Position numbers and translations under genes: made by a program
Virus record (IMG/VR): IMGVR_UViG_2843291059_000004
Location: 70,479 to 134,478 of that record
Strand: one strand, 5' to 3'
Source of the DNA: a virus
Taxonomy: Duplodnaviria > Caudoviricetes
DNA: 64,000 bases
Part shown: piece by piece, positions 1 through 64,000 of the stretch
Position numbering within the stretch: the stretch's first letter is position 1
Layout: the number at the start of each line of letters is the position of its first letter
The notes under the pieces: generated by a model
What the model was told of the DNA's origin: nothing
The model's input: only the letters and a program-made list of their open reading frames with translations
The model's database searches: none

Positions 1-2
1 GG

Positions 3-371
3 TATGGACGTTCATATGATGCTTGCAAATACGCAATTGAGCACGACTGTGATATTGTAGCACCAGATAGATCTGGTGTAATAGCTTTAGAATGTATTAT
101 CAAAGACATCTGTAAAAATTTCGATTCATTGGAAATAGACAGGATTACTTACTCTGATTATATTTATTCCGTAATCATAAATCACCACAAGTTCAATGGT
201 GTGGTAGAAGTGATTGAAATTCGTCTATACGATATCTGTCAATATTTTGAACATGAAAAGATAGAACGTGGCCGAAGAAAAGATGTAGTATTTGATGATA
301 TTGATCGGTGTATGCAAGTCTTGTGTCCATATCGTAAAATCAGCATGGTTACAATGGAAGTTGAGGGATGA
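3..371 (+). CDS. hypothetical protein, 5'-truncated by the window edge
   Basis: Frame 3 is open from nt 3 (YGRSYDACKYAIEHDCDIV...) into the listed ORF 129..371. Confidence 0.6.
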   Translation, partial: YGRSYDACKYAIEHDCDIVAPDRSGVIALECIIKDICKNFDSLEIDRITYSDYIYSVIINHHKFNGVVEVIEIRLYDICQYFEHEKIERGRRKDVVFDDIDRCMQVLCPYRKISMVTMEVEG

Positions 372-374
372 ATA

Positions 375-545
375 ATGCGTACTTACGAGGATGTTTATGC
401 AGAAATCAAGCAGCTTGTGCGTGATATGAATAGCAACAGTCTGACACGCAGCGAGTATGAATCTGCTGAAGATTATTTGGATGAGCTCTATCAGGAGCGT
501 GAACGACTTTGGCTCAAGGCTATGGAAGATGGAGAGAGATGGTGA
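375..545 (+). CDS. small acidic hypothetical protein (56 aa, MRTYEDVYAEIKQL...)
   Basis: GAGGG RBS upstream, ATG 375, TGA 543-545; below the ORF-track size cut-off. Confidence 0.65.
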   Translation: MRTYEDVYAEIKQLVRDMNSNSLTRSEYESAEDYLDELYQERERLWLKAMEDGERW

Positions 546-636
546 GAACTGCTATTTGTAAAAGCCTGCTTTTATATTTTCCCTTTAGCTATACATTACA
601 GGATACATTCAAAAAGAACATGGAGGTGACTGCCGA

Positions 637-3420
637 ATGGCAAAGCAGCAAACTTGCCAAAAGTTTGTTTTTAAGATCCATACGAAGCGTCTGGTTGAAG
701 CAAAATGGGATTTAACTCTACCATTAGATGAAGCCAGACGAAATCACGAGATTATCTCGTTGGCTGATAGCACTGTTCTACGATGGATTGATGAGTTGAA
801 TGGTGTTACGGATGCAGAGGCTAAGGCACGGAGTATTAAGCGTAGAATTAAGATGTTACGGAATGAACCCTCTTGCTTAGAGAACCGCCGGGAAATTCGG
901 AGATTATACACTGAGCTTGACACAGTTCAGTTCAAACCGGATTATATGTGTCTGGTGGTAGACAAGAAGAATGATTACCGCCGGGCATGTTCTCCTAAAG
1001 GGTTCAAAATCAATGGAATTACATATCGTCGCTTGGTTGGAACCACTGGTGGTGTAAAGAATAGTACGATTGTGTTTGTGAGCGACCGTCTTATTGATGA
1101 TATCCGCAAACGAATCGATAATGGCCGTAACAAGGGAATGGAATTTGTGCCTGCAAAGTTAGAGGCTTATAGAGCCCTTGCTTGCTCTGCTTCTATTCCG
1201 GTCACTGACCCTGATGGTGTACTTGTTATAGATGATTGCTATACGCGCTTTAAAGACCATGTTGTTGTTCTGGACGATGGAGTGTCTGGAGAACCTACGA
1301 TAGTTGAAGATAAGGAACATGATTGTGAGCTGTGTGCGAATGACGGTTTTGGACTCATCAGTTACGACCTTGCACAGCAGTGGAGTGAGGATCTGAAGCT
1401 CCCATCCACCGCGTCTGGCTTCTGCGTGCGGAATGCGTTCTGTAAAGGCATGTTATTTCCCTTCCCTTTCCGCGAGTTCGCTAAGAAGATAGCAAAACAG
1501 AATATGCTAAAAGACGCATGGGGAGATTATCGTGATATAAATAGGATTCAAGTAGTTCTTAGTACCTCTATGTTGAAGCTGTGGGATAGTTATCATAGTT
1601 GTGAGGACTATCTTGAAAACTGTAGAGAGAACCACTATCACTTCTCTGTAACCAAGACTTGTGAGTTGGAGCTTGATGAGGAGCGCAATCTGAATTATCA
1701 GTTTATCCAAAGCTATCAGCTTACGAATGATGAGATTCGTGAGCTTGTAAAGCCGACTTTGGACGAAATCAAGGGCGTCATGGGCGGTGATTGGCGTGAT
1801 GCGTTGCTGTATTTGCGTGGCAGTGGAATGCGTGATGACCCGAATTACATAAACAGTCTGGAAAACGACTATATTAAGGCTCTTATGATTGAGCCAGAAA
1901 TGATTAACGACCCTTATGTGCAGAATCGGATTCGATACTTTATTAAAAAGCGAATCTCTCAGGCAAAAACTGGTGTTGTAAAGGTACGAGGGAATTTTCA
2001 AGTTGCGAGTGGCGATCCATATGCGCTTTGCCAGTCTATGTTTCGGATGGAGGTAACCGGACTATTGAAGGCCGGTGAGGTTTACAGTCGTTTTTGGAAT
2101 GATAGAGACGTCAAGAGGGTTGCTTGTTTTAGAGCTCCTATGAGTCAGATGGCAAATATTCGGTGCATGAATTTGAATGTATCTGATGATTGCCAATACT
2201 GGTATCGCTATATGAAGTCCGTGTTTATCACCAATGCGTGGGATAATATGTGTGCAGCGCTTAACGGTGAAGATTTCGATGCCGACCTTACATTTTCTAC
2301 CGACAATAGAGTCCTCATTGATAAATGGGTAAATGAGCCGGTCGTTCTTTGTGTTCAGCGTAAATGCGAGAAAAAAGTTCCGACCGAAAAGGATTTTATT
2401 GAATCTAATATCAGCGGATTTGGAGATAATATTGGACGTACAACAAACCGAATTACAACGATGTTTGATGTGCGAAGTAAATTTGAGCAAGGTAGTAAAG
2501 AGTACGATGAACTTACGTATCGCATTATCTGCGGACAGCTTTATCAACAGAACGCGATCGACAAAATAAAAGGCGTAGCTACGACAGATATGCCGCAATA
2601 CTGGTATGACAATAAAGCTTGCGCCGTTAAAGATGATGATAATCCTGATACTATCGAGGATAAGAAGTTCTGGAGTAGTATTTGCGCATGGCGTAAGCCA
2701 TACTTCATGAGCTACATCTACCCTGCTCAGATGCGTGATTACAAGCAGTATGTGGCCGCAGCTCGCAAGCGCATCAAGTGGGATGGGTTTGCCGGCCTGG
2801 ATGAGATTATGCAAAAGACCGTCAAGGACGATGTGGATGAAATGGTTATCCAGTATTACCTCTATCGGATGCCGGTCGGAATCAATTCTTGTACCATGAA
2901 TCGTTTATGCTGGACTGTCGAGGATGAATTAGAGGACTTTGAAGAAGAACTCAAGATAAAGCGTAAGTTTGATTATGACTCACTCAAGTCTGGCGTTGAG
3001 TACACCAATTCTCAATACTATGGTATCCGCTCTATTTTTAAGGATTACTTGAGGTTTGCTCGTGGCAACGCAATCCATTCTGGCAACGGAAACAATAATA
3101 AAGAAACCAGCGCAGACCGCAAGGAGCGAATTGCGCTATATCAGGAAAGTATGTTCCGTAATCTTCACGATAAATGTTCCAATGACGATGTGCTTTGCGA
3201 TATTATGCTTGATCTTTGTAAGAAGAATGCATCCAGTATTGCAATCGTCTGGGAACTGTTTCATGATACTTTGATTAAACGCTTATTGGAACGCCATGAC
3301 GGTATGGTGCATTCTCTTGTGCAGGACGAGAATGGCGACATTGAATATGATGGCAAGCGTTTCAAGGATGTGTTGATTAACATGAATAGCAAGGAGGATG
3401 CGGATGATTGTATTGAATGA
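637..3420 (+). CDS. yonO: YonO-like single-subunit (two-barrel, RdRP-family) DNA-dependent RNA polymerase
   Basis: 927 aa; DGFG, KGML, RAP and catalytic loop NGEDFDADL (DxDxD); GGAGGT RBS; lies upstream of SPbeta-like late genes. Confidence 0.85.
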   Translation: MAKQQTCQKFVFKIHTKRLVEAKWDLTLPLDEARRNHEIISLADSTVLRWIDELNGVTDAEAKARSIKRRIKMLRNEPSCLENRREIRRLYTELDTVQFKPDYMCLVVDKKNDYRRACSPKGFKINGITYRRLVGTTGGVKNSTIVFVSDRLIDDIRKRIDNGRNKGMEFVPAKLEAYRALACSASIPVTDPDGVLVIDDCYTRFKDHVVVLDDGVSGEPTIVEDKEHDCELCANDGFGLISYDLAQQWSEDLKLPSTASGFCVRNAFCKGMLFPFPFREFAKKIAKQNMLKDAWGDYRDINRIQVVLSTSMLKLWDSYHSCEDYLENCRENHYHFSVTKTCELELDEERNLNYQFIQSYQLTNDEIRELVKPTLDEIKGVMGGDWRDALLYLRGSGMRDDPNYINSLENDYIKALMIEPEMINDPYVQNRIRYFIKKRISQAKTGVVKVRGNFQVASGDPYALCQSMFRMEVTGLLKAGEVYSRFWNDRDVKRVACFRAPMSQMANIRCMNLNVSDDCQYWYRYMKSVFITNAWDNMCAALNGEDFDADLTFSTDNRVLIDKWVNEPVVLCVQRKCEKKVPTEKDFIESNISGFGDNIGRTTNRITTMFDVRSKFEQGSKEYDELTYRIICGQLYQQNAIDKIKGVATTDMPQYWYDNKACAVKDDDNPDTIEDKKFWSSICAWRKPYFMSYIYPAQMRDYKQYVAAARKRIKWDGFAGLDEIMQKTVKDDVDEMVIQYYLYRMPVGINSCTMNRLCWTVEDELEDFEEELKIKRKFDYDSLKSGVEYTNSQYYGIRSIFKDYLRFARGNAIHSGNGNNNKETSADRKERIALYQESMFRNLHDKCSNDDVLCDIMLDLCKKNASSIAIVWELFHDTLIKRLLERHDGMVHSLVQDENGDIEYDGKRFKDVLINMNSKEDADDCIE

Positions 3421-4153
3421 AGTTCTTTACGCTGAAGAGTGGCTAGAAAAGGATGTACCTTGGAAAAGGGCGGGGCATGTTTTGCATTATGTTGCGAAGT
3501 ACTATTTTTACAAAGGGTACTCAAAGGATGATGTAAGAGAAAAGCTCAACGAGTATATGTTGCGTCATTTTGAAGGGTACAACAAGGTTCTGGATAGAGA
3601 ACTGATTGATAAAGCAATCGCTTCTGCTAAAGGCCGTCCTATGGTGGAACTTGATGGTGTGTGCATTACAAAAGCAGAGGTAGAGAAGATTCAAGCACTT
3701 GAGGGCAAGCAGATGCAACGCTTGATGTTTACGATGCTGTGTCTGGCAAAATATCATATTGCAGTTAATGAAAAATGCAACTACTGGATTACGGAAGATA
3801 CGGCTGATATTTTCAGGATGGCAAACGTATCCGCGAATGAAAAAAAACAGAACGAGATGATTTGTGAGTTACATAATCTTGGCTTTATTGGGTTTGCCAG
3901 CTTGAAAAAGATTGACAACTTGAACATCCATGTTTTGATTGCGGAGCCGGATTCTCCTCATGAGATTTTCGTGGACGATTTTGAGAATGCTGGTATTCTG
4001 TGGAGCCAGTATTGTGGGAAAGAGTACATCAAGTGTGATTGTTGCGGAAAGATGGTTGCTCGCACCGGACGCAGACAAAAATACTGTCGTAAGTGCGCTA
4101 AAAACGTAAATATTGAGAAAACCGTGCAAAATAGAAAAATGTTTGATTTATGA
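3404..4153 (+). CDS. hypothetical protein coupled to the RNA polymerase, C-terminal CxxC..CxxC zinc ribbon
   Basis: AGGAGG RBS; overlaps the polymerase stop; KCDCCGK...YCRKC. Confidence 0.75.
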   Translation: MIVLNEVLYAEEWLEKDVPWKRAGHVLHYVAKYYFYKGYSKDDVREKLNEYMLRHFEGYNKVLDRELIDKAIASAKGRPMVELDGVCITKAEVEKIQALEGKQMQRLMFTMLCLAKYHIAVNEKCNYWITEDTADIFRMANVSANEKKQNEMICELHNLGFIGFASLKKIDNLNIHVLIAEPDSPHEIFVDDFENAGILWSQYCGKEYIKCDCCGKMVARTGRRQKYCRKCAKNVNIEKTVQNRKMFDL

Positions 4154-4300
4154 AATGCGAAAAAGCGCAATATTTTAACGTAGATACGTTATAATTTTAC
4201 ATATATAGAGTAAAACACAGTGCGGAAAGTTATGGTAGGGAGAGAGCGAGGATGCTTGTTTTCTTCCTACCTATTTTATTTTGAAAGGGTGTTTTACCTA

Positions 4301-4480
4301 ATGATTGAAATCACTAAGTCCGAAGCGAAGGCTGTGCGAAAGGTCTTCCCTCATGCTTGTATTGCAAAGACCCGTCACAAGCGGTATCTGGAAGAGTCCG
4401 CTCGATATCTTGAGCTGCTTCCTTTTAATATCGCCGCTGTCGAGATGCTAAAGCAGATGCAGCGTAACGCACGTTACTAA
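4301..4480 (+). CDS. small hypothetical protein (MIEITKSEAK...)
   Basis: GAAAGGG RBS, ATG 4301. Confidence 0.6.
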   Translation: MIEITKSEAKAVRKVFPHACIAKTRHKRYLEESARYLELLPFNIAAVEMLKQMQRNARY

Positions 4481-4506
4481 TCTTTGAAAGAACGAGGTAT
4501 AGTAAT

Positions 4507-5130
4507 TTGGATTTTGAGATTCAGCTGCCCGAAGAGATCACTGAACTGATGAACAAGGGTGGTCTCCCCTCTCCTGAGATGATGAATTTCTATGTTGATG
4601 AGAAAGAGCGTATCTTTTTTATCGACTTTGAGATTGACCAGTCTCTGATTGAAATTGAACGTAAAATTCTGCAATACAATCGTATCGATAAGAATACCCC
4701 TGTTGAGCAGCGCAAGCCCATTAAACTGTTTATTTACAGCTATGGTGGTGAGTTGGACGCTATGTTCAGTTTCATTGATGTTGTTGCACTGAGCAAGACT
4801 CCTGTTTGGACGATTAACGCAGGTATTGCAATGAGCGCTGCTCTTGTGATGTTGCTGTCTGGTCAGAAGCGCTTTGCTCTGCCTCATTCTACTGCGCTGA
4901 TTCACAGTGGCTCTGGAGGTACGCAGGGTACTTTTGAGCAGTCTAAGATGGCTATGGACTACTACGAGAAGCAGGTTGTGAAGATGCGTGAGTATATTAT
5001 GGCTCATTCTGCCATTGACAAGAAGACTATGACAAAGAATAAGGCCAAGGATTGGTATCTGGATGCTAATGAGCAGGTCAATTTTGGTATCGTCGATAAG
5101 ATTTGCGATGATGTGGATGAGTTCAATTAA
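4507..5130 (+). CDS. clpP: ClpP-family serine protease
   Basis: SYGG, AMSAA (Ser), LIH (His), DWYL (Asp) triad pattern. Confidence 0.9.
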   Translation: MDFEIQLPEEITELMNKGGLPSPEMMNFYVDEKERIFFIDFEIDQSLIEIERKILQYNRIDKNTPVEQRKPIKLFIYSYGGELDAMFSFIDVVALSKTPVWTINAGIAMSAALVMLLSGQKRFALPHSTALIHSGSGGTQGTFEQSKMAMDYYEKQVVKMREYIMAHSAIDKKTMTKNKAKDWYLDANEQVNFGIVDKICDDVDEFN

Positions 5131-5146
5131 GGGAGAGTTGTAATAT

Positions 5147-5860
5147 ATGGCTTCTGATAAGACTGAAATGCGTAAGAAGAAGGATATCCCTCAGAGTCTG
5201 GATGAGTATTCTACCTTTTATGGTATGACGCTTGATCCAGAACAGAAAATTTTTAGGGACGCTATCTGGGACCCTAATATTGATGTCGTCTTTGCGAACG
5301 CCCGTGCCGGAACCGGTAAGACTACAATTGCTGTTGGTGTTGCTGACCTGCTTGTTAAGTATGGTCGTTACAATGGCATTGTGTATATTGTATCTCCTAC
5401 TCAGGAAGAGAAACAGGGTTACCTTCCAGGAACTCAGGAACAAAAGAGTGCTCCGTACATGGAGCCACTTTTCGAGGCTCTTGAAACCATTGGCGTTAAT
5501 CCAAATACGGCGGTAATTGCTGATGAAAATCCTGAAAGTCAGAAGTATGGTGCGTACATCCAGTGTGCAGCACATACTTATATGCGAGGTGTCAACTTTG
5601 AAAACAAGGTTATTATCCTCGACGAAATACAAAATTTCACTCTAGCCGATGCGAAGAAAGTCATTACGCGAGTAAAAGACTCGTGCCTCCTCATTGCGAT
5701 CGGACATTCTGGTCAATGTGACTTGTATAAGCACCCGGAACGGTCAGCACTGATTCCGTACACGGAGCATTTCAGGGGGCATGACCGTACCGCAATTTGT
5801 GAGTTGAATACAAATCATCGTGGTTGGATTAGCACTTGGGCTGATGCTCTTGAATGCTAA
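5147..5860 (+). CDS. phoH: PhoH-family ATPase
   Basis: AGTGKT Walker A, YMRG, IILDEIQN, GHSGQCD motifs. Confidence 0.9.
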   Translation: MASDKTEMRKKKDIPQSLDEYSTFYGMTLDPEQKIFRDAIWDPNIDVVFANARAGTGKTTIAVGVADLLVKYGRYNGIVYIVSPTQEEKQGYLPGTQEQKSAPYMEPLFEALETIGVNPNTAVIADENPESQKYGAYIQCAAHTYMRGVNFENKVIILDEIQNFTLADAKKVITRVKDSCLLIAIGHSGQCDLYKHPERSALIPYTEHFRGHDRTAICELNTNHRGWISTWADALEC

Positions 5861-5902
5861 AATACTTCAATTTTGAAATAAAATATAAGGGAGAATAAAA
5901 TT

Positions 5903-6091
5903 ATGGTTGCTAAGAAGAGTGTTGTTTTTAAGAACGCTATTATTGATACTGCCGAGGGCACTATCACTGAGATCACCAAGGACGGTGAGAACGTCTTCAA
6001 TCTGAAGGAAGCTTTGGCAAAGTGGGATGGTATTGAGGGTGTCACCATCAATATTTCCACTTCTGATGAGCTGCTGGGCGACCCGGCTTGA
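5903..6091 (+). CDS. YonK-like small protein
   Basis: 62 aa; size, sequence pattern and position before the phosphoesterase match the SPbeta yonK-yonJ order. Confidence 0.65.
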   Translation: MVAKKSVVFKNAIIDTAEGTITEITKDGENVFNLKEALAKWDGIEGVTINISTSDELLGDPA

Positions 6092-7086
6092 TGCCAATGG
6101 GTTGCTATAATAAACGGCCAGAAGAAACGAGCGATGACTTCTTTGTAAGAATCGGGAATGCTGTTCTGGCTAGAGAATTGACTTGGGATGGCGCATCCAA
6201 AGTACTCAATGATGAATTGGGTAAGAATTTTGGTGAGTGCGCATATCGCAAGCGTTTTAAGGCATTCCGTGCGGGTATGCAGTATCAGGAGTCATTATCT
6301 AATAGAGATGTGGGAACCTGCATTCTGTCTATTTCCGACCTACATATTCCATTCCAGAAGCCCATTGAGACTTTTAGTGAGTACGCTGGCAAGATTGATA
6401 TTCTTCAGGTAAACGGAGATCTGGTAGATGCGCAGGCCATTTCTCGTTTCAACAAGGTGTATCGTAAGAGTCCAATGGAGGAAATTCTGATTGCACGTCA
6501 GTATATGATTGACCTGATTGAGATGCTTCAGCCTAAGAAGGTTGTTGTCAATTATGGTAATCATGACTTACGCTTCCAGAATTATCTTGCTAAGAATCTG
6601 GACACCGACTTGCTTGAACTGATGCCAAAGACATCTTTGGAGCTTATTTTTGTTGATGGCTTTAACCATTACAACAAGGAGCTTCATACAAAGGTTCATT
6701 ACGACCCTCTGATTGATGTTTTTAAGGACAGTGGTATCGAGATCGGTTATAACGATACTTGGTTTAGTTTTGTTGGCGAAACAATTTTTGTGCATCCACT
6801 TGCTTACTCTAGCGGTATGTTGAAAACGGCAGAAAAGGCATATCGGTATTTCAAGGATAATGATTATTTCTTTGATACTATCGTGATGGCACACACTCAT
6901 AAAACAGGTCACTATGATATCGGTAATTCTGTAATTTATGAGCAGGGCTGTTGTTGTGAAACGTCAAAAATGGATTACGCAGATGGAAAATTAACCCCAT
7001 CTCAGCGAGAAGGATTTATTCTGGTCTATCAGGATAAATTTGGAAGGCTGAATGAAGATAAGACGCACATTGTACGTCTAAATTAA
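6088..7086 (+). CDS. calcineurin-like metallophosphoesterase (YonJ-like)
   Basis: SDLH, GDLVD, GNHD, AHTH motifs. Confidence 0.85.
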   Translation: MMPMGCYNKRPEETSDDFFVRIGNAVLARELTWDGASKVLNDELGKNFGECAYRKRFKAFRAGMQYQESLSNRDVGTCILSISDLHIPFQKPIETFSEYAGKIDILQVNGDLVDAQAISRFNKVYRKSPMEEILIARQYMIDLIEMLQPKKVVVNYGNHDLRFQNYLAKNLDTDLLELMPKTSLELIFVDGFNHYNKELHTKVHYDPLIDVFKDSGIEIGYNDTWFSFVGETIFVHPLAYSSGMLKTAEKAYRYFKDNDYFFDTIVMAHTHKTGHYDIGNSVIYEQGCCCETSKMDYADGKLTPSQREGFILVYQDKFGRLNEDKTHIVRLN

Positions 7087-7207
7087 AAGCGGTGAGCCCC
7101 TACCACTAAACGGGAACCTAAAAAAGAAGTACGACCGTAAGGTCTGCTTGGGACATCATTTGTTGTCTCCTTTTCTATGGGCTGGGGTGATTGCTCCAGC
7201 TTATTGT

Positions 7208-7295
7208 GCCAGTGTAGTTCAGTTGGTAGAACGCGGGTTTTGTAATCCCGATGCCTTTATGGATTTCGCATGTTCAAGTCATGTCACTGGCTCCA
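7208..7295 (+). tRNA. tRNA-Thr(TGT) with an unusually long variable region
   Basis: Acceptor GCCAGTG/CACTGGC, U73, encoded CCA, anticodon loop TTTGTAA, T-arm GCATG-TTCAAGT-CATGT, 17-nt variable region. Confidence 0.75.
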
Positions 7296-7296
7296 T

Positions 7297-7372
7297 GCCA
7301 CTTTAATTCAGTAGATAGAATGATGTGTTCGTACCACATATGTCGTAGGTTTGATTCCTACAGGTGGCTCCA
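7297..7372 (+). tRNA. tRNA-Thr(CGT), degenerate
   Basis: GCCACTT/AGGTGGC, anticodon stem ATGTG/CACAT, loop TTCGTAC, CCA; D-loop lacks GG and T-loop is TTTGATT. Confidence 0.7.
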
Positions 7373-7573
7373 AGCTGTGCGGTCAATAGTTGCTACCGCC
7401 TAGACCAACTCAATCTACGGATGGTTGGATACAAAGTAGTTCTGTGGAACGAAATGATAAGCTATTCGTGTTTCGCCACGTTAATGCGAAGCTTTAAAAG
7501 TCTAAAACAAGCGTTTTATCAACACGAGGACAATTCAACTAGCTCGGATGATTTGATGGATGCTTGTTTACAT

Positions 7574-7649
7574 GGGGATGTAGCTCAGTGGCTAGAGCAT
7601 CTGACTGTTAATCAGAGTGTCGCCAGTTCAACTCTGGCTAGGGCCTCCA
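7574..7649 (+). tRNA. tRNA-Asn(GTT)-like with a mispaired acceptor stem (possible pseudo-tRNA)
   Basis: Perfect D, anticodon (TCTGA-CTGTTAA-TCAGA) and T arms; acceptor GGGGATG/TAGGGCC has 3 mismatches; CCA present. Confidence 0.65.
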
Positions 7650-7715
7650 AAGATTGTACAGCTATTCCCTACACCTTTATATAAAGGTAGCTGTACAGGA
7701 AAGTAGGGTTATTGT

Positions 7716-7807
7716 GCGGTCTTACTCAAGTGGTTGAAGAGAACGGTCCTGAAAACCGTTAGGTCGGCGAACCCGATGCCAGAGTTCGAATCTCTGAGAC
7801 CGCGCCA
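7716..7807 (+). tRNA. tRNA-Ser(TGA), class II
   Basis: GCGGTCT/AGACCGC, G73, CCA, long variable arm; anticodon loop CCTGAAA (C33 instead of U33). Confidence 0.8.
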
Positions 7808-7874
7808 GTCCTTCTCCCGGAGGGCCTATATTATACCGGTTCCCTACCACCGACTAAAAGGTAGGTTTTATTGT

Positions 7875-7982
7875 GAGCTTGTAATGCGAAGAGGTTGAAC
7901 GTGGCGGATGGTAGCAGACATCTGCACGAAGCGAGATTGCTTATTCGTGGATACAGCGCAGGTTCGAATCCTGTCAAGCTCG
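7875..7982 (+). ncRNA. tRNA-like RNA with a non-canonical anticodon arm and a very long variable arm
   Basis: GAGCTTG/CAAGCTC acceptor, GCAGG-TTCGAAT-CCTGT T-arm, 7-bp GCGGATG/CATCTGC arm with 8-nt loop, CACGAA/TTCGTG variable arm; no CCA. Confidence 0.6.
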
Positions 7983-8090
7983 AAGAAAATGGCTATATGA
8001 GCGCGACATATAGCAAGTCCGAAGTCTTGGTTTTAGAATCATGATGTACACATGACTTTCTACTTCTTGAGACACTTAGGCATCATATAG

Positions 8091-8170
8091 CGCAGCGTTG
8101 CCCAGTCAGGTCTACGGCACCGGCCTCATAAGCCGTGTATTCGTTGGTTCAAATCCAACCGCTGTACCCA
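8091..8170 (+). tRNA. tRNA-Met(CAT), initiator-like and degenerate
   Basis: CGCAGCG/CGCTGTA with C1xA72 mismatch, loop CTCATAA, T-arm GTTGG-TTCAAAT-CCAAC, CCA; anticodon stem GGC/GCC rather than GGG/CCC; C73. Confidence 0.75.
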
Positions 8171-8304
8171 GCATCTCTCCTTTTGCAAGCCTGAGTTATG
8201 GTTTTACTACTCCCTCCATAACTCAGGTATTTGAAGATTATTATGCTACTTCGGTGGCAGGGCGCGGTACGTTATTGACGTAGCAAACCTATATAGATGA
8301 TAAA

Positions 8305-8445
8305 GACTCCGCCGCGCCTCTCACGGAAGCGTATAATGGCGGAGTCGTCTGAGCCCACTAAGCCTCTCAACGACGCGTATCATGGTGGGTCTTTTAATGA
8401 ATGAAACACTCTTGGCCTCTGCTACGCAAGCACATTAGAGGGTGT
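8305..8445 (+). ncRNA. three tandem stem/large-loop RNA motifs sharing loop consensus GCCTCT..CG..GC..AT (possibly skipping-rope-like)
   Basis: Stems 8305-8346, 8353-8390 and 8406-8445 differ in sequence, while the 22-24-nt loops are conserved. Confidence 0.6.
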
Positions 8446-8513
8446 CTTTTGTTTGCCGTGGAATGTGCGCACGTTCTACGGCTTTTATTTTGATTTTGAA
8501 TGGAGGTGTATTG

Positions 8514-9635
8514 ATGCCGAGAAAGAAAAAGGTACTAGATTCCGTCGAGGCATCTATACCCACCAAGGAAAAATGGGAATGTACTCGTTGTGAACACTCA
8601 TATGAAGCTCCAACTGGACATTTTTATAAAAATAGTTTTTCTCAATTATTTAAAAATCGAGGTGGGTTCTCTACTCTTTGTAAAGAGTGTGTCAATGAAT
8701 TATTCGATGAGTACACGAAACGATATGAGAGTGAACGTACAGCATGTATGATTCTCTGTCATATGTTGGATTTTCCATTCTATAACAGTCTTTATGATTC
8801 TATTGTGCAGAACTCAGGCTCTTGCAAACCAGGAATGTACGCCAGAGCTCTCTCGTGTCGGCAGTATCAATTTCAGACATTTGCAACCGTTCTTACGAAT
8901 GGTGAATTGAATAAGAACGCTCTGGATGTTCGAGATGAAAAAGAACAGAAATGGTCTAAAGCTGAAATCCAAGCGAAGGACGATGTTATCGCTATTGTTG
9001 GTTACGACCCATTTGAAGGTCATGCCGAAAATGATCGAAGATATCTGTTTAGTGATCTAATTAAATATTTTGAAGACGGAATTGAAGATGACCCTTATAA
9101 GCTGTCACAGATTATTCAGGTTGTCATCAATAACGGCCAGATTCGTAAGATTGATTTCCGACTTGCCCAGCTTGACCCGATGAATTCAGCAGACACTATC
9201 AAGAGCCTTAATGATATTAAGGTCAAGTTGGTTTCTAACAACGATAAAATTGCCAAGGAAAACGAGATTTCTGTCAAGAACCGTTCCAATAAGGATGCCG
9301 GACGTAATACGCTTACATTCTTGATGAAGGATATGCGGGAAAAGGATATTGCTGGTGCAGAAGCAAACTTTTACGACCAGTTACGGTCTCCGGGCACTCA
9401 ATGGGCGGCAGATATGAGTGTTAAGGCAATCAAGGAAAATGCTTTCTTTGACGAAAATGATATGCAGGAAATTTTCGATACACAAAGAGAACTGATTGAT
9501 AAGTTCCAGAAAGAAAGTGATGACGCTAAGGAAAAATACAGGCTGTCTCTTATCGAAAATCAGCGGCTCAAAGAATTGTTAGAAGATGCTGGTATTGACG
9601 CAAACGCAAAAGATACGGATGGTGATGCCGTATGA
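8514..9635 (+). CDS. zinc-finger protein upstream of the terminase (YonG-like; candidate small terminase/packaging factor)
   Basis: GGAGGT RBS, CTRC..CKEC N-terminus, coupled to terminase. Confidence 0.6.
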   Translation: MPRKKKVLDSVEASIPTKEKWECTRCEHSYEAPTGHFYKNSFSQLFKNRGGFSTLCKECVNELFDEYTKRYESERTACMILCHMLDFPFYNSLYDSIVQNSGSCKPGMYARALSCRQYQFQTFATVLTNGELNKNALDVRDEKEQKWSKAEIQAKDDVIAIVGYDPFEGHAENDRRYLFSDLIKYFEDGIEDDPYKLSQIIQVVINNGQIRKIDFRLAQLDPMNSADTIKSLNDIKVKLVSNNDKIAKENEISVKNRSNKDAGRNTLTFLMKDMREKDIAGAEANFYDQLRSPGTQWAADMSVKAIKENAFFDENDMQEIFDTQRELIDKFQKESDDAKEKYRLSLIENQRLKELLEDAGIDANAKDTDGDAV

Positions 9636-9939
9636 GAATGAAACAAAGAGCGCCTATTATTACAGCCGTAAAACGTAAGATTTATGAGTGTGATGCGGCA
9701 ACGATTGCGTTCTATCGGCGTAATCCTGTTATTGCGGCCAGAGATTTATTGGGTATCCAACTATTTGACGCTCAGGCATATATGCTGGAACAAAGCTGGA
9801 ATGCAAGTCATGTTCTTTGGGCATGTAGTCGAAACTTTGGTAAGTCTTTTGTAGGTTCTGTTTTCATTCTACTAAAGGCTATCCTATATGAGAATCAAGC
9901 TATTTACATCGTAAGTAGCGTTGGTGATCAGAGTAAGGT
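9632..9939 (+). CDS. terminase large subunit, exon 1
   Basis: Walker A CSRNFGKS; coding continuity breaks after VSSVGDQSK at the group I intron P1. Confidence 0.85.
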
Positions 9940-10334
9940 AAGTTGCCTCACATATACAGAGATGTGTGTGTGCTTCTTGGTTAATTGCAGGTAATTGGTA
10001 AAGCTCTACACTAAAACGGAGTTGGAAACGACAAACGTAAATGTGCGAAAGCAGAAAAAACGTAGAGATGAGCTATGCTGAAATAAAAGCGTCTTATGAC
10101 GTGCTAAGGCTCGTAATAATCCATGTTCATGCAGCCACCACCCGTAACGTCTATATGACAGGATGAGGTTCAACGACTATCTCCTTGTGGGAGAGTAAAA
10201 CCGCAAGCTTATGGCGGAGGAAAAATCAAGCTCCAAATTTATTTTGGATGATGAAATAGTCTATTCACGACAAGAAATTGTGTGGTCGTTTATGCGGCAA
10301 TGTACAGTTGCGATGTACATTAAATACATTCAGA
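9940..10334 (+). mobile_element. group I intron without ORF in terminase (395 nt; boundaries +/-1 nt)
   Basis: P1 AGGT/GCCT with U.G; P AATTGCAGG 9983; Q CATGCAG 10128; R GGTTCAACGACTA 10167; S GAAATAGTCT 10253; P10 AAGTT/AACTT. Confidence 0.85.
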
Positions 10335-11877
10335 AACTTTTAATAAAATCGAAGAAATTGTCACTCGTGCTGGTAAGACGGCAGCGTCTATACGTAGTCT
10401 GCAAGATATTGCAGAGAAGGAAACGAAAAAGTCTGCGACGAATAAGAGTGGTTTTAGTCATAATCCCGCCGGGTATGTTGTTGAGTTTTATAATGGTAGT
10501 TCCATCAGTACACTGAACTCCAACCCGGATAGTGCAAGAAGTCGCCGTGCCAGTCTTGTGTTTTTTGATGAGGCAGCGTTTTGTGCTGACGAATTGATTG
10601 TTGTCTGTGAAGCATTTGCAACTCAGAACACAGACTTCGTGACTGATACAGACGACAGCTATAATCCCGAGACACAACCGCGCAAGGTTCCTACACAACT
10701 TGTGTATGCTTCGAGTCAGGATACGATGGATAAACTATTCTATCGTTATTATAAAAACTTTGCAAAGCGTATGATTGCCGGTGACCGTGATTATTTTGTT
10801 TGCGACATGATTTGCGATGTTGCAATTCAGGTCTATATGAATGGTAAACCATACAAGGCTTTGTTGACAAGAGACAAAGTGGAAGCCGCTCTAAAGTCAA
10901 ATAAAATGAAGGCGTTGCGTGAATATTATAATCGCCCAAGCCGTGATGGTGGCGTAAACCAGATTATCAAATGGGGTACAGTTCGTCGCAATGAGCGAAA
11001 GTATATCCCACAGCTTTATTGGGATAAGAACTATCAGTATATTCTTGCGTTTGATCCTGCCCGCACAATGGATAATTCTATTGTTGGTGTTATGCGTATT
11101 TATAACGATCCAGAAAACGGCATGTGTGGAGATATTATCAACTGCGTGAACATGGTTGATATTGCAAATGAGAAAAAATTCAAGCTCGATTCTAATCGTC
11201 AGCTTGAGCAGTTACATGAGTTGATTCTACATTACAATGGTCAAAATCCTGATTACGAGTACATTGATAGATTGATGATTGACCAAGGCGCTGGCGGCGG
11301 TGGTACTTCCACATATGCGGACGGTTTGCTTAATAATTGGACCGATAAAACAGGTGCGGAACATCGTGGTTTTATCGACGCAAATCATGAATTATATGAA
11401 GGATATGATGCCCGTTACCCAGATGCTGTTGATAAGCTACGTCTAATTAGTCCTCGTAAATTCCGTACTGCCATGGTTGAGGAATTTATTGAGTTGATGA
11501 ATCTTGGCGTCATTCACTTCCCTCTTGAATATAACGGCGGAGATTACGTTCAGGTAGTAGACGGCGTGGATAAATCAACTGGTCAAGAAATTTTGAAGAC
11601 GCATGAACTCACTTTAGAAGAACAGACTGCATGGGTTAATATCGACTTGATGAAGAACGAGATTACAAGCATTCAGAAAACGACAAACTCTGAAAACACG
11701 ACCGTAACATATGCTTTGGCACCCGATGTTGCCAATAAAATTCACGATGATAGGTTCTATGTTGCTATTTTGCTTGCTCATCGTCTATACGAATTACGTC
11801 GTAAGGATAAAGTGCGCCAGTCTGCGGTGGAGACAATGACTGCTCCGCCGATTTGTATTTCTAACATTGACTTCTAA
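10335..11877 (+). CDS. terminase large subunit, exon 2 (spliced product ~616 aa)
   Basis: Frame open from ~10324 (..TFNKIEEIV..) through Walker B VFFDEA and the RNase H-like FDPARTMD...HDDR nuclease motifs. Confidence 0.85.
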
Positions 11878-11894
11878 GCAGAGGAGGTGAAAAT

Positions 11895-13520
11895 GTGGCA
11901 AGAAAGAAAAAGGAAGATTTTGATGTCGTGACTGCTTCACAGACAGATGATGGTACTGTTGTGCTTACATCTGTAAACGAGCTTTCGGAAGAAAGAATGG
12001 ACAATGTTATCCGCCATGCTATCGCGTCCTATGATCCTGAAAACAAGCAATATAGTACATACCTGAAAATTTCAGCCTCCTCTGAAACGCTGACGGTTGA
12101 CCGAATTGATGAACTTGCACGAGGGTTACAGTCGAGTCTGACGAATGTGCAGACGGTCAATGGAATCATCCGTAATTACATCAATAAAGATGACCTAATT
12201 GGTATTACCTATGATGCGATTGAAGCGAATGTTAATACGGAGTTTAAATGCAGTTTTGCGCAGTTCCCTGAACAGCGTAATAAGACAAAACAGGTAAATT
12301 ACGCCCGTGAAGTGGTTGATGATTTCAACACACAAATCAATGTGCGAAGTCTGTTACGTGCTGCCATTCCGATGACTTACGCAGAGGGCACTTATATTAC
12401 ATATCTGCGTCAGAAAGATGAGAACTACATTGTAGACTACTACCCTCTTGGTATTGCTGAGATAAGTGATTACCTATCAAATGGACAGCCTGTTGTGCTT
12501 ATCAATATGTCTAAGCTGAAATCCGCTTTAAGCAAGTCTATGCTGAAGGATAAGAAGAATAAAGCGCTATTCTTTGAAAATCAGGAGACTGAGATTCAGA
12601 ACAACTACCCAGACGAGGTATATCAGGCATTCAAAAACGGTGATACATACGCGAAGCTTGATGTTGACCACTGTGGTGTAATTCGCATTGGCAATATGGG
12701 TCAGAAGTATGGTGTTTCTCCCCTATTCCGCGCCTTACGCCCGGCATTGATGCTTGAGACTTTTGATACTTCGGACCGTGTGAATGCTAAGGCAAAGGCA
12801 AAGAAAATCATCTGGCAACAGCTTGACCCTGAATTGATGGGTCCAAACAAAGACAAGAAGGGTTTTTCTGAACAGGTGACGGCACACGATAACCTGCTGC
12901 GTGCATGGAAGCAAAATACCGTGCTTGTGACGACTGCTCCCTACGTCAAGGATATCAAATATGTTGAGCCGAAGGTTGAGATGACGAATATCGAGACTGT
13001 CAAACAGTATCGTAACCGAGAAATGGCAGCTTTAGGTATTAGTTTCTTAAACACTGATGGTCAACAGACTGTTTCAACTGCAAAGGTGTCTCTTGACCAG
13101 CTGATGAAAAATATCGGTAAGATTGCGGAACAGATTGAGGATGTATTAAAGCGATGGTATCGTATTCGCCTTGAAGATGCAGGTGTGGACACTATGTACT
13201 GCCCTGATGTAAAGGTCTCTACTACTGAAATGATGGGTATGGAGATGAAGAAGGCGATTGCTCAGTTCCTGTTTACCACCTTGAATTGTTCTTACAAGAC
13301 TGCTTACGAGTACATGGGGCTTCATGCTGAAGACGAACTCCGTAAACGTCAGGCCGAAACTGAGGAAGGTTATGATGATGTGTTTGTGGCTCGACAGACC
13401 TCTTATACATCAACCGGCAACTCAAGCGGTGGTGACAGTGATAAAAAGACAGGCCGTCCAAAGGGCGAGGAAACTGAAAAACAGATTTATGACCAGCAAA
13501 GAAATGAAGATAGTAAGTGA
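11895..13520 (+). CDS. portal protein
   Basis: 541 aa directly after terminase; YGVSP motif; GRP in the low-complexity tail. Confidence 0.8.
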   Translation: MARKKKEDFDVVTASQTDDGTVVLTSVNELSEERMDNVIRHAIASYDPENKQYSTYLKISASSETLTVDRIDELARGLQSSLTNVQTVNGIIRNYINKDDLIGITYDAIEANVNTEFKCSFAQFPEQRNKTKQVNYAREVVDDFNTQINVRSLLRAAIPMTYAEGTYITYLRQKDENYIVDYYPLGIAEISDYLSNGQPVVLINMSKLKSALSKSMLKDKKNKALFFENQETEIQNNYPDEVYQAFKNGDTYAKLDVDHCGVIRIGNMGQKYGVSPLFRALRPALMLETFDTSDRVNAKAKAKKIIWQQLDPELMGPNKDKKGFSEQVTAHDNLLRAWKQNTVLVTTAPYVKDIKYVEPKVEMTNIETVKQYRNREMAALGISFLNTDGQQTVSTAKVSLDQLMKNIGKIAEQIEDVLKRWYRIRLEDAGVDTMYCPDVKVSTTEMMGMEMKKAIAQFLFTTLNCSYKTAYEYMGLHAEDELRKRQAETEEGYDDVFVARQTSYTSTGNSSGGDSDKKTGRPKGEETEKQIYDQQRNEDSK

Positions 13521-13531
13521 GGTGATGAACG

Positions 13532-15079
13532 ATGAGTAAGGAGTATTTCTATAGTAGAAACATCTGTTGCTCTGAGATTACGGAGCATCCAGACCACTAT
13601 CTTGCCAAGTTTGTCATTTGTGATTTCTCAGTAAATGGAAATCAGGTTGCTTTGAACCGTGAAACCATTGAAAGTTGGATGAGTACACTGGTTGGCAACC
13701 CGCTTGTTGGTAAGTTGGTTGTAGCTCCAAAGGGTGAGCTGGATTTTTCCGGTCACAATATGAAAGTCGTCACCAGAAAAGACGCTGACGGCAATGAATA
13801 CAAGACTGCCGAATTTGACACTGATGCGTTCGGTAGCTTTCAATCGGTCGGTATCGAGAAAATTGACGATACCGACTTTATTGTTGCCTCTTGTAAGATC
13901 TGGAAGCGATATCCAAAAGCTTGTGCGACGATTCTGCGCCGTATTGAGAGTGGCACATTGAATACAAGTTGGGAAATTGATGTGCTGAAAGCTCATAAGG
14001 GAATCGTGGGTGGCCGCATGACAAAAATTATTGACGATGGCGTGTTTACTGCACATTGTCTGCTTGGTGCAAATGTTGAACCGGCATATAAGTGTTCTAA
14101 ACTGCTTGAAGTCGCTGAAACCGATTTTGGTCTTGAGTTGGCAAATGCCTACATTGAGGACACAAAAGAGATTTCAAATATAGAATCTAATGAAAAGGAG
14201 GCAAAAAATTTGGAACTGAATAAGGATAAGGAAACTCAAACCGCACAGATTGAGAATCCCACCGAGATTGAGCAGGCAGAGCAGACCGCTACTGAGTCTA
14301 CCACTGAGCCCACTACTCCGGCAGAGCCTGATGTTCAAACTTCCGAGGAAGGCGGTGAAACCCCTCCCCCGACTGAACCTGAAACCGGCACTGAACCCGC
14401 TCCAGAGACTTCCAGTCTGACTGTTGATGATATCATGAGTAAGCTGCGAATGGAAGTTCGTAAGATCAATTCTGATATGTATCTGGTAGAGATGTTCCCG
14501 GAGGACCATACCGTTTGGTGTAAAAAGTATGGTCCTATCAATAGCCTTGATTACATCATGTTCCCTTATACCGTTGAGGGCAATGAGGTTTCTCTTGGCG
14601 AGCCGCAGAATATCACTCTGGTTGTTTCTGTTTCTCAGGTCAACACCAAGATTGCGGAGCTGAATAACACTATTGCAAGCTTGAATACTGAATTGCAGAG
14701 TGCAAAGGAAAAGGTTGCTTCTTTGACCCCATATAAGGATCAGGCCGAGAAGGAAGCTGCTGAGAAAGCTGCTGCGGAGCTTGCACAGAAGAAGGAGGAT
14801 CTGCGTCAGTACGCAATCTCCAGCAAGATGATTACTGAAGCTGAGGTTTCTGAGGGTGGCAACTACGCAAGTCTGATTGATAATCTGGATGAGACCGGCA
14901 TCAAGAGTGTGATTGCCGAGCGTTGCGTTGAAGCCGCTAAGAAGGCTCCTGCCGAAAAGAAGATTGAGACATCTGAGGTACATAAGCCTGAGAGTATCAA
15001 GCTGAATTTGAATGAAACCAAGTATAACACCACTAACGCTAACAAGCGTGACGCATGGCGGGAATATTTGGGCAAGTAA
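13532..15079 (+). CDS. prohead protease/scaffold protein (YonD-like)
   Basis: SWEI protease-like motif, P/E/T-rich linker, C-terminal coiled coil; lies between portal and capsid. Confidence 0.75.
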   Translation: MSKEYFYSRNICCSEITEHPDHYLAKFVICDFSVNGNQVALNRETIESWMSTLVGNPLVGKLVVAPKGELDFSGHNMKVVTRKDADGNEYKTAEFDTDAFGSFQSVGIEKIDDTDFIVASCKIWKRYPKACATILRRIESGTLNTSWEIDVLKAHKGIVGGRMTKIIDDGVFTAHCLLGANVEPAYKCSKLLEVAETDFGLELANAYIEDTKEISNIESNEKEAKNLELNKDKETQTAQIENPTEIEQAEQTATESTTEPTTPAEPDVQTSEEGGETPPPTEPETGTEPAPETSSLTVDDIMSKLRMEVRKINSDMYLVEMFPEDHTVWCKKYGPINSLDYIMFPYTVEGNEVSLGEPQNITLVVSVSQVNTKIAELNNTIASLNTELQSAKEKVASLTPYKDQAEKEAAEKAAAELAQKKEDLRQYAISSKMITEAEVSEGGNYASLIDNLDETGIKSVIAERCVEAAKKAPAEKKIETSEVHKPESIKLNLNETKYNTTNANKRDAWREYLGK

Positions 15080-15106
15080 TAACATTTGAGAGAAAGGAAA
15101 AATATT

Positions 15107-15583
15107 ATGATTCGTGAACTGATGGTGAACGGCGCGAAGAATATTCCCGCTAACTATGCCGCAAAGGTCGCTATGGTCACCGGTATGGGTGTTCAGGTTG
15201 ACCACAAGGCTGGTCAGGTTAAGTTCCCTGATGCAGCTACCGCTGAGGGCATCGAGATGGTTGCCCATGAGTTTATCCCGGAGGGCATCTATGCAAGCCA
15301 GACTAATTTTGATGACTATGATAAGATGGTCACCGAGATTAAGGCAGGTGTGCTGGTGAAGCGCGTTCCGCTGTATGCTGGTGAGCTGTACGGCACAGAC
15401 CAGTATAAGGCAGATGATGCACAGGATGCTAATGTCGGCAAGCTGCTGGAGGTCAACACTGACGGTAAATGGCAGGTTGCTACTACTGGTACTTCTCGTT
15501 TTGAGTTTGCTGGTGTGATGGACGACAACGGCCACAAGCTGATTATGATCAGTGTGCTGCCCGAGGCAAAGACTGTTGCTTGA
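15107..15583 (+). CDS. capsid decoration/stabilising protein
   Basis: 158 aa beta-rich, highly expressed codon bias, immediately before the capsid gene. Confidence 0.6.
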   Translation: MIRELMVNGAKNIPANYAAKVAMVTGMGVQVDHKAGQVKFPDAATAEGIEMVAHEFIPEGIYASQTNFDDYDKMVTEIKAGVLVKRVPLYAGELYGTDQYKADDAQDANVGKLLEVNTDGKWQVATTGTSRFEFAGVMDDNGHKLIMISVLPEAKTVA

Positions 15584-15679
15584 TTGAGAGAAAAAACTTG
15601 AATACGATACGTGAAATTTAAGGCTATCGTCTTTTGGCGGTAGCTCTTTTATTTTGCGCGAAGAGAAAGGAAATGAATT

Positions 15680-16501
15680 ATGGCACTGAATATTGAAGTG
15701 GCCGAGCTGATGAAGCAGCCTGGTCGTGTTTATGAAGTTGCTGAGAAGACTCAGTACAATCGCGCTATGGATGCCGAGGACAAGGAAATTGCTGAGGTTG
15801 TTGGCGCTCATGTTGAGGAGCTGATTGACAAGGGTGACCCCAACAAGGAGATTGCTCAGTTTGTTAACCGCACCGTGACTGATGAGCTGTATGGTGCACC
15901 TGATGAGCTGCTGGACTCCATGTTTGAGCGTGGTAATGTTGGTGAGTTTGATGATTATGAGGCAGGTCGTACTGTTAAGAACACCCTGAAGGCTTATGAT
16001 GCAGCCAAGGGCGGCAACGTGCCGAAGTCTTACCTGCACTACGAGACCATTAAGCCCGTCTGGCGTAATAAGCAGATCGAGGCTGATCTTAGCTTTGTGG
16101 ATGTAAGACGCAATGCTTGGAAGAGTGTGGCAACTCTGACCACCTTTATGACTGAGGCTCTGAAGAACCAGATGTTCTATGACATCTTCAGCATGGTTGA
16201 TGACGCTATCACTGGTGGCGAGCAGAAGATCGATGCACAGGGTAAGGAGCCCACTATGCAGGACATGGACGCTCTGGCTCTGTATCTGAATGAGTACGCC
16301 GATGGTGGTAATCCCTTCACTGTCAGCCTGATGAAGTACTGTGCCAAGATGCGTCGTATGACCGGCTACGCTGAGTATCTGTCTGACGCAGCTAAGGACG
16401 AGTTTAACCGTTATGGTCTGGTTAAGACTTACGATGGTGTTGCTATTACTGGTATTAGCTCTGCCAAGAAGCTGGGTGATGGTTCCCTGCTGATCCCGGA
16501 T
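15680..16501 (+). CDS. major capsid protein, exon 1
   Basis: Strong codon bias; ends ...GSLLIPD at a group I 5' splice site (GAT|TAA). Confidence 0.85.
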
Positions 16502-18085
16502 TAAACTATGTAGTTTACATAAAATAGTCCAGTCGTGATGCAAATCACGATAAAAAATACACATTGAATTGCTGGAAAACCCTAAAACTACAATTACCAA
16601 AACAGAAGGATGAAATATGCCTAGATGGGTGGTCGCGAAAGCAGAAAGAAAATTGTAGATGATGCATGGTTAAAACCTAAACATAAAATAATGGGCAATC
16701 AGCAGCCAAGTTCCGAAAAGGAAAAGGTTCAACGACTATCCGCGTGGGAGCGGTTAGGATGCAAGTGTTTGGCATCCGAAGTGGTGTGCCCCAGTGTTTT
16801 TACTGGGTGAAGATATAGTCTTCACTCGTATGAGAGTACGAGGTTGCTAGATGCAACAAGAACGGAGTAGCGTCCGGTATAATGTTTATCTAATATTTAA
16901 TTTGACCAGATGTTGTGTAGAATGTCTGGCTTTTATTTTGCAAGAAAGGAGGTAGCATGGATGACACCAATGAGAACGACAGAAGACTTCAAAAAAGAAG
17001 TGTTTGATGTAAACCCAAATTTTGAAATTTTATCCGAATATAATGGTCTTCGAAAAAAGATTACCAGGAAATGTAAAGTATGCGGTGATGTACGTGAAGT
17101 ACAGGCAAGAATGTTGCTTGATAATCGTGGGTGTCAAGCATGTGTTGCCTCTAAGCGTGGAGCAGAAAAAAGAAAGTCGCCAATACAATTTTCCACGGAG
17201 CTGTTTGAAGTAAATCCTAATATTGAGTTGTTATCTGAATACACAACAAACAATGCGAGAGTGCATTGTCGTTGTAAACTTGATGGGCATGAGTGGAATG
17301 GCATACCTCATACATTGCTTGATGGACATGGGTGTCCAGAATGTTATCGACGGATTGCAAACAGACGAACGGAAGATGAATTCTTAAAAGAAATGCGTGA
17401 ACGATTTCCTACTATTCATGTTCTTTCAAAATATGTCCGTGTTGCTGTGAAAGTGGATTTTGCATGTGATGTTTGCGGTTACCATTGGACCGCAATTCCT
17501 GATACGATACTTAATAATAAAAATTCTGGTTGTCCAAAATGTGCTGGGAGAGCACATATTTTAGAGTCTGAAATGATAGAACGACTAAGAACGGTTTCTC
17601 CAAGTGTTGAGTATTTGAGCGGATATAAAAATATATTATCTCATGCAAATTTTAAATGTAAGAAATGTGGTTACAAATGGTCAACAGCTGTCAATTCAGT
17701 TCTTGGCGGGCATGGATGTCCAAAGTGTTGTTCTTCTCATGGTGAAGAAAAAGTATGCAATTATCTCGATAGTCATGGCATTGATTACATACGAGAATAC
17801 CGTTTTAAAGATTGTAAAAATGAACGGCAGCTTCCTTTTGATTTCTATATACCATCAAAAAACACTTGCATTGAATACGACGGGCAACAACATTTTATGC
17901 CTGTTAGGTTTAGCAAGAGTGTAACCGAATCCGACTCTATTAGTACATATAAAAGTCAGCAAAAGAAAGATTCTTTAAAAACAGAATATTGTAATCGTAA
18001 TGGAATCAAACTTATCAGAATTCCCTACACAGATTTTGATAATGTAGAAAATATTTTAGATAAACATTTTTCTTAAAAATTTTGG
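16502..18085 (+). mobile_element. group I intron in the major capsid gene (1584 nt) with homing endonuclease
   Basis: P1 GGAT/GTCC(16527) U.G; P AATTGCTGGAAA 16567; Q AATCAGCAGCC 16697; R GGTTCAACGACTA 16726; S AAGATATAGTCT 16810; ends ...TTTGG; in-frame join IPD|KRIYG. Confidence 0.92.
16961..18076 (+). CDS. intron-encoded homing endonuclease: four zinc-ribbon repeats plus a Vsr-like/PD-(D/E)XK domain
   Basis: AAGGAGGT RBS; repeated CxxCG..W..GCPxC; C-terminal PFDFYIP..IEYDGQQH; AT-rich relative to flanks. Confidence 0.8.
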   Translation: MTPMRTTEDFKKEVFDVNPNFEILSEYNGLRKKITRKCKVCGDVREVQARMLLDNRGCQACVASKRGAEKRKSPIQFSTELFEVNPNIELLSEYTTNNARVHCRCKLDGHEWNGIPHTLLDGHGCPECYRRIANRRTEDEFLKEMRERFPTIHVLSKYVRVAVKVDFACDVCGYHWTAIPDTILNNKNSGCPKCAGRAHILESEMIERLRTVSPSVEYLSGYKNILSHANFKCKKCGYKWSTAVNSVLGGHGCPKCCSSHGEEKVCNYLDSHGIDYIREYRFKDCKNERQLPFDFYIPSKNTCIEYDGQQHFMPVRFSKSVTESDSISTYKSQQKKDSLKTEYCNRNGIKLIRIPYTDFDNVENILDKHFS

Positions 18086-18259
18086 AAACGTATTTATGGT
18101 ATTGCGGGCAAGATCGGAAGACTTGACATGAAGGGTGAGACTCATACTTACGAGGATCACGACAACAACAACGAAAAGATTCATCTGATGGTCAAGGACT
18201 TCACCTTCGGCTACAGCATTGATCATATCGATCGTGTTGCTAAGATTGTTCTGCAGTAA
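18086..18259 (+). CDS. major capsid protein, exon 2 (57 aa; spliced product 331 aa)
   Basis: KRIYGIAGKIGRLDMKGETHTYEDHDNNNEKIHLMVKDFTFGYSIDHIDRVAKIVLQ*; same codon bias as exon 1; followed by a terminator. Confidence 0.9.
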   Translation, partial: KRIYGIAGKIGRLDMKGETHTYEDHDNNNEKIHLMVKDFTFGYSIDHIDRVAKIVLQ

Positions 18260-18281
18260 TTTTTTACCAAAGACAAATCTG

Positions 18282-18309
18282 GGCGGAGACCGCAAAGTCT
18301 CCGCTTTTA
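18282..18309 (+). terminator. intrinsic terminator after the capsid gene
   Basis: GGCGGAGAC-CGCAAA-GTCTCCGCT followed by TTT. Confidence 0.75.
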
Positions 18310-18327
18310 TAGAAAAGGAGACAAATT

Positions 18328-19029
18328 ATGAGTTCCGTGATGGAAAAGAAGTTTATTGACGTTCTGAACTGCGACGATAACGTGGTTACCATTTCGTCAC
18401 TGAACGGTAAGGGTTATACTTTCGAGCCCGGTAGTGTGGAAGAGCCTTGTGTGATTCCTATTCCGCCGGAGGAGATTATGTATATGAACAGCACTTGTTC
18501 TGCGTTCAAGAATGGTGTTCTGCGTTTTCGCCCTGAAGAGCAGAATGAAATCTTTAAGGCTATTGGCGTTAAAGGTGACGACGTTCTGTTCGTTGAGGAT
18601 ATTGATGATGCGATTCTGAATCCCACTGTCGAGAATCTTCAGCGAATGATTGACATTAAGGATGGTGCTCAGTTTGAGCGTATTCGTGGTCGCTTTTATC
18701 GCATGACGAATGCCGGTGAAGACCTGTCCACTAAGGTCAAGCGCCTGATTGATGAGCGTTATAAGGAGCTTCGTGCTGGCAAGCGTAACAGTGAGCTGTC
18801 TGTTGTGCCTGCGGCCAAGTCTGCCCCTGCTGATGTTCAGGCGGAGCTTGAGGCCGCAAAGAACCAGCTTGCTGAAATGCAGAAGCAGATGCAGGCAGCA
18901 CTGGCACAGATGCAGGCTATGATGGCTGGTGCACAGCCTGTGGCACAGGACACTCCTGTTGAGAAGACTACTAAGCGTAGCCGCAAGAAGGCTGATGGAG
19001 AAAAGGCGGAGGCCGTTCCCGCCGAGTAA
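18328..19029 (+). CDS. head-associated hypothetical protein (YonA-like position)
   Basis: AAGGAG RBS; 233 aa following the capsid gene. Confidence 0.6.
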   Translation: MSSVMEKKFIDVLNCDDNVVTISSLNGKGYTFEPGSVEEPCVIPIPPEEIMYMNSTCSAFKNGVLRFRPEEQNEIFKAIGVKGDDVLFVEDIDDAILNPTVENLQRMIDIKDGAQFERIRGRFYRMTNAGEDLSTKVKRLIDERYKELRAGKRNSELSVVPAAKSAPADVQAELEAAKNQLAEMQKQMQAALAQMQAMMAGAQPVAQDTPVEKTTKRSRKKADGEKAEAVPAE

Positions 19030-19044
19030 GATTGGAGGGATAAT

Positions 19045-19545
19045 GTGACCGCATTTTCACAGGTATACGACAAGTTCTACGAGTTAGTCGAGACTGATAG
19101 TAATTTCTTTCAGTATTTTGACCTAAACGAGAACGAGGTAAGAGATCTTGTACATGACCGTGCAAAGAGTTATTTGATGGAGTCACTTTCTGTTGTTTCC
19201 AGAAATATTGAGCCTGAAGAGAATTTTAGCTTTGATGATTACGATTCTGAGCTAGAGGAATTCAACTTAGACCTTACATATGACGAAATTGATATGCTTG
19301 CACATTTGATGTTAGAGCAGCATTTCAAACGAGAGTTTGGGAAGTTGAAAGCATTTAGCGCACAGGACCTTCCTACAAGTTTACAGGTATTCTCCCCTGC
19401 TAACGAGCGCACGAGCATTCGTGCTCTTGTGAAAGACATCCATGAGGAGAATATGACGATGTTGGACAACTATATGGCAAAAGACCGCTCGACCCGCAAG
19501 CGTAAGACCATCGACTATGATACATACGCTTCCTACTCTGAGTAA
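19045..19545 (+). CDS. head-tail connector protein (putative)
   Basis: Position and size; helical and acidic. Confidence 0.55.
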   Translation: MTAFSQVYDKFYELVETDSNFFQYFDLNENEVRDLVHDRAKSYLMESLSVVSRNIEPEENFSFDDYDSELEEFNLDLTYDEIDMLAHLMLEQHFKREFGKLKAFSAQDLPTSLQVFSPANERTSIRALVKDIHEENMTMLDNYMAKDRSTRKRKTIDYDTYASYSE

Positions 19546-19557
19546 GGAGGTGTACCG

Positions 19558-20583
19558 ATGGACTTTTATACGAGGGTGCGAGCTGTTGGCGGTGCCGCAA
19601 AGATGTCTAATAAAAAGGATGTCAAAATTGCTTTTGCGAAACGTGACTTCGCTGCACACTTCAAGGATAGTGTTGACTACGAGGATAATACTTTAGTAAA
19701 TGGTTTGCCTCAGAAACTGGTCGTCAGCCGTAGTAACAGTGTGGCCAAGGAAAAGAAGATTTGGGCGTATCCCGGTGATTCTTTGAATCTTGGTGATATT
19801 GTTGACTGCTACAACTGTAAATGGCTGGTAACTGAGATAGAACCAAATGATGAGATTTTTCTTCGTGGGAAAATGGAGCTGTGTAACCGCCAGATTCAAT
19901 GGCAAAATCCGATTACTGGTGAGATAGTATCTCGTTGGGCAACACTGAGTAAGCCTTATTACGCAAATAATAAGGAACTTGTTGTGACTTCACTGAGTCA
20001 ACGTGAGTATAAAGTGCAGATGCCTTTTGATGATGAGACTGCACTGATTGACCTTGATAAGCGCTTTATGCTGGAAATCATCAATGGAGAGCCGAAAACA
20101 TATGTTACGACTTCTGTTGACCAGAGTACAGAGCGTTATGAGTTGCATGGTAAGACACAGGGATTCCTTGTGCTGAATATCCGGCAGGATCAGTATAACA
20201 GTAAGACGGACAATGCCGAGAAGATGATTTGTGATTATTTTGAGCCAAATAAGAGTGATGAGCCAGATGCGGATTCTCAGGTAACGGCCACTATTAAGTA
20301 CGCAGGCAAGCCGGAAGTTCGTGTTGGTGGTTCTTGGAAGAAATTCACTCCGGTATTCACAAGTATTACGGGCGAAGAGGTTGCGGAAGTTGCAAAGTGG
20401 AGCTTTATTTGCCTTGATGAGTTTAAGAGTTTTGTTGAAACACAGGTTGCTACGGATGGTGTTTTCAAAATTCGTATTTTGAATAATAGCATCATGGATG
20501 GCGTAACTGTTAGAATTTCTCTGACAAATGCAGATGGTACGGCAAATACATCCATTGAATGTAAGGTGGTGAGCTTGCTGTGA
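19558..20583 (+). CDS. head-closure/neck protein with C-terminal Ig-like domain (putative)
   Basis: GDIV..WLV motif; synteny. Confidence 0.55.
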   Translation: MDFYTRVRAVGGAAKMSNKKDVKIAFAKRDFAAHFKDSVDYEDNTLVNGLPQKLVVSRSNSVAKEKKIWAYPGDSLNLGDIVDCYNCKWLVTEIEPNDEIFLRGKMELCNRQIQWQNPITGEIVSRWATLSKPYYANNKELVVTSLSQREYKVQMPFDDETALIDLDKRFMLEIINGEPKTYVTTSVDQSTERYELHGKTQGFLVLNIRQDQYNSKTDNAEKMICDYFEPNKSDEPDADSQVTATIKYAGKPEVRVGGSWKKFTPVFTSITGEEVAEVAKWSFICLDEFKSFVETQVATDGVFKIRILNNSIMDGVTVRISLTNADGTANTSIECKVVSLL

Positions 20584-21059
20584 CAACGAGTGAATTGATT
20601 ACGGACTACAAAAACAAATTAGCTTTAAAGTTGGTCAATACGGATGGGCTTGTTGAAGCGATGGGTAATGATGATATTGAAGAGCCAGATGAGGCAATTT
20701 ATACATATATCTTCCCATACTTCCATATTCCCGACACGATTGAGGCAGCACACAGCTATATTTGTTTTAAGGTAAACATGACTGACCGCAGTAATGTTAA
20801 TGACTGGTACGAGAACTTTACGCTTACTGTGTGGGTTATTGTGAATCAGGCGTTGATGAAGATGAAAGGTCATGGTGGAGCAACACGAGTTGACTATCTG
20901 AGCGGTCTAGTGGAGAAAGAATTACACGGCAGTACAATTTTTGGAATTAAGCAACTTAAAATCACATCCAATATCGAGGACAACATGGATTTACACCATC
21001 GTGTGCGAATTATGACGTTTAAGACGCAGGATCTGGATGACCTTGTGGGGTGTGGTTAA
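20580..21059 (+). CDS. tail terminator/neck protein (putative)
   Basis: RVDYL motif; synteny. Confidence 0.5.
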   Translation: MTTSELITDYKNKLALKLVNTDGLVEAMGNDDIEEPDEAIYTYIFPYFHIPDTIEAAHSYICFKVNMTDRSNVNDWYENFTLTVWVIVNQALMKMKGHGGATRVDYLSGLVEKELHGSTIFGIKQLKITSNIEDNMDLHHRVRIMTFKTQDLDDLVGCG

Positions 21060-21796
21060 TGGAGCTTAGAGAAATGTACGAGCCGAGCTTGATGCGTGGA
21101 AGAGACTTTAAAATCAACGACAAAATTACGATTCACATGCCGTCTGTCGGTGATATTATCGATTATGGTGAGCAAAAGTATTTTCAGTTGGTTTATTTGT
21201 TCTGCTCTACATCAAGCGACTATAAAGCACAACTTGACTCTGTTGGGGTTGATTGGCAAAAAATTTCGGACTTTGAAATGTTTCGGCAGCTCTTTATAGG
21301 CAACAAAAATCAAGATATGTCTATTTTGTTTGGCGATATGGATATTTCCGGGTTTGTAATGGCAAAAGATAACATAAGTGGTGAAATTGTGTTACACAAC
21401 AGACTTACGGATACCCGTATTGACCATGTAGTGTATGAAACAATTTCTCAGTACCTATGTGCTGCGAATGGAATTGAAAAGCATTCCGAATTTGCCGCTG
21501 ACGAACCGACAAGGATTGCAATGATAGAGGAAGCCAGAGATAATTTGGAGTATCAGAAAATAAAGCGTTATGAGCCACGACTTGCGGAGCTTGTTCTCTC
21601 AATGGCGTGCTCCTCCGGCTTTAAAGCGGATTACTTCAAGGCTATGGACTACCCTATGAGTGTGTTTATGAATCATGTAAGAAAGATTCAGCAAATAAAG
21701 AACTACGACAATACGATGCATGGCGTTTATGCTGGCACCGTGGAGTTTGGAAAGATTTCAAAATCACAACTGGATTGGACGAGCAAGGTTGACTGA
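21059..21796 (+). CDS. hypothetical tail-module protein
   Basis: TAATG-coupled ORF followed by a terminator. Confidence 0.55.
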   Translation: MELREMYEPSLMRGRDFKINDKITIHMPSVGDIIDYGEQKYFQLVYLFCSTSSDYKAQLDSVGVDWQKISDFEMFRQLFIGNKNQDMSILFGDMDISGFVMAKDNISGEIVLHNRLTDTRIDHVVYETISQYLCAANGIEKHSEFAADEPTRIAMIEEARDNLEYQKIKRYEPRLAELVLSMACSSGFKADYFKAMDYPMSVFMNHVRKIQQIKNYDNTMHGVYAGTVEFGKISKSQLDWTSKVD

Positions 21797-21846
21797 TTTA
21801 CCTTGCTCTTTTTATTTTATCCAAATAAATTGAAAGGAAGAAAATT

Positions 21847-22647
21847 ATGAGCGATTTTAATTTTAATGAGGTCGTTATTGACCGCGTTCATCGCATTCAC
21901 GAGTATGACCTGAACGGCAAGCGCCTGTGGACCATGAATCAGGTTAAGGATTTCAAGCTGACTCTGGGTGGCGAGACCGTTTATGCTCAGGATGCACAGG
22001 GCGTTAACATCATGGCATTCGACAAGAGCAAGACTGCCGAGGCGGATTGGTCTAATGCTCTGATGCATCTGGGTGCTCTGGCAGAGCAGATGGGCTCCAA
22101 GAAGGAGGTTGCTTCTTCTACAGCAAAACAGGTCTTTACCACTGTTGAGTATCTGACTTCTGCCGACGGCCAGAAGCTGACTCTGACTCATACCCCCAAG
22201 GCTGCTGTTGCAAATGCCCCCTTTAAGTACATTGATCTGGTCGATGGTCAGGGTAATGCACTAAAGACCTTTGAGCTGGGTGAGACCGCCGAATCTCAGT
22301 TCTCTGTTTCTGGCACTGAGGTTACTCTGCCCACTGGTGCAAACCTGAAGGCTGGCGACCGCTTTGTTGTGAAGTATCAGTACGAGAGCGAGGAGGGCAT
22401 TGCTATCAATGATAGCGCCAATAAGTTCTCTACCGAGGGCGAGTTCGTGATTGAGGCATTCTGCTACAATCCTTGCGACAAGGCAAATAAGAAGCTGATG
22501 CGTATCATCTTCCCGAATGCCAAGATGGACAATGCTATCGATATGACTTTCACTAATGAGCTGGCTCATCCGGTCAAGATTAGCGCTACTCAGGAATACT
22601 GCTCTGAAGACAAGCGCCTGTTCCGTATTGAGACTGCTGCTGCCTAA
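21847..22647 (+). CDS. major tail tube protein
   Basis: 266 aa, strong codon bias, beta-rich, upstream of the tape measure. Confidence 0.7.
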   Translation: MSDFNFNEVVIDRVHRIHEYDLNGKRLWTMNQVKDFKLTLGGETVYAQDAQGVNIMAFDKSKTAEADWSNALMHLGALAEQMGSKKEVASSTAKQVFTTVEYLTSADGQKLTLTHTPKAAVANAPFKYIDLVDGQGNALKTFELGETAESQFSVSGTEVTLPTGANLKAGDRFVVKYQYESEEGIAINDSANKFSTEGEFVIEAFCYNPCDKANKKLMRIIFPNAKMDNAIDMTFTNELAHPVKISATQEYCSEDKRLFRIETAAA

Positions 22648-23030
22648 TGGCAAATCTGAATTGGTGCCGTACTTGCGGAAAAGAATATCCGGTATGCCCG
22701 CATTGCGAGCAGGATGCGCGTCTTAACCCTTGGCGAATGATTTGTGACACTGAGCCACACTTTCTTGTGTGGACTGCTGTAAACCAGTATCGCCAGGGAA
22801 TTATTTCAAAAGAGACTGCAAAGGCAGACTTGACTACTCTTTTGACACGCAAGTACAAGAATATTACGGAGTCCGAGGTGGAAAATTTCATCCCGGCTGT
22901 TCGTGACATTTTCCATGAAATCATAGATGAGCCTGCAAAGGCAGAGAATGAGTCATCTGGTGATGTAAAAGATGAAACGCCCGTGAAGCCGGTAGTTAAG
23001 AAAACATCAAATCGTAAGGGGCGGGCATAA
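22647..23030 (+). CDS. zinc-binding hypothetical protein
   Basis: CRTCGKEYPVCPHC; coupled to the tail tube gene. Confidence 0.65.
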   Translation: MANLNWCRTCGKEYPVCPHCEQDARLNPWRMICDTEPHFLVWTAVNQYRQGIISKETAKADLTTLLTRKYKNITESEVENFIPAVRDIFHEIIDEPAKAENESSGDVKDETPVKPVVKKTSNRKGRA

Positions 23031-23058
23031 CCGCCCCTTTATTTTTCGTGGTGATTTT

Positions 23059-23532
23059 ATGGAGAAAAAGAACAGAACGAAGTTTAATGTCAGTAAGAAT
23101 CCAGCAGATAGAACATATGATGGCGTAGTTTATGATAGTAAGGCAGAAATGTTGTTTTATCGAGATATTGTATTGCCAAGGCTGGCAAGCGGCGAAATTG
23201 TAGAGTGTCGTAAGCAGGTCCCATTTCTTCTGCAAGAATCGTTCCGCCGGGTCGATAAGGACGGCAAGGACGTAGCGGTGCGGAAGATTGACTATGTGGC
23301 GGACTATGAAATTACATATCGAGATGGCAGCAAACAAGTGATTGATACGAAGGGATTCGCTGATAGTGTTGCTTTGATGAAGCGCAAGATGTTCTGGTTC
23401 AAGTATCCTGATGTAGATTACCGCTGGATCACATACTCCAAAATCGATGGAGGCTGGGTCGATTATGACGACCTAAAAAAAGCTCGGAAAGAGCGAAAGA
23501 AATTAAAGCAAGCACAGACGAAAGGGAGATAA
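23059..23532 (+). CDS. DUF1064-like PD-(D/E)XK endonuclease
   Basis: DGVVYDSKAE, QVPFLLQ, YVADY, IDTKG motifs. Confidence 0.8.
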   Translation: MEKKNRTKFNVSKNPADRTYDGVVYDSKAEMLFYRDIVLPRLASGEIVECRKQVPFLLQESFRRVDKDGKDVAVRKIDYVADYEITYRDGSKQVIDTKGFADSVALMKRKMFWFKYPDVDYRWITYSKIDGGWVDYDDLKKARKERKKLKQAQTKGR

Positions 23533-23533
23533 A

Positions 23534-24043
23534 ATGAAGGTTTTAAATTTTCAGGAGCGAAATGAGTTTCTTGATGAGGTAGTCAAGACATGTACTATCG
23601 ATGGTGATTATCAGCCTGCACTGCTCGATGTTGTGTTCCGGTTGACTATCCTGAAGTATTTTGCAGATTATGACTATCGTAGCGAGCCGCAGAGTGAGTG
23701 GCCTCGTATTGCTTACGAATCTTTCAATTTCAAGATTAACAAGGCTGGTTGTGATACTTCTGCGTTCTGGGATCAGTATGATTCTCTGGAGAAGGCCGTT
23801 TACGAGCAGATTGACCGTTCTCATAAGGAATGGTTGGTTCTTGGTCTCTGTGGCAAGCTCAACGAGATTATTAAGAAGCCTGACCCTATTTCTGATTTCG
23901 TTGACTTTATGGAGAACTATTTGAATGATGTGAAGGGCAACTTGAAAGACTTTGATGTTGAAAAGTTTTCTGAAGTAACTTCTGCCATGCTGGATAATAA
24001 GCAGGAGATCTCTGCTGTGCTGGCAAAAGATAAAAAGGAATAA
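23534..24043 (+). CDS. hypothetical protein (possible tail assembly chaperone)
   Basis: Helical ORF with RBS in the tail module. Confidence 0.55.
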   Translation: MKVLNFQERNEFLDEVVKTCTIDGDYQPALLDVVFRLTILKYFADYDYRSEPQSEWPRIAYESFNFKINKAGCDTSAFWDQYDSLEKAVYEQIDRSHKEWLVLGLCGKLNEIIKKPDPISDFVDFMENYLNDVKGNLKDFDVEKFSEVTSAMLDNKQEISAVLAKDKKE

Positions 24044-24077
24044 ACACTTTTAGAGGTGGGTTGGAGGGAATTTTAAT

Positions 24078-25067
24078 ATGGCTACAAGAAGTAAACCGCT
24101 GAAGTTATGGGATGCTGAGAAGTTCAAGAACGTGAACCCAGTGTCTTTGAAATACTGGGATAGATATGAGACTGATATGGGCATCCGTGATCTCAGCCCG
24201 TCTACTGTTTACAATTATGAATCGGATTTCAAGCAGTGGATGATTTATGTTTTGGACAATCAGGGTAATGCCCCTGTAACGGAACTTGAAGAAGAAGATA
24301 TTGAGGAATTTCTGTTCTATTGTAAGAAGCACGGAAACAACTCTGCTCGCATGAAACGGCGCATGAGTACGATTTCTGCGCTGTACCGGTATCTTCGCAA
24401 AAAGAAAATCATCAAAGAAAACCCGATGGAGTTTATTGACCGTCCAACCAAGGATGTGGCTGTTGTGAAGCAGACATATCTTACGCCGGATGAGGTCAAG
24501 TTGATGCGAGAGAAGCTGAATGCGTTGGTTGAATCTGCAACCACAGTTCACATGAAAGATAATGCGATGACGCTGCGGTTATACGCCCTGTTCTCGTTGT
24601 CTACGATGGCTCGTGTCAACGCCGTGCGGAATACGCTCTGGAAGTCTATCGACTATGAGAATCGTATGGTGCATGACGTTCTGGAGAAGGAAGGAAAAAT
24701 TGTTGATTTGATGTTCAGCAAGGAAGTTTCTGAGCTTTTAAAAGCGCTGAAGGAATACCGCACTGAGCATGATATTGAGGATGGCGGCTATGTGTTTGTT
24801 GGTACAAAAATCAATGGAGCTTGGATGCCGATTACTTCAAGCACTGCTGGCGACTGGTGTAAGAAGATTGGTGAGATGATCGATGAGCCTACGCTGCACC
24901 CGCATGACTTCCGGCATAGTGGTGCTACCCTGCTGAAGAATGCTGGTATGAGTCTGGAGGACGTCTCTTCCCTGCTCAATCATGCCGGTACAGATGTGAC
25001 CAATAAGTATTACATCAAGAAGGATACGACAAAAATTCAGTCTGCAAAGGATCGGTTTGAGATTTGA
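24078..25067 (+). CDS. tyrosine recombinase (XerC/D-like; YomM-like position)
   Basis: N-terminal SAM-like domain, MAR (R), EKEG (K), HDFRH, LNH, KYY catalytic residues. Confidence 0.9.
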   Translation: MATRSKPLKLWDAEKFKNVNPVSLKYWDRYETDMGIRDLSPSTVYNYESDFKQWMIYVLDNQGNAPVTELEEEDIEEFLFYCKKHGNNSARMKRRMSTISALYRYLRKKKIIKENPMEFIDRPTKDVAVVKQTYLTPDEVKLMREKLNALVESATTVHMKDNAMTLRLYALFSLSTMARVNAVRNTLWKSIDYENRMVHDVLEKEGKIVDLMFSKEVSELLKALKEYRTEHDIEDGGYVFVGTKINGAWMPITSSTAGDWCKKIGEMIDEPTLHPHDFRHSGATLLKNAGMSLEDVSSLLNHAGTDVTNKYYIKKDTTKIQSAKDRFEI

Positions 25068-25077
25068 GGTGGAGTGA

Positions 25078-25611
25078 ATGAAACAGTCATACACAAACTT
25101 CGATGACATATTGAGCGATGTGGCAGATGGTGTGGAACGTATTGTTCGTGATGATGTTGCTCCACAGCTAGAAGCACGTTTGCTTGAAAGTGCAAAACAA
25201 AACATCCATCCAAAATACGGGATATCAGGTATTACTGATGCCAAAAATATTGTTAGCAATGTTTCTCGTAATGGAAACGTAATTTCACTAATTGTTAAGG
25301 ATATTGCCAAACCAGAGCCATCAGTTTTCCTTAATCATAGCACAGATCGTTCTGAGGTTCAGTATGGAATAGATAAGCGAAATGGGCTTAATGACGACCC
25401 AAGAGCCGTTAATATTGGATTCAATGATGAAGAAGACGAGGCTGTTGGTGGAACCATGTTCGCAAATTGGATTGAGCATGGATTGTGGATGGATTTGGAA
25501 TGGTATTTCAGAAGCGAAGGTGCAAAAATGAAACGTCCAAAAAGAGAATTCATTAAACCTGTTCAACTCGAGGCGGCAATGATTGTTAAGACGGCTTTAC
25601 ATGGATTGTAA
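25078..25611 (+). CDS. tail-completion-like protein (HK97 gp10-like, putative)
   Basis: IEHG...PKREFIKP motif. Confidence 0.5.
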   Translation: MKQSYTNFDDILSDVADGVERIVRDDVAPQLEARLLESAKQNIHPKYGISGITDAKNIVSNVSRNGNVISLIVKDIAKPEPSVFLNHSTDRSEVQYGIDKRNGLNDDPRAVNIGFNDEEDEAVGGTMFANWIEHGLWMDLEWYFRSEGAKMKRPKREFIKPVQLEAAMIVKTALHGL

Positions 25612-25741
25612 AAGCCATCTTTTATGAGAATTTATTTGGAATAAAATTCAATGAGAGGAGGGCTGGCTTTAAGGAGCTGGCCGCTTCTCTTTTTTGTTTT
25701 GAAAGGAATGTTGAAAATGGAAAAGAGAGGTGACCAACGGT

Positions 25742-28147
25742 ATGGCGGATAACACAAACACCGTAAGTAGTGCTGATACTTCCTCTGTAACGGCCATAAA
25801 GGTCAAGGTCGTTCTTGATACGAGTAAAGCAGAACTCGATAAGCAATTCGAGTCCGTCAAAGAAAAATATAAAAATAGTCCGATTAAGCTGGCCTTTGGG
25901 TTGAATCAGAATGAGACCGCAAAGAACATCAATACCGCTTTGCGTAGTATGATTTCAAGCGGAAAAATCATCACCCCGAAGGTAACGCTTGATGTCAAGA
26001 TTGACCAGAGCAAAGTAACCGCACAGTTAAAGAAAGCTATGGCTTCTGCGGCCAAGCAGACGGTTAAGGTCAACACTGGGAGCGTAAAAAATAGCGCTAA
26101 AGCAAATTCGTCAGATGATGAATTTCAAAAACTTTATCAGCTTGAACAGAAACGAGCAAAACTTCTGGTCGATTCAGCCGCATTAACTGCAAATGGTAAG
26201 AAAGAATCAGAACTTAAAGCTGTAAATGATGAGCTGACTAAAACAAATACTCAGATGAAAGAACTATATAAGAATATAAAAAATGTTCTTTCTGAAAAAC
26301 AAAAATTACAGCTAACAAACATGGATTCCGATGCGCAATTCAAGGCAAGCAGGAAAACATTGAATGGCACAGATAATGCAACTCAAGAGCTAAAAAAACA
26401 GCAAAAAGCAACCGAAGATGACTTAAAACGCACCCTAAAGCAGCAAGAATCTATTTATGAAAATCGTAGAAAGCAAATTCAGGCTCTTGAGAATTATGCC
26501 AAGAATAACTCCAATTATAAAAATTCCAATATTCAAACTTATTTATATGGTGAAGACGGCACTGGTAATACATCTGGCAAAATAAAAGAGCTTCGAGAAC
26601 AGTTATCTCTTATTGAAAATACAGATCCGAGCAAGGCTGTTAAAGACTTTGATAAAAATTGTAAAGCACTTGATGGAACGCTCAATTCTACGAGTCAACA
26701 TCTGAAAGAGCTTGGGTTTGATTTTAGAGATTTAAAGCAAGCCAATGTTGACATGACAAAATTCAAAAGTGTCTACGAACGCGCAACAAAGTTAGAAAAC
26801 TCGATTTCAAATAAAAGCAAATATTCTTTCTTGATTGATAGCATAAATGGCATAAAATCGGCAGCATCTGGTTGTGAAGGCGATGTGACCGAACTCAGCG
26901 CAAGACTATCAAGCCTTGAGGTCGAAGCCAACAGATGTGGTGCGACAACTGAAACTTTAAGTCAAAAGCTGTCTCGTCTATTTAAGGAACACTTCCAGAC
27001 TGCCGTTGCAATGTATGGCGTTGCTATGGTTAAGCAGGGTCTGCGAGAGGTTTATAATAATGTCGTAGAGATAGACACATCTATGACTAACTTAAAAAAA
27101 GTCACAAATGAAACTGAATCGGCATACTCAAGCTTTTTGTCGTCTGCTTCAAGTCAGGCGCGTGAGCTTGGCGCTTCTATCTCGGATGTTATTGATAGTA
27201 CAGCAGAATGGTCTCGTCTAGGCTATACACTGGACGAATCACAAGAGCTTGCAAAGTGGTCCACTGTCCTAAGTAACATTGGTGATGGAATTGATAGTGC
27301 ATCTGACGCAGCTTCTTATCTAGTCTCTATTCTAAAGGGATTTAGAATGGAAGCTGACGAAGTAGAACACGTCGTCAATGTTCTTAACTCGGTGGGTAAC
27401 AACGAACCCATCTCCGAAAGTGGTATTGCGGAGGCACTCGTAAGATCGGCAAGTGCATTATCGGCAGCCGGGAACTCGTTTGAAGAGTCCGTTTCGTTGA
27501 TTAGTGCAGCCAACTCTGTACTTCAGGACCCGGATACCGTAGGCACAACTTTGAAAACAATTTCAATGTATCTGCGAGCCAGTAAGACAGACGCGGAGGC
27601 ATTTGGTGTTTCAGTTGATGACATGGCAGATTCTGTTTCGGAACTTCGAAGCGAGTTGAAGTCTCTGACTGGCGTTGACATTATGAAGGATTCCGCCGGT
27701 ACAGAATTTAAGAGTACATATCAGATCCTAAAAGAGATTTCTGCCGTATGGGATAAACTTACTGATGTTAGTAAAGCTAACGTCACAGAGATGCTTGGTG
27801 GCAAAAGAAACTCGAATGCGGTACTTTCCGTGATCGAGCAATTCTCCATTGCTGAAAAATCAATGGAGGATGCCGCTAACAGTTCTAATTCGGCAATGAC
27901 CGAACAAGAGCGTATGATGGACTCAATTGAGGGTCGTTTAAAGCGGCTTAACGCCAGCTTTGAGAAATTCTCAAACGACGTTCTAAGTAGTGATCTAGTC
28001 AAGTTCTTTGTGACTCTTGCTACGAAGATTGTTGACGCAGCAGACGGGATGGTTAATCTTGCAGGTTCTATTCCGGCCATTACAGCTGCCATCTCTGGCG
28101 TGTTGTCTGTAATGCAGATGAGCGGAAAGCTCAAGAATGGTGCGGGT
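25742..28147 (+). CDS. tail tape measure protein, exon 1 (802 aa, TP901-type core)
   Basis: GAGGTG RBS; EIDTSMTNLKKVT, VGTTLKTISM tape-measure motifs; ends KNGAG at GGT| 5' splice site. Confidence 0.9.
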
Positions 28148-28640
28148 AAAGTTAATATGCCCTCTTATATTTGTTGTGTATAAAAAATATAGGATGCGGC
28201 ACCATGTAAAAATAAAATAGCCCCTAGAGTGCTGGGAAACCCTAAGAGCCATATCGCCTATATTTATATAATGTAGGAATCGAAAGATAGAAACAAGGAT
28301 ATGGATGCTATATGCTGAGATAAAAGCTCGGTTTTATCGTATTGTTAAAATATGGTAATAATTGAGTGCTAAGTAGTATTTACAATGGGCGGTCAGCAGC
28401 CGATCCACTCCCCTATTATATAATGTAGGAGAGCGGAAGGTTCATCGACTAAAAAGGGTCAGTGAGCAACCACTGGAAGGATAGTCAGTTCTGGACGAAA
28501 GTTCAGAAGTCCACCTCAGACGTAACCAGACGACTTAAAGAAGTAGGTGGAATGAGGAGACACGCTGTTCTCTGGCGCGATACAAGTAAGAGAAAAATGA
28601 TTGAATAATTGAACAAAAAGAAAAAGTACACTGTTGTTCG

Positions 28641-28669
28641 TTGACAGCGTACTCTAAAAAGTGTATAAT
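28641..28669 (+). promoter_or_regulatory. consensus sigma-A promoter for the putative antitoxin sRNA
   Basis: TTGACA-17-TATAAT. Confidence 0.85.
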
Positions 28670-28674
28670 AAAAA

Positions 28675-28790
28675 CAGCCAAGGACTCCTATAGACGAAGC
28701 CCTCGGTGAACAGTTTAAAATGCAATGTAAATGCTTGGACACATTCACATCACAGAAAGAGCCACCTACTGCTAATAGGCGGCTCTTTTA
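28675..28790 (+). ncRNA. putative type I antitoxin sRNA (~115 nt)
   Basis: Lies between a consensus promoter and the terminator 28756-28789; contains CATTCACATCAC, complementary to the toxin start region. Confidence 0.6.
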
Positions 28791-28913
28791 CTTATCACGG
28801 CTTTCGCTATGATGATGTAACATCTTGAAAATCTCAAGAAGCGTTTTGACAAAGCCAGCAAAGCCGAAAATCAGCATTGCGACATAGTAGACCGTAGTGA
28901 TCTCAATAGTCAT
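28788..28913 (-). CDS. 41-aa single-TM peptide, putative type I toxin (MTIEITTVYYVAMLIFGFAGFVKTLLEIFKMLHHHSESRDK)
   Basis: GAGGAGTG RBS, hydrophobic N-half with charged tail, long structured 5' leader, own promoter. Confidence 0.7.
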   Translation of the reverse strand: MTIEITTVYYVAMLIFGFAGFVKTLLEIFKMLHHHSESRDK

Positions 28914-29060
28914 TACACATCACTCCTCTCGGTAGACTCACCGAAAGGGAGTAAAAGATATGGCATTCTCCTTCTCGCCTTTCGGCTGAATGGGAGGACG
29001 TTCGCCTATACACGTCTATGAAAGGAAGAAAGTAAACGCGGAATCCTTGACTGCCAGATT

Positions 29061-29090
29061 ATTATACACCCGTCTGTCATATCCTGTCAA
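29061..29090 (-). promoter_or_regulatory. sigma-A promoter for the toxin mRNA
   Basis: TTGACA-18-TATAAT on the minus strand. Confidence 0.75.
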
Positions 29091-29200
29091 TATCACTATA
29101 ATGTAATTTATAATACATAAAAAAGAGATTGCTTTCCTGAAGTTTTCTGGCTATAATATAAGTACAATCGTGTATCCAAAATATATGGAGGTATTTTATT

Positions 29201-29533
29201 ATGGCTAGACCCAAAGGAAGCAAGAACAAAGCAAAGGTTCTTGATGGCGTTGATTATGCAGCGCAGATCGCTGAGAAGAATGCCGCAGCGGAATCTATCG
29301 CTGAAGAAATCGCATCTCTCGGCTCGAATATTGCTGCACTGAATGCTGAGAAAAAAGCAAAAGAAGCAGAGCTGAAAAAACTCAATAAAGAGATTGCAAA
29401 ACTCGAAAAGAAAAAGGCTGATGCCGATGAAAAGATTGCGGCAGAGTTGAATCGCAAAAAGGCAGAAGACATTGTTGCCAACGCACTGGCCAATGGCATG
29501 ACTGCTGAAGATATCGCTGAACTTTTGAAGTAA
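29201..29533 (+). CDS. AT-hook-like/coiled-coil protein (intron cargo)
   Basis: MARPKGSKNK N-terminus; promoter TTGCTT-17-TATAAT 29129-29157; terminator 29550-29587. Confidence 0.8.
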   Translation: MARPKGSKNKAKVLDGVDYAAQIAEKNAAAESIAEEIASLGSNIAALNAEKKAKEAELKKLNKEIAKLEKKKADADEKIAAELNRKKAEDIVANALANGMTAEDIAELLK

Positions 29534-29592
29534 GGTATCATCATAAAACAAAGCCCGACTTCCCTACTACTGGGAGGCCGGGCTTTTGCTAT

Positions 29593-29793
29593 TTAGTCTT
29601 CGAATTTGATAACGCCGCACTGTTTAAGTATGGCTATTATAATTTTAATTGTAGCGCCCATACTTAAACAAATCATATTGGCTATCTGCTCAGTTTGAGA
29701 TTTTCCCTCGAGTCCTCGCATTTTTTGCATTAAAAGATCGATACCGTTGTTCGTTTCAGTCTCTAAGATTTCATTAAATTCTTTATGCGTCAT
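29593..29793 (-). CDS. 66-aa hypothetical protein (intron cargo), paralogue of 31060..31266
   Basis: AAGGAGGT RBS; promoter TTGACA-18-TATAAT 29880-29851. Confidence 0.7.
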   Translation of the reverse strand: MTHKEFNEILETETNNGIDLLMQKMRGLEGKSQTEQIANMICLSMGATIKIIIAILKQCGVIKFED

Positions 29794-29975
29794 AACTGGC
29801 GACCTCCTTTCAGTTGGAATTTTAGCATAGTACATAGTGATTGCTTATCTATTATAGGATATATCGTAATATCTTGTCAATCTCTGTTTTGGATTATTGT
29901 GGAGCCCTGTGTAGCAAAGTTTAGTTGACACTATCTCTGAACCGTGATACACTCTTGTAAAAGGAGTGTTAAATC

Positions 29976-30173
29976 ATGGAAAACAATAAGAAGCATGTGC
30001 CGGATTATGAAATTTCGACTTACAGTAATCGGAAACCGACTGAATATACATATTCAGGGAATGGTAGTTCTGCAAATCCACTGGAAACATATTTGAGAAA
30101 TCATAGCGACAATCATTCAAATTATAATCAAGAAGGAGGAGCAGATGACAGAGATAATCAAACTAATAAATAA
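29976..30173 (+). CDS. 65-aa low-complexity protein (intron cargo)
   Basis: AAGGAG RBS; promoter TTGACA-17-TACACT 29925-29953. Confidence 0.6.
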   Translation: MENNKKHVPDYEISTYSNRKPTEYTYSGNGSSANPLETYLRNHSDNHSNYNQEGGADDRDNQTNK

Positions 30174-30756
30174 TGTAGAGACACTTTTCAATATCTTTGT
30201 TCCAGGTGCTATTTGCGTATGGTGTTACTCTAAGTTATCCTTGCGGAAAATGGAATACCAAGGATATCTCACTCTTAGTATTGCCATTGGTTTCGTAATT
30301 AAATACTGTGTGGATTACGCTGACCGTTTGCTAGGACGGTTTACAATTGCTGGATTTCCGATAATTGTTGTGTACGTTTTAGTTGGAATCATCGGAGCTA
30401 TCATTTTTTATAAAGGAAAGAATTCGATTTGTGTAAGACGCAATGTGTCGAAATTTCTTGGTGTTGACTCTGGTGACAATGTTTGGACAAGGCATCTCGA
30501 TCCAGAAGGAAACTTGCTTACACTCCATATGGATGATGACACATATATTCTTGGATTGTTTGAGAATGCAGACGATGAGTATATTACACTGACGAATTAT
30601 TGCTATGCAAAAACGCCTGCTGGAAAAGATATGGATGAGGCTGCACAAAAGCCATACACTGATGCTGTTTTATGCGTTCCAACAAAGCGAGTTAAGCAAT
30701 TTGAAATTTTGTATCCAAACCCTGAGTCCAAAACTGCAAAGTATGTTCTGCGTTAA
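30145..30756 (+). CDS. 3-TM membrane protein with a C-terminal beta domain (DUF6338-like; intron cargo)
   Basis: IFVPG, three hydrophobic helices, NVW, YILG; terminator 30774-30801. Confidence 0.65.
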   Translation: MTEIIKLINNVETLFNIFVPGAICVWCYSKLSLRKMEYQGYLTLSIAIGFVIKYCVDYADRLLGRFTIAGFPIIVVYVLVGIIGAIIFYKGKNSICVRRNVSKFLGVDSGDNVWTRHLDPEGNLLTLHMDDDTYILGLFENADDEYITLTNYCYAKTPAGKDMDEAAQKPYTDAVLCVPTKRVKQFEILYPNPESKTAKYVLR

Positions 30757-30807
30757 AACAAATACGACCACTACCCTGCTACTTTGTGTAGCAGGGCTTT
30801 TCTTTTG

Positions 30808-30897
30808 TCACCACTCATACCCACAATTCTTACACTTGAACTGTTTGCCGGGCTTTCTGCTTGCCCAGCCCCATATTGCTACATCAACCAACTTTGC
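30808..30897 (-). pseudogene. 3' remnant of the Zn-ribbon gene (AKLVDVAIWGWASRKPGKQFKCKNCGYEW*)
   Basis: Aligns with the C-terminus of 32514..32927. Confidence 0.8.
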
Positions 30898-30923
30898 ATT
30901 TTTTAATCGAGGTGAATTCGTAT

Positions 30924-31076
30924 ATGAAAATTGAAATTGAAACAAAAGAACTCACTGCCTTTCTTGACTATATCAAGGGGCAGCGAGAACCTATTGGTAA
31001 CACTCAAGTATTAGCTGAGGAAGTTGTTAAGGGACTGCCTCAAAAAATCACTTCACAACTCAATCTTCGTACTTGA
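30924..31076 (+). CDS. 50-aa hypothetical protein (MKIEIETKEL...; intron cargo)
   Basis: GAGGTG RBS. Confidence 0.6.
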   Translation: MKIEIETKELTAFLDYIKGQREPIGNTQVLAEEVVKGLPQKITSQLNLRT

Positions 31077-31266
31077 GTACACCAATTTTTTCGAGAGTAG
31101 CAACAAGAGATGCGGTGGCGTCTGTGACTGCCATATTGTACGCAGCGGCGACCATTTGCTCAACTGTTATCTTCTTGTCTTCTCTTTCCGACAGAACGTT
31201 GGCAAAATCATTCAGATTCTTCTCGATCTCGTCCTGAAGAATCTTATTAAATTCTTCTCTAGTCAT
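31060..31266 (-). CDS. 68-aa hypothetical protein (intron cargo), paralogue of 29593..29793
   Basis: AGGAGG RBS; MTREEFNKIL...GVLKYED versus MTHKEFNEIL...GVIKFED. Confidence 0.75.
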   Translation of the reverse strand: MTREEFNKILQDEIEKNLNDFANVLSEREDKKITVEQMVAAAYNMAVTDATASLVATLEKIGVLKYED

Positions 31267-31358
31267 TGTAGTCTCCTCCTTTCTTCTAGTCTTTATTTAA
31301 GTCTACCATAAAAAGACAAAATGTAAAGAGAACGGGAGGTCACATTTGACGTAGAATG

Positions 31359-31660
31359 TTAGAACTCATACCCACATGCCTTACATTTAAACTGCTTTCC
31401 AGGTTTCTTACTCGCAAATCCCCAAATTGCTACATCAACCAGTTTAGAGCCTGCACCTATTTTGTCGAGATGGGGGCATCCGCAGACGGGGCATTTTGGG
31501 GTGTAAACAGGTTTTGCTACTTCTGGAGTTTTGGTTTCAGCGCCTCTTCCCTCTCGGCTCTCACCTTAGCGTCAAAATCGTTAAAGTCTTTTTCGAGTTG
31601 GCTATCACCATCAAACGGATTTGTTACCACACGTCTTGGTTCGCCAGAGCCATAATCAGA
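31359..31660 (-). pseudogene. 5'-truncated, frameshifted copy of the Zn-ribbon gene
   Basis: ..NDFDAKVRAEREE / PVYTPKCPVCGCPHLDKIGAGSKLVDVAIWGFASKKPGKQFKCKACGYEF*; frame change near 31520. Confidence 0.8.
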
Positions 31661-31697
31661 GACACGTTAATTCACATCCTTTTCTTTGGAGGTATTT

Positions 31698-31919
31698 ATG
31701 TATTATTTTGCACATTACGAAAAAGATCAAAACTATTTTGCGTCTGATTGTAATAACTCAAAGGACGGAAGTGTTGAAGCTAAAATTTGGAACAAAGGAA
31801 CTCATTCTTGGGAGCAGAAATGTTTTTCTGCGTTCGAAGAATTCAAAGCTTTTACGGATCAACTATGTATGGCTGACGAGGGATCTCTGTCACGCGGTAA
31901 GATTCAGTATCATCTATGA
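31698..31919 (+). CDS. 73-aa hypothetical protein (intron cargo; 3' end overlaps the convergent gene)
   Basis: GGAGGT RBS, ATG 31698. Confidence 0.5.
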   Translation: MYYFAHYEKDQNYFASDCNNSKDGSVEAKIWNKGTHSWEQKCFSAFEEFKAFTDQLCMADEGSLSRGKIQYHL

Positions 31920-32496
31920 CGATTAAATCGACTTCTTCACTTACGGAGTCATATTTCTTTGCGGTCAAAGAAGTCATTTTCTTTACGAAGTCAACCATAT
32001 TAGAGAAGTCCATATTACTAATATCGTAGTTGCCTTTATGAAACTCTTCTGTGTATACGTCGTGCATTCCAGATGCCACAGCATAGTCTATCCCAATATT
32101 GGGGTGAACTATTTTACTACTTGTGTCTGTATAAAGAATGACGTTATTTCCATCTTCAATAGCCGCATCGATTAGGTAAACAATATTTTTGCTGGTTCTT
32201 GCTGATAATTCCTGTAAGAGAAAATTGAGCTCTTCTTTTACGGACATTAACATCATGTCAGAAATTTTTAAGAGGTCAAGAATTACAATATGTGTTTTCT
32301 GTTTATTATCTAATTCGCCAGCTCCGGTGAATGCAACTGCGTGACCTTGTTTGGTTAGGTAAGATTTCTGAGCAAAGTTGTCGTGCCATTCTTCCACTAT
32401 TTTATTAGTATCAGGGTCCGTTAGTGTAATTGTTGTACACACATCAGTGGATACAACAATACCGTTTTTGTTACAGACAGCTAGTGCTAGAGACAT
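31852..32496 (-). CDS. Ntn-hydrolase/proteasome-beta-like protein (intron cargo)
   Basis: MSLALAV..GIVVSTD N-terminus, K..G.AVAFTG, ASG, SVS..VD pattern. Confidence 0.55.
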   Translation of the reverse strand: MSLALAVCNKNGIVVSTDVCTTITLTDPDTNKIVEEWHDNFAQKSYLTKQGHAVAFTGAGELDNKQKTHIVILDLLKISDMMLMSVKEELNFLLQELSARTSKNIVYLIDAAIEDGNNVILYTDTSSKIVHPNIGIDYAVASGMHDVYTEEFHKGNYDISNMDFSNMVDFVKKMTSLTAKKYDSVSEEVDLIVIDDTESYRVTEIPRQPYIVDP

Positions 32497-32513
32497 TCTA
32501 ATTCACTTCCCTC

Positions 32514-32927
32514 TTACCATTCGTAACCACAGTTATCGCAATGAAACTGAACTCTAGGCTTACGCGCCAGCAGTCCCCAAACGGCGGCGTCAACTAATTT
32601 TGCCGTGGTTGATACTTTGTGAATGTTGGGGCTATGACAGGTTGGGCAGGTAGGCACATACTTCGGATGTTCTTTCTCCTCCAAATCGGCTCTATATTGA
32701 GCGTCAAAGGCATTGGCTTTATCTTGCATCTCTTTAACAAAATTCGGGTCTAATTCTGAGATATCTCTTTTGGGTCTGTTTGTAAACCTCCAATTGATTT
32801 TTTTCTGCTCGCTCATTCCGTTCCATTGAGGCAATAGAATAGTATCTCTCAAACAAAACGCGCACAACAAATCTCTTTTATGGTAATATTTGTCGCAAAA
32901 TGGGCAATACCGTACATATTCTTCCAT
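32514..32927 (-). CDS. double zinc-ribbon protein (intact copy; intron cargo)
   Basis: CPFC..CAFC and CPTC..CDNCGYEW; GAGGAG RBS. Confidence 0.8.
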   Translation of the reverse strand: MEEYVRYCPFCDKYYHKRDLLCAFCLRDTILLPQWNGMSEQKKINWRFTNRPKRDISELDPNFVKEMQDKANAFDAQYRADLEEKEHPKYVPTCPTCHSPNIHKVSTTAKLVDAAVWGLLARKPRVQFHCDNCGYEW

Positions 32928-32950
32928 GATTTCTCTTCTCCTCGAAATCG

Positions 32951-35900
32951 ATATTAACTTTCTTCACGGTAGATGCTAACATTCAAAAGTTACAAATTCA
33001 GACATTTTCTAAAATAAAAGCGTCTCTTGTTGACTTAATCGCGCAATACAAAGCATACAAAAAGGCTTTGGGCGAGACAAATCTTTCCATATCTGATTTT
33101 ATCAAATGGCTAATCTCTGGTCAAGCCCCAATTGATGCTACGAAGTTAAAGATTTTGGCTCTTCGTGGTGCTGCGTTACTTTTGAATATGGCCCTTGGTG
33201 TTGTTACTGGGCTTGTAGTTTCCTCTCTTATTGGTGCGATTACAAGCTATACACAGCGGATTGATACAGCAGCTACAAAAACGAAAGAAGCTGCTGATGC
33301 GGCCAACAACACGACTTCTTCCTTGAAGGATTTAGTCGATGCCTACAAAGAACTTGGTGACAAGTCTGGTTGGAGTACAGAAGATTTTGACCAAGCAAAG
33401 GATATCCAAGAGGAGCTTTTGGCTCTTGCAAAAGAACAAGGCACTCTTGACGAAAACAAAGCAAATCAGCTTGATCTTCAAAATGGAAAATATGAAGAAC
33501 AACTTGGTTTGCTGAAGGATATCACGGAAGAACAGCTCAAAGATTCCGAGTCGAAGTTGATGCAATCCAAGGATGCTCAAAGCAATAAGCTAGTTAAAAC
33601 AGCAAAAGATAACAATCGCTCTCATTTCTTTAGTTCTATTTCTGCAAATGCCAACCTTGGTATTATGAATGAGTTAAAGGATGCGGGGATTGATGTATTC
33701 AATAAGAGCGGTGATTTTGGCGTAAAAGACCTTAATAGTCCAGATTCTATTGCAAAGTATTATTCCGAACTTGGTAGAGCTTTAGATTATATTGTTCAAA
33801 ATACAACTGAAGCACAAAGAGCAGCCGGAGGTGCGTATCATACTGTTTATCAGTATTTAATGGATGAAGAAGCCGCACTTCATGATGATGTGGATGCTTA
33901 CAATGATTCTACCGATGCCATCAACAATAATACGAATGCTCGTAGAAAGCTTCAAGCTGTAGATTTTTGGCAGAATGACAATAATAACAGTATGGATGTT
34001 AGCTTTACTTTTGATAAAGTAAATTCTGCCGTTCAAACACTGGAAGATACAATTGATGGGTTTGATGCTAGTAAACTAAATGAACTCTTATGGGGTACAA
34101 ACGAAGGATTGTCTGATGAGCAAGCTCAAGCTCTCGCAAATCTTCGTAAGGCTCTAACCGACATGGACTTCTCCGCTGATACAAACGGCGTGAATGCGTT
34201 TATCCAAGCACTTGTTCAAGTTGGTATTGTAGCTCAGTCTTCTGCAAATGATGTTGATGCGGTAGCACAAGCTTCTCAGAAGATGGAGGATATCTCCTCT
34301 AAGATTGATGAGATTCAGACTGCTTATAAGAATGCGACCACCGCTATTGAGGAGTACAATAAATATGGCTATTTGAGTGCGGACACACTCCAAACTCTTC
34401 TTAATGAAGACTTCGAGTATCTGAGTTGTCTCGAACTCGTTGATGGTCAGCTTCAGGTGAATACCGAGAAGTATCAGGGTATGATTGCCGCTCAGTATCA
34501 GTCTGCGGCCATGGCTCTTGTTGAGAAAGCAAATGCGGAGCTTGCAAAGATTGCTCAGGGCGAAAAGAAGGATGCAGTCGAGGATGCAACCAAGGCAACA
34601 GAAGACCAAGCAACAGCTTTGACTGAACGGGTCTGTCCTGCCCTTGGCGAGTTTGCAAAAGCATCTATGACAGCCGCTGCAGCACAAGAGTTCTTGGCAA
34701 ATGGAGATGCAGCATGGTCTGTTGACCCAGAAAGGACTAAAGAGGTCTATGCTGGCCTTGCTTCTGGTTTAGATATTTTGGACGCAACTGTTGACCAAAT
34801 TATGGGCAATTCGGATAAGTTCCGTCAGCACATGAATGGTTTTGATAAGGAAACCAAGAACCGGAATAAGAATACTGCCAAATCTGTAACTGATGTAGCT
34901 TCTGCCTTCGATACCTTAAATAAGGCAATGAAGGAGTATAACCAGTATGGTTATCTGTGTGCTGACACAGCAAAGTCTTTGATTGGTCTGGATGATAAGT
35001 TCACGGCTTGCCTAACAAAGCAAGGCGATAAGCTCCAAATCAATGTAGAGCAGTTCCGTAAGTTTGTGAAAGAACAACTCAAAGAAGCGAATGCCGCAAA
35101 AGATGGCGGAAAATCAGCTGATGAGATGAATAAAATTCTGAATTATCTTGATCAGAATGTAGATACAACAACCATCTCTTTTGAGCAGCTGACTGACGCT
35201 ATCAAGGGTTACGGCACTGCGATGGATGAAGCCAAGGAAAAGACGGACGCTATAAAATCCGCATTTTCTGACTTATACAGTGTTGGCTTGAATAAGCAAG
35301 ACAACGATTTTGGGTTCTTAGATTCGGATGATATCGAGAAGAAATTCCAAGCTATCCGTAATTTATATGGTAACACAGATTTGTTTACCAATCAAGCATA
35401 TAAAGATGCTTTGAATCCAGAAACCGGTGAGATTGATTACAATAGCGATGCATTCAAGCAGATGTTTGCTGATTATCTCGCAGGGCTTGCAACAACTGCT
35501 CGTGAGACTGGTGGTGAGGCTGGAGAATATCTTGCTCAAGGTTTTGAGGACGCTGCGGCTAAGATCTCTCAGAATGTGATGAGCATTCGCGAGTACATCG
35601 ACGGTATTGGTTCTTCGATTGAACGTGCCAACAATCAGATTGATGGGTTCCAGAGCGCATTTTCTGACATCCAAGACATTGTTAAAGAGTATAATACCTA
35701 TGGTGGTCTGAGCATTGATAATTATCAGAAGCTCATGAGTCTGAGTGACGACCAAATCAAATGCTTGAAACTTGAAGGCGACCAGATCAAGTTTGATACG
35801 CAGCTTTACAAAGAACTCTTCAAATTAAAGATTCAAGCAATGATTGACGAGTATGACAAGGCTGACCAGACAAAAGCTCTTGCTCAACGACTTCGTGAAT

Positions 35901-38900
35901 TACTTGCGGCAGTTGATAAGGCTGGCGATGGATTTACCAGTGCGGCTGATAAGGCCAAGAATTTCGAAGACACCCTTTCGAATATCAAATCACTTTTATC
36001 TGACTTGATTGGTGTCTTTGAACAGTTCAATACGGACAAGTCCAATGACCTCAAGATTCAGGGCGACGCATGGCTTGACGTGATTGACAAGCGAATCGAT
36101 GCACTGAATGAACAGAATGATGCCCAGGAACGAGCCATTGAACTCTCCAAAGCTCAGGACGCACTCGAAAAAGCCAAAGCTAATAAGACTGTCCATGTTT
36201 ATCATGCCGGCGGAAGTGGCTTCGAGTGGGAGGCTGACCAGAACGCCGTTCGTGATGCACAGTCTACACTGGATGACACGATTCGAAAGAACCGCAAAGA
36301 GGACGAGATTGATCGACTGAACAAACTGAAGAAGGCCGTCCAGGAAAATAACGAGCTGATTGGCTCCAGTTTTGAGGATTATGAGAAGAAGAAGAAATAT
36401 CTCGCAGAGTTCGACAAGATGACCTACGATGATATGATTTCTTACAATGAAAATTGGAAAAACTCTATCCTCGGCAATATGAAATCCACACAGGTCGTCA
36501 CGAATGTCAACGAAATTATCACTAAAATTGAGAAGCTGATTACGACACTTGAGACTCTGAATAATGTGCTGACGTGGATTAGTACGCTTGGAAAGAGCAC
36601 AGACGGTGGCGGACTGACTGGTCTGTTTAGCAAGAATGGTCTGTTTGGCAATATCGGTAATTTCATAAGTACAGCGAAAACAAAGGGGCTCGAAACAGCA
36701 GCGAAGGAAGTAATTGGAACATTCCTAGACAATACCGGTGCGGCACTCGAAGCGAATGCAGACAATCCTATCATTAAAGCGGCAACTGGTCTATGGGATA
36801 AGTTAAAGGGAATTTTCTCTGGTAAAATTGTAGCGACAGGCGTTGAAGCTGGTGTGGACGAGACTCTGGCTACTTTGGCGAAAAAAGAAGTCGTTCAAAA
36901 AGGCGCTGGCAATCTACTCACACGGTTCGGTGGAGCTGCGGCGACAACTGGAGCATCTACAGCGGCGACAACTGGAGCAGGAACTGCCACGGTAACTACT
37001 GGTATTTCTTCTATTCCTGTCGTTGGCGCACTTATTGCGGTCGCTGTAAATAACGCTGTTCAGCAATTCGGTAAGATCAGTAAAGAAAACACCAAGATCT
37101 GGGCAGATCAAAATAGCACGACTGGTGAGAAGATCGTAAGCAGTGTTGGTAACGTGCTCTATCACCTCTCCCCTGTTGAGGGTTGGGATAAGTCGGTTCA
37201 ATATGCTAAGATGGCCGCTGAGGGCGAAGGTCTGTGGCAAAAATTAGAATATGGTGCGAAATCCCTATACTATGCGACTGGCCTTGGTACGATGCTGGAC
37301 AATATCTGGAACACCATCAAGAGTATTCTCAAAGTCTTCGGTGTGAAGTTCAAGGAAAGTGGCGATGGTGTCAGCACATCTAGTTCTGTTTCTGGCAAAA
37401 AGGGTGTTGGCTCGTGGAAGATCTGGCCGTGGAACTGGGGCAAAAAGGCAAAAGGCGATAAGAAAATCAAGAAGTCTGCTCCGTACAATGTTGATGAAGA
37501 AGGCGACGAAATTATCGTCCGTAAGCCTCAGACTGGCCGGATGACCTATCTCGAAAAGGGCGACGGTGTTATTCCTGCAAATGAGACTGAGAATCTGATG
37601 ACGATCGGTAAAAACCCGCTCAAGTGGTTGACTGAAAATGTCGGTAAGATTCTTGGCGCTTCTGCCGCGAAAGATGTCGTAGAAGGCAAGGTCGATGAAG
37701 GGGCTGTCACAAAAGCTTCTCAGGTTCTTGCAAGCTCTGTTGTGAACACTTTCTCTTCTGCATGGAATACCGTGAAGATGAGCACAGAAGACCTGATTGA
37801 CTCCATGAATGACTCGTTCCAGGGCGGGTCAACAAGTGTTACGACGGCTGCTGGCACCATTCTTAGCCGAGTCAAGACCATGTTTGGCAAGGCCAATATG
37901 GGGAAACTGTTGGGCAGCTTCAGCTCCGGTGTTTCTGGCGCTATCTCAAAGAGCGCAAAAGAGTATTCTTCTACTACGGAACTGTTGAGTGGTACAAAGA
38001 GCAAAACCATCGACACAATGAACAAGATGCGGTCTACGTTTGAAAGTACGTGGGCTTCTGTGGCAAAAGAGACTGGCGTAAGCAAAGATAAGATCACTTC
38101 GATTAGTTCTGAAATGTTCAGCAAGATGGAAGCCTTGGTGAATCAGACGTACGATGCGATCGACAGCAACGCCGGTATGAGTTCTGACCAACTGAATGAC
38201 ATCACAAAGAGTTTGTTCCAGTCGATGCAGAGCATTTACACTTCTGGTTGGAATGCCGTCTATGCTACTTCTACTGGCATGTCTCAGGAAACCGCAAATA
38301 CACTGAATTCCGCATATAAGTCCTCTTCTGATGGCTGCACCAAGGCAATGGATACCATCCGTAACACGATGGTCGGCAGCTGGGAGCAGTGCGGCGGTGG
38401 CGTTCAGAATTTGGCAAATGGTACCTACCAGACACTGAGTAAAGCATGGGCAGATTCCAGCGGAAGCGCAGAGAAGATGCTCTATGATACCCGTGCCTGC
38501 TTTGATTCTGGCTGGGGTGCTGTGGAACAGGGTGTCAGCAGTTTGGCAAATAACCCGAAAGACAAGCTTTCAACAGCTTGGGCAGAAATTACTTCTCAGA
38601 GTAATGCTACATTTGGTGCGGAAGGTACACTGAAGACCGATGCAGACAATGCTTGGAAGAATGTGGAGCCGGGCGCTACGAACTTGTCGAAGAATATGCA
38701 GTGGACCATGGATCAGGCTTACCTCGCTACAAAGCAGGGCTGCTCTGATACCGTCAATTCTGTCAATACAAACCTTAATTCGACGTCAGCAGGTTTCAGT
38801 GCGATTGCCAGCGCAATTGATGCTGTCAACAAAAAAGCATCCGATTCGGAAGAAGTTGCAAAGAATACAGGACACGCATGGTATGAATGGGTGCTGAATC

Positions 38901-39436
38901 CAGTTGGCACTTTGCTTGACACGGTTACAAAATATAACACAGAAGACAAATCAAAGAACAATTTTTTACAAAATGCTGTTCATACAGTCACACATCCGAT
39001 CAGTTCGGTTGTAGAATCAGTAAAATACCTTGGAAATGCTGCAAAGGATTTCTTTGGTGGTCTATTTGGCAAACACGCTTCCGGCTTAAAGTCTGCATCT
39101 AAGAGTCATTTCGCCAATGTTGACGAGCTTGGCCCTGAGCTTCTGGTTCGTAAGCCACAATCTGGTCGTTACACTTACCTCGAAACTGGTGATGGTGTGG
39201 TGCCTGCTGATATTACATCGAAATTGTTTGAGATGGGTGGCAACCCGAACAAGTGGTTCTCTGAACAGATGGCTAAGTATGGTTCTCAGGCGATTACTAC
39301 GAAGAGCACTGGCAACACCAGTTTCTCGACTGGTAATATTGTGATCAACAATCCTGTTGGCAACTCTGAGGATCTGGCTTCTGAAATCAAGAAGAACTTC
39401 TCGACCCGGATGGCGCAGGAATGGAATAAGCGCTAA
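32951..39436 (+). CDS. tail tape measure protein, exon 2 (2161 aa; spliced product ~2963 aa)
   Basis: Frame open from 32930; no convincing RBS at TTG 33068; helical Ala/Thr-rich with W-periodic repeats; joins as KNGAG|ILTFFTVD. Confidence 0.88.
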   Translation: MLTFFTVDANIQKLQIQTFSKIKASLVDLIAQYKAYKKALGETNLSISDFIKWLISGQAPIDATKLKILALRGAALLLNMALGVVTGLVVSSLIGAITSYTQRIDTAATKTKEAADAANNTTSSLKDLVDAYKELGDKSGWSTEDFDQAKDIQEELLALAKEQGTLDENKANQLDLQNGKYEEQLGLLKDITEEQLKDSESKLMQSKDAQSNKLVKTAKDNNRSHFFSSISANANLGIMNELKDAGIDVFNKSGDFGVKDLNSPDSIAKYYSELGRALDYIVQNTTEAQRAAGGAYHTVYQYLMDEEAALHDDVDAYNDSTDAINNNTNARRKLQAVDFWQNDNNNSMDVSFTFDKVNSAVQTLEDTIDGFDASKLNELLWGTNEGLSDEQAQALANLRKALTDMDFSADTNGVNAFIQALVQVGIVAQSSANDVDAVAQASQKMEDISSKIDEIQTAYKNATTAIEEYNKYGYLSADTLQTLLNEDFEYLSCLELVDGQLQVNTEKYQGMIAAQYQSAAMALVEKANAELAKIAQGEKKDAVEDATKATEDQATALTERVCPALGEFAKASMTAAAAQEFLANGDAAWSVDPERTKEVYAGLASGLDILDATVDQIMGNSDKFRQHMNGFDKETKNRNKNTAKSVTDVASAFDTLNKAMKEYNQYGYLCADTAKSLIGLDDKFTACLTKQGDKLQINVEQFRKFVKEQLKEANAAKDGGKSADEMNKILNYLDQNVDTTTISFEQLTDAIKGYGTAMDEAKEKTDAIKSAFSDLYSVGLNKQDNDFGFLDSDDIEKKFQAIRNLYGNTDLFTNQAYKDALNPETGEIDYNSDAFKQMFADYLAGLATTARETGGEAGEYLAQGFEDAAAKISQNVMSIREYIDGIGSSIERANNQIDGFQSAFSDIQDIVKEYNTYGGLSIDNYQKLMSLSDDQIKCLKLEGDQIKFDTQLYKELFKLKIQAMIDEYDKADQTKALAQRLRELLAAVDKAGDGFTSAADKAKNFEDTLSNIKSLLSDLIGVFEQFNTDKSNDLKIQGDAWLDVIDKRIDALNEQNDAQERAIELSKAQDALEKAKANKTVHVYHAGGSGFEWEADQNAVRDAQSTLDDTIRKNRKEDEIDRLNKLKKAVQENNELIGSSFEDYEKKKKYLAEFDKMTYDDMISYNENWKNSILGNMKSTQVVTNVNEIITKIEKLITTLETLNNVLTWISTLGKSTDGGGLTGLFSKNGLFGNIGNFISTAKTKGLETAAKEVIGTFLDNTGAALEANADNPIIKAATGLWDKLKGIFSGKIVATGVEAGVDETLATLAKKEVVQKGAGNLLTRFGGAAATTGASTAATTGAGTATVTTGISSIPVVGALIAVAVNNAVQQFGKISKENTKIWADQNSTTGEKIVSSVGNVLYHLSPVEGWDKSVQYAKMAAEGEGLWQKLEYGAKSLYYATGLGTMLDNIWNTIKSILKVFGVKFKESGDGVSTSSSVSGKKGVGSWKIWPWNWGKKAKGDKKIKKSAPYNVDEEGDEIIVRKPQTGRMTYLEKGDGVIPANETENLMTIGKNPLKWLTENVGKILGASAAKDVVEGKVDEGAVTKASQVLASSVVNTFSSAWNTVKMSTEDLIDSMNDSFQGGSTSVTTAAGTILSRVKTMFGKANMGKLLGSFSSGVSGAISKSAKEYSSTTELLSGTKSKTIDTMNKMRSTFESTWASVAKETGVSKDKITSISSEMFSKMEALVNQTYDAIDSNAGMSSDQLNDITKSLFQSMQSIYTSGWNAVYATSTGMSQETANTLNSAYKSSSDGCTKAMDTIRNTMVGSWEQCGGGVQNLANGTYQTLSKAWADSSGSAEKMLYDTRACFDSGWGAVEQGVSSLANNPKDKLSTAWAEITSQSNATFGAEGTLKTDADNAWKNVEPGATNLSKNMQWTMDQAYLATKQGCSDTVNSVNTNLNSTSAGFSAIASAIDAVNKKASDSEEVAKNTGHAWYEWVLNPVGTLLDTVTKYNTEDKSKNNFLQNAVHTVTHPISSVVESVKYLGNAAKDFFGGLFGKHASGLKSASKSHFANVDELGPELLVRKPQSGRYTYLETGDGVVPADITSKLFEMGGNPNKWFSEQMAKYGSQAITTKSTGNTSFSTGNIVINNPVGNSEDLASEIKKNFSTRMAQEWNKR

Positions 39437-39514
39437 ATCGAATATCTACACACAATGCCGATACCACTGGGATAGCCCAGCGGGTCGGCTTTTTATTTTT
39501 TCAGGAGGCAGAAC

Positions 39515-40831
39515 ATGTCAGAAAAATCAGCACTTGATATCTTGGTTGAAGAAACTGCTTCTGCCGCACGAAAAGCCGTAGACGAAGCAAAATTTGATAC
39601 ATCAACTTATGGTGTAATCACCGAAAAGGCGGGGACCGCATATAAAGTAGCCGCATTTGGCGGTGTGTATCGGTTTACAAGTTCTCACGAATATAGCGTT
39701 GGACAGAAAGTTGTTGTGACGGCATTGCAGAAGAACTTCCGAAACATCGTTGTGACGGAAGGCAATACCAATGTTGAACTATTGAATATCAAATCGGTTG
39801 TCGGACAGCTCGGCAACGACTTGGAAAAATTATCAGACAAAGCGAATTCTGAACAGAAAGAAGTTCAGTCCCAGATCAATAACACGATTACAACGTATTA
39901 TCGATACAAAGACCCCAATGAAAAAGGCTCGAATGACCCCTCTGTAAATTGGACAACTGATGAGCAAAAGAAAGCCCATGATGGTGACTTATATCAGAAT
40001 GTCCGAAGGAATCACTGCTTCCGCTGGGCAGACACCGGCGAAGGTTATGAGTGGGTGCGAATCACGGATTCTGGCCTAATCAATGCTCTCTCCATGGCAA
40101 TCTATGCTCGTGATACGGCGAACTCAAAAAGTCAGACGTTCACACAAAAACCAACGCCGATGTATAACGCAGGAGATATTTGGACAGAGGGCCCGTCTGG
40201 AGACCTGTATGTCTGCATCAAATCACGCGGCGATACAGAGTCATACAGCAAGGACGATTGGATTTTAGCAACTAAATATACAGACGACACCTTTGCAAAA
40301 GAAGTCAATAGAACTTTGAATACTCAGATCGATACTGAAACCAGTCACTATAATGAACTGTCGCAGGGTGTTTCGGATAATAAAACAGCAATTGAAAAAG
40401 TAAAAGATTCAGTGGAACAGATTCAAGGAAATGTCGGCTCGTTTACTGCATGGGATTACAATAAGACAAAGAAACAGGTCGGTACAAACAAAACGAATAT
40501 CGAAGCCTTGCAGACCGACCTCAAGACGGCAAATTCTCAGATTGGTACAAACAAATCAAACATTGAAACGTTGCAGGCCGATTTGAAAACGGCAAGCGAT
40601 CAGGTAAAGACAAACAAAACAAATATCGGTACTTTAACGACCGATTTGAACAATGCCAAGTCAACGGAATCCGACCATTACGGTGAACTGACACAGAGTA
40701 TTTCGGACACAAATGATTCTGTCACTGCGCTGAATGAAACAGTGGCTGCTATTACATTGAAAAATTTTCTCGCAGAGCTTGGGATGGCCGTAAATGAAGA
40801 CGGCGCACTTTGCTTTGTTATGAAATCTTAA
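39515..40831 (+). CDS. tail protein with OB-like N-terminus and coiled-coil repeats
   Basis: HDGDLY, YNAGDIW..GDLYVC..DW motifs; three 21-aa repeats at ~40475-40660. Confidence 0.65.
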   Translation: MSEKSALDILVEETASAARKAVDEAKFDTSTYGVITEKAGTAYKVAAFGGVYRFTSSHEYSVGQKVVVTALQKNFRNIVVTEGNTNVELLNIKSVVGQLGNDLEKLSDKANSEQKEVQSQINNTITTYYRYKDPNEKGSNDPSVNWTTDEQKKAHDGDLYQNVRRNHCFRWADTGEGYEWVRITDSGLINALSMAIYARDTANSKSQTFTQKPTPMYNAGDIWTEGPSGDLYVCIKSRGDTESYSKDDWILATKYTDDTFAKEVNRTLNTQIDTETSHYNELSQGVSDNKTAIEKVKDSVEQIQGNVGSFTAWDYNKTKKQVGTNKTNIEALQTDLKTANSQIGTNKSNIETLQADLKTASDQVKTNKTNIGTLTTDLNNAKSTESDHYGELTQSISDTNDSVTALNETVAAITLKNFLAELGMAVNEDGALCFVMKS

Positions 40832-40856
40832 ATAAACACACGTCGGAGGTGATAAA

Positions 40857-42629
40857 ATGAAACCTATCTTATCTAAAATTGGAGTATTTGATGGCTCGAA
40901 GCAGGTCACGTTCCAGTTTGCGGCCTATGCGGACATTGATCTTGTCGCCTTTATCATCTTCGATAAGGCTACTGGTTATAATCCAACTGCTCCGAACATG
41001 ACAGACCAGGGCATCTATAAGTTTGGTACGGTGGCACCTACTGGTTCTGGCCTTGCGCGAAATTTTACGCTCTCGGCAAATCTGATGAAAAACCGGCATG
41101 ACCCGTATTATATCGTGATTCGATGCCGTTTAGCTGGGACAAATATGTTCTCTGAATACAGTGACCGCATTTTATTTTACTGCCATTCTGAGCCGTATCT
41201 TGCCTCTACGGAACTGACACTTGGTAAGGTTAAGACCATCAATTTTCCTTCTTATTCCTTTGATTTTAGTTATAACTACCCCATTGCGGAGGGTGAAGTC
41301 ATCAATCGCTACGAGTATTACCTGTACGACGAAAACAAGGAATTGATTACGCAATCGAATTGCTTTTATTATCGTGACTCCATGAAGAGTTTTGATGTGA
41401 ACGGACTGGACAATCATACGACCTATTATGTACGGGCAAAAGCGGAATCGGTGGGTGGTTTCCAGCTGGATACTGGATTTTTGCAGATCTATACGGACTA
41501 TACAGAAGCCATTGGAGACGCACAAATCACCGCCACCAATGACAAATGGGGCGCACAGATCGATTTGTATGCAAAGTATTATCTGACGCAGAGCACCGGT
41601 GTGAATGCAGTTCGGTTCAAGCGACGTAAAAAAGGCACGGCACAGTGGATGACGATCTATCAGGAAAGCATTGCGCTAAATCGACTGGCCGTGAAAGTTG
41701 CATGGACAAACCAACACATCAACGAATCGGGCACTGTGAGTGCATCGAATAGTTCTGTTTTGTCGGATTATCTCAGCATTGGACGAATCAACTCATACCA
41801 TTTTAGCTCGACAGATAAACAATTCGGTCTCCGCGCATACTCCAGCACAAAGTCGTTTCTTGGAGCAACAAAATTCTATAGCAGCGGCAGCGAGTTCCGG
41901 GCATCGAGTGAGGCACTCACATGGTTATCCGGTTCTTTCGCTGATAAAGTTGCTTATTACCGATTCGAGGTAATCTCCCCTTCCGGCGCGGCTCTTTCGA
42001 CCTCTGATTTTAACGACCTTACCGTTTATACATCCGACAATGGTTATGTGACGGTTGGATTTTCGGACCTGTATGCAGCAGGACGTGGCACGGAATATGA
42101 GTACGCACTCTCCCCTGTCGCGAATGGAATCGAGCTTGGTTACATCAAGACAACGGTAAAGAGCTCTTTTAATGGTGCAATGTTGACCGATGGGGATAAG
42201 ACTTATCGGATCGTACTTGAGCCAAAGGTTAATAGCTTAAATAAAGTGCGTTCTGCCGCAGTGGTTGAGACGATGAGCAATAAGTATCCATTCCTCTTCT
42301 CTGGCAGTGAAGCGAATTATTACACTGGTAGTTTTAGTGGCGTTGGTATTCGGTTCCAGCATACAGATGATAGTTTTGATATCGACGGTGGAAATGCGTT
42401 CCGCGACGAACTGAGTGCCTGGCTGACAGATACCAAGGCAAAAGTGCTCAAAATGGAAGATGGCCGCGAATGGCTCATTGGCATCAATGGGAACGTGACT
42501 GTCTCCTGCCCAGAGCATGTTGATAAGGGCATGATCGAATTCGAATTTGTGGAGATCGGCAGTATCGAGAGTGAAGCAGATATGTACAACAATGGACTGA
42601 GTTCTTATGAACCGGGAGGTAGCGTATGA
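40857..42629 (+). CDS. distal tail/baseplate protein with FN3-like domains
   Basis: GLDNHTTYYVRA, EYEYALSPV; C-terminal WLTD..AKVLK.EDGR.W. Confidence 0.65.
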   Translation: MKPILSKIGVFDGSKQVTFQFAAYADIDLVAFIIFDKATGYNPTAPNMTDQGIYKFGTVAPTGSGLARNFTLSANLMKNRHDPYYIVIRCRLAGTNMFSEYSDRILFYCHSEPYLASTELTLGKVKTINFPSYSFDFSYNYPIAEGEVINRYEYYLYDENKELITQSNCFYYRDSMKSFDVNGLDNHTTYYVRAKAESVGGFQLDTGFLQIYTDYTEAIGDAQITATNDKWGAQIDLYAKYYLTQSTGVNAVRFKRRKKGTAQWMTIYQESIALNRLAVKVAWTNQHINESGTVSASNSSVLSDYLSIGRINSYHFSSTDKQFGLRAYSSTKSFLGATKFYSSGSEFRASSEALTWLSGSFADKVAYYRFEVISPSGAALSTSDFNDLTVYTSDNGYVTVGFSDLYAAGRGTEYEYALSPVANGIELGYIKTTVKSSFNGAMLTDGDKTYRIVLEPKVNSLNKVRSAAVVETMSNKYPFLFSGSEANYYTGSFSGVGIRFQHTDDSFDIDGGNAFRDELSAWLTDTKAKVLKMEDGREWLIGINGNVTVSCPEHVDKGMIEFEFVEIGSIESEADMYNNGLSSYEPGGSV

Positions 42630-45082
42630 CATATCTTCCGACAGATGAAGACCTCGCTCTGTTAAAGAATCATTCCTCTCACGTATATTGCCGAATCGAC
42701 TTGTTAAACAAAGATTTTGCGACGATTGATTCTTTGGAAGGTGTTGCGATTGATGGCTCGATTTCCATTGACAGTGAGTCCGATGTGCGGCGAACCTTTA
42801 ATGTGACGATGTATCTAGGGAAGAACAGCAATCTTTCTAACATCACAGAGGAAGAATGGCTGAGTCGAAATGTGCGAGTCTACATCGGTCTGGCAGGAAG
42901 ATCCAAAGCAAAAATCAGCGATAAATCTCCTGCTCTACTGACCGAACAAGACATCCGATACATCAATGCCGTGACATATTACAACCAGAAGATTCAGAAT
43001 TTTAAGACTTACGGCTATGCGAAATACGGCAATATCGACAATTTGAACCGCGACAAGATCGACTGGACGTCCAGTAATATGCTGCGATACAGCGAATTTG
43101 CGAAAGCTTATGAAATCGAAGCTGGTACGTATTCCACGGTTCTTGGTTCAGACGACCCGCTTTATGAGACGGATAGTGAAACTGGGCCTTATATAGCGTT
43201 TACTCCCCTATTGCAAACAAATAACGGACTGATTCCACTATTGGATAATGACCTTTGGAATTATTTTGATGCTCTTGTTGCAAAGATAAAAACAATGCCT
43301 GGTGGTATGACACCCGACAATATTTTAACAGCGGACGCGACCGGCATTGATGAAACAATCTACGGACAGAAGGTTCGCGTTAAATGTATGATTGCCGCAG
43401 TGGAAGGTATGAAATTGAATGGCGCGACATTGGAAAAAGTTGATGTGAGCGCGATCTCTGGTTGGAGCGAGGCGGAACTGCGCAAGGAATATGGAAAGAC
43501 CAGCCGTTATGTTGACCATTCGATGCACGATATTCAATCTGCCGTATTCGAAGGACGGAAACGAGTTACCCGAATTTACGGAGAGGTCTTTGACGAGTAT
43601 TCAAGAAACGCTTCTAGCAGTTATTTTGATACTTCTTCGATCCATTGGTATAACCAGGGCTGTTTTAGTTTCAGTTCCAATGGGTTCACATACAATTCTA
43701 CAACGAATACAGTGAGTGCTTCTTGTGTGGATATGGTATCCCGACTGAATGGCGACCTGGCTGGGCAGCTGGCAGGACAAGCACATCGAATCGACAAAAA
43801 AGCAGATATCAACAAAAGTATTGAAGCGGTAATGAAGGAAAGCGAATTCTCAAAATATTGCATTGATTATTGGAGCCGTAAAGTCCCACATGATTTGGAT
43901 TACGACACTGGCACAACGATCTGGCAGATGCTCACAGAACTGCGGGATTTGTACTACCCATTTGAAATGTATTTTGATGATGATGTTTTTGTGTGCAAGG
44001 AGATTCCGAGCGGATTCAATGACCCACCGGTTTTGGATTGCGACTTATTTGCAAGTCTTGTCACATCGGATGGAGAATCGGCCAGCGTAGATTATACTTC
44101 TGTACGCAATGTCGTTGAGGTATTTGGCGCGACGATTGACGCGGATTGTTACGCAACGCCAGATAACACAAGTTACGATGCTTCAACTCATACGCTGTCT
44201 CTTACAGTGTCAGCTGATTCTGCTGGTTTTCCTGCCGGCACAAGTGGCAGTGGCCCATCCATTACATCGGACAAAAAAATTGCATTCAGATGCCCTGTGA
44301 CCATTACACAAAAAGGCGCGTTGAACATTATTTGGAGTATTACTTACAACTCTAAGTTAGAGGACGGAAGCGTTCAAGCTGGTCAAACGCAAAAGATATC
44401 CAAACTGTTTGCTTCAACTACAGACCCAGATGGAAACGATAACGAACAGGATGCGACTGTTATGCAGGGTAGCAAATATTATGTCATCCAATTTAACGCG
44501 ACGACATCCTGCTTTTATTTTATCGGACAGCAGCAATCTCATGCGATGGTGAAGTTAGTTGATACTATCCCGACTGCCGCAGAAATTGCAGCACAGAAAG
44601 AGGAAGAAAATTGTGACAATTTGAAATTCATCTGTGTGAATGACCCGAATAATATCGATGATTTGTATAATTCGCAAATGACAGTGGAGAAAATCGGGCG
44701 GCGCAATGAAGTGTTGTCGGGCGGAGACTATGAAGGATATACCACCGATGCACGAGCTATGGAAGTAGCAGAGTATGAGCTATGGAAACGCGCACGGTTG
44801 ACCGATGGTCTTTCAATTACGATCTTGCTGGTCCCCTGGCTTGACGTAAATGAAAAGATCGAATATGCGGCAAAATATCTGAATTCAAGAACACCGGTCG
44901 AGTGGATCATCAAGAGCATCAGTATCAATCTGGGAGAAGGAACGATGTCTTTGAGCTTGAGCCGGTATTACCCATACTATCCCTACATTGTAGGCGAAGG
45001 CAATGCACAAAATTCCAAGCACACATATTACATGGATTCTCTGATGGACCGGTATTTTCCGAGTCTGACGGCAGAATCTTAA
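42626..45082 (+). CDS. baseplate hub/tail protein (DUF5048-like) with an inserted domain
   Basis: SDVRRT, HWYNQG, RNVVEVFG, VPWLDVNEKI motifs. Confidence 0.65.
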   Translation: MTYLPTDEDLALLKNHSSHVYCRIDLLNKDFATIDSLEGVAIDGSISIDSESDVRRTFNVTMYLGKNSNLSNITEEEWLSRNVRVYIGLAGRSKAKISDKSPALLTEQDIRYINAVTYYNQKIQNFKTYGYAKYGNIDNLNRDKIDWTSSNMLRYSEFAKAYEIEAGTYSTVLGSDDPLYETDSETGPYIAFTPLLQTNNGLIPLLDNDLWNYFDALVAKIKTMPGGMTPDNILTADATGIDETIYGQKVRVKCMIAAVEGMKLNGATLEKVDVSAISGWSEAELRKEYGKTSRYVDHSMHDIQSAVFEGRKRVTRIYGEVFDEYSRNASSSYFDTSSIHWYNQGCFSFSSNGFTYNSTTNTVSASCVDMVSRLNGDLAGQLAGQAHRIDKKADINKSIEAVMKESEFSKYCIDYWSRKVPHDLDYDTGTTIWQMLTELRDLYYPFEMYFDDDVFVCKEIPSGFNDPPVLDCDLFASLVTSDGESASVDYTSVRNVVEVFGATIDADCYATPDNTSYDASTHTLSLTVSADSAGFPAGTSGSGPSITSDKKIAFRCPVTITQKGALNIIWSITYNSKLEDGSVQAGQTQKISKLFASTTDPDGNDNEQDATVMQGSKYYVIQFNATTSCFYFIGQQQSHAMVKLVDTIPTAAEIAAQKEEENCDNLKFICVNDPNNIDDLYNSQMTVEKIGRRNEVLSGGDYEGYTTDARAMEVAEYELWKRARLTDGLSITILLVPWLDVNEKIEYAAKYLNSRTPVEWIIKSISINLGEGTMSLSLSRYYPYYPYIVGEGNAQNSKHTYYMDSLMDRYFPSLTAES

Positions 45083-45107
45083 CGAGATAAACGAGAGGAG
45101 TGAGTAG

Positions 45108-48100
45108 ATGGCACTTTCTTTTAACAAATCCAGACGTATGGCCGCTGCGAATCCTGTAATGACGATGGAGGCTTCTGTGAAGGCTGAGCGTCCGGTCGTT
45201 GACTCCAATGATGAAATCGCGACTTTGGAAGCTGACCAGGTGGAATCAAATTTCACACGGAGCGGCAATTACACATGGTATGATACATTTTCGGACAATG
45301 ATTATTCTACGGTCGATTCTGGAAAAGATATTACGCTGAATCCGAATCAGATAAATATTACTCAGGAAAACAACAGTCAGGTCATTCCGTTTGAAATGCC
45401 GCGTTATTACGATGGCGTAGACCTGATGCAGATGACGATCCAGATCCACTATGTGAACGCTGACAACAATGAGAATTATACTGCGCCCGTGAACGTGTCA
45501 TATAGCAATGACAAGATTCGTTTCTACTGGATGGTAAGCAACTATGCAACGGCCAAAGAAGGAGCACTGAAGTTTGAGATCATTGCGACAGGCGCAATTA
45601 CGGTTCCCAACTCTGGCGAATCCAAGAATTATCTGTGGCGTACTCGTCCGAATGATAAGCTGACTGTTTTGAAGGCCCTTTCTGGTTCTGGAATGACAGA
45701 CCCGACCGGCGATGACTGGTATACCCAGTTCCTGGCTACTATGAGTCAGAAGGTTGGTGAAGCACAGACAGCGGCAAGCAAAGCAGCGGCAAGTGCACAG
45801 GAAGCAAAGGCTGTTGTGGATGGTCTGGCTGATACATTAGCGAACTATTACACCAAGGAAGAAGTCGATGGATTTACGGCTCTGCTCCGTGGTGAGATTG
45901 CAAAAGTGGACGGTCTAGCTAAATTTGATGTTCAGTATAGCGCCGAGACACAGACAATCAAGTTTCTGAATGGAGACAAAGTCATTAAAACCATCACCCT
46001 GAATACTGACCCTAGTGCAGATTGGGTGACTGCATACAATAAGACGGTCGAAGCAAAAATCGCTGATAAGCTCTCCCCTGTTCAGACAGAACTGGAAAAT
46101 ACAAAAAGCGCTCTGGATGACCTGAAGACTGAAGTGGGGGATCTGCCGAACACTTTGCAGAGCGACTATTATAATAAGGAAGCAACGGACAAGCTGCTGG
46201 AAGCGAAGGCCGAAAAAACCAGCGTTACGACTGTGGCGAACGACCTGACGGTGGTGAAAAATACAACTTCTGGCTTACAGACCTCTATTGACACCATCAA
46301 TGGTGACATTTCTGACATTCGAGAGCAACTAAACAATGTGAAACCCGATCCGAATTCTGGCCGCGAGTATGATATCACTTATGAGGACTCTAAGCTGAGT
46401 CTGCTGGAAAATGGCACGGTGAAAACACAGGTCATCATTGAAGGCGGTGGCGGCGGTGGCGGAAACTCCAGCGTGATTACCATCGAGCGTTTGGATGGTT
46501 CTGCGTTGACTGTTATTGCAGGCGACCCCGCTATTATCAATTATAAGTTCACTTCTGTGGACAACTCTGGTGACGATACTGGCTCCGCTACTGGCGTCTG
46601 GTACGTTGGCAACACAAAAGTCGGAACACAGACCGTCATTCAGGGAACGAATAGCTTTGATGTGACTCAGTATCTGCACAGCGGTGATAATACGGTCAAG
46701 TTGCAAGTCACAGATAGCGTTGGCAGCATCGGAACAAAGACATGGACAGTCAATGTCGTTGAGTTCTACTTGGAGAGCTCTTTTGATGATACGCTGGTAT
46801 ACAACGGCGAGGTTACTTTCCGTTACACTCCGTATGGCAATATTTCCAAAACTATCAATTTTACGGTTGATGGAACGCCGCTTGGCTCTACTACGACCGC
46901 TGTTACTGGCCGACAGATGACTTATGCGATTCCTGCTCAAGCCCATGGTGCACATCTTGTGGAAGTTTCCATGACCGCTGAGATCAATGGGAAACAGGTT
47001 ACAAGTAATAAGATTGCTAAAGACATCATGTGGGCAACTGAGGGCAATACAACACCTATTATCAGCTGTGCTACAAAGATGGCAAGCGTAAAACAATATA
47101 GTAATGTCGCAATCAATTACACCGTTTATGACCCTTCCAGTTCTACGACCACTGTAACACTGGAAGTTGACGGTGTAAAGACTGGTACCCTGACTGTTGG
47201 TCGCACAATGCAGACATGGACTTGGAAATCTGCTAACGTTGGTTCTCATGTGCTAAAAATTGTATGCGGCTCTGTAAGCAAGACAATCAATGTTACCATC
47301 GAGGAGCTTGGTATTACCATTGAGCCTGTCAAGACGAATCTGGCATTTGATTTTAACCCTGCCGGTAAAACGAACGCAGATGCAACTCGTTTGTGGACGG
47401 ATGGCAATAACAGCCTGACTGTCAGCGATAACTTTGACTGGTCTAATGGCGGTTATCAGCTGGACGAAGATGGCGATACCTACTTCTGTGTTAAGGCTGG
47501 CACGACAGCAACTATCAGCTATAAGCTTTTTGGTAACGACGCTAAGAAGCTGGGCAAGAATTTCAAGCTTGTTTTTAAAACCACGAATGTTAAAAACTAC
47601 GATGCTACGGCACTGACTTGTTTGAATGGCGGCATTGGCTTGAATATTCAGGCACAGAAAATCACGCTGACCAGTGAGCAGAACAGTATTTCTCTACCGA
47701 CCTGTGAAGATGATTTCATGGAGTTCGAGTTTAATATTCTGCCCGATAGTCAGTATAAGGAAATGGTTCTGTGGCTGGATGGTATTCCCTGCCGTGTTGA
47801 GCTGTATGATGCGAGCGATAACTTTACACAGACATCTCCTGTGGGCATTACGATTGGTTCTCCTGATTGCGACGTACAGGTTTACCGCATGAAGTCCTAC
47901 ATGATGAACCTGACAGACGATGAGATCCTTGACAACTTTATTGCAGACGCAAAGAACGCAGAGGAAATGATTGAACGTTACACCCGCAACGACATTACGG
48001 ACGTGAGCGGCGAGTTGAACCCCGACTTGCTGGCTGAGAAGTGTCCAGACCTGCGCATTATCAAGATCTCTGCTCCGACCTTTACGACTGGCAAGAAGAA

Positions 48101-51100
48101 CGAAGTGCCGAATACGACTATTCAGCACATTTATAAGAATGGTCGCGCCGTGGAAGACAACTGGATCGCTACCGGCTCTCACAAAGGACAAGGTACTAGC
48201 TCTAATGCTTATGGCGAATCCGGTCGTAATATTGACATTGACTGCTCTGGCGGTTTTACCTTTGGTAACGAGAGCACTGGCAGCAAATATGCATTTACAG
48301 AAAACAGCGTTGGCGAGAAGTATTTTAACATCAAAGTCAATGTTGCCTCCTCTGAGAATGCAAATAATGCTCTGCTGGCAGATGAGTTCAACGAGTTTAA
48401 TCCGTACATTCGTCAGGCTCGCAAGGATAATCCGAAGGTGCGCGACACCATGGCATTCTATCCCTGTGTTGTGTTTATTCAGGAGACCGATACCGCTAAT
48501 GCAACTGTCTTTAAGGATGGTCAGTGGCACTTTTATGCTTGTGGCGATTTTGGTAACTCTAAGAAGAATAGTGACACGATGGGCATGGACCCGAACAACC
48601 ACAAGGAAGTCATCATTGAAATCGACAACAATACCGATGCACAGACTCGCTTCTTGAGTGGAGACTTTTCTGAGGAAACTTGGAACGGCGACCACAGTTT
48701 TGAATTCCGCTACATCAACAAGAACTGCAGTGAGCAAGAAGTTCAAGATGCGAAAAACGCATGGATTCGTGTGCAGAATTGGGTCGTGAATGCTGATGAC
48801 GAGGAGTTCAAGAAGAACTTTGAAAATTACTTTGTCAAGGATTCCACCCTGTTCCATTATTTATTTACAGAGCGCCATACCATGGTGGATAACCGTGCAA
48901 AGAACGTATTCCCGCACACGACTGACCTGATTCACTGGGATTTCTGCTTTGATTATGATAACGATACCGCTATGGGCAACGATAACGAGGGTGGTCTGAC
49001 TCTGAGCTACGGCTACGAGGACACTGACACCATCGGCACAAAGAGCGTGTTTAACGCACATGACTCGAAGCTGTGGTGTAAGGTTCGCGACCTGTTTGCG
49101 GATGACCTTGCAAAGATGTTCCTGAATCGTGAGAGTGCTCTGGCATGGAGTTCTACCCGTATCCTGAAGAAATTTGAGGATTATCAGGACGTAAAGCCTG
49201 AGAAACTGTGGATCATGGACATGCGGCGCAAGTATTTCCGTACTTATGAGGACAATGGAACGACCAGCTATCTGCCTATGATGCACGGTAACAAACGTCA
49301 TCAGCGGCGTCAATTCCAGCGCTATCAGGAAAAATACATGGCATCTAAATATACAGGTGCTACTTGTACTTCGGATGATATGACCATTCGCGGTTACACT
49401 CCGACCAACTGGACGGGCGTGAAGCCCGATGGCACTTTCCATATTATTCCTTATGCTGACACTTACGTCTCTGTGCGGTACGGCTCTAACCCTGTGAAGG
49501 TGCGTGGCAAGCGTGGCCAGACTTATGCAATCCAGTGCCCGATCGAGGCTATGAATGATACTGAGGTCTATGTCTATAACGCCTCTATCATCCAGAGTAT
49601 TGGTGACATTTCTGGCTTCTACCCTGGCTATGTTGATTTCAGCCATGGCGTAAAGCTGACCGACCTGAAGATTGGTTCTGCTGTCGAGGGTTACAAGAAT
49701 ACGAACATGACGGATTTCGCAGTTGGTAACAACACTCTGCTGGAGCATTTGAACCTGCAGAACGTGCCGAACCTGAAGAAATCTATTAGTCTGACTGGTT
49801 GTACGAATCTGGAAGAGTTCTACGCTGGTGGCTCTGGGATTACTGGTGTCGCATTCGCTAAAGGTGGTAAGATCAAGAAGGCCGAACTGCCTGCGATTGC
49901 AAGCCTGAGCGCTAAGAATCTGAATTATCTGACTGACCTAAAGATTACAGATTATAAGAACATTACCACTCTGACTGCCGAGAACTGCCCGACTATTGAC
50001 CTAGTTGGAATGCTGGCAAAGTGCACGAGTTTGAACCGTGTGCGTCTGACCGGCGTTGATTGGCAGCTGGATGATACTTCCCTGCTGGATCGTCTGCTGA
50101 AGATGACCGGCTTGGATGAAAACGGTTATAACACTGACCATTCTGTTGTTGAAGGTAGTGTCCATGTGCCCATTATGCGTGAGCGTCAGTTGGCAGAGTT
50201 TACGGCACAGTGGCCTGATTTGAATATCACTTATAACACGCTGGTTCAGCAGTTCAAGTGGACGTTTGTGAATAAAGACGGCACTGTTCTGGACATCCAG
50301 TACATTGATAAGGGTGGTAAGGCAGTTGACCCTGTTACCCGTGAAGAGAATCCGATTCCGACACCTACTGCTGAGAGCACCATCTCTACGGACTTTACTT
50401 TCAGCGGCTGGGATACTGAGTTTACGACTGTTTTCAGCAATCAGACTGTTACCGCAACTTATACCGAATCTGTGCGCAAGTACACTGTCCGCTATATGAA
50501 CCGTGGCGCTGTGCTGCAGGAAACTGTTGCCCCGTATGGTTCTATGGTGCTTTATACCGGCGACACTCCGGTCTATACCGCAGAAGAGACTGCATTCAAG
50601 TATTACCTGTTTAGCGGCTGGGATAAGGGTGGTTATGTTGTTGGCGACAAGGATATCAACGCTGTTTATGACGTGTGTGAGTATGTTTCCAACTACTTTG
50701 ACGGAAAGGAAATCGGTCAACTGCGCCCGGTTGAAATCTACGCAATGAATAAGGTTGGCGTAGAACAGACTGTTGTTGAAGCAAAGGATGAGGTTACAAT
50801 TCAGCTTGGCAATGACTTCTCTTATGACGATATCACTGAAAAGGTTTTGTTCAATGAGCCGAAGGTATTTGACGGAAAGACCTACGTTGATACAGACGTC
50901 ACCCTGTTTGATGAGGACAGAGATTTTGTGCTGGCTGTTGATTACAAGATAGACTCAGCTAATGCAAATAACACCGTTCTGATGCAGTGCTTTGAGCAGA
51001 ATGGCATGAATGGTATCAAGCTCTGGAACTCAAATGGTGTGAAGATGACATGGGGTATTGACTCTGCAAACGGCGCTTCTGCTGGTTCCCGCGATATGAT

Positions 51101-51899
51101 CGTTATCCGACACATCAAGGGAGACAACGGGCTGTATGTCTACTCTTCTAATATTTATGGTTCCAGCATTTCCTACACAAAAATCGCTCGTACTCGCATT
51201 ACTAAGACGAACGCTACATTGGTGTTTGGATGTGCAAAAGCAGACGATGGTGCTTATGAGAGCCATGCTAAAGGTACTGTTTATTGGTCTAAGCTTTGGT
51301 ACGCAGACCTTGGTGATGCTGCTTGCCGTGAGTTGGCCGCATGGACACACGATGATCTGGTTGTTGAGGTTGCAAGCTTCAAGAACTTCTATCTGAGTGA
51401 CAACTCCAACAAGCGCTGCTCTATTACCTTCCTGCAGAAAGACACGCTGGGTCAGAATATGCCGCTGAACAGTTCCTCTTCGAATGCGGGTGGCTGGGCG
51501 AACACTTCTCTGCGCGAATATCTGGATTCTCGTCTGGTTGATGCGCTTCCGATTGGTTGGAAACAGCTGGTCAAGCAAGTCAAGGTGCCGAGTTCTGCCG
51601 GTGGTAAGAGCAAGGAGATTGTGACTTCGGACTGCTACTTCTTCATTCCGTCTGCGATTGAAGTGAGCTCTTCTATGATCGATGAACCATACATCTACGA
51701 AGGTCAGACTATCAGCTACCTGACTGGCAATGAATCCCGCATTAAGCATAACGCAGATGGTGAACCGACCAAGTATTGGCTGCGCTCTCCGTTTGTTAAT
51801 TACGATGGCTACTTCTACGCAATTGAGGAAACTGGCGAGCTGTATGGCTTCCATTATCCGTCTGAGTCGCTGGGTGTAACTGTTGAGTTCAGCATTTAA
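45108..51899 (+). CDS. 2263-aa multidomain tail/adhesin protein (BppU-like, Ig, LamG, CotH-kinase-like, LRR, Flg_new-like repeats, DUF6273-like C-terminus)
   Basis: RYYDGVDL; MVDNRAKN..YDNDTAMG; LEHLNLQN LRRs; FSGWD repeats; GGWANTSLR..YWLRSP. Confidence 0.75.
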   Translation: MALSFNKSRRMAAANPVMTMEASVKAERPVVDSNDEIATLEADQVESNFTRSGNYTWYDTFSDNDYSTVDSGKDITLNPNQINITQENNSQVIPFEMPRYYDGVDLMQMTIQIHYVNADNNENYTAPVNVSYSNDKIRFYWMVSNYATAKEGALKFEIIATGAITVPNSGESKNYLWRTRPNDKLTVLKALSGSGMTDPTGDDWYTQFLATMSQKVGEAQTAASKAAASAQEAKAVVDGLADTLANYYTKEEVDGFTALLRGEIAKVDGLAKFDVQYSAETQTIKFLNGDKVIKTITLNTDPSADWVTAYNKTVEAKIADKLSPVQTELENTKSALDDLKTEVGDLPNTLQSDYYNKEATDKLLEAKAEKTSVTTVANDLTVVKNTTSGLQTSIDTINGDISDIREQLNNVKPDPNSGREYDITYEDSKLSLLENGTVKTQVIIEGGGGGGGNSSVITIERLDGSALTVIAGDPAIINYKFTSVDNSGDDTGSATGVWYVGNTKVGTQTVIQGTNSFDVTQYLHSGDNTVKLQVTDSVGSIGTKTWTVNVVEFYLESSFDDTLVYNGEVTFRYTPYGNISKTINFTVDGTPLGSTTTAVTGRQMTYAIPAQAHGAHLVEVSMTAEINGKQVTSNKIAKDIMWATEGNTTPIISCATKMASVKQYSNVAINYTVYDPSSSTTTVTLEVDGVKTGTLTVGRTMQTWTWKSANVGSHVLKIVCGSVSKTINVTIEELGITIEPVKTNLAFDFNPAGKTNADATRLWTDGNNSLTVSDNFDWSNGGYQLDEDGDTYFCVKAGTTATISYKLFGNDAKKLGKNFKLVFKTTNVKNYDATALTCLNGGIGLNIQAQKITLTSEQNSISLPTCEDDFMEFEFNILPDSQYKEMVLWLDGIPCRVELYDASDNFTQTSPVGITIGSPDCDVQVYRMKSYMMNLTDDEILDNFIADAKNAEEMIERYTRNDITDVSGELNPDLLAEKCPDLRIIKISAPTFTTGKKNEVPNTTIQHIYKNGRAVEDNWIATGSHKGQGTSSNAYGESGRNIDIDCSGGFTFGNESTGSKYAFTENSVGEKYFNIKVNVASSENANNALLADEFNEFNPYIRQARKDNPKVRDTMAFYPCVVFIQETDTANATVFKDGQWHFYACGDFGNSKKNSDTMGMDPNNHKEVIIEIDNNTDAQTRFLSGDFSEETWNGDHSFEFRYINKNCSEQEVQDAKNAWIRVQNWVVNADDEEFKKNFENYFVKDSTLFHYLFTERHTMVDNRAKNVFPHTTDLIHWDFCFDYDNDTAMGNDNEGGLTLSYGYEDTDTIGTKSVFNAHDSKLWCKVRDLFADDLAKMFLNRESALAWSSTRILKKFEDYQDVKPEKLWIMDMRRKYFRTYEDNGTTSYLPMMHGNKRHQRRQFQRYQEKYMASKYTGATCTSDDMTIRGYTPTNWTGVKPDGTFHIIPYADTYVSVRYGSNPVKVRGKRGQTYAIQCPIEAMNDTEVYVYNASIIQSIGDISGFYPGYVDFSHGVKLTDLKIGSAVEGYKNTNMTDFAVGNNTLLEHLNLQNVPNLKKSISLTGCTNLEEFYAGGSGITGVAFAKGGKIKKAELPAIASLSAKNLNYLTDLKITDYKNITTLTAENCPTIDLVGMLAKCTSLNRVRLTGVDWQLDDTSLLDRLLKMTGLDENGYNTDHSVVEGSVHVPIMRERQLAEFTAQWPDLNITYNTLVQQFKWTFVNKDGTVLDIQYIDKGGKAVDPVTREENPIPTPTAESTISTDFTFSGWDTEFTTVFSNQTVTATYTESVRKYTVRYMNRGAVLQETVAPYGSMVLYTGDTPVYTAEETAFKYYLFSGWDKGGYVVGDKDINAVYDVCEYVSNYFDGKEIGQLRPVEIYAMNKVGVEQTVVEAKDEVTIQLGNDFSYDDITEKVLFNEPKVFDGKTYVDTDVTLFDEDRDFVLAVDYKIDSANANNTVLMQCFEQNGMNGIKLWNSNGVKMTWGIDSANGASAGSRDMIVIRHIKGDNGLYVYSSNIYGSSISYTKIARTRITKTNATLVFGCAKADDGAYESHAKGTVYWSKLWYADLGDAACRELAAWTHDDLVVEVASFKNFYLSDNSNKRCSITFLQKDTLGQNMPLNSSSSNAGGWANTSLREYLDSRLVDALPIGWKQLVKQVKVPSSAGGKSKEIVTSDCYFFIPSAIEVSSSMIDEPYIYEGQTISYLTGNESRIKHNADGEPTKYWLRSPFVNYDGYFYAIEETGELYGFHYPSESLGVTVEFSI

Positions 51900-51912
51900 G
51901 GAGGTGTTGAGA

Positions 51913-52227
51913 GTGTATTACAAGGTACTTAAAAACGGTCGAGCGATCGATGCTCTTGACCGCCTTCAGTTTGTGAAATACCAGCCGAAACATGGCATTA
52001 TGGTGAACTGCACGGAAGACGATGCACAGGGTATCATCAGTAGCAATGGCAAGTATATCTGGCATGTAGATGGCTACTATTACATCCCTGTTGATGGTTA
52101 CGATACTGTTGTGTTGCAGGAAATTGACAAATACGAATATAACCAGATCAAAGCCTTGGGTGGAACCTCGCCTGAGGCTATTATTGATGCTTATACTCTG
52201 ACACTGATTGAAGGAGGGCTGTTATGA
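51913..52227 (+). CDS. hypothetical tail-associated protein
   Basis: AAGGAGGT RBS, GTG start. Confidence 0.65.
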   Translation: MYYKVLKNGRAIDALDRLQFVKYQPKHGIMVNCTEDDAQGIISSNGKYIWHVDGYYYIPVDGYDTVVLQEIDKYEYNQIKALGGTSPEAIIDAYTLTLIEGGLL

Positions 52228-52379
52228 GCGAGGAGAAGAAATATAACGAGTTCGTTGAAAGTTTGCATCGACTCTATCATGACCACAAGGTGCAGAATTC
52301 ATTTTTGAAGAAGAAGCTTGATGAAGGGCGTATCTCTCTGGATGAGTATGAGTATATCGTGAACGGAAAGGAGGTGTAA
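52224..52379 (+). CDS. 51-aa XkdX-like protein (MSEEKKYNEFVESL...GRISLDEYEYI)
   Basis: GGAGG RBS, ATGA coupling, G.I..DEY..I motif. Confidence 0.65.
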   Translation: MSEEKKYNEFVESLHRLYHDHKVQNSFLKKKLDEGRISLDEYEYIVNGKEV

Positions 52380-52382
52380 GCC

Positions 52383-53015
52383 ATGTACACTTTTTTGATC
52401 AATGCAGATAACAGTATTACCGCAAGTCTGACTGAGCGTATTATGCAACGCAGTAAGTTGGTGGATAGCCTCCATTTTCTGGCTGATACGATTTATAGTG
52501 GCGTAGACATGACTGAGTATACAGTTTTGCTGGAGTACAAGCTCCCTGTTAGCAAAAGCTATAAAACTGAGATTCTAAAAAAATCTACAGAGCTATACAA
52601 AAACAAGTTGGAGTATAAACTGCCATTTGATACGAACCTGACAAGCGAAGCTGGCGATATTGAGTTCTGGCTGACCTTCTCTGATGTTGAGATGACTGCC
52701 GAGGGTGAAACGATCCAACATGTGCGCAAGGTTGGCCCAGGCGTGGTACATATCATCCCGATTAGCAACTGGGCAGACGTGGTTCCCGATGAAGCTTTGA
52801 GTTCGCTTGACCAGCGCCTTATCGAGTTGATTGCTCTGAACAAGAGTATGTATGACCAGCTGAATATCAATCTGGATGGTAAGGCAGACAACATCAAATA
52901 TCAGAACAACATCCTACAGCTTACCTCGAATGGTAAAGAGATCGGCAATGCTGTCGAAATTGCAGGCGGCGGTTCTGGTGCAGATTCTCATACGATGCGG
53001 GTGGTTCCGTTCTAA
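52383..53015 (+). CDS. BppU-like baseplate protein
   Basis: LTSEAGDIEFWL motif. Confidence 0.6.
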   Translation: MYTFLINADNSITASLTERIMQRSKLVDSLHFLADTIYSGVDMTEYTVLLEYKLPVSKSYKTEILKKSTELYKNKLEYKLPFDTNLTSEAGDIEFWLTFSDVEMTAEGETIQHVRKVGPGVVHIIPISNWADVVPDEALSSLDQRLIELIALNKSMYDQLNINLDGKADNIKYQNNILQLTSNGKEIGNAVEIAGGGSGADSHTMRVVPF

Positions 53016-53045
53016 GCCATCCGCTCTCTTAATAAGGAGGCAACG

Positions 53046-53408
53046 ATGGCAAAAGAATATTCGAAACTCGGCTACGGCAATGACGAAGATATTGATGCTG
53101 CCATTGCTCTTGGCCTGATTGACGAACGTGACATGATCATTACAAAAGACACTTCTGAACTGAAGTATGTGCGCGATGATTTATCCGTTCAAACGATTCG
53201 TCCGCGAAATTTGATGTTCAATACGGTTTCGGAAGCAAACAAGGCGCTGAATGCTGCAGATGATTCATATGCTGGGCAGACCGTGATGATAAAAGACAAT
53301 AAAGGGAAATACGCTCCGTGGGTCGTACAGCAAAGTGCGTCCACGGGGCGCTTTTTAGTTGAACCGTTTATTGTGAGTCAGACAAATTTCCAGTGGACGG
53401 AATTCTAA
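53046..53408 (+). CDS. hypothetical tail protein
   Basis: AAGGAGG RBS; YAGQTV motif. Confidence 0.6.
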   Translation: MAKEYSKLGYGNDEDIDAAIALGLIDERDMIITKDTSELKYVRDDLSVQTIRPRNLMFNTVSEANKALNAADDSYAGQTVMIKDNKGKYAPWVVQQSASTGRFLVEPFIVSQTNFQWTEF

Positions 53409-53424
53409 AAAGAAGGAGGAACAA

Positions 53425-54531
53425 ATGGCACAAGTAAAATTTTCATATGGCACGAAAGCACGGTATGATGCCCTATCCCCCAAGGATATGGACACGCTGT
53501 ACTTTACGACTGATACATTACAGTTATTCAAAGGCACTGCTGAATACACGAAAACCAGTAAGATGGTCTCTGCTCTGCCGACGACTGGTCAGATTCAGGG
53601 TATCATCTATTTCCGCATGACAGATTATAGTATGCACATCTGGAACGGCGTGGAATTTGTGCAGCTGAATAAATCCACAGTAACTCAGATCCCGGCAGAT
53701 GCAACCGACAATGATATTCCGACCACCAAGGCTGTCGCCGATTATGTCAATGCCAAGGTTGCCGCAGTGGAAGGTATCAAGGGTAAATTCGTTACAGATG
53801 TTACCTATAATGCTGGTGTGTTGAGTGTGGCAAAGGGTGATGAACCTGTTACCACTACTCTGACTGGTGTTGTTCATGAGCCCACCTATGACGCAGAGAC
53901 TCGCACAATCAAACTGCCCGTCTTTGGTGGTGATACACTGACGATTGCGCTGGGTAAGGATCTGGTGGTAAAGAACGGTACTTATAATACCAAGGACAAG
54001 AACATTGAACTGACACTTACCAGTGGCGATGTCATCAAGATTCCGGTTGGCTCACTGATTGATATTTATACAGGTGTTGCAACCCCGTCCGCTGAGGTGA
54101 CTGTTTCTGCAGATAATAAGATCAGTGTCGCAGTGAAGGTTTCTGCAAAAGCAAATAATACGCTAACGCTTGAGGAAGATGGTCTGTATGTTTCTGTGCC
54201 TGATGCGTACACAAAGACCGAAGTTGATACCAAGGTCAAAACCATTCAGGATGCACTTAATACTCATGCGAAGGATACTACCGTACATATCACTGCAGCA
54301 GAACGTGAAGCATGGAACGTAAAAGTGTCGCAGACCGAATTGAAGAATTCTCATGATGATGCTGTTTCTGTGGCTGCTGCGGATGCTACCAAGAAGGCTG
54401 ACGCTGCTCTCGCTGGGGCTAAAACCTATACAGATGGTTTGAATACTGCAATGGATGGCCGCGTGAAGGTGGTTGAGAAGGCTCTGACTTGGAAACCGAT
54501 TGATGATACCGGTGCAAGCGCTGAGACATAA
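53425..54531 (+). CDS. tail fibre/structural protein
   Basis: GT..Y.AL..KD.DTLYFTTD N-terminus; HITAAER..WN motif. Confidence 0.65.
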   Translation: MAQVKFSYGTKARYDALSPKDMDTLYFTTDTLQLFKGTAEYTKTSKMVSALPTTGQIQGIIYFRMTDYSMHIWNGVEFVQLNKSTVTQIPADATDNDIPTTKAVADYVNAKVAAVEGIKGKFVTDVTYNAGVLSVAKGDEPVTTTLTGVVHEPTYDAETRTIKLPVFGGDTLTIALGKDLVVKNGTYNTKDKNIELTLTSGDVIKIPVGSLIDIYTGVATPSAEVTVSADNKISVAVKVSAKANNTLTLEEDGLYVSVPDAYTKTEVDTKVKTIQDALNTHAKDTTVHITAAEREAWNVKVSQTELKNSHDDAVSVAAADATKKADAALAGAKTYTDGLNTAMDGRVKVVEKALTWKPIDDTGASAET

Positions 54532-54601
54532 TAATCTAATATGAATCCCTGCATTCTGTAATGGAGTGCAGGGTTATTTTTTATCGAAAAGGAGTTTTCT
54601 G

Positions 54602-57082
54602 ATGTCAAATTTATCTCTGCGCGAAATTGCGCAATCACAGCTCGATTCGACTCCTGTAATTGATGGACAGCTTATTGTTTGCCTTGACACGGGAAACGCC
54701 TATCGAGACACTGCTACGGCTCACGTAAAAATCGGAAGCGATTTAGAGGTTGTGAGTGACTTACCATTGGCTCCTCTAGCCGAAAAACTTTATTACTTGA
54801 AGCCTGATAAACTGTATGTGTTCTTGGGTGGGAACTGGACACTGCTGAATGATAAAACTATCGATTTAGACGAAGCTATCGCAAAGCTGCCTGCCGGAGA
54901 TTCGACCTCCTTGAATGATGATGTGGAGATCATCACACAGGATACGGACATTACGCAGTCGCATTATTACCGGCGCAAGTTAGTAGTGCTATGGGAATAC
55001 ATCAAAACAAAGGCGCAAGATTTCTTTGCGGCGAAAAACCACCAGCACGGAAAAGCAGATATCACTGACTTTCCTACCTCGATGCCTGCAAGTGATGTAT
55101 ATCCGTGGGCAAAGGCGGCAACAAAGCCGAGTTATACAAAAGCAGAGGTTGGACTGGGAAAGGTAGATAATATTGCGGATGCTGATAAAACAGTTAAGCG
55201 GGCAACTACTGCCGGAACAGCAGACAGTGCAAATAGTGTTGCATGGGGAAATGTGAGAGATAAGCCGACGACATTCCCTGTTGAAGCGCATAACCACGAC
55301 GACAGGTATTATACCGAGGCTGAAATGGACGGGAAGCTTGAGAAAAAGAGTCCCACAGACCACACGCATGATTTGAGTGAACTTATAAGTGGGTTAAGCA
55401 TAGGAAATTCTACCACATTAAACGATAGTGTCCAAATTATCACACAAGATACAAACACCGCAAATCAAAAATATTATCGGCGTCCTTTGACTGTTCTGTG
55501 GGATTATATTAAATCCAAAGCAGACAGTGTATATTCTGCCATTGGTCATAACCATAAAATTCAAAATTTAGAGGACTATACAACGCGAGTTTGGGATGCA
55601 ACGATCGTTCGGCAAGCTGATACAGTATTGGCAAGTCCTCAAGATAAAGATGGTATAGCAACCTTTCGCAAGTTGGACAAAAATGATGTCGGCCTAGAGA
55701 ACGTGGACAACACCGCAGATAAAAACAAGAATGTTGCGACTGCCGGTATAGCTACCACAGGTGTCCGAGATTATAATAACGCAAATAATACCATCAAAAT
55801 CGGTTGGCAGGGTGCTGACCTTGATGCCAAAACTCTTGCTTATGTTGCTGGTTATACGTCCGATAAGAAAATACACCCCGCCTCAAAAGACGGAGTTCGT
55901 AGTTGGCTTGGTCTTGGAGATTCTGCATATAAGAATACGAAATCACGTTCAAACAAGGGCAGCACAGACTGGACAAATAATGCAACAGACGATGCCATTG
56001 TACCTACTATGTCGTTTATGGCGTATTGGGATGGTGCATATAATTCTAACGGTGCATCGAATTTATCGTATTGTGACCGTGGTAGATTTGGAACAATCGT
56101 GACTAAAAATACTGGAGATTACGCGGTTGCTGGACACACACATAATAGTATAAAAGATGTCGGAGATGGCAGAACTACCACATTTGCCTACTCAAAAGAC
56201 GGTATGAGTTATGCAGATTATACTTGGCTCGCCGGTTGGAATGGTTATGAACTGAGAGCTGTTCATAAGAGTCAGTTTGCTATCGCAGGACATTCTCATT
56301 CGTTTATAAATTCCGTTGGAGTAAAAAACGCACAAACAGGCAGGAATCAAATATATGGTAATGTGTATAGCTACAATTCAAACGCATCGGCTCATACTGG
56401 AATGCCAACTACTTATACTTCAACAATTGGATTCGGTCAAGGCGCATCCGGTACTGTTGAAATCTGTGGCGAATGGACAGGTGGTAAAGGTTTATGGTCA
56501 AGAGCATTGCGAGATTGTTGTGACGATTGGTATGGTTGGCAGCGCATCTATACAGAAAACTATCACCCTAGTGCTGACGTAGCAAATAAAGCAAACTCTG
56601 CCGATTATCTCAACTTCACAGCAGGTAACGAAATCAACTTTACAGGGACGCCAACAAATAATGCTGTCTATTTTGGATATCGCAATTCAACTATAAATGA
56701 TTACAGGTTCTGTAACGGCAGTGGTGGTCTCACAAAAGTAACCGCGGCATCATTCGATGGTAAAGCTACAAGCGCCGGTACTGCTAATAGCGCAGGCAAC
56801 GGTGTCACCGCATCGGGCAAAACTGGTGCTGGTATTTATTATGTTAGGTTTGGCAATGGTACTCAAATGTGTTGGGGTTTTTATAAAGAATCCGATCATT
56901 CTGGCAGTACAAGTTTCCCGGTTGCATTCAATAATTCACAGTATAGTATTTCGCTGACTGCAACTACATCATCAAATAACGCCTCATATATAACTGGTTG
57001 CTCTACAACTAGCTTTTCCTATGCAAGACACGGCATGTCATATAACGATGTTCAGTGGATCGCGGTCGGTACTTGGAAATGA
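54602..57082 (+). CDS. tail fibre protein with gp53-like C-terminal domain
   Basis: HxH fibre knots, VGLGKVDN repeats, YVRFGNGTQMCWG..FPVAF..WIAVG; internal 40-aa duplication. Confidence 0.8.
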   Translation: MSNLSLREIAQSQLDSTPVIDGQLIVCLDTGNAYRDTATAHVKIGSDLEVVSDLPLAPLAEKLYYLKPDKLYVFLGGNWTLLNDKTIDLDEAIAKLPAGDSTSLNDDVEIITQDTDITQSHYYRRKLVVLWEYIKTKAQDFFAAKNHQHGKADITDFPTSMPASDVYPWAKAATKPSYTKAEVGLGKVDNIADADKTVKRATTAGTADSANSVAWGNVRDKPTTFPVEAHNHDDRYYTEAEMDGKLEKKSPTDHTHDLSELISGLSIGNSTTLNDSVQIITQDTNTANQKYYRRPLTVLWDYIKSKADSVYSAIGHNHKIQNLEDYTTRVWDATIVRQADTVLASPQDKDGIATFRKLDKNDVGLENVDNTADKNKNVATAGIATTGVRDYNNANNTIKIGWQGADLDAKTLAYVAGYTSDKKIHPASKDGVRSWLGLGDSAYKNTKSRSNKGSTDWTNNATDDAIVPTMSFMAYWDGAYNSNGASNLSYCDRGRFGTIVTKNTGDYAVAGHTHNSIKDVGDGRTTTFAYSKDGMSYADYTWLAGWNGYELRAVHKSQFAIAGHSHSFINSVGVKNAQTGRNQIYGNVYSYNSNASAHTGMPTTYTSTIGFGQGASGTVEICGEWTGGKGLWSRALRDCCDDWYGWQRIYTENYHPSADVANKANSADYLNFTAGNEINFTGTPTNNAVYFGYRNSTINDYRFCNGSGGLTKVTAASFDGKATSAGTANSAGNGVTASGKTGAGIYYVRFGNGTQMCWGFYKESDHSGSTSFPVAFNNSQYSISLTATTSSNNASYITGCSTTSFSYARHGMSYNDVQWIAVGTWK

Positions 57083-57106
57083 GTGTTGCTTTATTAGAAA
57101 GAAGAG

Positions 57107-57733
57107 GTGAAAAATTTGAACGAAGAAATTAAAGTTGGATATTTTATCATGAAACCAGTCGAAACTCAAGAACAATGCGATCAATATTCTACGATGGCGA
57201 CACAGCTAAACGACCATAATAGTTCTGCGTTGCCAGGTAGTGTTCTTTGGGCCATTGATGACAAAGAAGACCGCTATGAGATTATTGAATCAGGTACGGT
57301 TCCAACCGAAGAAGAAGCTCTCAAACCTCGTAAAGAAGACAAAATTTCTGAATCAAAAACGACACTGTCTGCATATCTGGCTGCGCACCCGATTCAGTGG
57401 TCAGACGGCAAGTATTACAGTGTTACGACTGAGAAACAGGCATTGCTGACCTCGAATTTGGCGCTGTATCAAATCTCCGCCACCGCCGGGCAATCGTTCA
57501 AGCTGACGTGGAATTCGACTGGTGACGAGTGCGTGGAGTGGAATTACGAAGAATTGGCCGCACTTGCTTTGGCAATTGGAACTTATGTAAAGCCATTTGT
57601 ATCTCGTCAGCAGGAGTTGGAGCTTGCCATTAAGAAATGTACGACCCAGGCAGAACTGGACGCCATTGAAATTACATACGATCCTGTGCTGACCGCATAC
57701 TTGGCCGAAGCCGGTAAGGAGGTCGTCTCATGA
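57107..57733 (+). CDS. tail fibre assembly chaperone (DUF4376-like)
   Basis: Follows the fibre gene; C-terminal AIKKCTTQAELDAI. Confidence 0.65.
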   Translation: MKNLNEEIKVGYFIMKPVETQEQCDQYSTMATQLNDHNSSALPGSVLWAIDDKEDRYEIIESGTVPTEEEALKPRKEDKISESKTTLSAYLAAHPIQWSDGKYYSVTTEKQALLTSNLALYQISATAGQSFKLTWNSTGDECVEWNYEELAALALAIGTYVKPFVSRQQELELAIKKCTTQAELDAIEITYDPVLTAYLAEAGKEVVS

Positions 57734-58164
57734 ATGATGTCAGAATAAAATACAAAGAATTAGCAAAGTGTATCGCGCTCTTCCTGATTGGAGGGGCGCT
57801 TTATTATTGCATCGAAATTCTTTGGCGTGGTTATTCGCACTGGACGATGGCTGTTGTGGGCGGCATTTGCTTCGTCGTGATCGGTGGATTGAACAATTAC
57901 ATTCCGTGGGAAATGCCGATGTGGAAACAAGGTCTCGTCGGAGCACTATTTGTAACCGGCATGGAACTGGTAGTAGGCATCCCGTTGAACCTGATGATGG
58001 GCTTGCATATCTGGGACTACTCTTCCCTACCCTTCAATCTACTGGGCCAAATCTGTCTCCCATTCACTGTGCTATGGTTCTTCCTTGCGCTATTGTGCAT
58101 CTATGTTGATGATTGGCTGCGCCATTTGTTATTCCACGAACAGAAGCCAGAATATCACTGGTAA
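57730..58164 (+). CDS. 4-TM membrane protein (CmpB/TMEM229 'putative ABC permease' family)
   Basis: IEILWRG.SHWTM..GG, WDYS..PFN..GQICL motifs. Confidence 0.8.
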   Translation: MNDVRIKYKELAKCIALFLIGGALYYCIEILWRGYSHWTMAVVGGICFVVIGGLNNYIPWEMPMWKQGLVGALFVTGMELVVGIPLNLMMGLHIWDYSSLPFNLLGQICLPFTVLWFFLALLCIYVDDWLRHLLFHEQKPEYHW

Positions 58165-58180
58165 TGCGATAGCTCTAAGC

Positions 58181-58265
58181 TAAAAAGAAAGAATCCCCGA
58201 TGGAAAACCACCGGAGACTCTTCCCTTGCCTAATCGACATACTAGCTCGACGAAAAACTAGCATG
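58181..58265 (-). ncRNA. putative ~85-nt antisense-oriented sRNA
   Basis: Minus-strand TTGACA-17-TATATT promoter (58299-58271); 12-bp hairpin; 16-bp terminator with U-tract; G.U pairs valid only on the minus strand. Confidence 0.6.
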
Positions 58266-58314
58266 CTTGGAATATATCATATCGTCAAGAAATTGTCAAC
58301 AGAAAGGAGAAAAT

Positions 58315-58536
58315 ATGGCACAGGAAATACTAAAACCCTTTATCCTCGATGAGACCGGAAAGGAGCTTACCGCAGCAATCCAGACATTTGATACGAACTG
58401 TACGACCAATACAGAATCCATCGTGACTGCATTGCAGAAAATTGCCGAGCAACTGGCCGCATTGAATAAAACGCTGACGCCTAAAAATGATACCACTGGC
58501 GGCTCTACTGCTGGAGGAGGTGGTGTTACAGAATGA
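58315..58536 (+). CDS. small coiled-coil hypothetical protein
   Basis: AAAGGAG RBS. Confidence 0.6.
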   Translation: MAQEILKPFILDETGKELTAAIQTFDTNCTTNTESIVTALQKIAEQLAALNKTLTPKNDTTGGSTAGGGGVTE

Positions 58537-59027
58537 TTGGATTGTTAAATGCTGGTCCGCACGTTTATACTTTTACCATTGAGCAGTTATGGACATCAAT
58601 CCTTGGTGTTTGTGGAGGGATCACAGCAATTGCAGCTGCCGTCGCCGTTATTCTCAGCGCAATCAAGAAGGCAAAAGAACCGGACACGAAACAGAATGCA
58701 AAGCTGGACGACCATGACAAACATCTCGAAGATGTAGACCGCAAACTCAAGAATGATCAGGAAGTTCTGGACTTATATCGTTCTAAAATTTTGTCACTGG
58801 AAGAACACCAGAAAGAACAGGACATCATTGTCGAGGAACATAGTCGTAAAATCGCTGGCGTTGAACAGCGTGTAAATCGAAGCGAACATGGAATCAATGT
58901 AATGATGAAAGCTCTGCTGGCTCTGCTCAGTCATGGTATTGACGGAAACGCAATCGACCCGATGAAAGAAGCGAAAGCTGCTCTGGAAAGCTATCTGATC
59001 GATGGACAAAGTTCAAAGAATACTTGA
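58533..59027 (+). CDS. single-TM coiled-coil lysis-module protein (holin-like)
   Basis: N-terminal TM, coiled coil, ALLSHGIDGN; lies before the holin. Confidence 0.55.
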   Translation: MIGLLNAGPHVYTFTIEQLWTSILGVCGGITAIAAAVAVILSAIKKAKEPDTKQNAKLDDHDKHLEDVDRKLKNDQEVLDLYRSKILSLEEHQKEQDIIVEEHSRKIAGVEQRVNRSEHGINVMMKALLALLSHGIDGNAIDPMKEAKAALESYLIDGQSSKNT

Positions 59028-59081
59028 TACATAACCCGGTTGGCTGTATGCCGCCGGGCTTTTATTTTGGAGGTGCTTATT

Positions 59082-59402
59082 ATGATGGAACTTGTAAATG
59101 AATTGCTTACTACCCTCGTGAAGCTGGTCGTTACTGCTGGCGGTTCTTATCTGATTGCATACGGTCTTCCCTGGCTGAAGAAGATTGGTCTGTACAAGAT
59201 GGTTCAGATCGGTGTTATGGCCGCAGAGAAGCTGGCCGAGTCTGGGGCAATCCCCAAGGTGGATAAGAACGCCAAGGCAAAAGAGATTCTCGGTATGCTT
59301 GGTATCAAGGTCACTCCTGTGATCGAAGCAATGATTGAAGCTGCCGTCAAGGAGCTGGACACTCAGGAGAACAAAGTCAAGAATGAACTGAAGAAAGACT
59401 GA
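59082..59402 (+). CDS. holin, LL-H family
   Basis: TM, V.AAEK, K..KA, IEAAVKEL motifs. Confidence 0.8.
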   Translation: MMELVNELLTTLVKLVVTAGGSYLIAYGLPWLKKIGLYKMVQIGVMAAEKLAESGAIPKVDKNAKAKEILGMLGIKVTPVIEAMIEAAVKELDTQENKVKNELKKD

Positions 59403-59413
59403 GGTGACTCCTT

Positions 59414-60064
59414 ATGGCAGTAAATACATATTCAATGAAGAAAGATTGGAATAAAAAGGTGTCGGCTCATTTTTCCGTCTATGAGTTCGCCTGTTCTGAT
59501 AAGAGTGATATGGTACTGGTTGACACCTCATTGATTGAAGTGTTGGAACAGATTCGGGCTCATTTTGGAAAGCCTGTAAAAATCAATTCGGCTTATCGCA
59601 CTCCTGCATATAACATTTCAATTGGTGGCAGCCCGCGCAGTCAACATTGCCTTGGAACTGCAGCAGACATTCGCATCGTTGGAGTTGACCCGATTCAGAT
59701 TGCGCTCTATGCGGCCTCTCTTCCCCTTTATGCTAAGCGTGGCGGTATCGGCTATTACAGCCGTGTCGGCCTGAAAGATGGGTTTGTGCATGTTGATGTC
59801 CGATCCTGGTCGTCTCGCTGGATCAGTAAGGCTGGTACTGCTTATGTGAGCGTAAGCAAAATCATGCCTACCATCAAGCAGGGAGCTAAAGACTGTGTGG
59901 GTAGAATCAGCTACGCGGTAACTGTACTACAGCGGCATCTTAGTATTACAGCGGATGGAAATTTCGGGGCTGGGACAAAAGCAAAACTGATCGAATATCA
60001 GAAAGCACATGGTCTGACTGCGGATGGAATCTGTGGGCCTGGCACATGGGGTTCATTCACTTGA
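59414..60064 (+). CDS. endolysin: peptidase M15 plus peptidoglycan-binding domain
   Basis: SAYR, SQH..G.AADI, FVHVDVR; DGNFG..T..YQ..GLTADGICGPGTW. Confidence 0.9.
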   Translation: MAVNTYSMKKDWNKKVSAHFSVYEFACSDKSDMVLVDTSLIEVLEQIRAHFGKPVKINSAYRTPAYNISIGGSPRSQHCLGTAADIRIVGVDPIQIALYAASLPLYAKRGGIGYYSRVGLKDGFVHVDVRSWSSRWISKAGTAYVSVSKIMPTIKQGAKDCVGRISYAVTVLQRHLSITADGNFGAGTKAKLIEYQKAHGLTADGICGPGTWGSFT

Positions 60065-60312
60065 TGACTATGCAACAGTTACACGCAGGAGATAAAATCA
60101 AATTAGACGGAACGCTATTTGCAAACAGCCAGACACACTGCGGAATGCGCCGCTTTGGTGAATGGTTCATCTACGATGGGAAACTCGTCAATGGGCGCTA
60201 TCGGGTGACAAATCTTGAAAGCCGCATTGGTAAGTATCCTATTTCAGTGAACGTATCTGGATATGTTGAACCTAGCGATATTAAATTAGTTGACAACGCG
60301 AATGGATATTGA
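60064..60312 (+). CDS. stand-alone SH3-like protein coupled to the endolysin
   Basis: TGATG overlap; GDKIKL..NGRYRVT..GYV..SDI. Confidence 0.55.
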   Translation: MTMQQLHAGDKIKLDGTLFANSQTHCGMRRFGEWFIYDGKLVNGRYRVTNLESRIGKYPISVNVSGYVEPSDIKLVDNANGY

Positions 60313-60450
60313 TATTATTATTCCAAGGAGAAGATACCATATCTGTTATTATTCGCGGATGCTATATCGGTGAATGTCAGTCCAAGGTTATAATTTCAAT
60401 CGTTGAAACAAGCGAATCAAAACTATAAATAGAGTGTAGGAGATTGCAAT

Positions 60451-60753
60451 ATGAATAACGAAAACAAGATTGTTGTGACTAGCTGGACGGGAAAGTCTTG
60501 GGAGATGACGCCAGAACAAATTGAAGCAGCTTACCGTTATAGAGAACTTCAGTATCGTATTGATAATGCTAAGAATCAGCTCGAATTTAATGCGGACTGG
60601 ATTGAAGAAAAATACGGTTGTTCTATTGATGAGGTTATCGGATATGTTGAAGAGTTCCTTCAGGATAATATTGAATGCAATGTGTCAGAAGATAGCTCGT
60701 GGATCAACTACTTCATGGAAATGTTTAATGGAAAGAAAGATAACAATGACTGA
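60451..60753 (+). CDS. hypothetical protein
   Basis: AGGAG RBS, 100 aa. Confidence 0.65.
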   Translation: MNNENKIVVTSWTGKSWEMTPEQIEAAYRYRELQYRIDNAKNQLEFNADWIEEKYGCSIDEVIGYVEEFLQDNIECNVSEDSSWINYFMEMFNGKKDNND

Positions 60754-60782
60754 TTGATTGGTTTACTAGACTACGAATAATA

Positions 60783-60830
60783 AAAATAGATGGGGTATTG
60801 ATCCTTAATTGGACCAGTACCCCATTTTTT
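60783..60830. terminator. bidirectional terminator where the two transcription arms converge
   Basis: A-tract, ATGGGGTATTG...CAGTACCCCAT, T-tract. Confidence 0.7.
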
Positions 60831-60940
60831 AGCATTTCTCTTCCGCCTTTAATGTTCTCTACTCCAACCATAGACTCATACATCCCACAATGAACCAACT
60901 CCTGTTGATAAAAAGCATCTGCATCAATGATTTTCCACAT
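60830..60940 (-). pseudogene. truncated paralogue of 61894..62217
   Basis: KIIDADAFYQQELVHCGMYESMVGV versus RIIDADAFYQQEWIRCGMYEPMIGV. Confidence 0.7.
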
Positions 60941-60960
60941 AGCGCCCATAAAGCCTGGCT

Positions 60961-61116
60961 TTATAAGCTCCGTAAAAATTCATACAATTCAATCTTGCCT
61001 TGTAACCAGATGGCATCGTCGCCGGATTTCAGATATACCGAATAGATTTCATCAGGATGCTCGAAGATAAATTCCACTTTCTTAGCTGTATTCCGATCAA
61101 TAAGCATACTGCCCAT
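60961..61116 (-). CDS. 51-aa hypothetical protein (MGSMLIDRNT...)
   Basis: AAGGAGG RBS; stop lies in the repeat arm. Confidence 0.6.
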   Translation of the reverse strand: MGSMLIDRNTAKKVEFIFEHPDEIYSVYLKSGDDAIWLQGKIELYEFLRSL

Positions 61117-61222
61117 AATTACATTATCCTCCTTCCTTAAAACACATGCCAGATCACTTTATTGTGCAGAGATGGCTCAATTTCAAACGCTTTACTATAA
61201 CTCAGCGTTATGCTTGAACCTT

Positions 61223-61510
61223 TTACACCTCATAATTCAAATAGCGTTTGATATCATCCTCAAGGAGCATTAACACAATTTTATCAAATGTCTCATGTGC
61301 CTTTTTATAGATAGCAATTTCAAGCGCAGATGGCTCACTCCATAAGTTCAGGTATTCAAGAGCCTTGTTGTAAGCCCCATTCTCTTTGTTGTTCCCACCA
61401 TGGTTATAATTATAAAAGTCATAGCAAAGTTCAAGAAATTCAGAGTTGCTCATTTCATTGACATATTTTAGTGCTCGCTTAGTTTTTTCTTCATCAACAA
61501 CAACCAGCAT
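61223..61510 (-). CDS. hypothetical protein
   Basis: ORF directly after a repeat and RBS. Confidence 0.65.
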   Translation of the reverse strand: MLVVVDEEKTKRALKYVNEMSNSEFLELCYDFYNYNHGGNNKENGAYNKALEYLNLWSEPSALEIAIYKKAHETFDKIVLMLLEDDIKRYLNYEV

Positions 61511-61542
61511 AATCGTTCCCTTAAATCTTAGCTTTTATCAAA

Positions 61543-61731
61543 TTACTCTTTTGCAGCGTCCAGAAGCATCTTGGCAAGTTCTTTCGCTTGTTTTACTGTA
61601 AGATGAACCTCTTGGCATTCAACGTCAACGAAAAACACGACACGATTCGTCTCTTTTTCTTTGTGGATGCTAAATTCCACAGGGCTGCCCCATTCGTCGG
61701 ATGCTTCTAAGCATTTATAGTTTAATTTCAT
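61543..61731 (-). CDS. hypothetical protein
   Basis: GGAGG RBS after a repeat. Confidence 0.65.
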   Translation of the reverse strand: MKLNYKCLEASDEWGSPVEFSIHKEKETNRVVFFVDVECQEVHLTVKQAKELAKMLLDAAKE

Positions 61732-61749
61732 TACGAACCCTCCTAAAGC

Positions 61750-61884
61750 TCAGCTTTTATCAAGCGTTATCACAGGAAACAGCCATCCTGTTTTGGGGTT
61801 TGAAAACACAGTATCATATTCAATTCTGTCAAAAGAGCCAATGATTCCACCACATTCCTTGCATCTGATGTGCTCATACCACAT
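61750..61884 (-). CDS. 44-aa CxxC protein (MWYEHIRCKECGG...)
   Basis: AGGAG RBS; stop inside the repeat core. Confidence 0.5.
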   Translation of the reverse strand: MWYEHIRCKECGGIIGSFDRIEYDTVFSNPKTGWLFPVITLDKS

Positions 61885-61893
61885 AGCTTTCTC

Positions 61894-62217
61894 CTATTTC
61901 TCCCAATAATATTCACGAATAGCATAGCTGCAAAAATCTTCAGGCTTGGTATATACGGCGTTAGAATCATCCAGAGTGAAATGAGCACAGCTGCATGATT
62001 CTCCTTGCTTATCCCATGTGTTCCAAAGGTTGCAATCCTTACAGCGAACAACTTTGATTGCATCCACCTCTGGGACTTTATTTAATCGGCTTCGCAAGGT
62101 TCTGTATAATGTCTCCTTGTTAGAATCCACTTTATCAACGCCAATCATTGGTTCATACATCCCACAGCGAATCCATTCTTGTTGATAAAAGGCATCTGCG
62201 TCAATAATTCTTCCCAT
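61894..62217 (-). CDS. phage zinc-binding hypothetical protein (IDAD..VVRCKDC..DFCS type)
   Basis: GAGGTG RBS; recognisable motif set. Confidence 0.75.
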   Translation of the reverse strand: MGRIIDADAFYQQEWIRCGMYEPMIGVDKVDSNKETLYRTLRSRLNKVPEVDAIKVVRCKDCNLWNTWDKQGESCSCAHFTLDDSNAVYTKPEDFCSYAIREYYWEK

Positions 62218-62246
62218 GGCATTTCACCTCTTTTTTATCTCAGCTT

Positions 62247-62447
62247 TTATCGGATGATGCGACGTTTTTTCGCATTGAATTCAAGCACCATCTTCTTGTA
62301 CTCCGCATAACACTCCGGGCACAGGTCGCCTGTATCTTTCCTCCAACCCCATCCATGAAGCAGAGCTCTGTTTGTATCATCTATATGAACAGTAACCCCA
62401 CAACGGTCACATTCTGTTTGCATATATCTACCATTCGCTTTTTTCAT
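62247..62447 (-). CDS. zinc-ribbon hypothetical protein
   Basis: CDRCG..DLCPEC. Confidence 0.7.
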   Translation of the reverse strand: MKKANGRYMQTECDRCGVTVHIDDTNRALLHGWGWRKDTGDLCPECYAEYKKMVLEFNAKKRRIIR

Positions 62448-62476
62448 TACAAAACCTCATTAAGTCTTAACTTTCA

Positions 62477-62725
62477 TCAGATTGAAAAATATCGTTCCGC
62501 GATTTCGTCATACAGTTCTTCTTTGGCGAGATTATAAGCAGAAACGCAATCAAATACGTTTCCGGAAACACTAAAACGCTCTCTGATTCGTTTAATCTGA
62601 ACTTTCATAGCTTCCATTCCAAAGGTAAGCACTCCATTATTCTTATCTTCTTTGATTGCTTCTACAATCTTTTCAAGTTCCTTTTTCGTACAATCATAGA
62701 ACAGGTTTTTCTCAAATATCAGCAT
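62477..62725 (-). CDS. hypothetical protein
   Basis: AGGAGG RBS. Confidence 0.65.
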   Translation of the reverse strand: MLIFEKNLFYDCTKKELEKIVEAIKEDKNNGVLTFGMEAMKVQIKRIRERFSVSGNVFDCVSAYNLAKEELYDEIAERYFSI

Positions 62726-62750
62726 ATAAAATCCTCCTACTAGAACTCAA

Positions 62751-62966
62751 TCATTTTATTTTCTCAGACAGCCATTCTTTCCAGCCACTTACGGTTTGCG
62801 GGCAATTATCCTGTTGAGCCACAATTTCATTCAATGTTGCCGCGAGTTCTTCGTCGCTCATTTCGCGGATGGCCTGTGCTTTATTGTTTCGACGCCCAAA
62901 TTCATCCTTGCTGTGTTTGTGAAGAATGAAGCCGAGTGCGATATCAAGTATCGTTGGGTTGTTCAT
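62751..62966 (-). CDS. hypothetical protein (IREMSDEELA..WL type)
   Basis: GAGGTG RBS; ATGA-coupled to the upstream gene. Confidence 0.65.
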   Translation of the reverse strand: MNNPTILDIALGFILHKHSKDEFGRRNNKAQAIREMSDEELAATLNEIVAQQDNCPQTVSGWKEWLSEKIK

Positions 62967-64000
62967 TGTTTCACCTCGTGGAATGTGATAGGCATATCTT
63001 CCGGATTGGCTGCAATCGCCATCGGAGATAGCCATTTTAAGATAAGTTTTCGTTCTTCTGGTTGCGCTTTGGGTCCTGTCCAGAAATGATGCCAGTGGCC
63101 ACGACGCATATGAGGACGCGGCGACTGATGTTCAGATTCTTTGTATTCTTTTTTCCTGGATTGTTCTTTTGCTTTCTGTTGACGAATCGCTGCTCCGACA
63201 CGAATGCCAACGTCCCACTTTCGAATTTCTGAATATTTATCCTTGACCGTTTTCCCTCTCTTTGTGATAAAAGACTGTTCAGAACTTGGCGTGATTTCTG
63301 CGTTCTGTGCAAGAATATATAATATCACTTGAAGGATTTGTTTTAGGAATATTTTTGTTTCTGCTGAATCCTGCATTGCTCTTAATGCCAGGCGCTTTAA
63401 TTCCTTATCCCCGTTTGTATTTTCAAGCGCCTGTTTATCGAGCATATCTACACTTTCTTCTATAGTCTTTGCTCCGATATGAATAGAATAGCTGAATACA
63501 TCTCCGTCGTCCGTAAGGAAAACTGGCTTTAATTCTTTATCTCCGTTGTTAACATCATACTCTAGCGTTACAAAGAATCCATGGATTTTATCTGCCTTAT
63601 AATATGTGTTTGGGAGTTCCACATAAAAGCATGGATACGGAAGCTGTAATAATATTTCGTCAGGAACATCAAGTTCTCCATCCTGCTCAAACAAAAGATT
63701 TTTCAGATCTTCGTCGATAACGTAGACCTCTTTACTTAGTCTCCACGGAGCTATTGCAAAGATTGCTTGAGCCACAGATGTCATTCCCATTCTTATATCA
63801 ATAGGAAGTTTGTTTAGGTCATATCCTTTAGATGCAACTGCTAATGCAGCACTCATAGGAGCATAACACCAATCAGGCCACGATCCAAGTTGTGGAGATC
63901 CATTTTCACTATGAAACATCTCCATCTGCTCCCAAGCCTTGGGATATTGTTCTGATATTTTCTTTAGTACAAAAAGAGGAAGATAGATTTCTTTTTTCAT
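62963..64000 (-). CDS. AcrVA2/FinQ-like protein (candidate anti-CRISPR)
   Basis: WPDWCYAP, APWR..K.VY, LPYPC.YV and C-terminal PRPHMRRGHWH motif. Confidence 0.65.
   Translation of the reverse strand: MKKEIYLPLFVLKKISEQYPKAWEQMEMFHSENGSPQLGSWPDWCYAPMSAALAVASKGYDLNKLPIDIRMGMTSVAQAIFAIAPWRLSKEVYVIDEDLKNLLFEQDGELDVPDEILLQLPYPCFYVELPNTYYKADKIHGFFVTLEYDVNNGDKELKPVFLTDDGDVFSYSIHIGAKTIEESVDMLDKQALENTNGDKELKRLALRAMQDSAETKIFLKQILQVILYILAQNAEITPSSEQSFITKRGKTVKDKYSEIRKWDVGIRVGAAIRQQKAKEQSRKKEYKESEHQSPRPHMRRGHWHHFWTGPKAQPEERKLILKWLSPMAIAANPEDMPITFHEVKQ

Follow-up and report, generated by a model that had tools for sequence, protein, structure and literature searches.

The stretch of DNA analysed here (the window; 64,000 nt) makes up the second half of an IMG/VR provirus of 134,478 bp, a gut prophage of Faecalibacterium, and it contains a cassette of about 450 bp, measured from promoter to promoter. 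The minus strand of the cassette carries a 41-codon open reading frame (ORF) for a small hydrophobic peptide, preceded by a long leader and followed, just past its stop codon, by a hairpin that we call T1. The plus strand carries the promoter and the terminator of a putative small RNA (sRNA) that would be transcribed against the 3' end of the peptide gene. [quoted passage not shown] The sequence features of the cassette, their conservation, the selection on its coding sequence and the selection on RNA structure of the toxin strand were all computed directly.

Results

Promoters, Terminators and the Putative sRNA

The cassette is bounded by a toxin promoter on the minus strand (29061..29090; TTGACA-18-TATAAT) and an sRNA promoter on the plus strand (28641..28669; TTGACA-17-TATAAT), both with a 12/12 match to the two hexamers. 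They face each other across the 41-codon ORF, in line with the convergent promoters described in the initial annotation. Only three perfect TTGACA/TATAAT sites were present on the two strands of the 64-kb window, against 0.06 expected, and two of the three are those flanking the cassette. Across about 130 related loci, both promoters have kept their hexamers and spacing while the spacers diverged. The toxin promoter occurs with several unrelated spacer versions, including those of two copies in non-intron contexts (L270 and L271), all retaining the 18-nt spacing; the sRNA promoter of the same two copies preserves its hexamers and 17-nt spacing despite unrelated spacers. The −10 box of the sRNA promoter and the A-run downstream of it are the complement of the terminal U-run of the toxin RNA, so the conservation of both is confounded with selection on the toxin strand.

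Hairpin T1 (28756..28795; 11 pairs, nearly invariant) appears to combine two roles, as the terminator of the sRNA and as a structural hairpin of the toxin RNA. Its stem (28759-28785) is followed by UUUUACUUAU on the plus strand and only by UUUCUG or UUCAUU on the minus strand, and the terminator scan flagged T1 on the plus strand alone. The proposal of one bidirectional terminator shared by the two genes does not hold: the hairpin is common to both, but with a U-run on the plus strand only, it is a good terminator for the sRNA and not for the toxin. The last two codons of the toxin gene and its stop codon (GATAAGTAA) are the complement of the sRNA terminator U-run. A second terminator, on the minus strand, was flagged at 28706..28678; this local hairpin, T2, is followed by CUGUUUUUAU, which includes a U-run at 28674..28668.

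Between its conserved promoter and T1, the predicted antitoxin sRNA spans about 120 nt (28675..28795, plus strand), ends in a stem and a U-run, and would be fully antisense to the toxin 3' untranslated region (UTR). This agrees with the plus-strand RNA of similar size recognized previously. At the sequence level, the antisense RNA of a type I TA system is represented here by a conserved promoter and a terminator that lie within the region which covariation of the toxin strand indicates is transcribed. A conserved fold of the sRNA itself was considered and ruled out; the z-score of its own fold was −1.8, and its mid-region was weakly structured in all variants. No part of the cassette varies more than the sRNA region, with its small plus-strand ORFs.

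The Peptide Gene

The toxin ORF (28788..28913, minus strand) encodes 41 amino acids with a single hydrophobic segment and a polar to charged tail that ends in DK. The transmembrane (TM) peptide that the initial annotation had placed on this strand is borne out: the ORF was intact in 47/47 loci of the first set, which comprised 13 DNA variants, and pN/pS values of 0.1-0.4 between alleles reveal purifying selection. The Kyte-Doolittle maximum over 15 residues was 2.09 for the peptide of the window, and the peptides of other alleles (37-41 aa) are equally hydrophobic. The product would thus have the properties of a type I toxin, being shorter than 60 aa, hydrophobic, likely directed to the membrane and, to judge from its selection, truly coding.

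A search of the peptide against Pfam and NCBIfam returned no family at E <= 1-10, and membership in the BsrG/TxpA, Fst or Hok sequence families was not found in Pfam. In PHROGs, the peptide matched only phrog_23825 (function unknown; E = 2.8e-4). The ESM Atlas assigned no family; in one of its neighbour clusters, 23% of members carry the Hol_Tox family, but the score was just 0.85. When the phage collection was searched with DNA and by tblastn, there was no match, or only matches at E >= 3 to unannotated DNA.

Leader and Shine-Dalgarno Hairpin

The leader of about 140 nt carries the Shine-Dalgarno sequence (SD) AGGAG at 28927..28923, 9 nt ahead of the ATG and inside a predicted SD-sequestering hairpin of 12 pairs (28922..28952, minus strand). 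The anti-SD-like ACUCC already noticed in this leader pairs with AGGAG and forms the 5' arm of the hairpin. Pairs were counted in 31 distinct full-length sequences, and at least 30 of these form any given one of the 12 pairs. Double compensation is seen at two pairs, and three alternate between Watson-Crick and G·U pairing. RNAalifold, applied to 17 distinct leaders, likewise placed the SD in the hairpin. The hairpin is predicted to be closed both with and without the long-range helix described in the following section.

A Long, Self-Closing Toxin mRNA

The minus-strand RNA from 29053 to 28668 closes on itself when folded, with a z-score of −10.1 (−8.4 for allele B). For each allele tested, the minimum-energy fold pairs the 5' leader with a 3' strand at 28675..28707, which can alternatively form T2. 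The 5' strand of this closure helix consists of two blocks. Block 1 (29040..29053; mRNA nt 1-14) pairs with 28688..28675, and block 2 (28994..29010; mRNA nt 44-60), which includes an anti-SD-like CCUCC run, pairs with 28705..28689. No allele lacks the helix in its minimum-energy fold, and this extends to the copies from other genomic contexts (L270, L271, L289 and L296).

Conservation of the closure helix was assessed in the 31 distinct sequences. Block 1 was 99.1% paired, with five pairs changed on both sides, and block 2 was 98.7% paired, with three such pairs. The whole 29-bp helix was 98.9% paired and contained eight doubly compensated pairs, compared with 34-50% pairing and 0-1 doubly compensated pairs in slid controls, where the partner was moved by 1-3 columns. 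The non-Watson-Crick cells consisted of 108 G·U in 10 columns versus 4 A·C, two of the latter being register artefacts of one sequence. A few allele lineages account for most of the covariation, so these cell counts overstate the number of independent events. Each G·U pair on the minus strand corresponds to an A·C mismatch on the opposite strand, which places the constraint on the minus-strand RNA and not on a DNA repeat or on the intron-sense RNA.

The same observations bear on the resemblance between the starts of the two RNAs, previously recorded as an inverted repeat of about 14 nt. This similarity is present and is longer than first seen, about 31 nt in two blocks. It follows from the 3' tail of the toxin RNA being at once the complement of the sRNA 5' end and the partner of the toxin's own 5' leader; the first ~31 nt of the sRNA are the exact complement of the closure helix 3' strand. 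An inverted repeat could also act in DNA, either as terminal repeats of a mobile cassette or as an operator pair for one repressor, with no long transcript and no fold-back. In favour of this, the unit with the repeat at its two ends has been gained, lost and relocated, and the promoter regions are alike on the two sides. A constraint on DNA, however, would not give the bias by which differences between the arms are nearly always G·U on the minus strand. In addition, a 29-nt insertion that splits one arm of the helix forms a hairpin of its own, and the neighbouring hairpin is stable on the toxin strand only. An exclusively DNA-level role is thus very improbable, although the repeat could function in DNA while the RNA also folds back.

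The neighbouring hairpin (28722..28755, minus strand) lies in the toxin 3' UTR. On the toxin strand it formed 12-14 bp in 7/7 variants, at −9.6 to −17.8 kcal/mol, compared with −1.8 to −7.3 kcal/mol on the sRNA strand. All structural selection detected in the region of overlap is on the toxin strand, with none for a fold of the sRNA itself, and it extends 120 nt beyond T1. Such toxin-strand-only structures over the whole sRNA gene, together with a terminator-like minus-strand site at its far end, argue that the toxin RNA spans the sRNA gene. From fold and covariation, the full-length toxin mRNA is probably about 385 nt long (28668..29053, minus strand), with a transcription start near 29053 and a 3' end in the U-run at 28674..28668. 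The two RNAs would accordingly overlap at their 3' ends by at least ~100 nt, and most likely by ~120 nt.

A long overlap of this kind differs from the Fst/par-type layout to which the cassette was initially likened, where the two RNAs would overlap only at a shared bidirectional terminator and the sRNA would pair in trans, through a 12-nt repeat, with the spacer and start codon of the toxin mRNA. The genes are convergent, the T1 hairpin is common to both, and a complementarity of 12-13 nt does exist in the window (28742-28753 versus 28911-28923). T1 also has a weak match, at 29.3 bits and below the gathering score of 49, to Rfam RefA9, an intergenic sRNA of the Enterococcus faecalis plasmid pTEF1 (PMC4408782). 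The local alignment of this pairing, however, scored 24, whereas shuffled sRNAs gave a mean best score of 23.7 ± 3.7, which is chance level. (RNAduplex on the whole RNAs produced long gapped duplexes no better than those of shuffles, and local pairing alignment was used instead.) The pairing is also not conserved across alleles: the sRNA motif is altered in the L003-type variant, weakening or abolishing the pairing even though the ribosome-binding site is unchanged, and nothing comparable occurs in allele B. The 12-mer is instead one arm of the toxin-strand hairpin at 28722..28755, where structure and not sequence is conserved. No Fst match was found in Pfam and no fstAT match in a permissive Rfam scan, which returned only the sub-threshold RefA9 hit; T1 lacks a U-run on the toxin strand, and covariation extends the toxin RNA across the whole sRNA gene. 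Neither the start-codon pairing nor the Fst/par layout is upheld by these data, and we consider it highly unlikely that the cassette works in this way.

Relatives, Alleles and Host

Homologues of the peptide with 78-100% identity were found on 46 viral contigs of ~110-150 kb and in one Faecalibacterium metagenome-assembled genome (MAG). Anchoring on the tape-measure gene contributed 80 further loci, out of 131 tape-measure loci, and an invariant 21-mer that includes the toxin stop codon and T1 matched 55 viral, 3 genome and 46 metagenome contigs. The host is Faecalibacterium, judging from the flank of a related isolate-derived provirus, which has 58-60% G+C and a protein 98-99% identical to proteins of F. 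prausnitzii and F. tardum.

The cassette occupies one fixed site in 34 of the 77 informative tape-measure loci, as allele B in 15 of them, A in nine, D in six, C in three and E in one; alleles A and B are found in all three exon-1 clades. At empty sites (L084, L052, L101, L065 and L128), the sequence at window position ~28596 is joined to that at ~29145 through 27 nt, and what sets filled sites apart is the segment 28597..29144. The 27-nt joint contains a single promoter, which serves the downstream gene. One RNA scaffold was found with at least seven different peptide ORFs: the hydrophobic ORFs of alleles D and E, and of further alleles from metagenomes, are 37-41 codons long and quite distinct. 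Among the divergent alleles are those at L071:9249-9362 and L053:9247-9363 (both minus strand). All of these ORFs have (D/N)K-stop as their last codons, complementary to the U-run of the sRNA terminator.

Copies in other settings define the unit further. In L270 and L271, homology starts and stops at the two −35 boxes; the hexamers are perfect or match at 5/6 positions, and the 17- and 18-nt spacers are unrelated. The setting of L271 is chromosome-like and non-phage, with a GntR/FCD regulator gene on one side and a CitMHS transporter gene on the other; L289 and L296 show another cargo arrangement. In one metagenome copy (L297), the ORF is broken and the cassette decayed. Taken by its distribution, the cassette is autonomous and mobile and is not specific to the intron described below.

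The exchange of peptides within a constant scaffold is also relevant to whether the peptide is a toxin. It might instead be an antisense-tuned small membrane protein outside TA biology, such as a lysogenic-conversion or superinfection-exclusion peptide or a holin-like modulator, with no role in addiction or killing. The peptide has no homology to known toxins, the ESM Atlas cluster includes Hol_Tox members, and the cassette sits among small prophage 'moron'-like genes with strong promoters. On the other hand, the predicted multi-layer repression, by a closed mRNA, a buried SD and full antisense cover of the 3' UTR, is a hallmark of toxic peptides. Unrelated hydrophobic ORFs have been exchanged within one regulatory scaffold, and the cassette is also found by itself between chromosomal genes, as is seen for type I loci. 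We consider a non-TA role of the peptide unlikely.

Intron Context

In the window, the cassette lies in the variable cargo region of a probable group I intron (28148..32950, plus strand; core at 28161-28507) inside the tape-measure gene. The core matches Rfam RF00028 at 24.6 bits, below the gathering score of 50; the E-value, from a search of 2 kb, is 0.0013. It is nevertheless well conserved, following directly after exon 1 with 94-98% identity in 79/80 loci. The one other locus (L083) stops 16 nt beyond exon 1, too early to be informative. By comparison, exon 1 protein identity across the loci is only 60-98%.

The homologue of exon 2 begins 1.9-6.3 kb later, with the length of the cargo, and its homology starts at one fixed residue, after the conserved ...CTCCTCnAAAnnG ending in G. 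An in-frame stop codon lies 0-39 nt upstream of the exon 2 junction in most loci, and up to 114 nt upstream in a few. The first start codon is 75-261 nt downstream of the junction in the majority of distinct junction types, with several others having one at or just upstream of it. This arrangement is consistent with flanking coding segments that are joined into one gene and a downstream segment that would not stand by itself. An intron-less allele was not found among the 80 loci, 79 of which are long enough to show the core. When an intron-less tape-measure gene was sought among longer proteins, the homologues all ended a few residues after ..NGAG.

The nesting of the cassette in an intron, as originally proposed, is supported by the group-I-like core and by an exon 2 that usually has no start codon of its own. 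It is qualified by a core score below the gathering score and by the cassette's presence in non-intron contexts. That the cassette lies within a group I intron, in its cargo region and antisense to it, is plausible for the window.

Discussion

The combination of a small TM peptide, an SD-sequestering leader, a convergent antisense sRNA and a prophage location makes a type I TA-like core well supported from sequence comparison. We propose that the cassette is probably an autonomous type I TA system with the architecture of bsrG/SR4 and bsrE/SR5. The peptide set appears to be new and unrelated to known toxin families, within an architectural class that is already known from bsrG/SR4.

Proposed Mechanism

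In this proposal, we infer that both RNAs are produced, that the peptide is toxic and that an RNase takes part, and the biological role is inferred likewise. The toxin mRNA would comprise, in order, the 140-nt leader, the SD in its 12-bp hairpin, the 41-codon ORF, T1, the second 3' UTR hairpin and a terminal hairpin with a U-run. Its last ~31 nt would fold onto leader nt 1-14 and 44-60, in a helix that closes the mRNA and buries its 5' end. The plus-strand sRNA of ~120 nt, ending at T1, would be perfectly complementary to the toxin 3' UTR over its full length, a stretch that takes in the closing helix's 3' strand. On the model of bsrG/SR4 (PMC3834814), the sRNA may pair with the toxin 3' UTR, and RNase III may cut the long sRNA/mRNA duplex. 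The 5' leader would be displaced in the process, and its 5' end exposed or the leader refolded, leaving the mRNA to be degraded or untranslated. If the supply of sRNA stopped upon loss of the element, a stable, closed toxin mRNA could outlive the sRNA, and the peptide would then damage the membrane. The addiction or abortive-infection role initially suggested for the cassette is a possibility by analogy.

The cassette might be tied more closely to its surroundings, as an addiction module of the intron cargo region or of the prophage that is wired into the intron. The toxin gene runs antisense to the intron, and the antitoxin sequence, indeed the full complement of the toxin mRNA, would therefore be contained in the tape-measure pre-mRNA or in the excised intron RNA. 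The toxin could then be silenced by transcription late in the phage cycle, and released when the intron or prophage is lost. We regard this wiring as doubtful. If it were true, an intron free of a homing endonuclease would gain a post-segregational means of persistence, and promoter-bounded cassettes with interchangeable ORFs would represent a mobile unit across phage introns, other phage sites and chromosomes.

Significance

Faecalibacterium is among the most abundant, health-associated bacteria of the human gut. Literature searches found no type I TA system described for Faecalibacterium or inside any intron, and the cassette would be the first type I TA candidate in this gut bacterial group; the experimentally characterised Gram-positive systems available for comparison are those of Bacillus, Enterococcus and Clostridioides. 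The comparative support is unusually strong, with ~130 natural copies, seven or more toxin ORFs per one RNA scaffold and natural empty sites. For the long 5'/3' closing helix, the copies also amount to a set of naturally occurring mutants; biochemical probing of this helix has so far addressed only bsrG/bsrE-type mRNAs. If toxic, the peptide could help to explain the upkeep of ~130-kb prophages and of a cargo-laden intron, and it could become a counter-selection tool for Faecalibacterium genetics. Type I toxins are already reported in use for counter-selection in C. difficile (bioRxiv 10.1101/2020.03.04.976019, preprint of PMC7699646).

Comparison with Known Systems

The cassette most resembles bsrG/SR4 and bsrE/SR5, and also txpA/RatA and yonT/SR6, of Bacillus subtilis prophages and prophage-like elements, which have convergent genes and an antitoxin complementary to the toxin 3' end. 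The antitoxins of B. subtilis are described as having 100-140 bp in common with the 3' ends of their toxins (PMC6562991). According to the structural account of bsrG/SR4 (PMC3834814), a long helix of bsrG mRNA, P1, joins nt 1-35 to nt 232-262, and SR4 is complementary to the 3' part; upon SR4 binding, bsrG nt 1-33 become single-stranded, the SD helix is extended and RNase III-dependent decay is promoted. The predicted toxin mRNA of the cassette shares with bsrG a long 5'/3' helix whose 3' strand lies inside the antitoxin-complementary region, an SD in a double-stranded stem, a small single-TM peptide and a prophage location. It differs in its peptides, which have no sequence similarity and no family model match, and in its host, Faecalibacterium (Oscillospiraceae) and not Bacillus. 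Moreover, the terminator of bsrG follows P1, whereas the cassette has the internal T1 directly after the stop codon, and its closing helix and terminator share sequence. A further difference is its position within, and antisense to, a probable group I intron.

In fst/RNAII (par) of the E. faecalis plasmid pAD1, as in the cassette, convergent transcription crosses a shared terminator hairpin, the small TM peptide has a charged tail and the toxin RNA 5' end is base-paired; the weak similarity of T1 to RefA9 of pTEF1 adds to this likeness. The overlap, however, is confined to the terminator in par and probably amounts to ~120 nt in the cassette, where repeat-mediated pairing at the start codon is unsupported. 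For hok/sok of plasmid R1, as summarised in PMC3834814, the full-length toxin mRNA is closed by 3'-5' pairing, with fold-back inhibition. Sok pairs with the 5' leader (mok region) and activation occurs through 3' trimming, whereas the sRNA of the cassette would cover the 3' end and only the 3' UTR; the cassette also has a Gram-positive host, and its peptide has no Hok family match. The hok fold-back is an analogy only, the principle of fold-back alone being common to both.

The type I TA systems of C. difficile prophages, such as CD0977.1-RCd11 of phiCD630-1, offer a comparison from gut Bacillota. Their toxins are given as 30-56 aa long with lysine-rich tails, in a sequence family unrelated to the peptide of the cassette, and the descriptions drawn on here (PMC7699646, PMC6563280) record no 5'-3' closing helix; unlike the cassette, they are not intron-borne. 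The same reports describe convergent antisense pairs with long overlaps and small hydrophobic peptides with charged C-termini, as are predicted for the cassette, and indicate that these systems, residing in prophages of gut Bacillota, contribute to prophage maintenance.

Cassette junctions and neighboring cargo

Comparison of tape-measure loci with and without the cassette placed its junctions inside promoter elements. Empty sites carry a single promoter, TTGACT-17-TATAAT, which serves the downstream plus-strand gene 29201..29533 (for example, L084:9036-9064). In filled sites, the shared TTCGTTGAC constitutes the -35 element of the sRNA, while a new TTGCTT precedes the old -10 element (GGCTATAAT at 29150; compared regions, window 28597-28646 and 29131-29158). 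This rearrangement suggests that the junctions may have been made by recombination at promoter consensus sequences.

The third perfect promoter of the window (29851-29880, minus strand) is predicted to drive an 80-aa ORF (29835..29593), a 68-aa paralogue of which (31266..31060) is located deeper in the cargo region. This small gene also has a homologue adjoining the cassette in L270, and in two further cassette contexts, L289 and L296, the flanking DNA resembles window 29838-29898. Judging from these arrangements, the cargo units appear to have been shuffled together.

The toxin reading frame

The final two codons and the stop codon of the toxin, GATAAGTAA or AATAAGTAA (window 28786-28796), are invariant across all alleles, including those with unrelated ORFs, and are complementary to the U-run of the sRNA terminator. 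This complementarity suggests that the C-terminal (D/N)K of the peptide may be dictated by the RNA. In L297, a locus on metagenome contig ERZ773103.5897, the toxin ORF is disrupted and only its last 11 codons remain open, with the terminator intact; this cassette is possibly a decayed copy or an assembly error.

Every allele also contains an additional AUG positioned 0-2 nt past the Shine-Dalgarno sequence (window 28918-28920, minus strand), which opens a tiny out-of-frame ORF. This ORF spans five codons in alleles A and E and three codons in allele B, where it ends in an AUGA that spans the main start codon; in allele D, the AUG opens a longer +1 ORF. The element could be a translational decoy or a coupling element.

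The putative intron and the sRNA terminator

In six related loci (L060, L115, L054, L061, L118, and L124), the match to the intron core after exon 1 extends for just 256-262 nt and the cassette, where present, is displaced approximately 365 nt downstream. The short match and the displacement together suggest a further insertion within or just past the ribozyme core of these loci. Tape-measure homologues from other contigs (1515-2069 aa; P0008 and P0018) all share approximately 12 near-identical terminal residues (..KVNMP.Y...); in the window, the opening 36 nt of the putative intron (28148-28183) encode these residues. This common end would mean either that the intron 5' end is conserved well outside the present phage group or that the tail of approximately 12 residues is a genuine C-terminus.

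The sRNA terminator (28759-28795, plus strand) is a strong sense-strand terminator that lies ahead of tape-measure exon 2, inside the putative intron. Late transcription would reach exon 2 only via read-through or antitermination. Its hairpin (28727-28787, plus strand) matched the Rfam family RefA9 at 29.3 bits, a sub-threshold score (gathering score, 49), and the match consists mostly of the stem GCCGCCUA...UAGGCGGC. The sRNA RefA9 originates from the E. faecalis plasmid pTEF1, where it lies in the efa0080-1 intergenic region (PMC4408782).

Follow-up and report, generated by a model that had tools for sequence, protein, structure and literature searches.

Intact and truncated zinc-ribbon genes form a layered array inside a predicted group-I-type intron of a phage tape-measure gene

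Inside a predicted intron of a phage tape-measure gene (TMP) we found a layered array of related zinc-ribbon genes (Zn). The window, by which we mean the whole 64,000-nt stretch of DNA analysed, contains three such sequences which, judged by their sequence, are one living gene and two dead predecessors from one gene family. In 56/56 related introns of 2.2-6.2 kb in size, a full-length antisense Zn gene was located at a distance of 19-28 nt from the predicted 3' splice site, and every partial copy in these introns lacked its 5' end. To our knowledge, no earlier description exists of this rule, by which an antisense anchor gene keeps a fixed place at the 3' splice site. We consider it fairly probable that the arrays arise when different introns recombine unequally and selection retains those products in which the 3' splice site works and the terminal anchor is intact.

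The tape-measure gene is split into exon 1 (25730..28165, plus strand; PhageMin_Tail, E 1e-25; phrog_4211, E 9e-78), which ends in ...AAT ATG CCC TCT and aligns to residues 668-1087 of the TMP of Brevibacillus phage Sundance, and exon 2 (32951..39436, plus strand), which begins with ATA TTA ACT TTC and has weak matches to tape-measure PHROGs. Exon 2 showed no significant similarity to the Sundance TMP, and its first 300 aa gave no match among cultured phages. Between the exons lies the predicted group-I-type intron of 4785 nt (28166..32950, plus strand), with a ribozyme at its 5' end, an island of cargo genes and a 3' splice site after G32950. The ribozyme-like core (28166..28600, plus strand) is conserved across loci and was matched over the full length of the Rfam Intron_gpI model (28161..28507) with 24.6 bits (gathering score 50) and an E-value of 0.0035. 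We placed the 5' splice site by P1 pairing and conservation; P1 covaries (A-U 76, G.U 9, G-C 4, A.C 2). Hallmarks of group I introns are present, namely the U.G pair in P1 at the 5' splice site, a terminal G and a reading frame that would be restored by ligation. The omega-G and the phase-0 junctions are kept in the 56 intron sequences, and all loci end in ...TCTCCTC(N5-12)G directly followed by RTRTTWHCTTTC. The core was 93-96% identical between loci with exon 1 proteins of only about 57% identity, and exon 2 stayed open over more than 1000 codons despite 36-98% protein divergence, with neither a conserved start codon nor a conserved ribosome-binding site. We infer that the two TMP reading frames are joined by splicing of T28165 to A32951, with the predicted junction ...CCCTCT followed by ATATTAACTTTC. 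An exact search of IMG/VR for the ligated-exon junction gave no match, i.e. an intron-less tape-measure allele was not found. The intron resides in SPbeta-like gut phages of Faecalibacterium with genomes of about 130 kb. Two of its relatives (L022 and L029) carried a 400-nt insertion in the ribozyme core, for which we found no RNA family match and no convincing ORF.

A tblastn search of the whole 134-kb virus record with the 137-aa Zn protein gave exactly three matching places, at 32517..32927 (100% identity, E 1e-100), 31362..31523 (residues 84-137, 46% identity, E 3e-15) and 30811..30900 (residues 108-137, 67% identity, E 4e-10). With a profile built from 23 family members, the copies covered profile positions 1-138, 85-138 and 109-138, at distances of 23, 1427 and 2050 nt to the predicted 3' splice site, all on the minus strand and antisense to the tape-measure gene. 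The anchor gene Zn1 (32514..32927, minus strand) is intact. Zn2 (31359..31660, minus strand) is a 5'-truncated relic without a usable start codon; its C-terminal part is in frame, and part of the central helix (31517..31630) is found in a different frame. Aligned at the DNA level with an intact relative, it showed indels of 3 nt and 20 nt, and its 5' portion of about 130 nt had no homology. Zn3 (30808..30897, minus strand) is a 30-codon 3' relic within a 45-codon ORF that starts with TTG. The initial annotation had described just such a series on one strand, from an intact copy over a truncated and frameshifted one to a 30-codon stub, with decay rising with distance from the 3' splice site and different genes between the copies, and it agrees with these results throughout: p214 and p73 lie between Zn1 and Zn2, and p68 and p50 lie between Zn2 and Zn3.

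Same strand, same order and a common C-terminal motif would also be expected from a simple local tandem duplication of one Zn gene with later divergence. However, a self-comparison revealed no duplicated flanks around the copies, the only repeats being the ends of the Zn genes (85 nt, 76% identity) and 33 nt of the helix. Moreover, Zn2 and Zn3 were only 46-67% identical to Zn1, yet shared about 73-83% DNA identity with intact or relic copies of their own C-domain type in other phages. Repeated units that include their flanks and are highly identical to one another, the hallmark of a gene accordion, were not observed. Both the missing flank repeats and the type-wise identity contradict a tandem duplication, which we regard as hardly credible.

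The genes between the copies follow a recurrent layout. The passenger of Zn1, p214 (31852..32496, minus strand), starts 17 nt after the Zn1 stop codon, and passengers begin 4-20 nt past the Zn stop. Its 3' end is overlapped by the small convergent gene p73 (31698..31919, plus strand), an ORF with a GGAGG ribosome-binding site that occupies the place of the lost Zn2 5' end. Downstream of Zn2 lies its passenger p68 (31060..31266, minus strand), overlapped at the 3' end by the small convergent gene p50 (30924..31076, plus strand), which abuts the Zn3 relic. On its other side, the Zn3 stop codon abuts the terminator (30774..30806, plus strand) of the plus-strand p65-p203 module. A paralogue of p68, p80 (29593..29835, minus strand; 28% identity, E 3e-8), is found deeper in the intron, where it has its own consensus promoter (29880..29851) and no Zn remnant beside it. 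Convergent pairs like p73/p214 recurred in relatives (c7/p214a, c14/p214c and c28/c8). An AlphaFold2 model of p214 (pLDDT 90.8) was matched by Foldseek to 20S proteasome beta subunits (E about 1e-8, TM 0.65-0.72); D18 and K44 are invariant and S2 is nearly so. From this model p214 is predicted to be a proteasome-beta/HslV-like Ntn hydrolase, with the alpha-beta-beta-alpha fold, the N-terminal nucleophile and equivalents of Asp17 and Lys33. Passengers of the relatives include a retropepsin-like protease. Searches of p214, p68, p80, p73, p50 and p203 against Pfam, PHROGs and PADLOC gave no match. Our guess would be that the cassettes are prophage-expressed accessory or defence-type modules. Among distant p214 relatives from an IMG/VR scan, at two loci, one (L145, inspected in full) is another variant of this intron, and the other (L146) has a splice-site motif and, directly before the p214 match, a full Zn gene.

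The comparison across phages comprised 30 loci found with Zn as bait and another 26 distinct introns for which the ribozyme core was the only bait. Copies were mapped by profile scans because de novo ORF clustering of the cargo was swamped by antisense ORFs. The relatives have the distal part in common, with the ribozyme core, p110 and an optional type I TA-like module, and vary in the part near the 3' splice site, where Zn copies and stubs are repeated. This is the pattern of shared distal and variable proximal cargo that the initial annotation had named as support for its reading; the identical cargo order that would have spoken against it was excluded, as were the duplicated flanks. We counted about 49 extra partial Zn copies, many of them orthologous and therefore representing few independent events (about 8). 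All were on one strand and had a stop codon, and they fell into at least eight truncation classes, with starts at profile positions 14, 79, 85, 88, 92, 106, 110/111 and 122/123. Not a single 3'-truncated relic was found among them. Relics of several lineages had upstream stop codons or changes at W117, G118, D113 and C130, positions that are invariant in every full copy.

Some short copies might nevertheless be working parts, either single-ribbon mini-proteins or sequences for expressing or terminating neighbouring genes, and be conserved for that reason. The form spanning profile positions 92-138 has every invariant residue and possibly a GTG start codon, and some presumed relics could hence be working mini-genes. 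Likewise, c30 in L024 and L028 is an open 104-codon chimaera with a Zn tail at its end, and the close spacing between Zn stop codons and passengers would suit a role in expression. But Zn2 has neither a start codon nor an intact frame, and Zn3-type stubs have upstream stops, changes at the invariant W117, G118 and C130 in several lineages, and terminators rather than passengers next to them. As a general explanation of the short copies we therefore find this unlikely.

Traces of earlier 3' ends were preserved in eight relatives (L006-L009, L016, L025, L017 and L064). In these, a second ...CTCTCCTCAAATTAG motif directly followed by ATATTATCTTTCTT, a fossil 3' splice-site motif that includes a few bases resembling exon 2, lies 19-20 nt ahead of a subterminal full Zn gene, and the stop codon of the newer terminal Zn copy follows about 30 nt beyond it. 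We infer that the distal rather than the fossil 3' splice site is used. In front of those internal Zn copies facing c28, the loss of homology is gradual and spans about 10 nt, so that a breakpoint exactly at the omega-G is a candidate only. Three layouts form a nested series. L114 has the order core-p110-p65-p203-Zn with an intact and terminal Zn3-type gene, whose 3' end is collinear with the Zn3 relic. In L044, a Zn3-type stub is followed by p50, p68 and an intact and terminal Zn of the Zn2 type, so that p68 there follows an intact terminal Zn. The window has the L044-like layout plus p73-p214-Zn1. The Zn2 C-domain type is intact and terminal also in L024 and L122. The collinear DNA identities of the shared blocks are only 74% and 77%. 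The series shows architecture rather than a direct line of descent, and in some of the comparisons a loss could look like a gain.

The recombination that we favour could proceed as follows. Everything between the 5' ribozyme and the anchor would be removed from the tail mRNA by splicing, so that this stretch would tolerate insertions. Two different introns would meet during co-infection or when a phage encounters a prophage, and recombine unequally, with one junction in or just beyond the resident anchor gene and the other in homologous DNA to the right, i.e. the anchor 5' part, the splice-site motif or exon 2. An incoming block of small convergent gene, passenger and anchor would thereby come to lie beside the 3' splice site, and the old anchor would lose its 5' end and move inward with its own passenger. 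Only those recombinants would survive in which the 3' splice site works and the terminal anchor is still intact, and we propose that this selection produces the polarity of the array. The relics would then decay, and homologous recombination between paralogues, either of Zn or of passenger genes, would also shorten arrays or change their order. Both the recombination route and the selection on the anchor are our reading of the comparisons described here. The initial annotation had new units of a Zn-ribbon gene and passenger entering at the 3' end and pushing older ones inward. The always intact terminal copy, the exclusively 5'-truncated relics, the fossil motifs and the nested series are in line with this, but L032 departs from the polarity with a 47-codon stub between two full copies, and the arrays also contract and reorder. 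The unit proposed there was not present in every case, as Zn-Zn tandems without a passenger occur, and breakpoints fall inside Zn genes. Selection for an intact terminal copy may have contributed to the polarity as much as directed entry did.

The Zn genes are mosaic. In Zn1, 32637..32950 is 97-99.7% identical to L004-L009 and 32516..32648 is 90% identical to L028-L031. At 85% identity, both domains were shared by 70 pairs, the N domain only by 54 and the C domain only by 62; the N domain goes with the upstream flank and the C domain with the downstream one. The core of Zn3 (30810..30858, 49 nt) was 94-98% identical in ten loci with unrelated flanks. The same units were found at different ranks, e.g. 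in L032 versus L019, and L025 corresponds to L006 with one unit missing, the join lying in 35 nt that two p214 paralogues have in common; arrays also shrink or reorder by recombination between paralogues. All of this would fit a mosaic without direction, in which modules are swapped at any point of the intron through homologous recombination between short conserved linkers (the Zn 3' ends), deletions are random, and the layering comes only from selection that keeps the terminal copy intact while the others decay. On its own, however, such exchange leaves unexplained the fossil 3' splice-site motifs with their exon-2-like bases, the nested series of L114, L044 and the window, and the absence of 3'-truncated forms among at least eight truncation classes. 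We give it a smaller but real chance of being the full explanation.

A dedicated site-specific capture at or beside the terminal Zn, by a tyrosine recombinase or by the Zn protein itself, would account for the strict polarity, and tRNA-gene integration sites likewise have an intact target at one end and 3' stubs that were displaced. The newest unit in L006-type loci is flanked by a duplicated motif of 12-14 nt, ATATTAWCTTTCTT, and a Phage_integrase-family tyrosine recombinase gene (24078..25064) lies two genes upstream of TMP, outside the intron. But stub starts are scattered (14 to 123) instead of falling at one site, attC-like inverted repeats or conserved cassette ends were not detected, and no recombinase was found among the intron ORFs. 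Furthermore, phage Sundance has a gene annotated as integrase at the corresponding place though its TMP is annotated as one uninterrupted gene, and neither a catalytic motif nor a nuclease fold was recognised in the Zn protein. Site-specific capture consequently seems quite improbable.

The Zn protein has a zinc ribbon at either terminus and a charged helix in between, with invariant Cys, Pro, Trp, Tyr, Lys, Asp, Gly and Glu residues and no conserved His. It had no match in Pfam, PHROGs or PADLOC, there was no named protein among its 73 relatives, its model had no structural match, and its protein-atlas neighbours were generic zinc ribbons. A role as homing endonuclease found no support, with no LAGLIDADG, GIY-YIG, HNH, His-Cys box, PD-(D/E)XK or EDxHD motif or fold present and no family reaching threshold. 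A candidate antisense promoter of Zn1 inside exon 2 (33124..33096) was dropped as it was not conserved across exon-2 types. With the Zn start codon 19-28 nt from the 3' splice site, the ribosome-binding site of Zn overlaps the last bases of the intron; in the window, the last 23 nt (32928..32950), ending with the omega-G, are also the antisense of the Zn1 ribosome-binding site. The terminal Zn gene might be an essential intron-encoded factor, e.g. an RNA-binding protein that helps the distant 3' splice site to reach the ribozyme, or else a factor in mobility, and this coupling would make the intron a dedicated growth zone. We consider this rather doubtful, and the essential role is assumed from the universal presence of the gene. 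If Zn were coupled to the splice site in this way, phages could bank and swap protease-type accessory or defence cassettes with the tail gene unharmed, and the intron would be equivalent in function to an integron, with a ribozyme as its basis.

The usual view of self-splicing introns is that of small selfish elements with at most a homing endonuclease. The interior of the intron described here acts instead as a safe harbour that probably grows from one end and keeps a readable record of its past states in the form of relic genes and fossil splice-site motifs. It may offer a natural system for how phages add accessory genes inside an essential late gene, as well as a small uncharacterised cassette set, a zinc-ribbon gene with a proteasome-like or retropepsin-like gene, that is testable in phage-host conflict.

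Several known systems share parts of this architecture. IStrons (Tourasse et al. 2014, PMC4227781) join a 5' group I ribozyme to an element of the IS605/IS607 type, and like them the intron would have its 5' ribozyme and protein-coding cargo removed together through a distant 3' splice site. Unlike in these IStrons, the cargo is not a transposon but hypervariable, up to about 5.7 kb long and terminated by the Zn anchor gene; no TnpA, TnpB or IS605/IS607-type transposase was found with Pfam and PHROG in the window or in the cargo of relatives. The likeness to integron arrays that the initial annotation had drawn holds for the outcome only, i.e. new units beside one fixed end, older ones farther away and a store of accessory genes. 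It fails for the machinery, as there is no adjacent IntI-type integrase or any recombinase inside the intron, there are no attI or attC sites, a repeat search of 28166..33100 gave no inverted repeats at unit boundaries, junctions are at variable positions, and the units bring along promoters of their own on both strands. Integrative islands that accrete in tandem at tRNA and tmRNA gene 3' ends likewise have an intact target at one end and displaced 3' stubs that mark earlier events, the oldest being farthest, but here the target is a protein gene, with neither an integrase per unit nor a constant crossover site. In Rhs/CDI loci, a full-length rhs or cdiA gene is followed by orphan C-terminal toxin/immunity modules, and growth is by displacement. 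The likeness to orphan toxin cassettes noted earlier stands for the 5'-truncated fragments with partners and not for their content, since no toxin or immunity family was matched among the cargo. The repeated part is a conserved zinc ribbon rather than a toxin domain, the partners are protease-like proteins and a small convergent gene rather than immunity genes, and the array lies antisense inside the predicted intron of a phage structural gene. In its layout, the intron array nevertheless resembles the Rhs/CDI orphan modules, with a full-length gene at a fixed end, 5'-truncated fragments each followed by a downstream partner, and a conserved stretch kept in the fragments that would allow recombination back onto the main gene.

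The three same-strand copies of a zinc-ribbon (Zn) gene described in the initial annotation proved to be real. All lay on the minus strand, and a tblastn search of the whole record (exactly three places; E 1e-100, 3e-15 and 4e-10) agreed with the family profile. The intact Zn1 (32514..32927; profile positions 1-138) lay 23 nt from the 3' splice site of a predicted intron in the tape-measure gene (TMP), with Zn2 (31359..31660; positions 85-138) at a distance of 1427 nt and Zn3 (30808..30897; positions 109-138) at 2050 nt. Zn2 lacked a start codon and part of its central helix was in another frame; compared with an intact relative it carried 3-nt and 20-nt indels and had lost about 130 nt at its 5' end, where the plus-strand gene p73 (intron ORFs are named by aa length) now starts. 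Zn3 was the 30-codon end of a Zn gene. Self-comparison revealed no duplicated flanks around the copies.

The TMP of this tail module, in a 134-kb record classed as a provirus, consisted of two ORFs. The first (25730..28183) matched PhageMin_Tail and tape-measure PHROGs and aligned to the uninterrupted TMP of the SPbeta-like Brevibacillus phage Sundance (residues 668-1087 of 2528), and the second (33068..39436) weakly matched later parts of the same tape-measure PHROG profiles. An Rfam group I match at 28161..28507 was full-length yet sub-threshold (24.6 bits against a gathering score of 50, E 0.0035). Among relatives, the ~430 nt from 28166 onwards were 93-96% identical, while the exon 1 proteins of the same relatives shared only ~57%. 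The exon end CU and intron start UAUAUUU paired with AAAUAUAGG as helix P1, whose single variable pair covaried over 95 distinct sequences (A-U 76, G.U 9, G-C 4, A.C 2). The 3' end carried the conserved motif G/RTRTTWHCTTTC (slash, splice site), followed by a highly divergent exon 2 (36-98% protein identity). In 28 of 30 loci an open frame of 379-2161 codons, in many cases limited by where the retrieved sequence stopped, started with the first base past the G; in the other two, L028 and L029, the 3' motif was a variant and the analysis extended to placing the intron ends. The same rule found the 3' end of 26 further introns, and in a comparison across loci neither a start codon nor a ribosome-binding site was conserved ahead of exon 2. 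Core match, conservation, P1, 3' motif and open frame led us to place a putatively spliced intron at 28166..32950 (4785 nt, phase 0 at both junctions). An exact search of IMG/VR for the ligated-exon junction yielded no intron-less TMP allele, and scanning bacterial genomes with the ribozyme core gave a single match, a Faecalibacterium MAG.

Some further features of the ribozyme and its surroundings were observed. GAGGAGA in the conserved region past the core (28560-28572) is complementary to TCTCCTC before the 3' splice site (32935-32947), a stretch that doubles as the Zn1 ribosome-binding site in antisense, and the two may pair over a long range and bring the distant splice site to the core. 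In L022 (~12450-12855) and L029 an insertion of ~400 nt, matching no Rfam family and containing no convincing ORF, broke the conserved core at the equivalent of window point 28403/28438, and Rfam recognition was lost. A second group I intron (16506-16842; 80.7 bits, well above threshold) lay between ORFs 15680..16504 and 16910..18076. Outside the intron, a tyrosine recombinase (24078..25064; Phage_integrase, E 1e-20) was encoded in the tail module two genes ahead of the TMP; it may serve as the prophage integrase or have another role, and an integrase-annotated gene occupies the matching place in Sundance.

With Zn1 as query we retrieved 29 IMG/VR loci, and a 29-nt ribozyme-core query independent of Zn added 109 stretches, 26 of them with further distinct complete introns. 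Intron length ranged from 2235 to 6149 nt. Aligned across relatives, the intron showed the layout that the initial annotation had expected of serial gene capture: the ribozyme-proximal part was shared (the coiled-coil gene p110, preceded in some introns by a small-peptide/antisense-RNA module), the part adjoining the 3' splice site, with Zn genes and their neighbours, was most variable, and Zn stubs recurred. Past p110 followed alternative modules, namely p65-p203, a Panacea-domain antitoxin with its partner, or p50, a small ORF and a retropepsin-like gene. The SocA/Panacea-domain gene (E 5e-20) and, after it, a gene for a 198-aa protein without family match, which replaced p65-p203 in many relatives (minus strand; L006:13420-13869 and L025:12027-12620), are probably an intron-borne toxin-antitoxin pair.

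A full-length antisense Zn gene was present in all 56 intron sequences, and in each the distance between its start codon and the 3' splice site was 19-28 nt. Because this intact terminal copy occurs in every intron sequence, it is a fixed part of the element (the anchor) and not ordinary cargo. All non-terminal copies in the 56 introns were on the same strand as the terminal one, and the ~49 partial copies all reached the stop codon and all lacked the 5' end, with no 3'-truncated copy among them. Their start points were scattered (profile positions 14, 79, 85, 88, 92, 106, 110/111 and 122/123), so at least eight separate truncations occurred. The claim that older copies decay was borne out by several stub lineages, in which W117, G118, D113 or C130, invariant in all full copies, were altered or upstream stop codons were present.

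Former terminal units could be recognised inside introns. In L006-L009, L016, L025, L017 and L064 a second full Zn copy had a duplicate intron 3' end 19-20 nt ahead of it (...CTCTCCTCAAATTAG/ATATTATCTTTCTT, also read directly in the sequence), with the newer terminal Zn ending at its stop codon ~30 nt beyond this fossil motif. In these loci a former terminal unit, complete with splice-site motif and a short run of exon-like bases, has thus been internalised. Both relic types of the window are intact and terminal in other phages: the Zn3 type in L114 (core-p110-p65-p203-Zn) and the Zn2 type in L044 (Zn3-type stub-p50-p68-Zn at its end). Relative to this series the window has p73-p214-Zn1 added in front, and the common blocks were collinear with 74% and 77% DNA identity.

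Passenger genes started 4-20 nt past the Zn stop codon. For p214, a confident structural model (pLDDT 90.8) with Foldseek matches (E ~1e-8, TM 0.65-0.72) predicts a proteasome-beta-like fold. In its small family (25 representatives among 1.84 billion proteins) Asp18 and Lys44 were invariant and Ser2 nearly so. A distant relative as query recovered two further loci, L145, on inspection another variant of the same intron, and L146, with a full Zn directly upstream of the p214 match and a splice-site motif. Some relatives carried a retropepsin-like passenger instead (Asp_protease_2, E 6e-9; L022:10478-10969, minus strand, and L017:9429-9866), which also matched the PADLOC defence candidate PDC-M08B (E 1.6e-8); this gene is on the opposite strand in other loci, so blocks are also inverted. 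The passenger of Zn2 in the window is p68, a paralogue of p80, which lies deeper in the intron. A small convergent plus-strand gene overlapped the 3' end of each minus-strand passenger (p73 and p50; ORF clusters c7, c14 and c28 in relatives), its 5' end abutting the next, truncated Zn. In L024 (11080-11391; cluster c30) an open 104-codon gene, its start overlapping the stop of an upstream p214-like gene, carries the last ~22 Zn codons behind an N-terminal part of unrelated sequence, and could be a functional chimaera, not a relic.

Zn genes have a mosaic make-up. In Zn1 the two-thirds on the 5' side, together with the intron end, shared 97-99.7% identity with one group of loci, and the last 133 nt shared 90% with a different group. 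Among all pairs of full copies the N- and C-terminal parts were often uncoupled, the former tracking the upstream and the latter the downstream flank, and a 49-nt Zn end was 94-98% identical between loci with unrelated flanks on both sides. That new units push older ones inward, as initially proposed, agrees with the terminal intact copy, one-sided truncation, fossil motifs and nested series, but there were exceptions: in L032 two full copies flank a stub of 47 codons, the same units occupy differing ranks in different phages, and the L025 array is that of L006 less one p214 gene and one Zn stub. L025 is joined within 35 nt common to the 5' ends of two p214 paralogues (intron ~3190-3260), which looks like recombination at this stretch, giving a contraction or its reverse. 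Likewise, passengers do follow Zn genes, but Zn-Zn tandems without a passenger exist. Integron-like growth found no support, as no attC-like repeats, constant crossover point or recombinase were found inside the intron; none of the intron ORFs of the window and relatives encoded the latter.

The Zn protein contains two zinc ribbons linked by a long helix; neither a family (above threshold) nor a known fold was matched, and the protein lacks a conserved histidine and any nuclease-like motif. On both strands the cargo brings consensus promoters and terminators of its own, and toxin-antitoxin-type modules are part of it; we therefore guess that it represents prophage-expressed accessory genes housed clear of the late operon. 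A convergent pair with perfect consensus promoters (28641-29090), present in some relatives and missing from others, looks like a type I toxin-antitoxin module: a ~115-nt plus-strand RNA (promoter 28641..28669, terminator 28769..28790) weakly matched Enterococcus sRNA A9, and a minus-strand gene (28788..28913, promoter 29090..29061) encodes a 41-aa hydrophobic peptide.

The data fit growth by displacement at the anchored end. Unequal recombination between two different introns would join the left part of one, ending in or just past its anchor, to the right part of another, taken from the left boundary of a complete unit onwards. This would yield an intron with a new unit adjoining the splice site and with the old anchor 5'-truncated and further in. 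The reciprocal junction would leave a 3'-truncated terminal anchor, and its absence is expected if an intact anchor, or splice-site sequences overlapping its 5' end, are required. Homologous recombination between paralogues would then trim and reorder the arrays. Such a model would account for the universal terminal copy, one-sided truncations, fossil motifs, mosaic genes and nested series, and would need no dedicated machinery. The orphan modules of rhs/cdi loci also grow in the way proposed here for the intron, with displacement from an anchored end.
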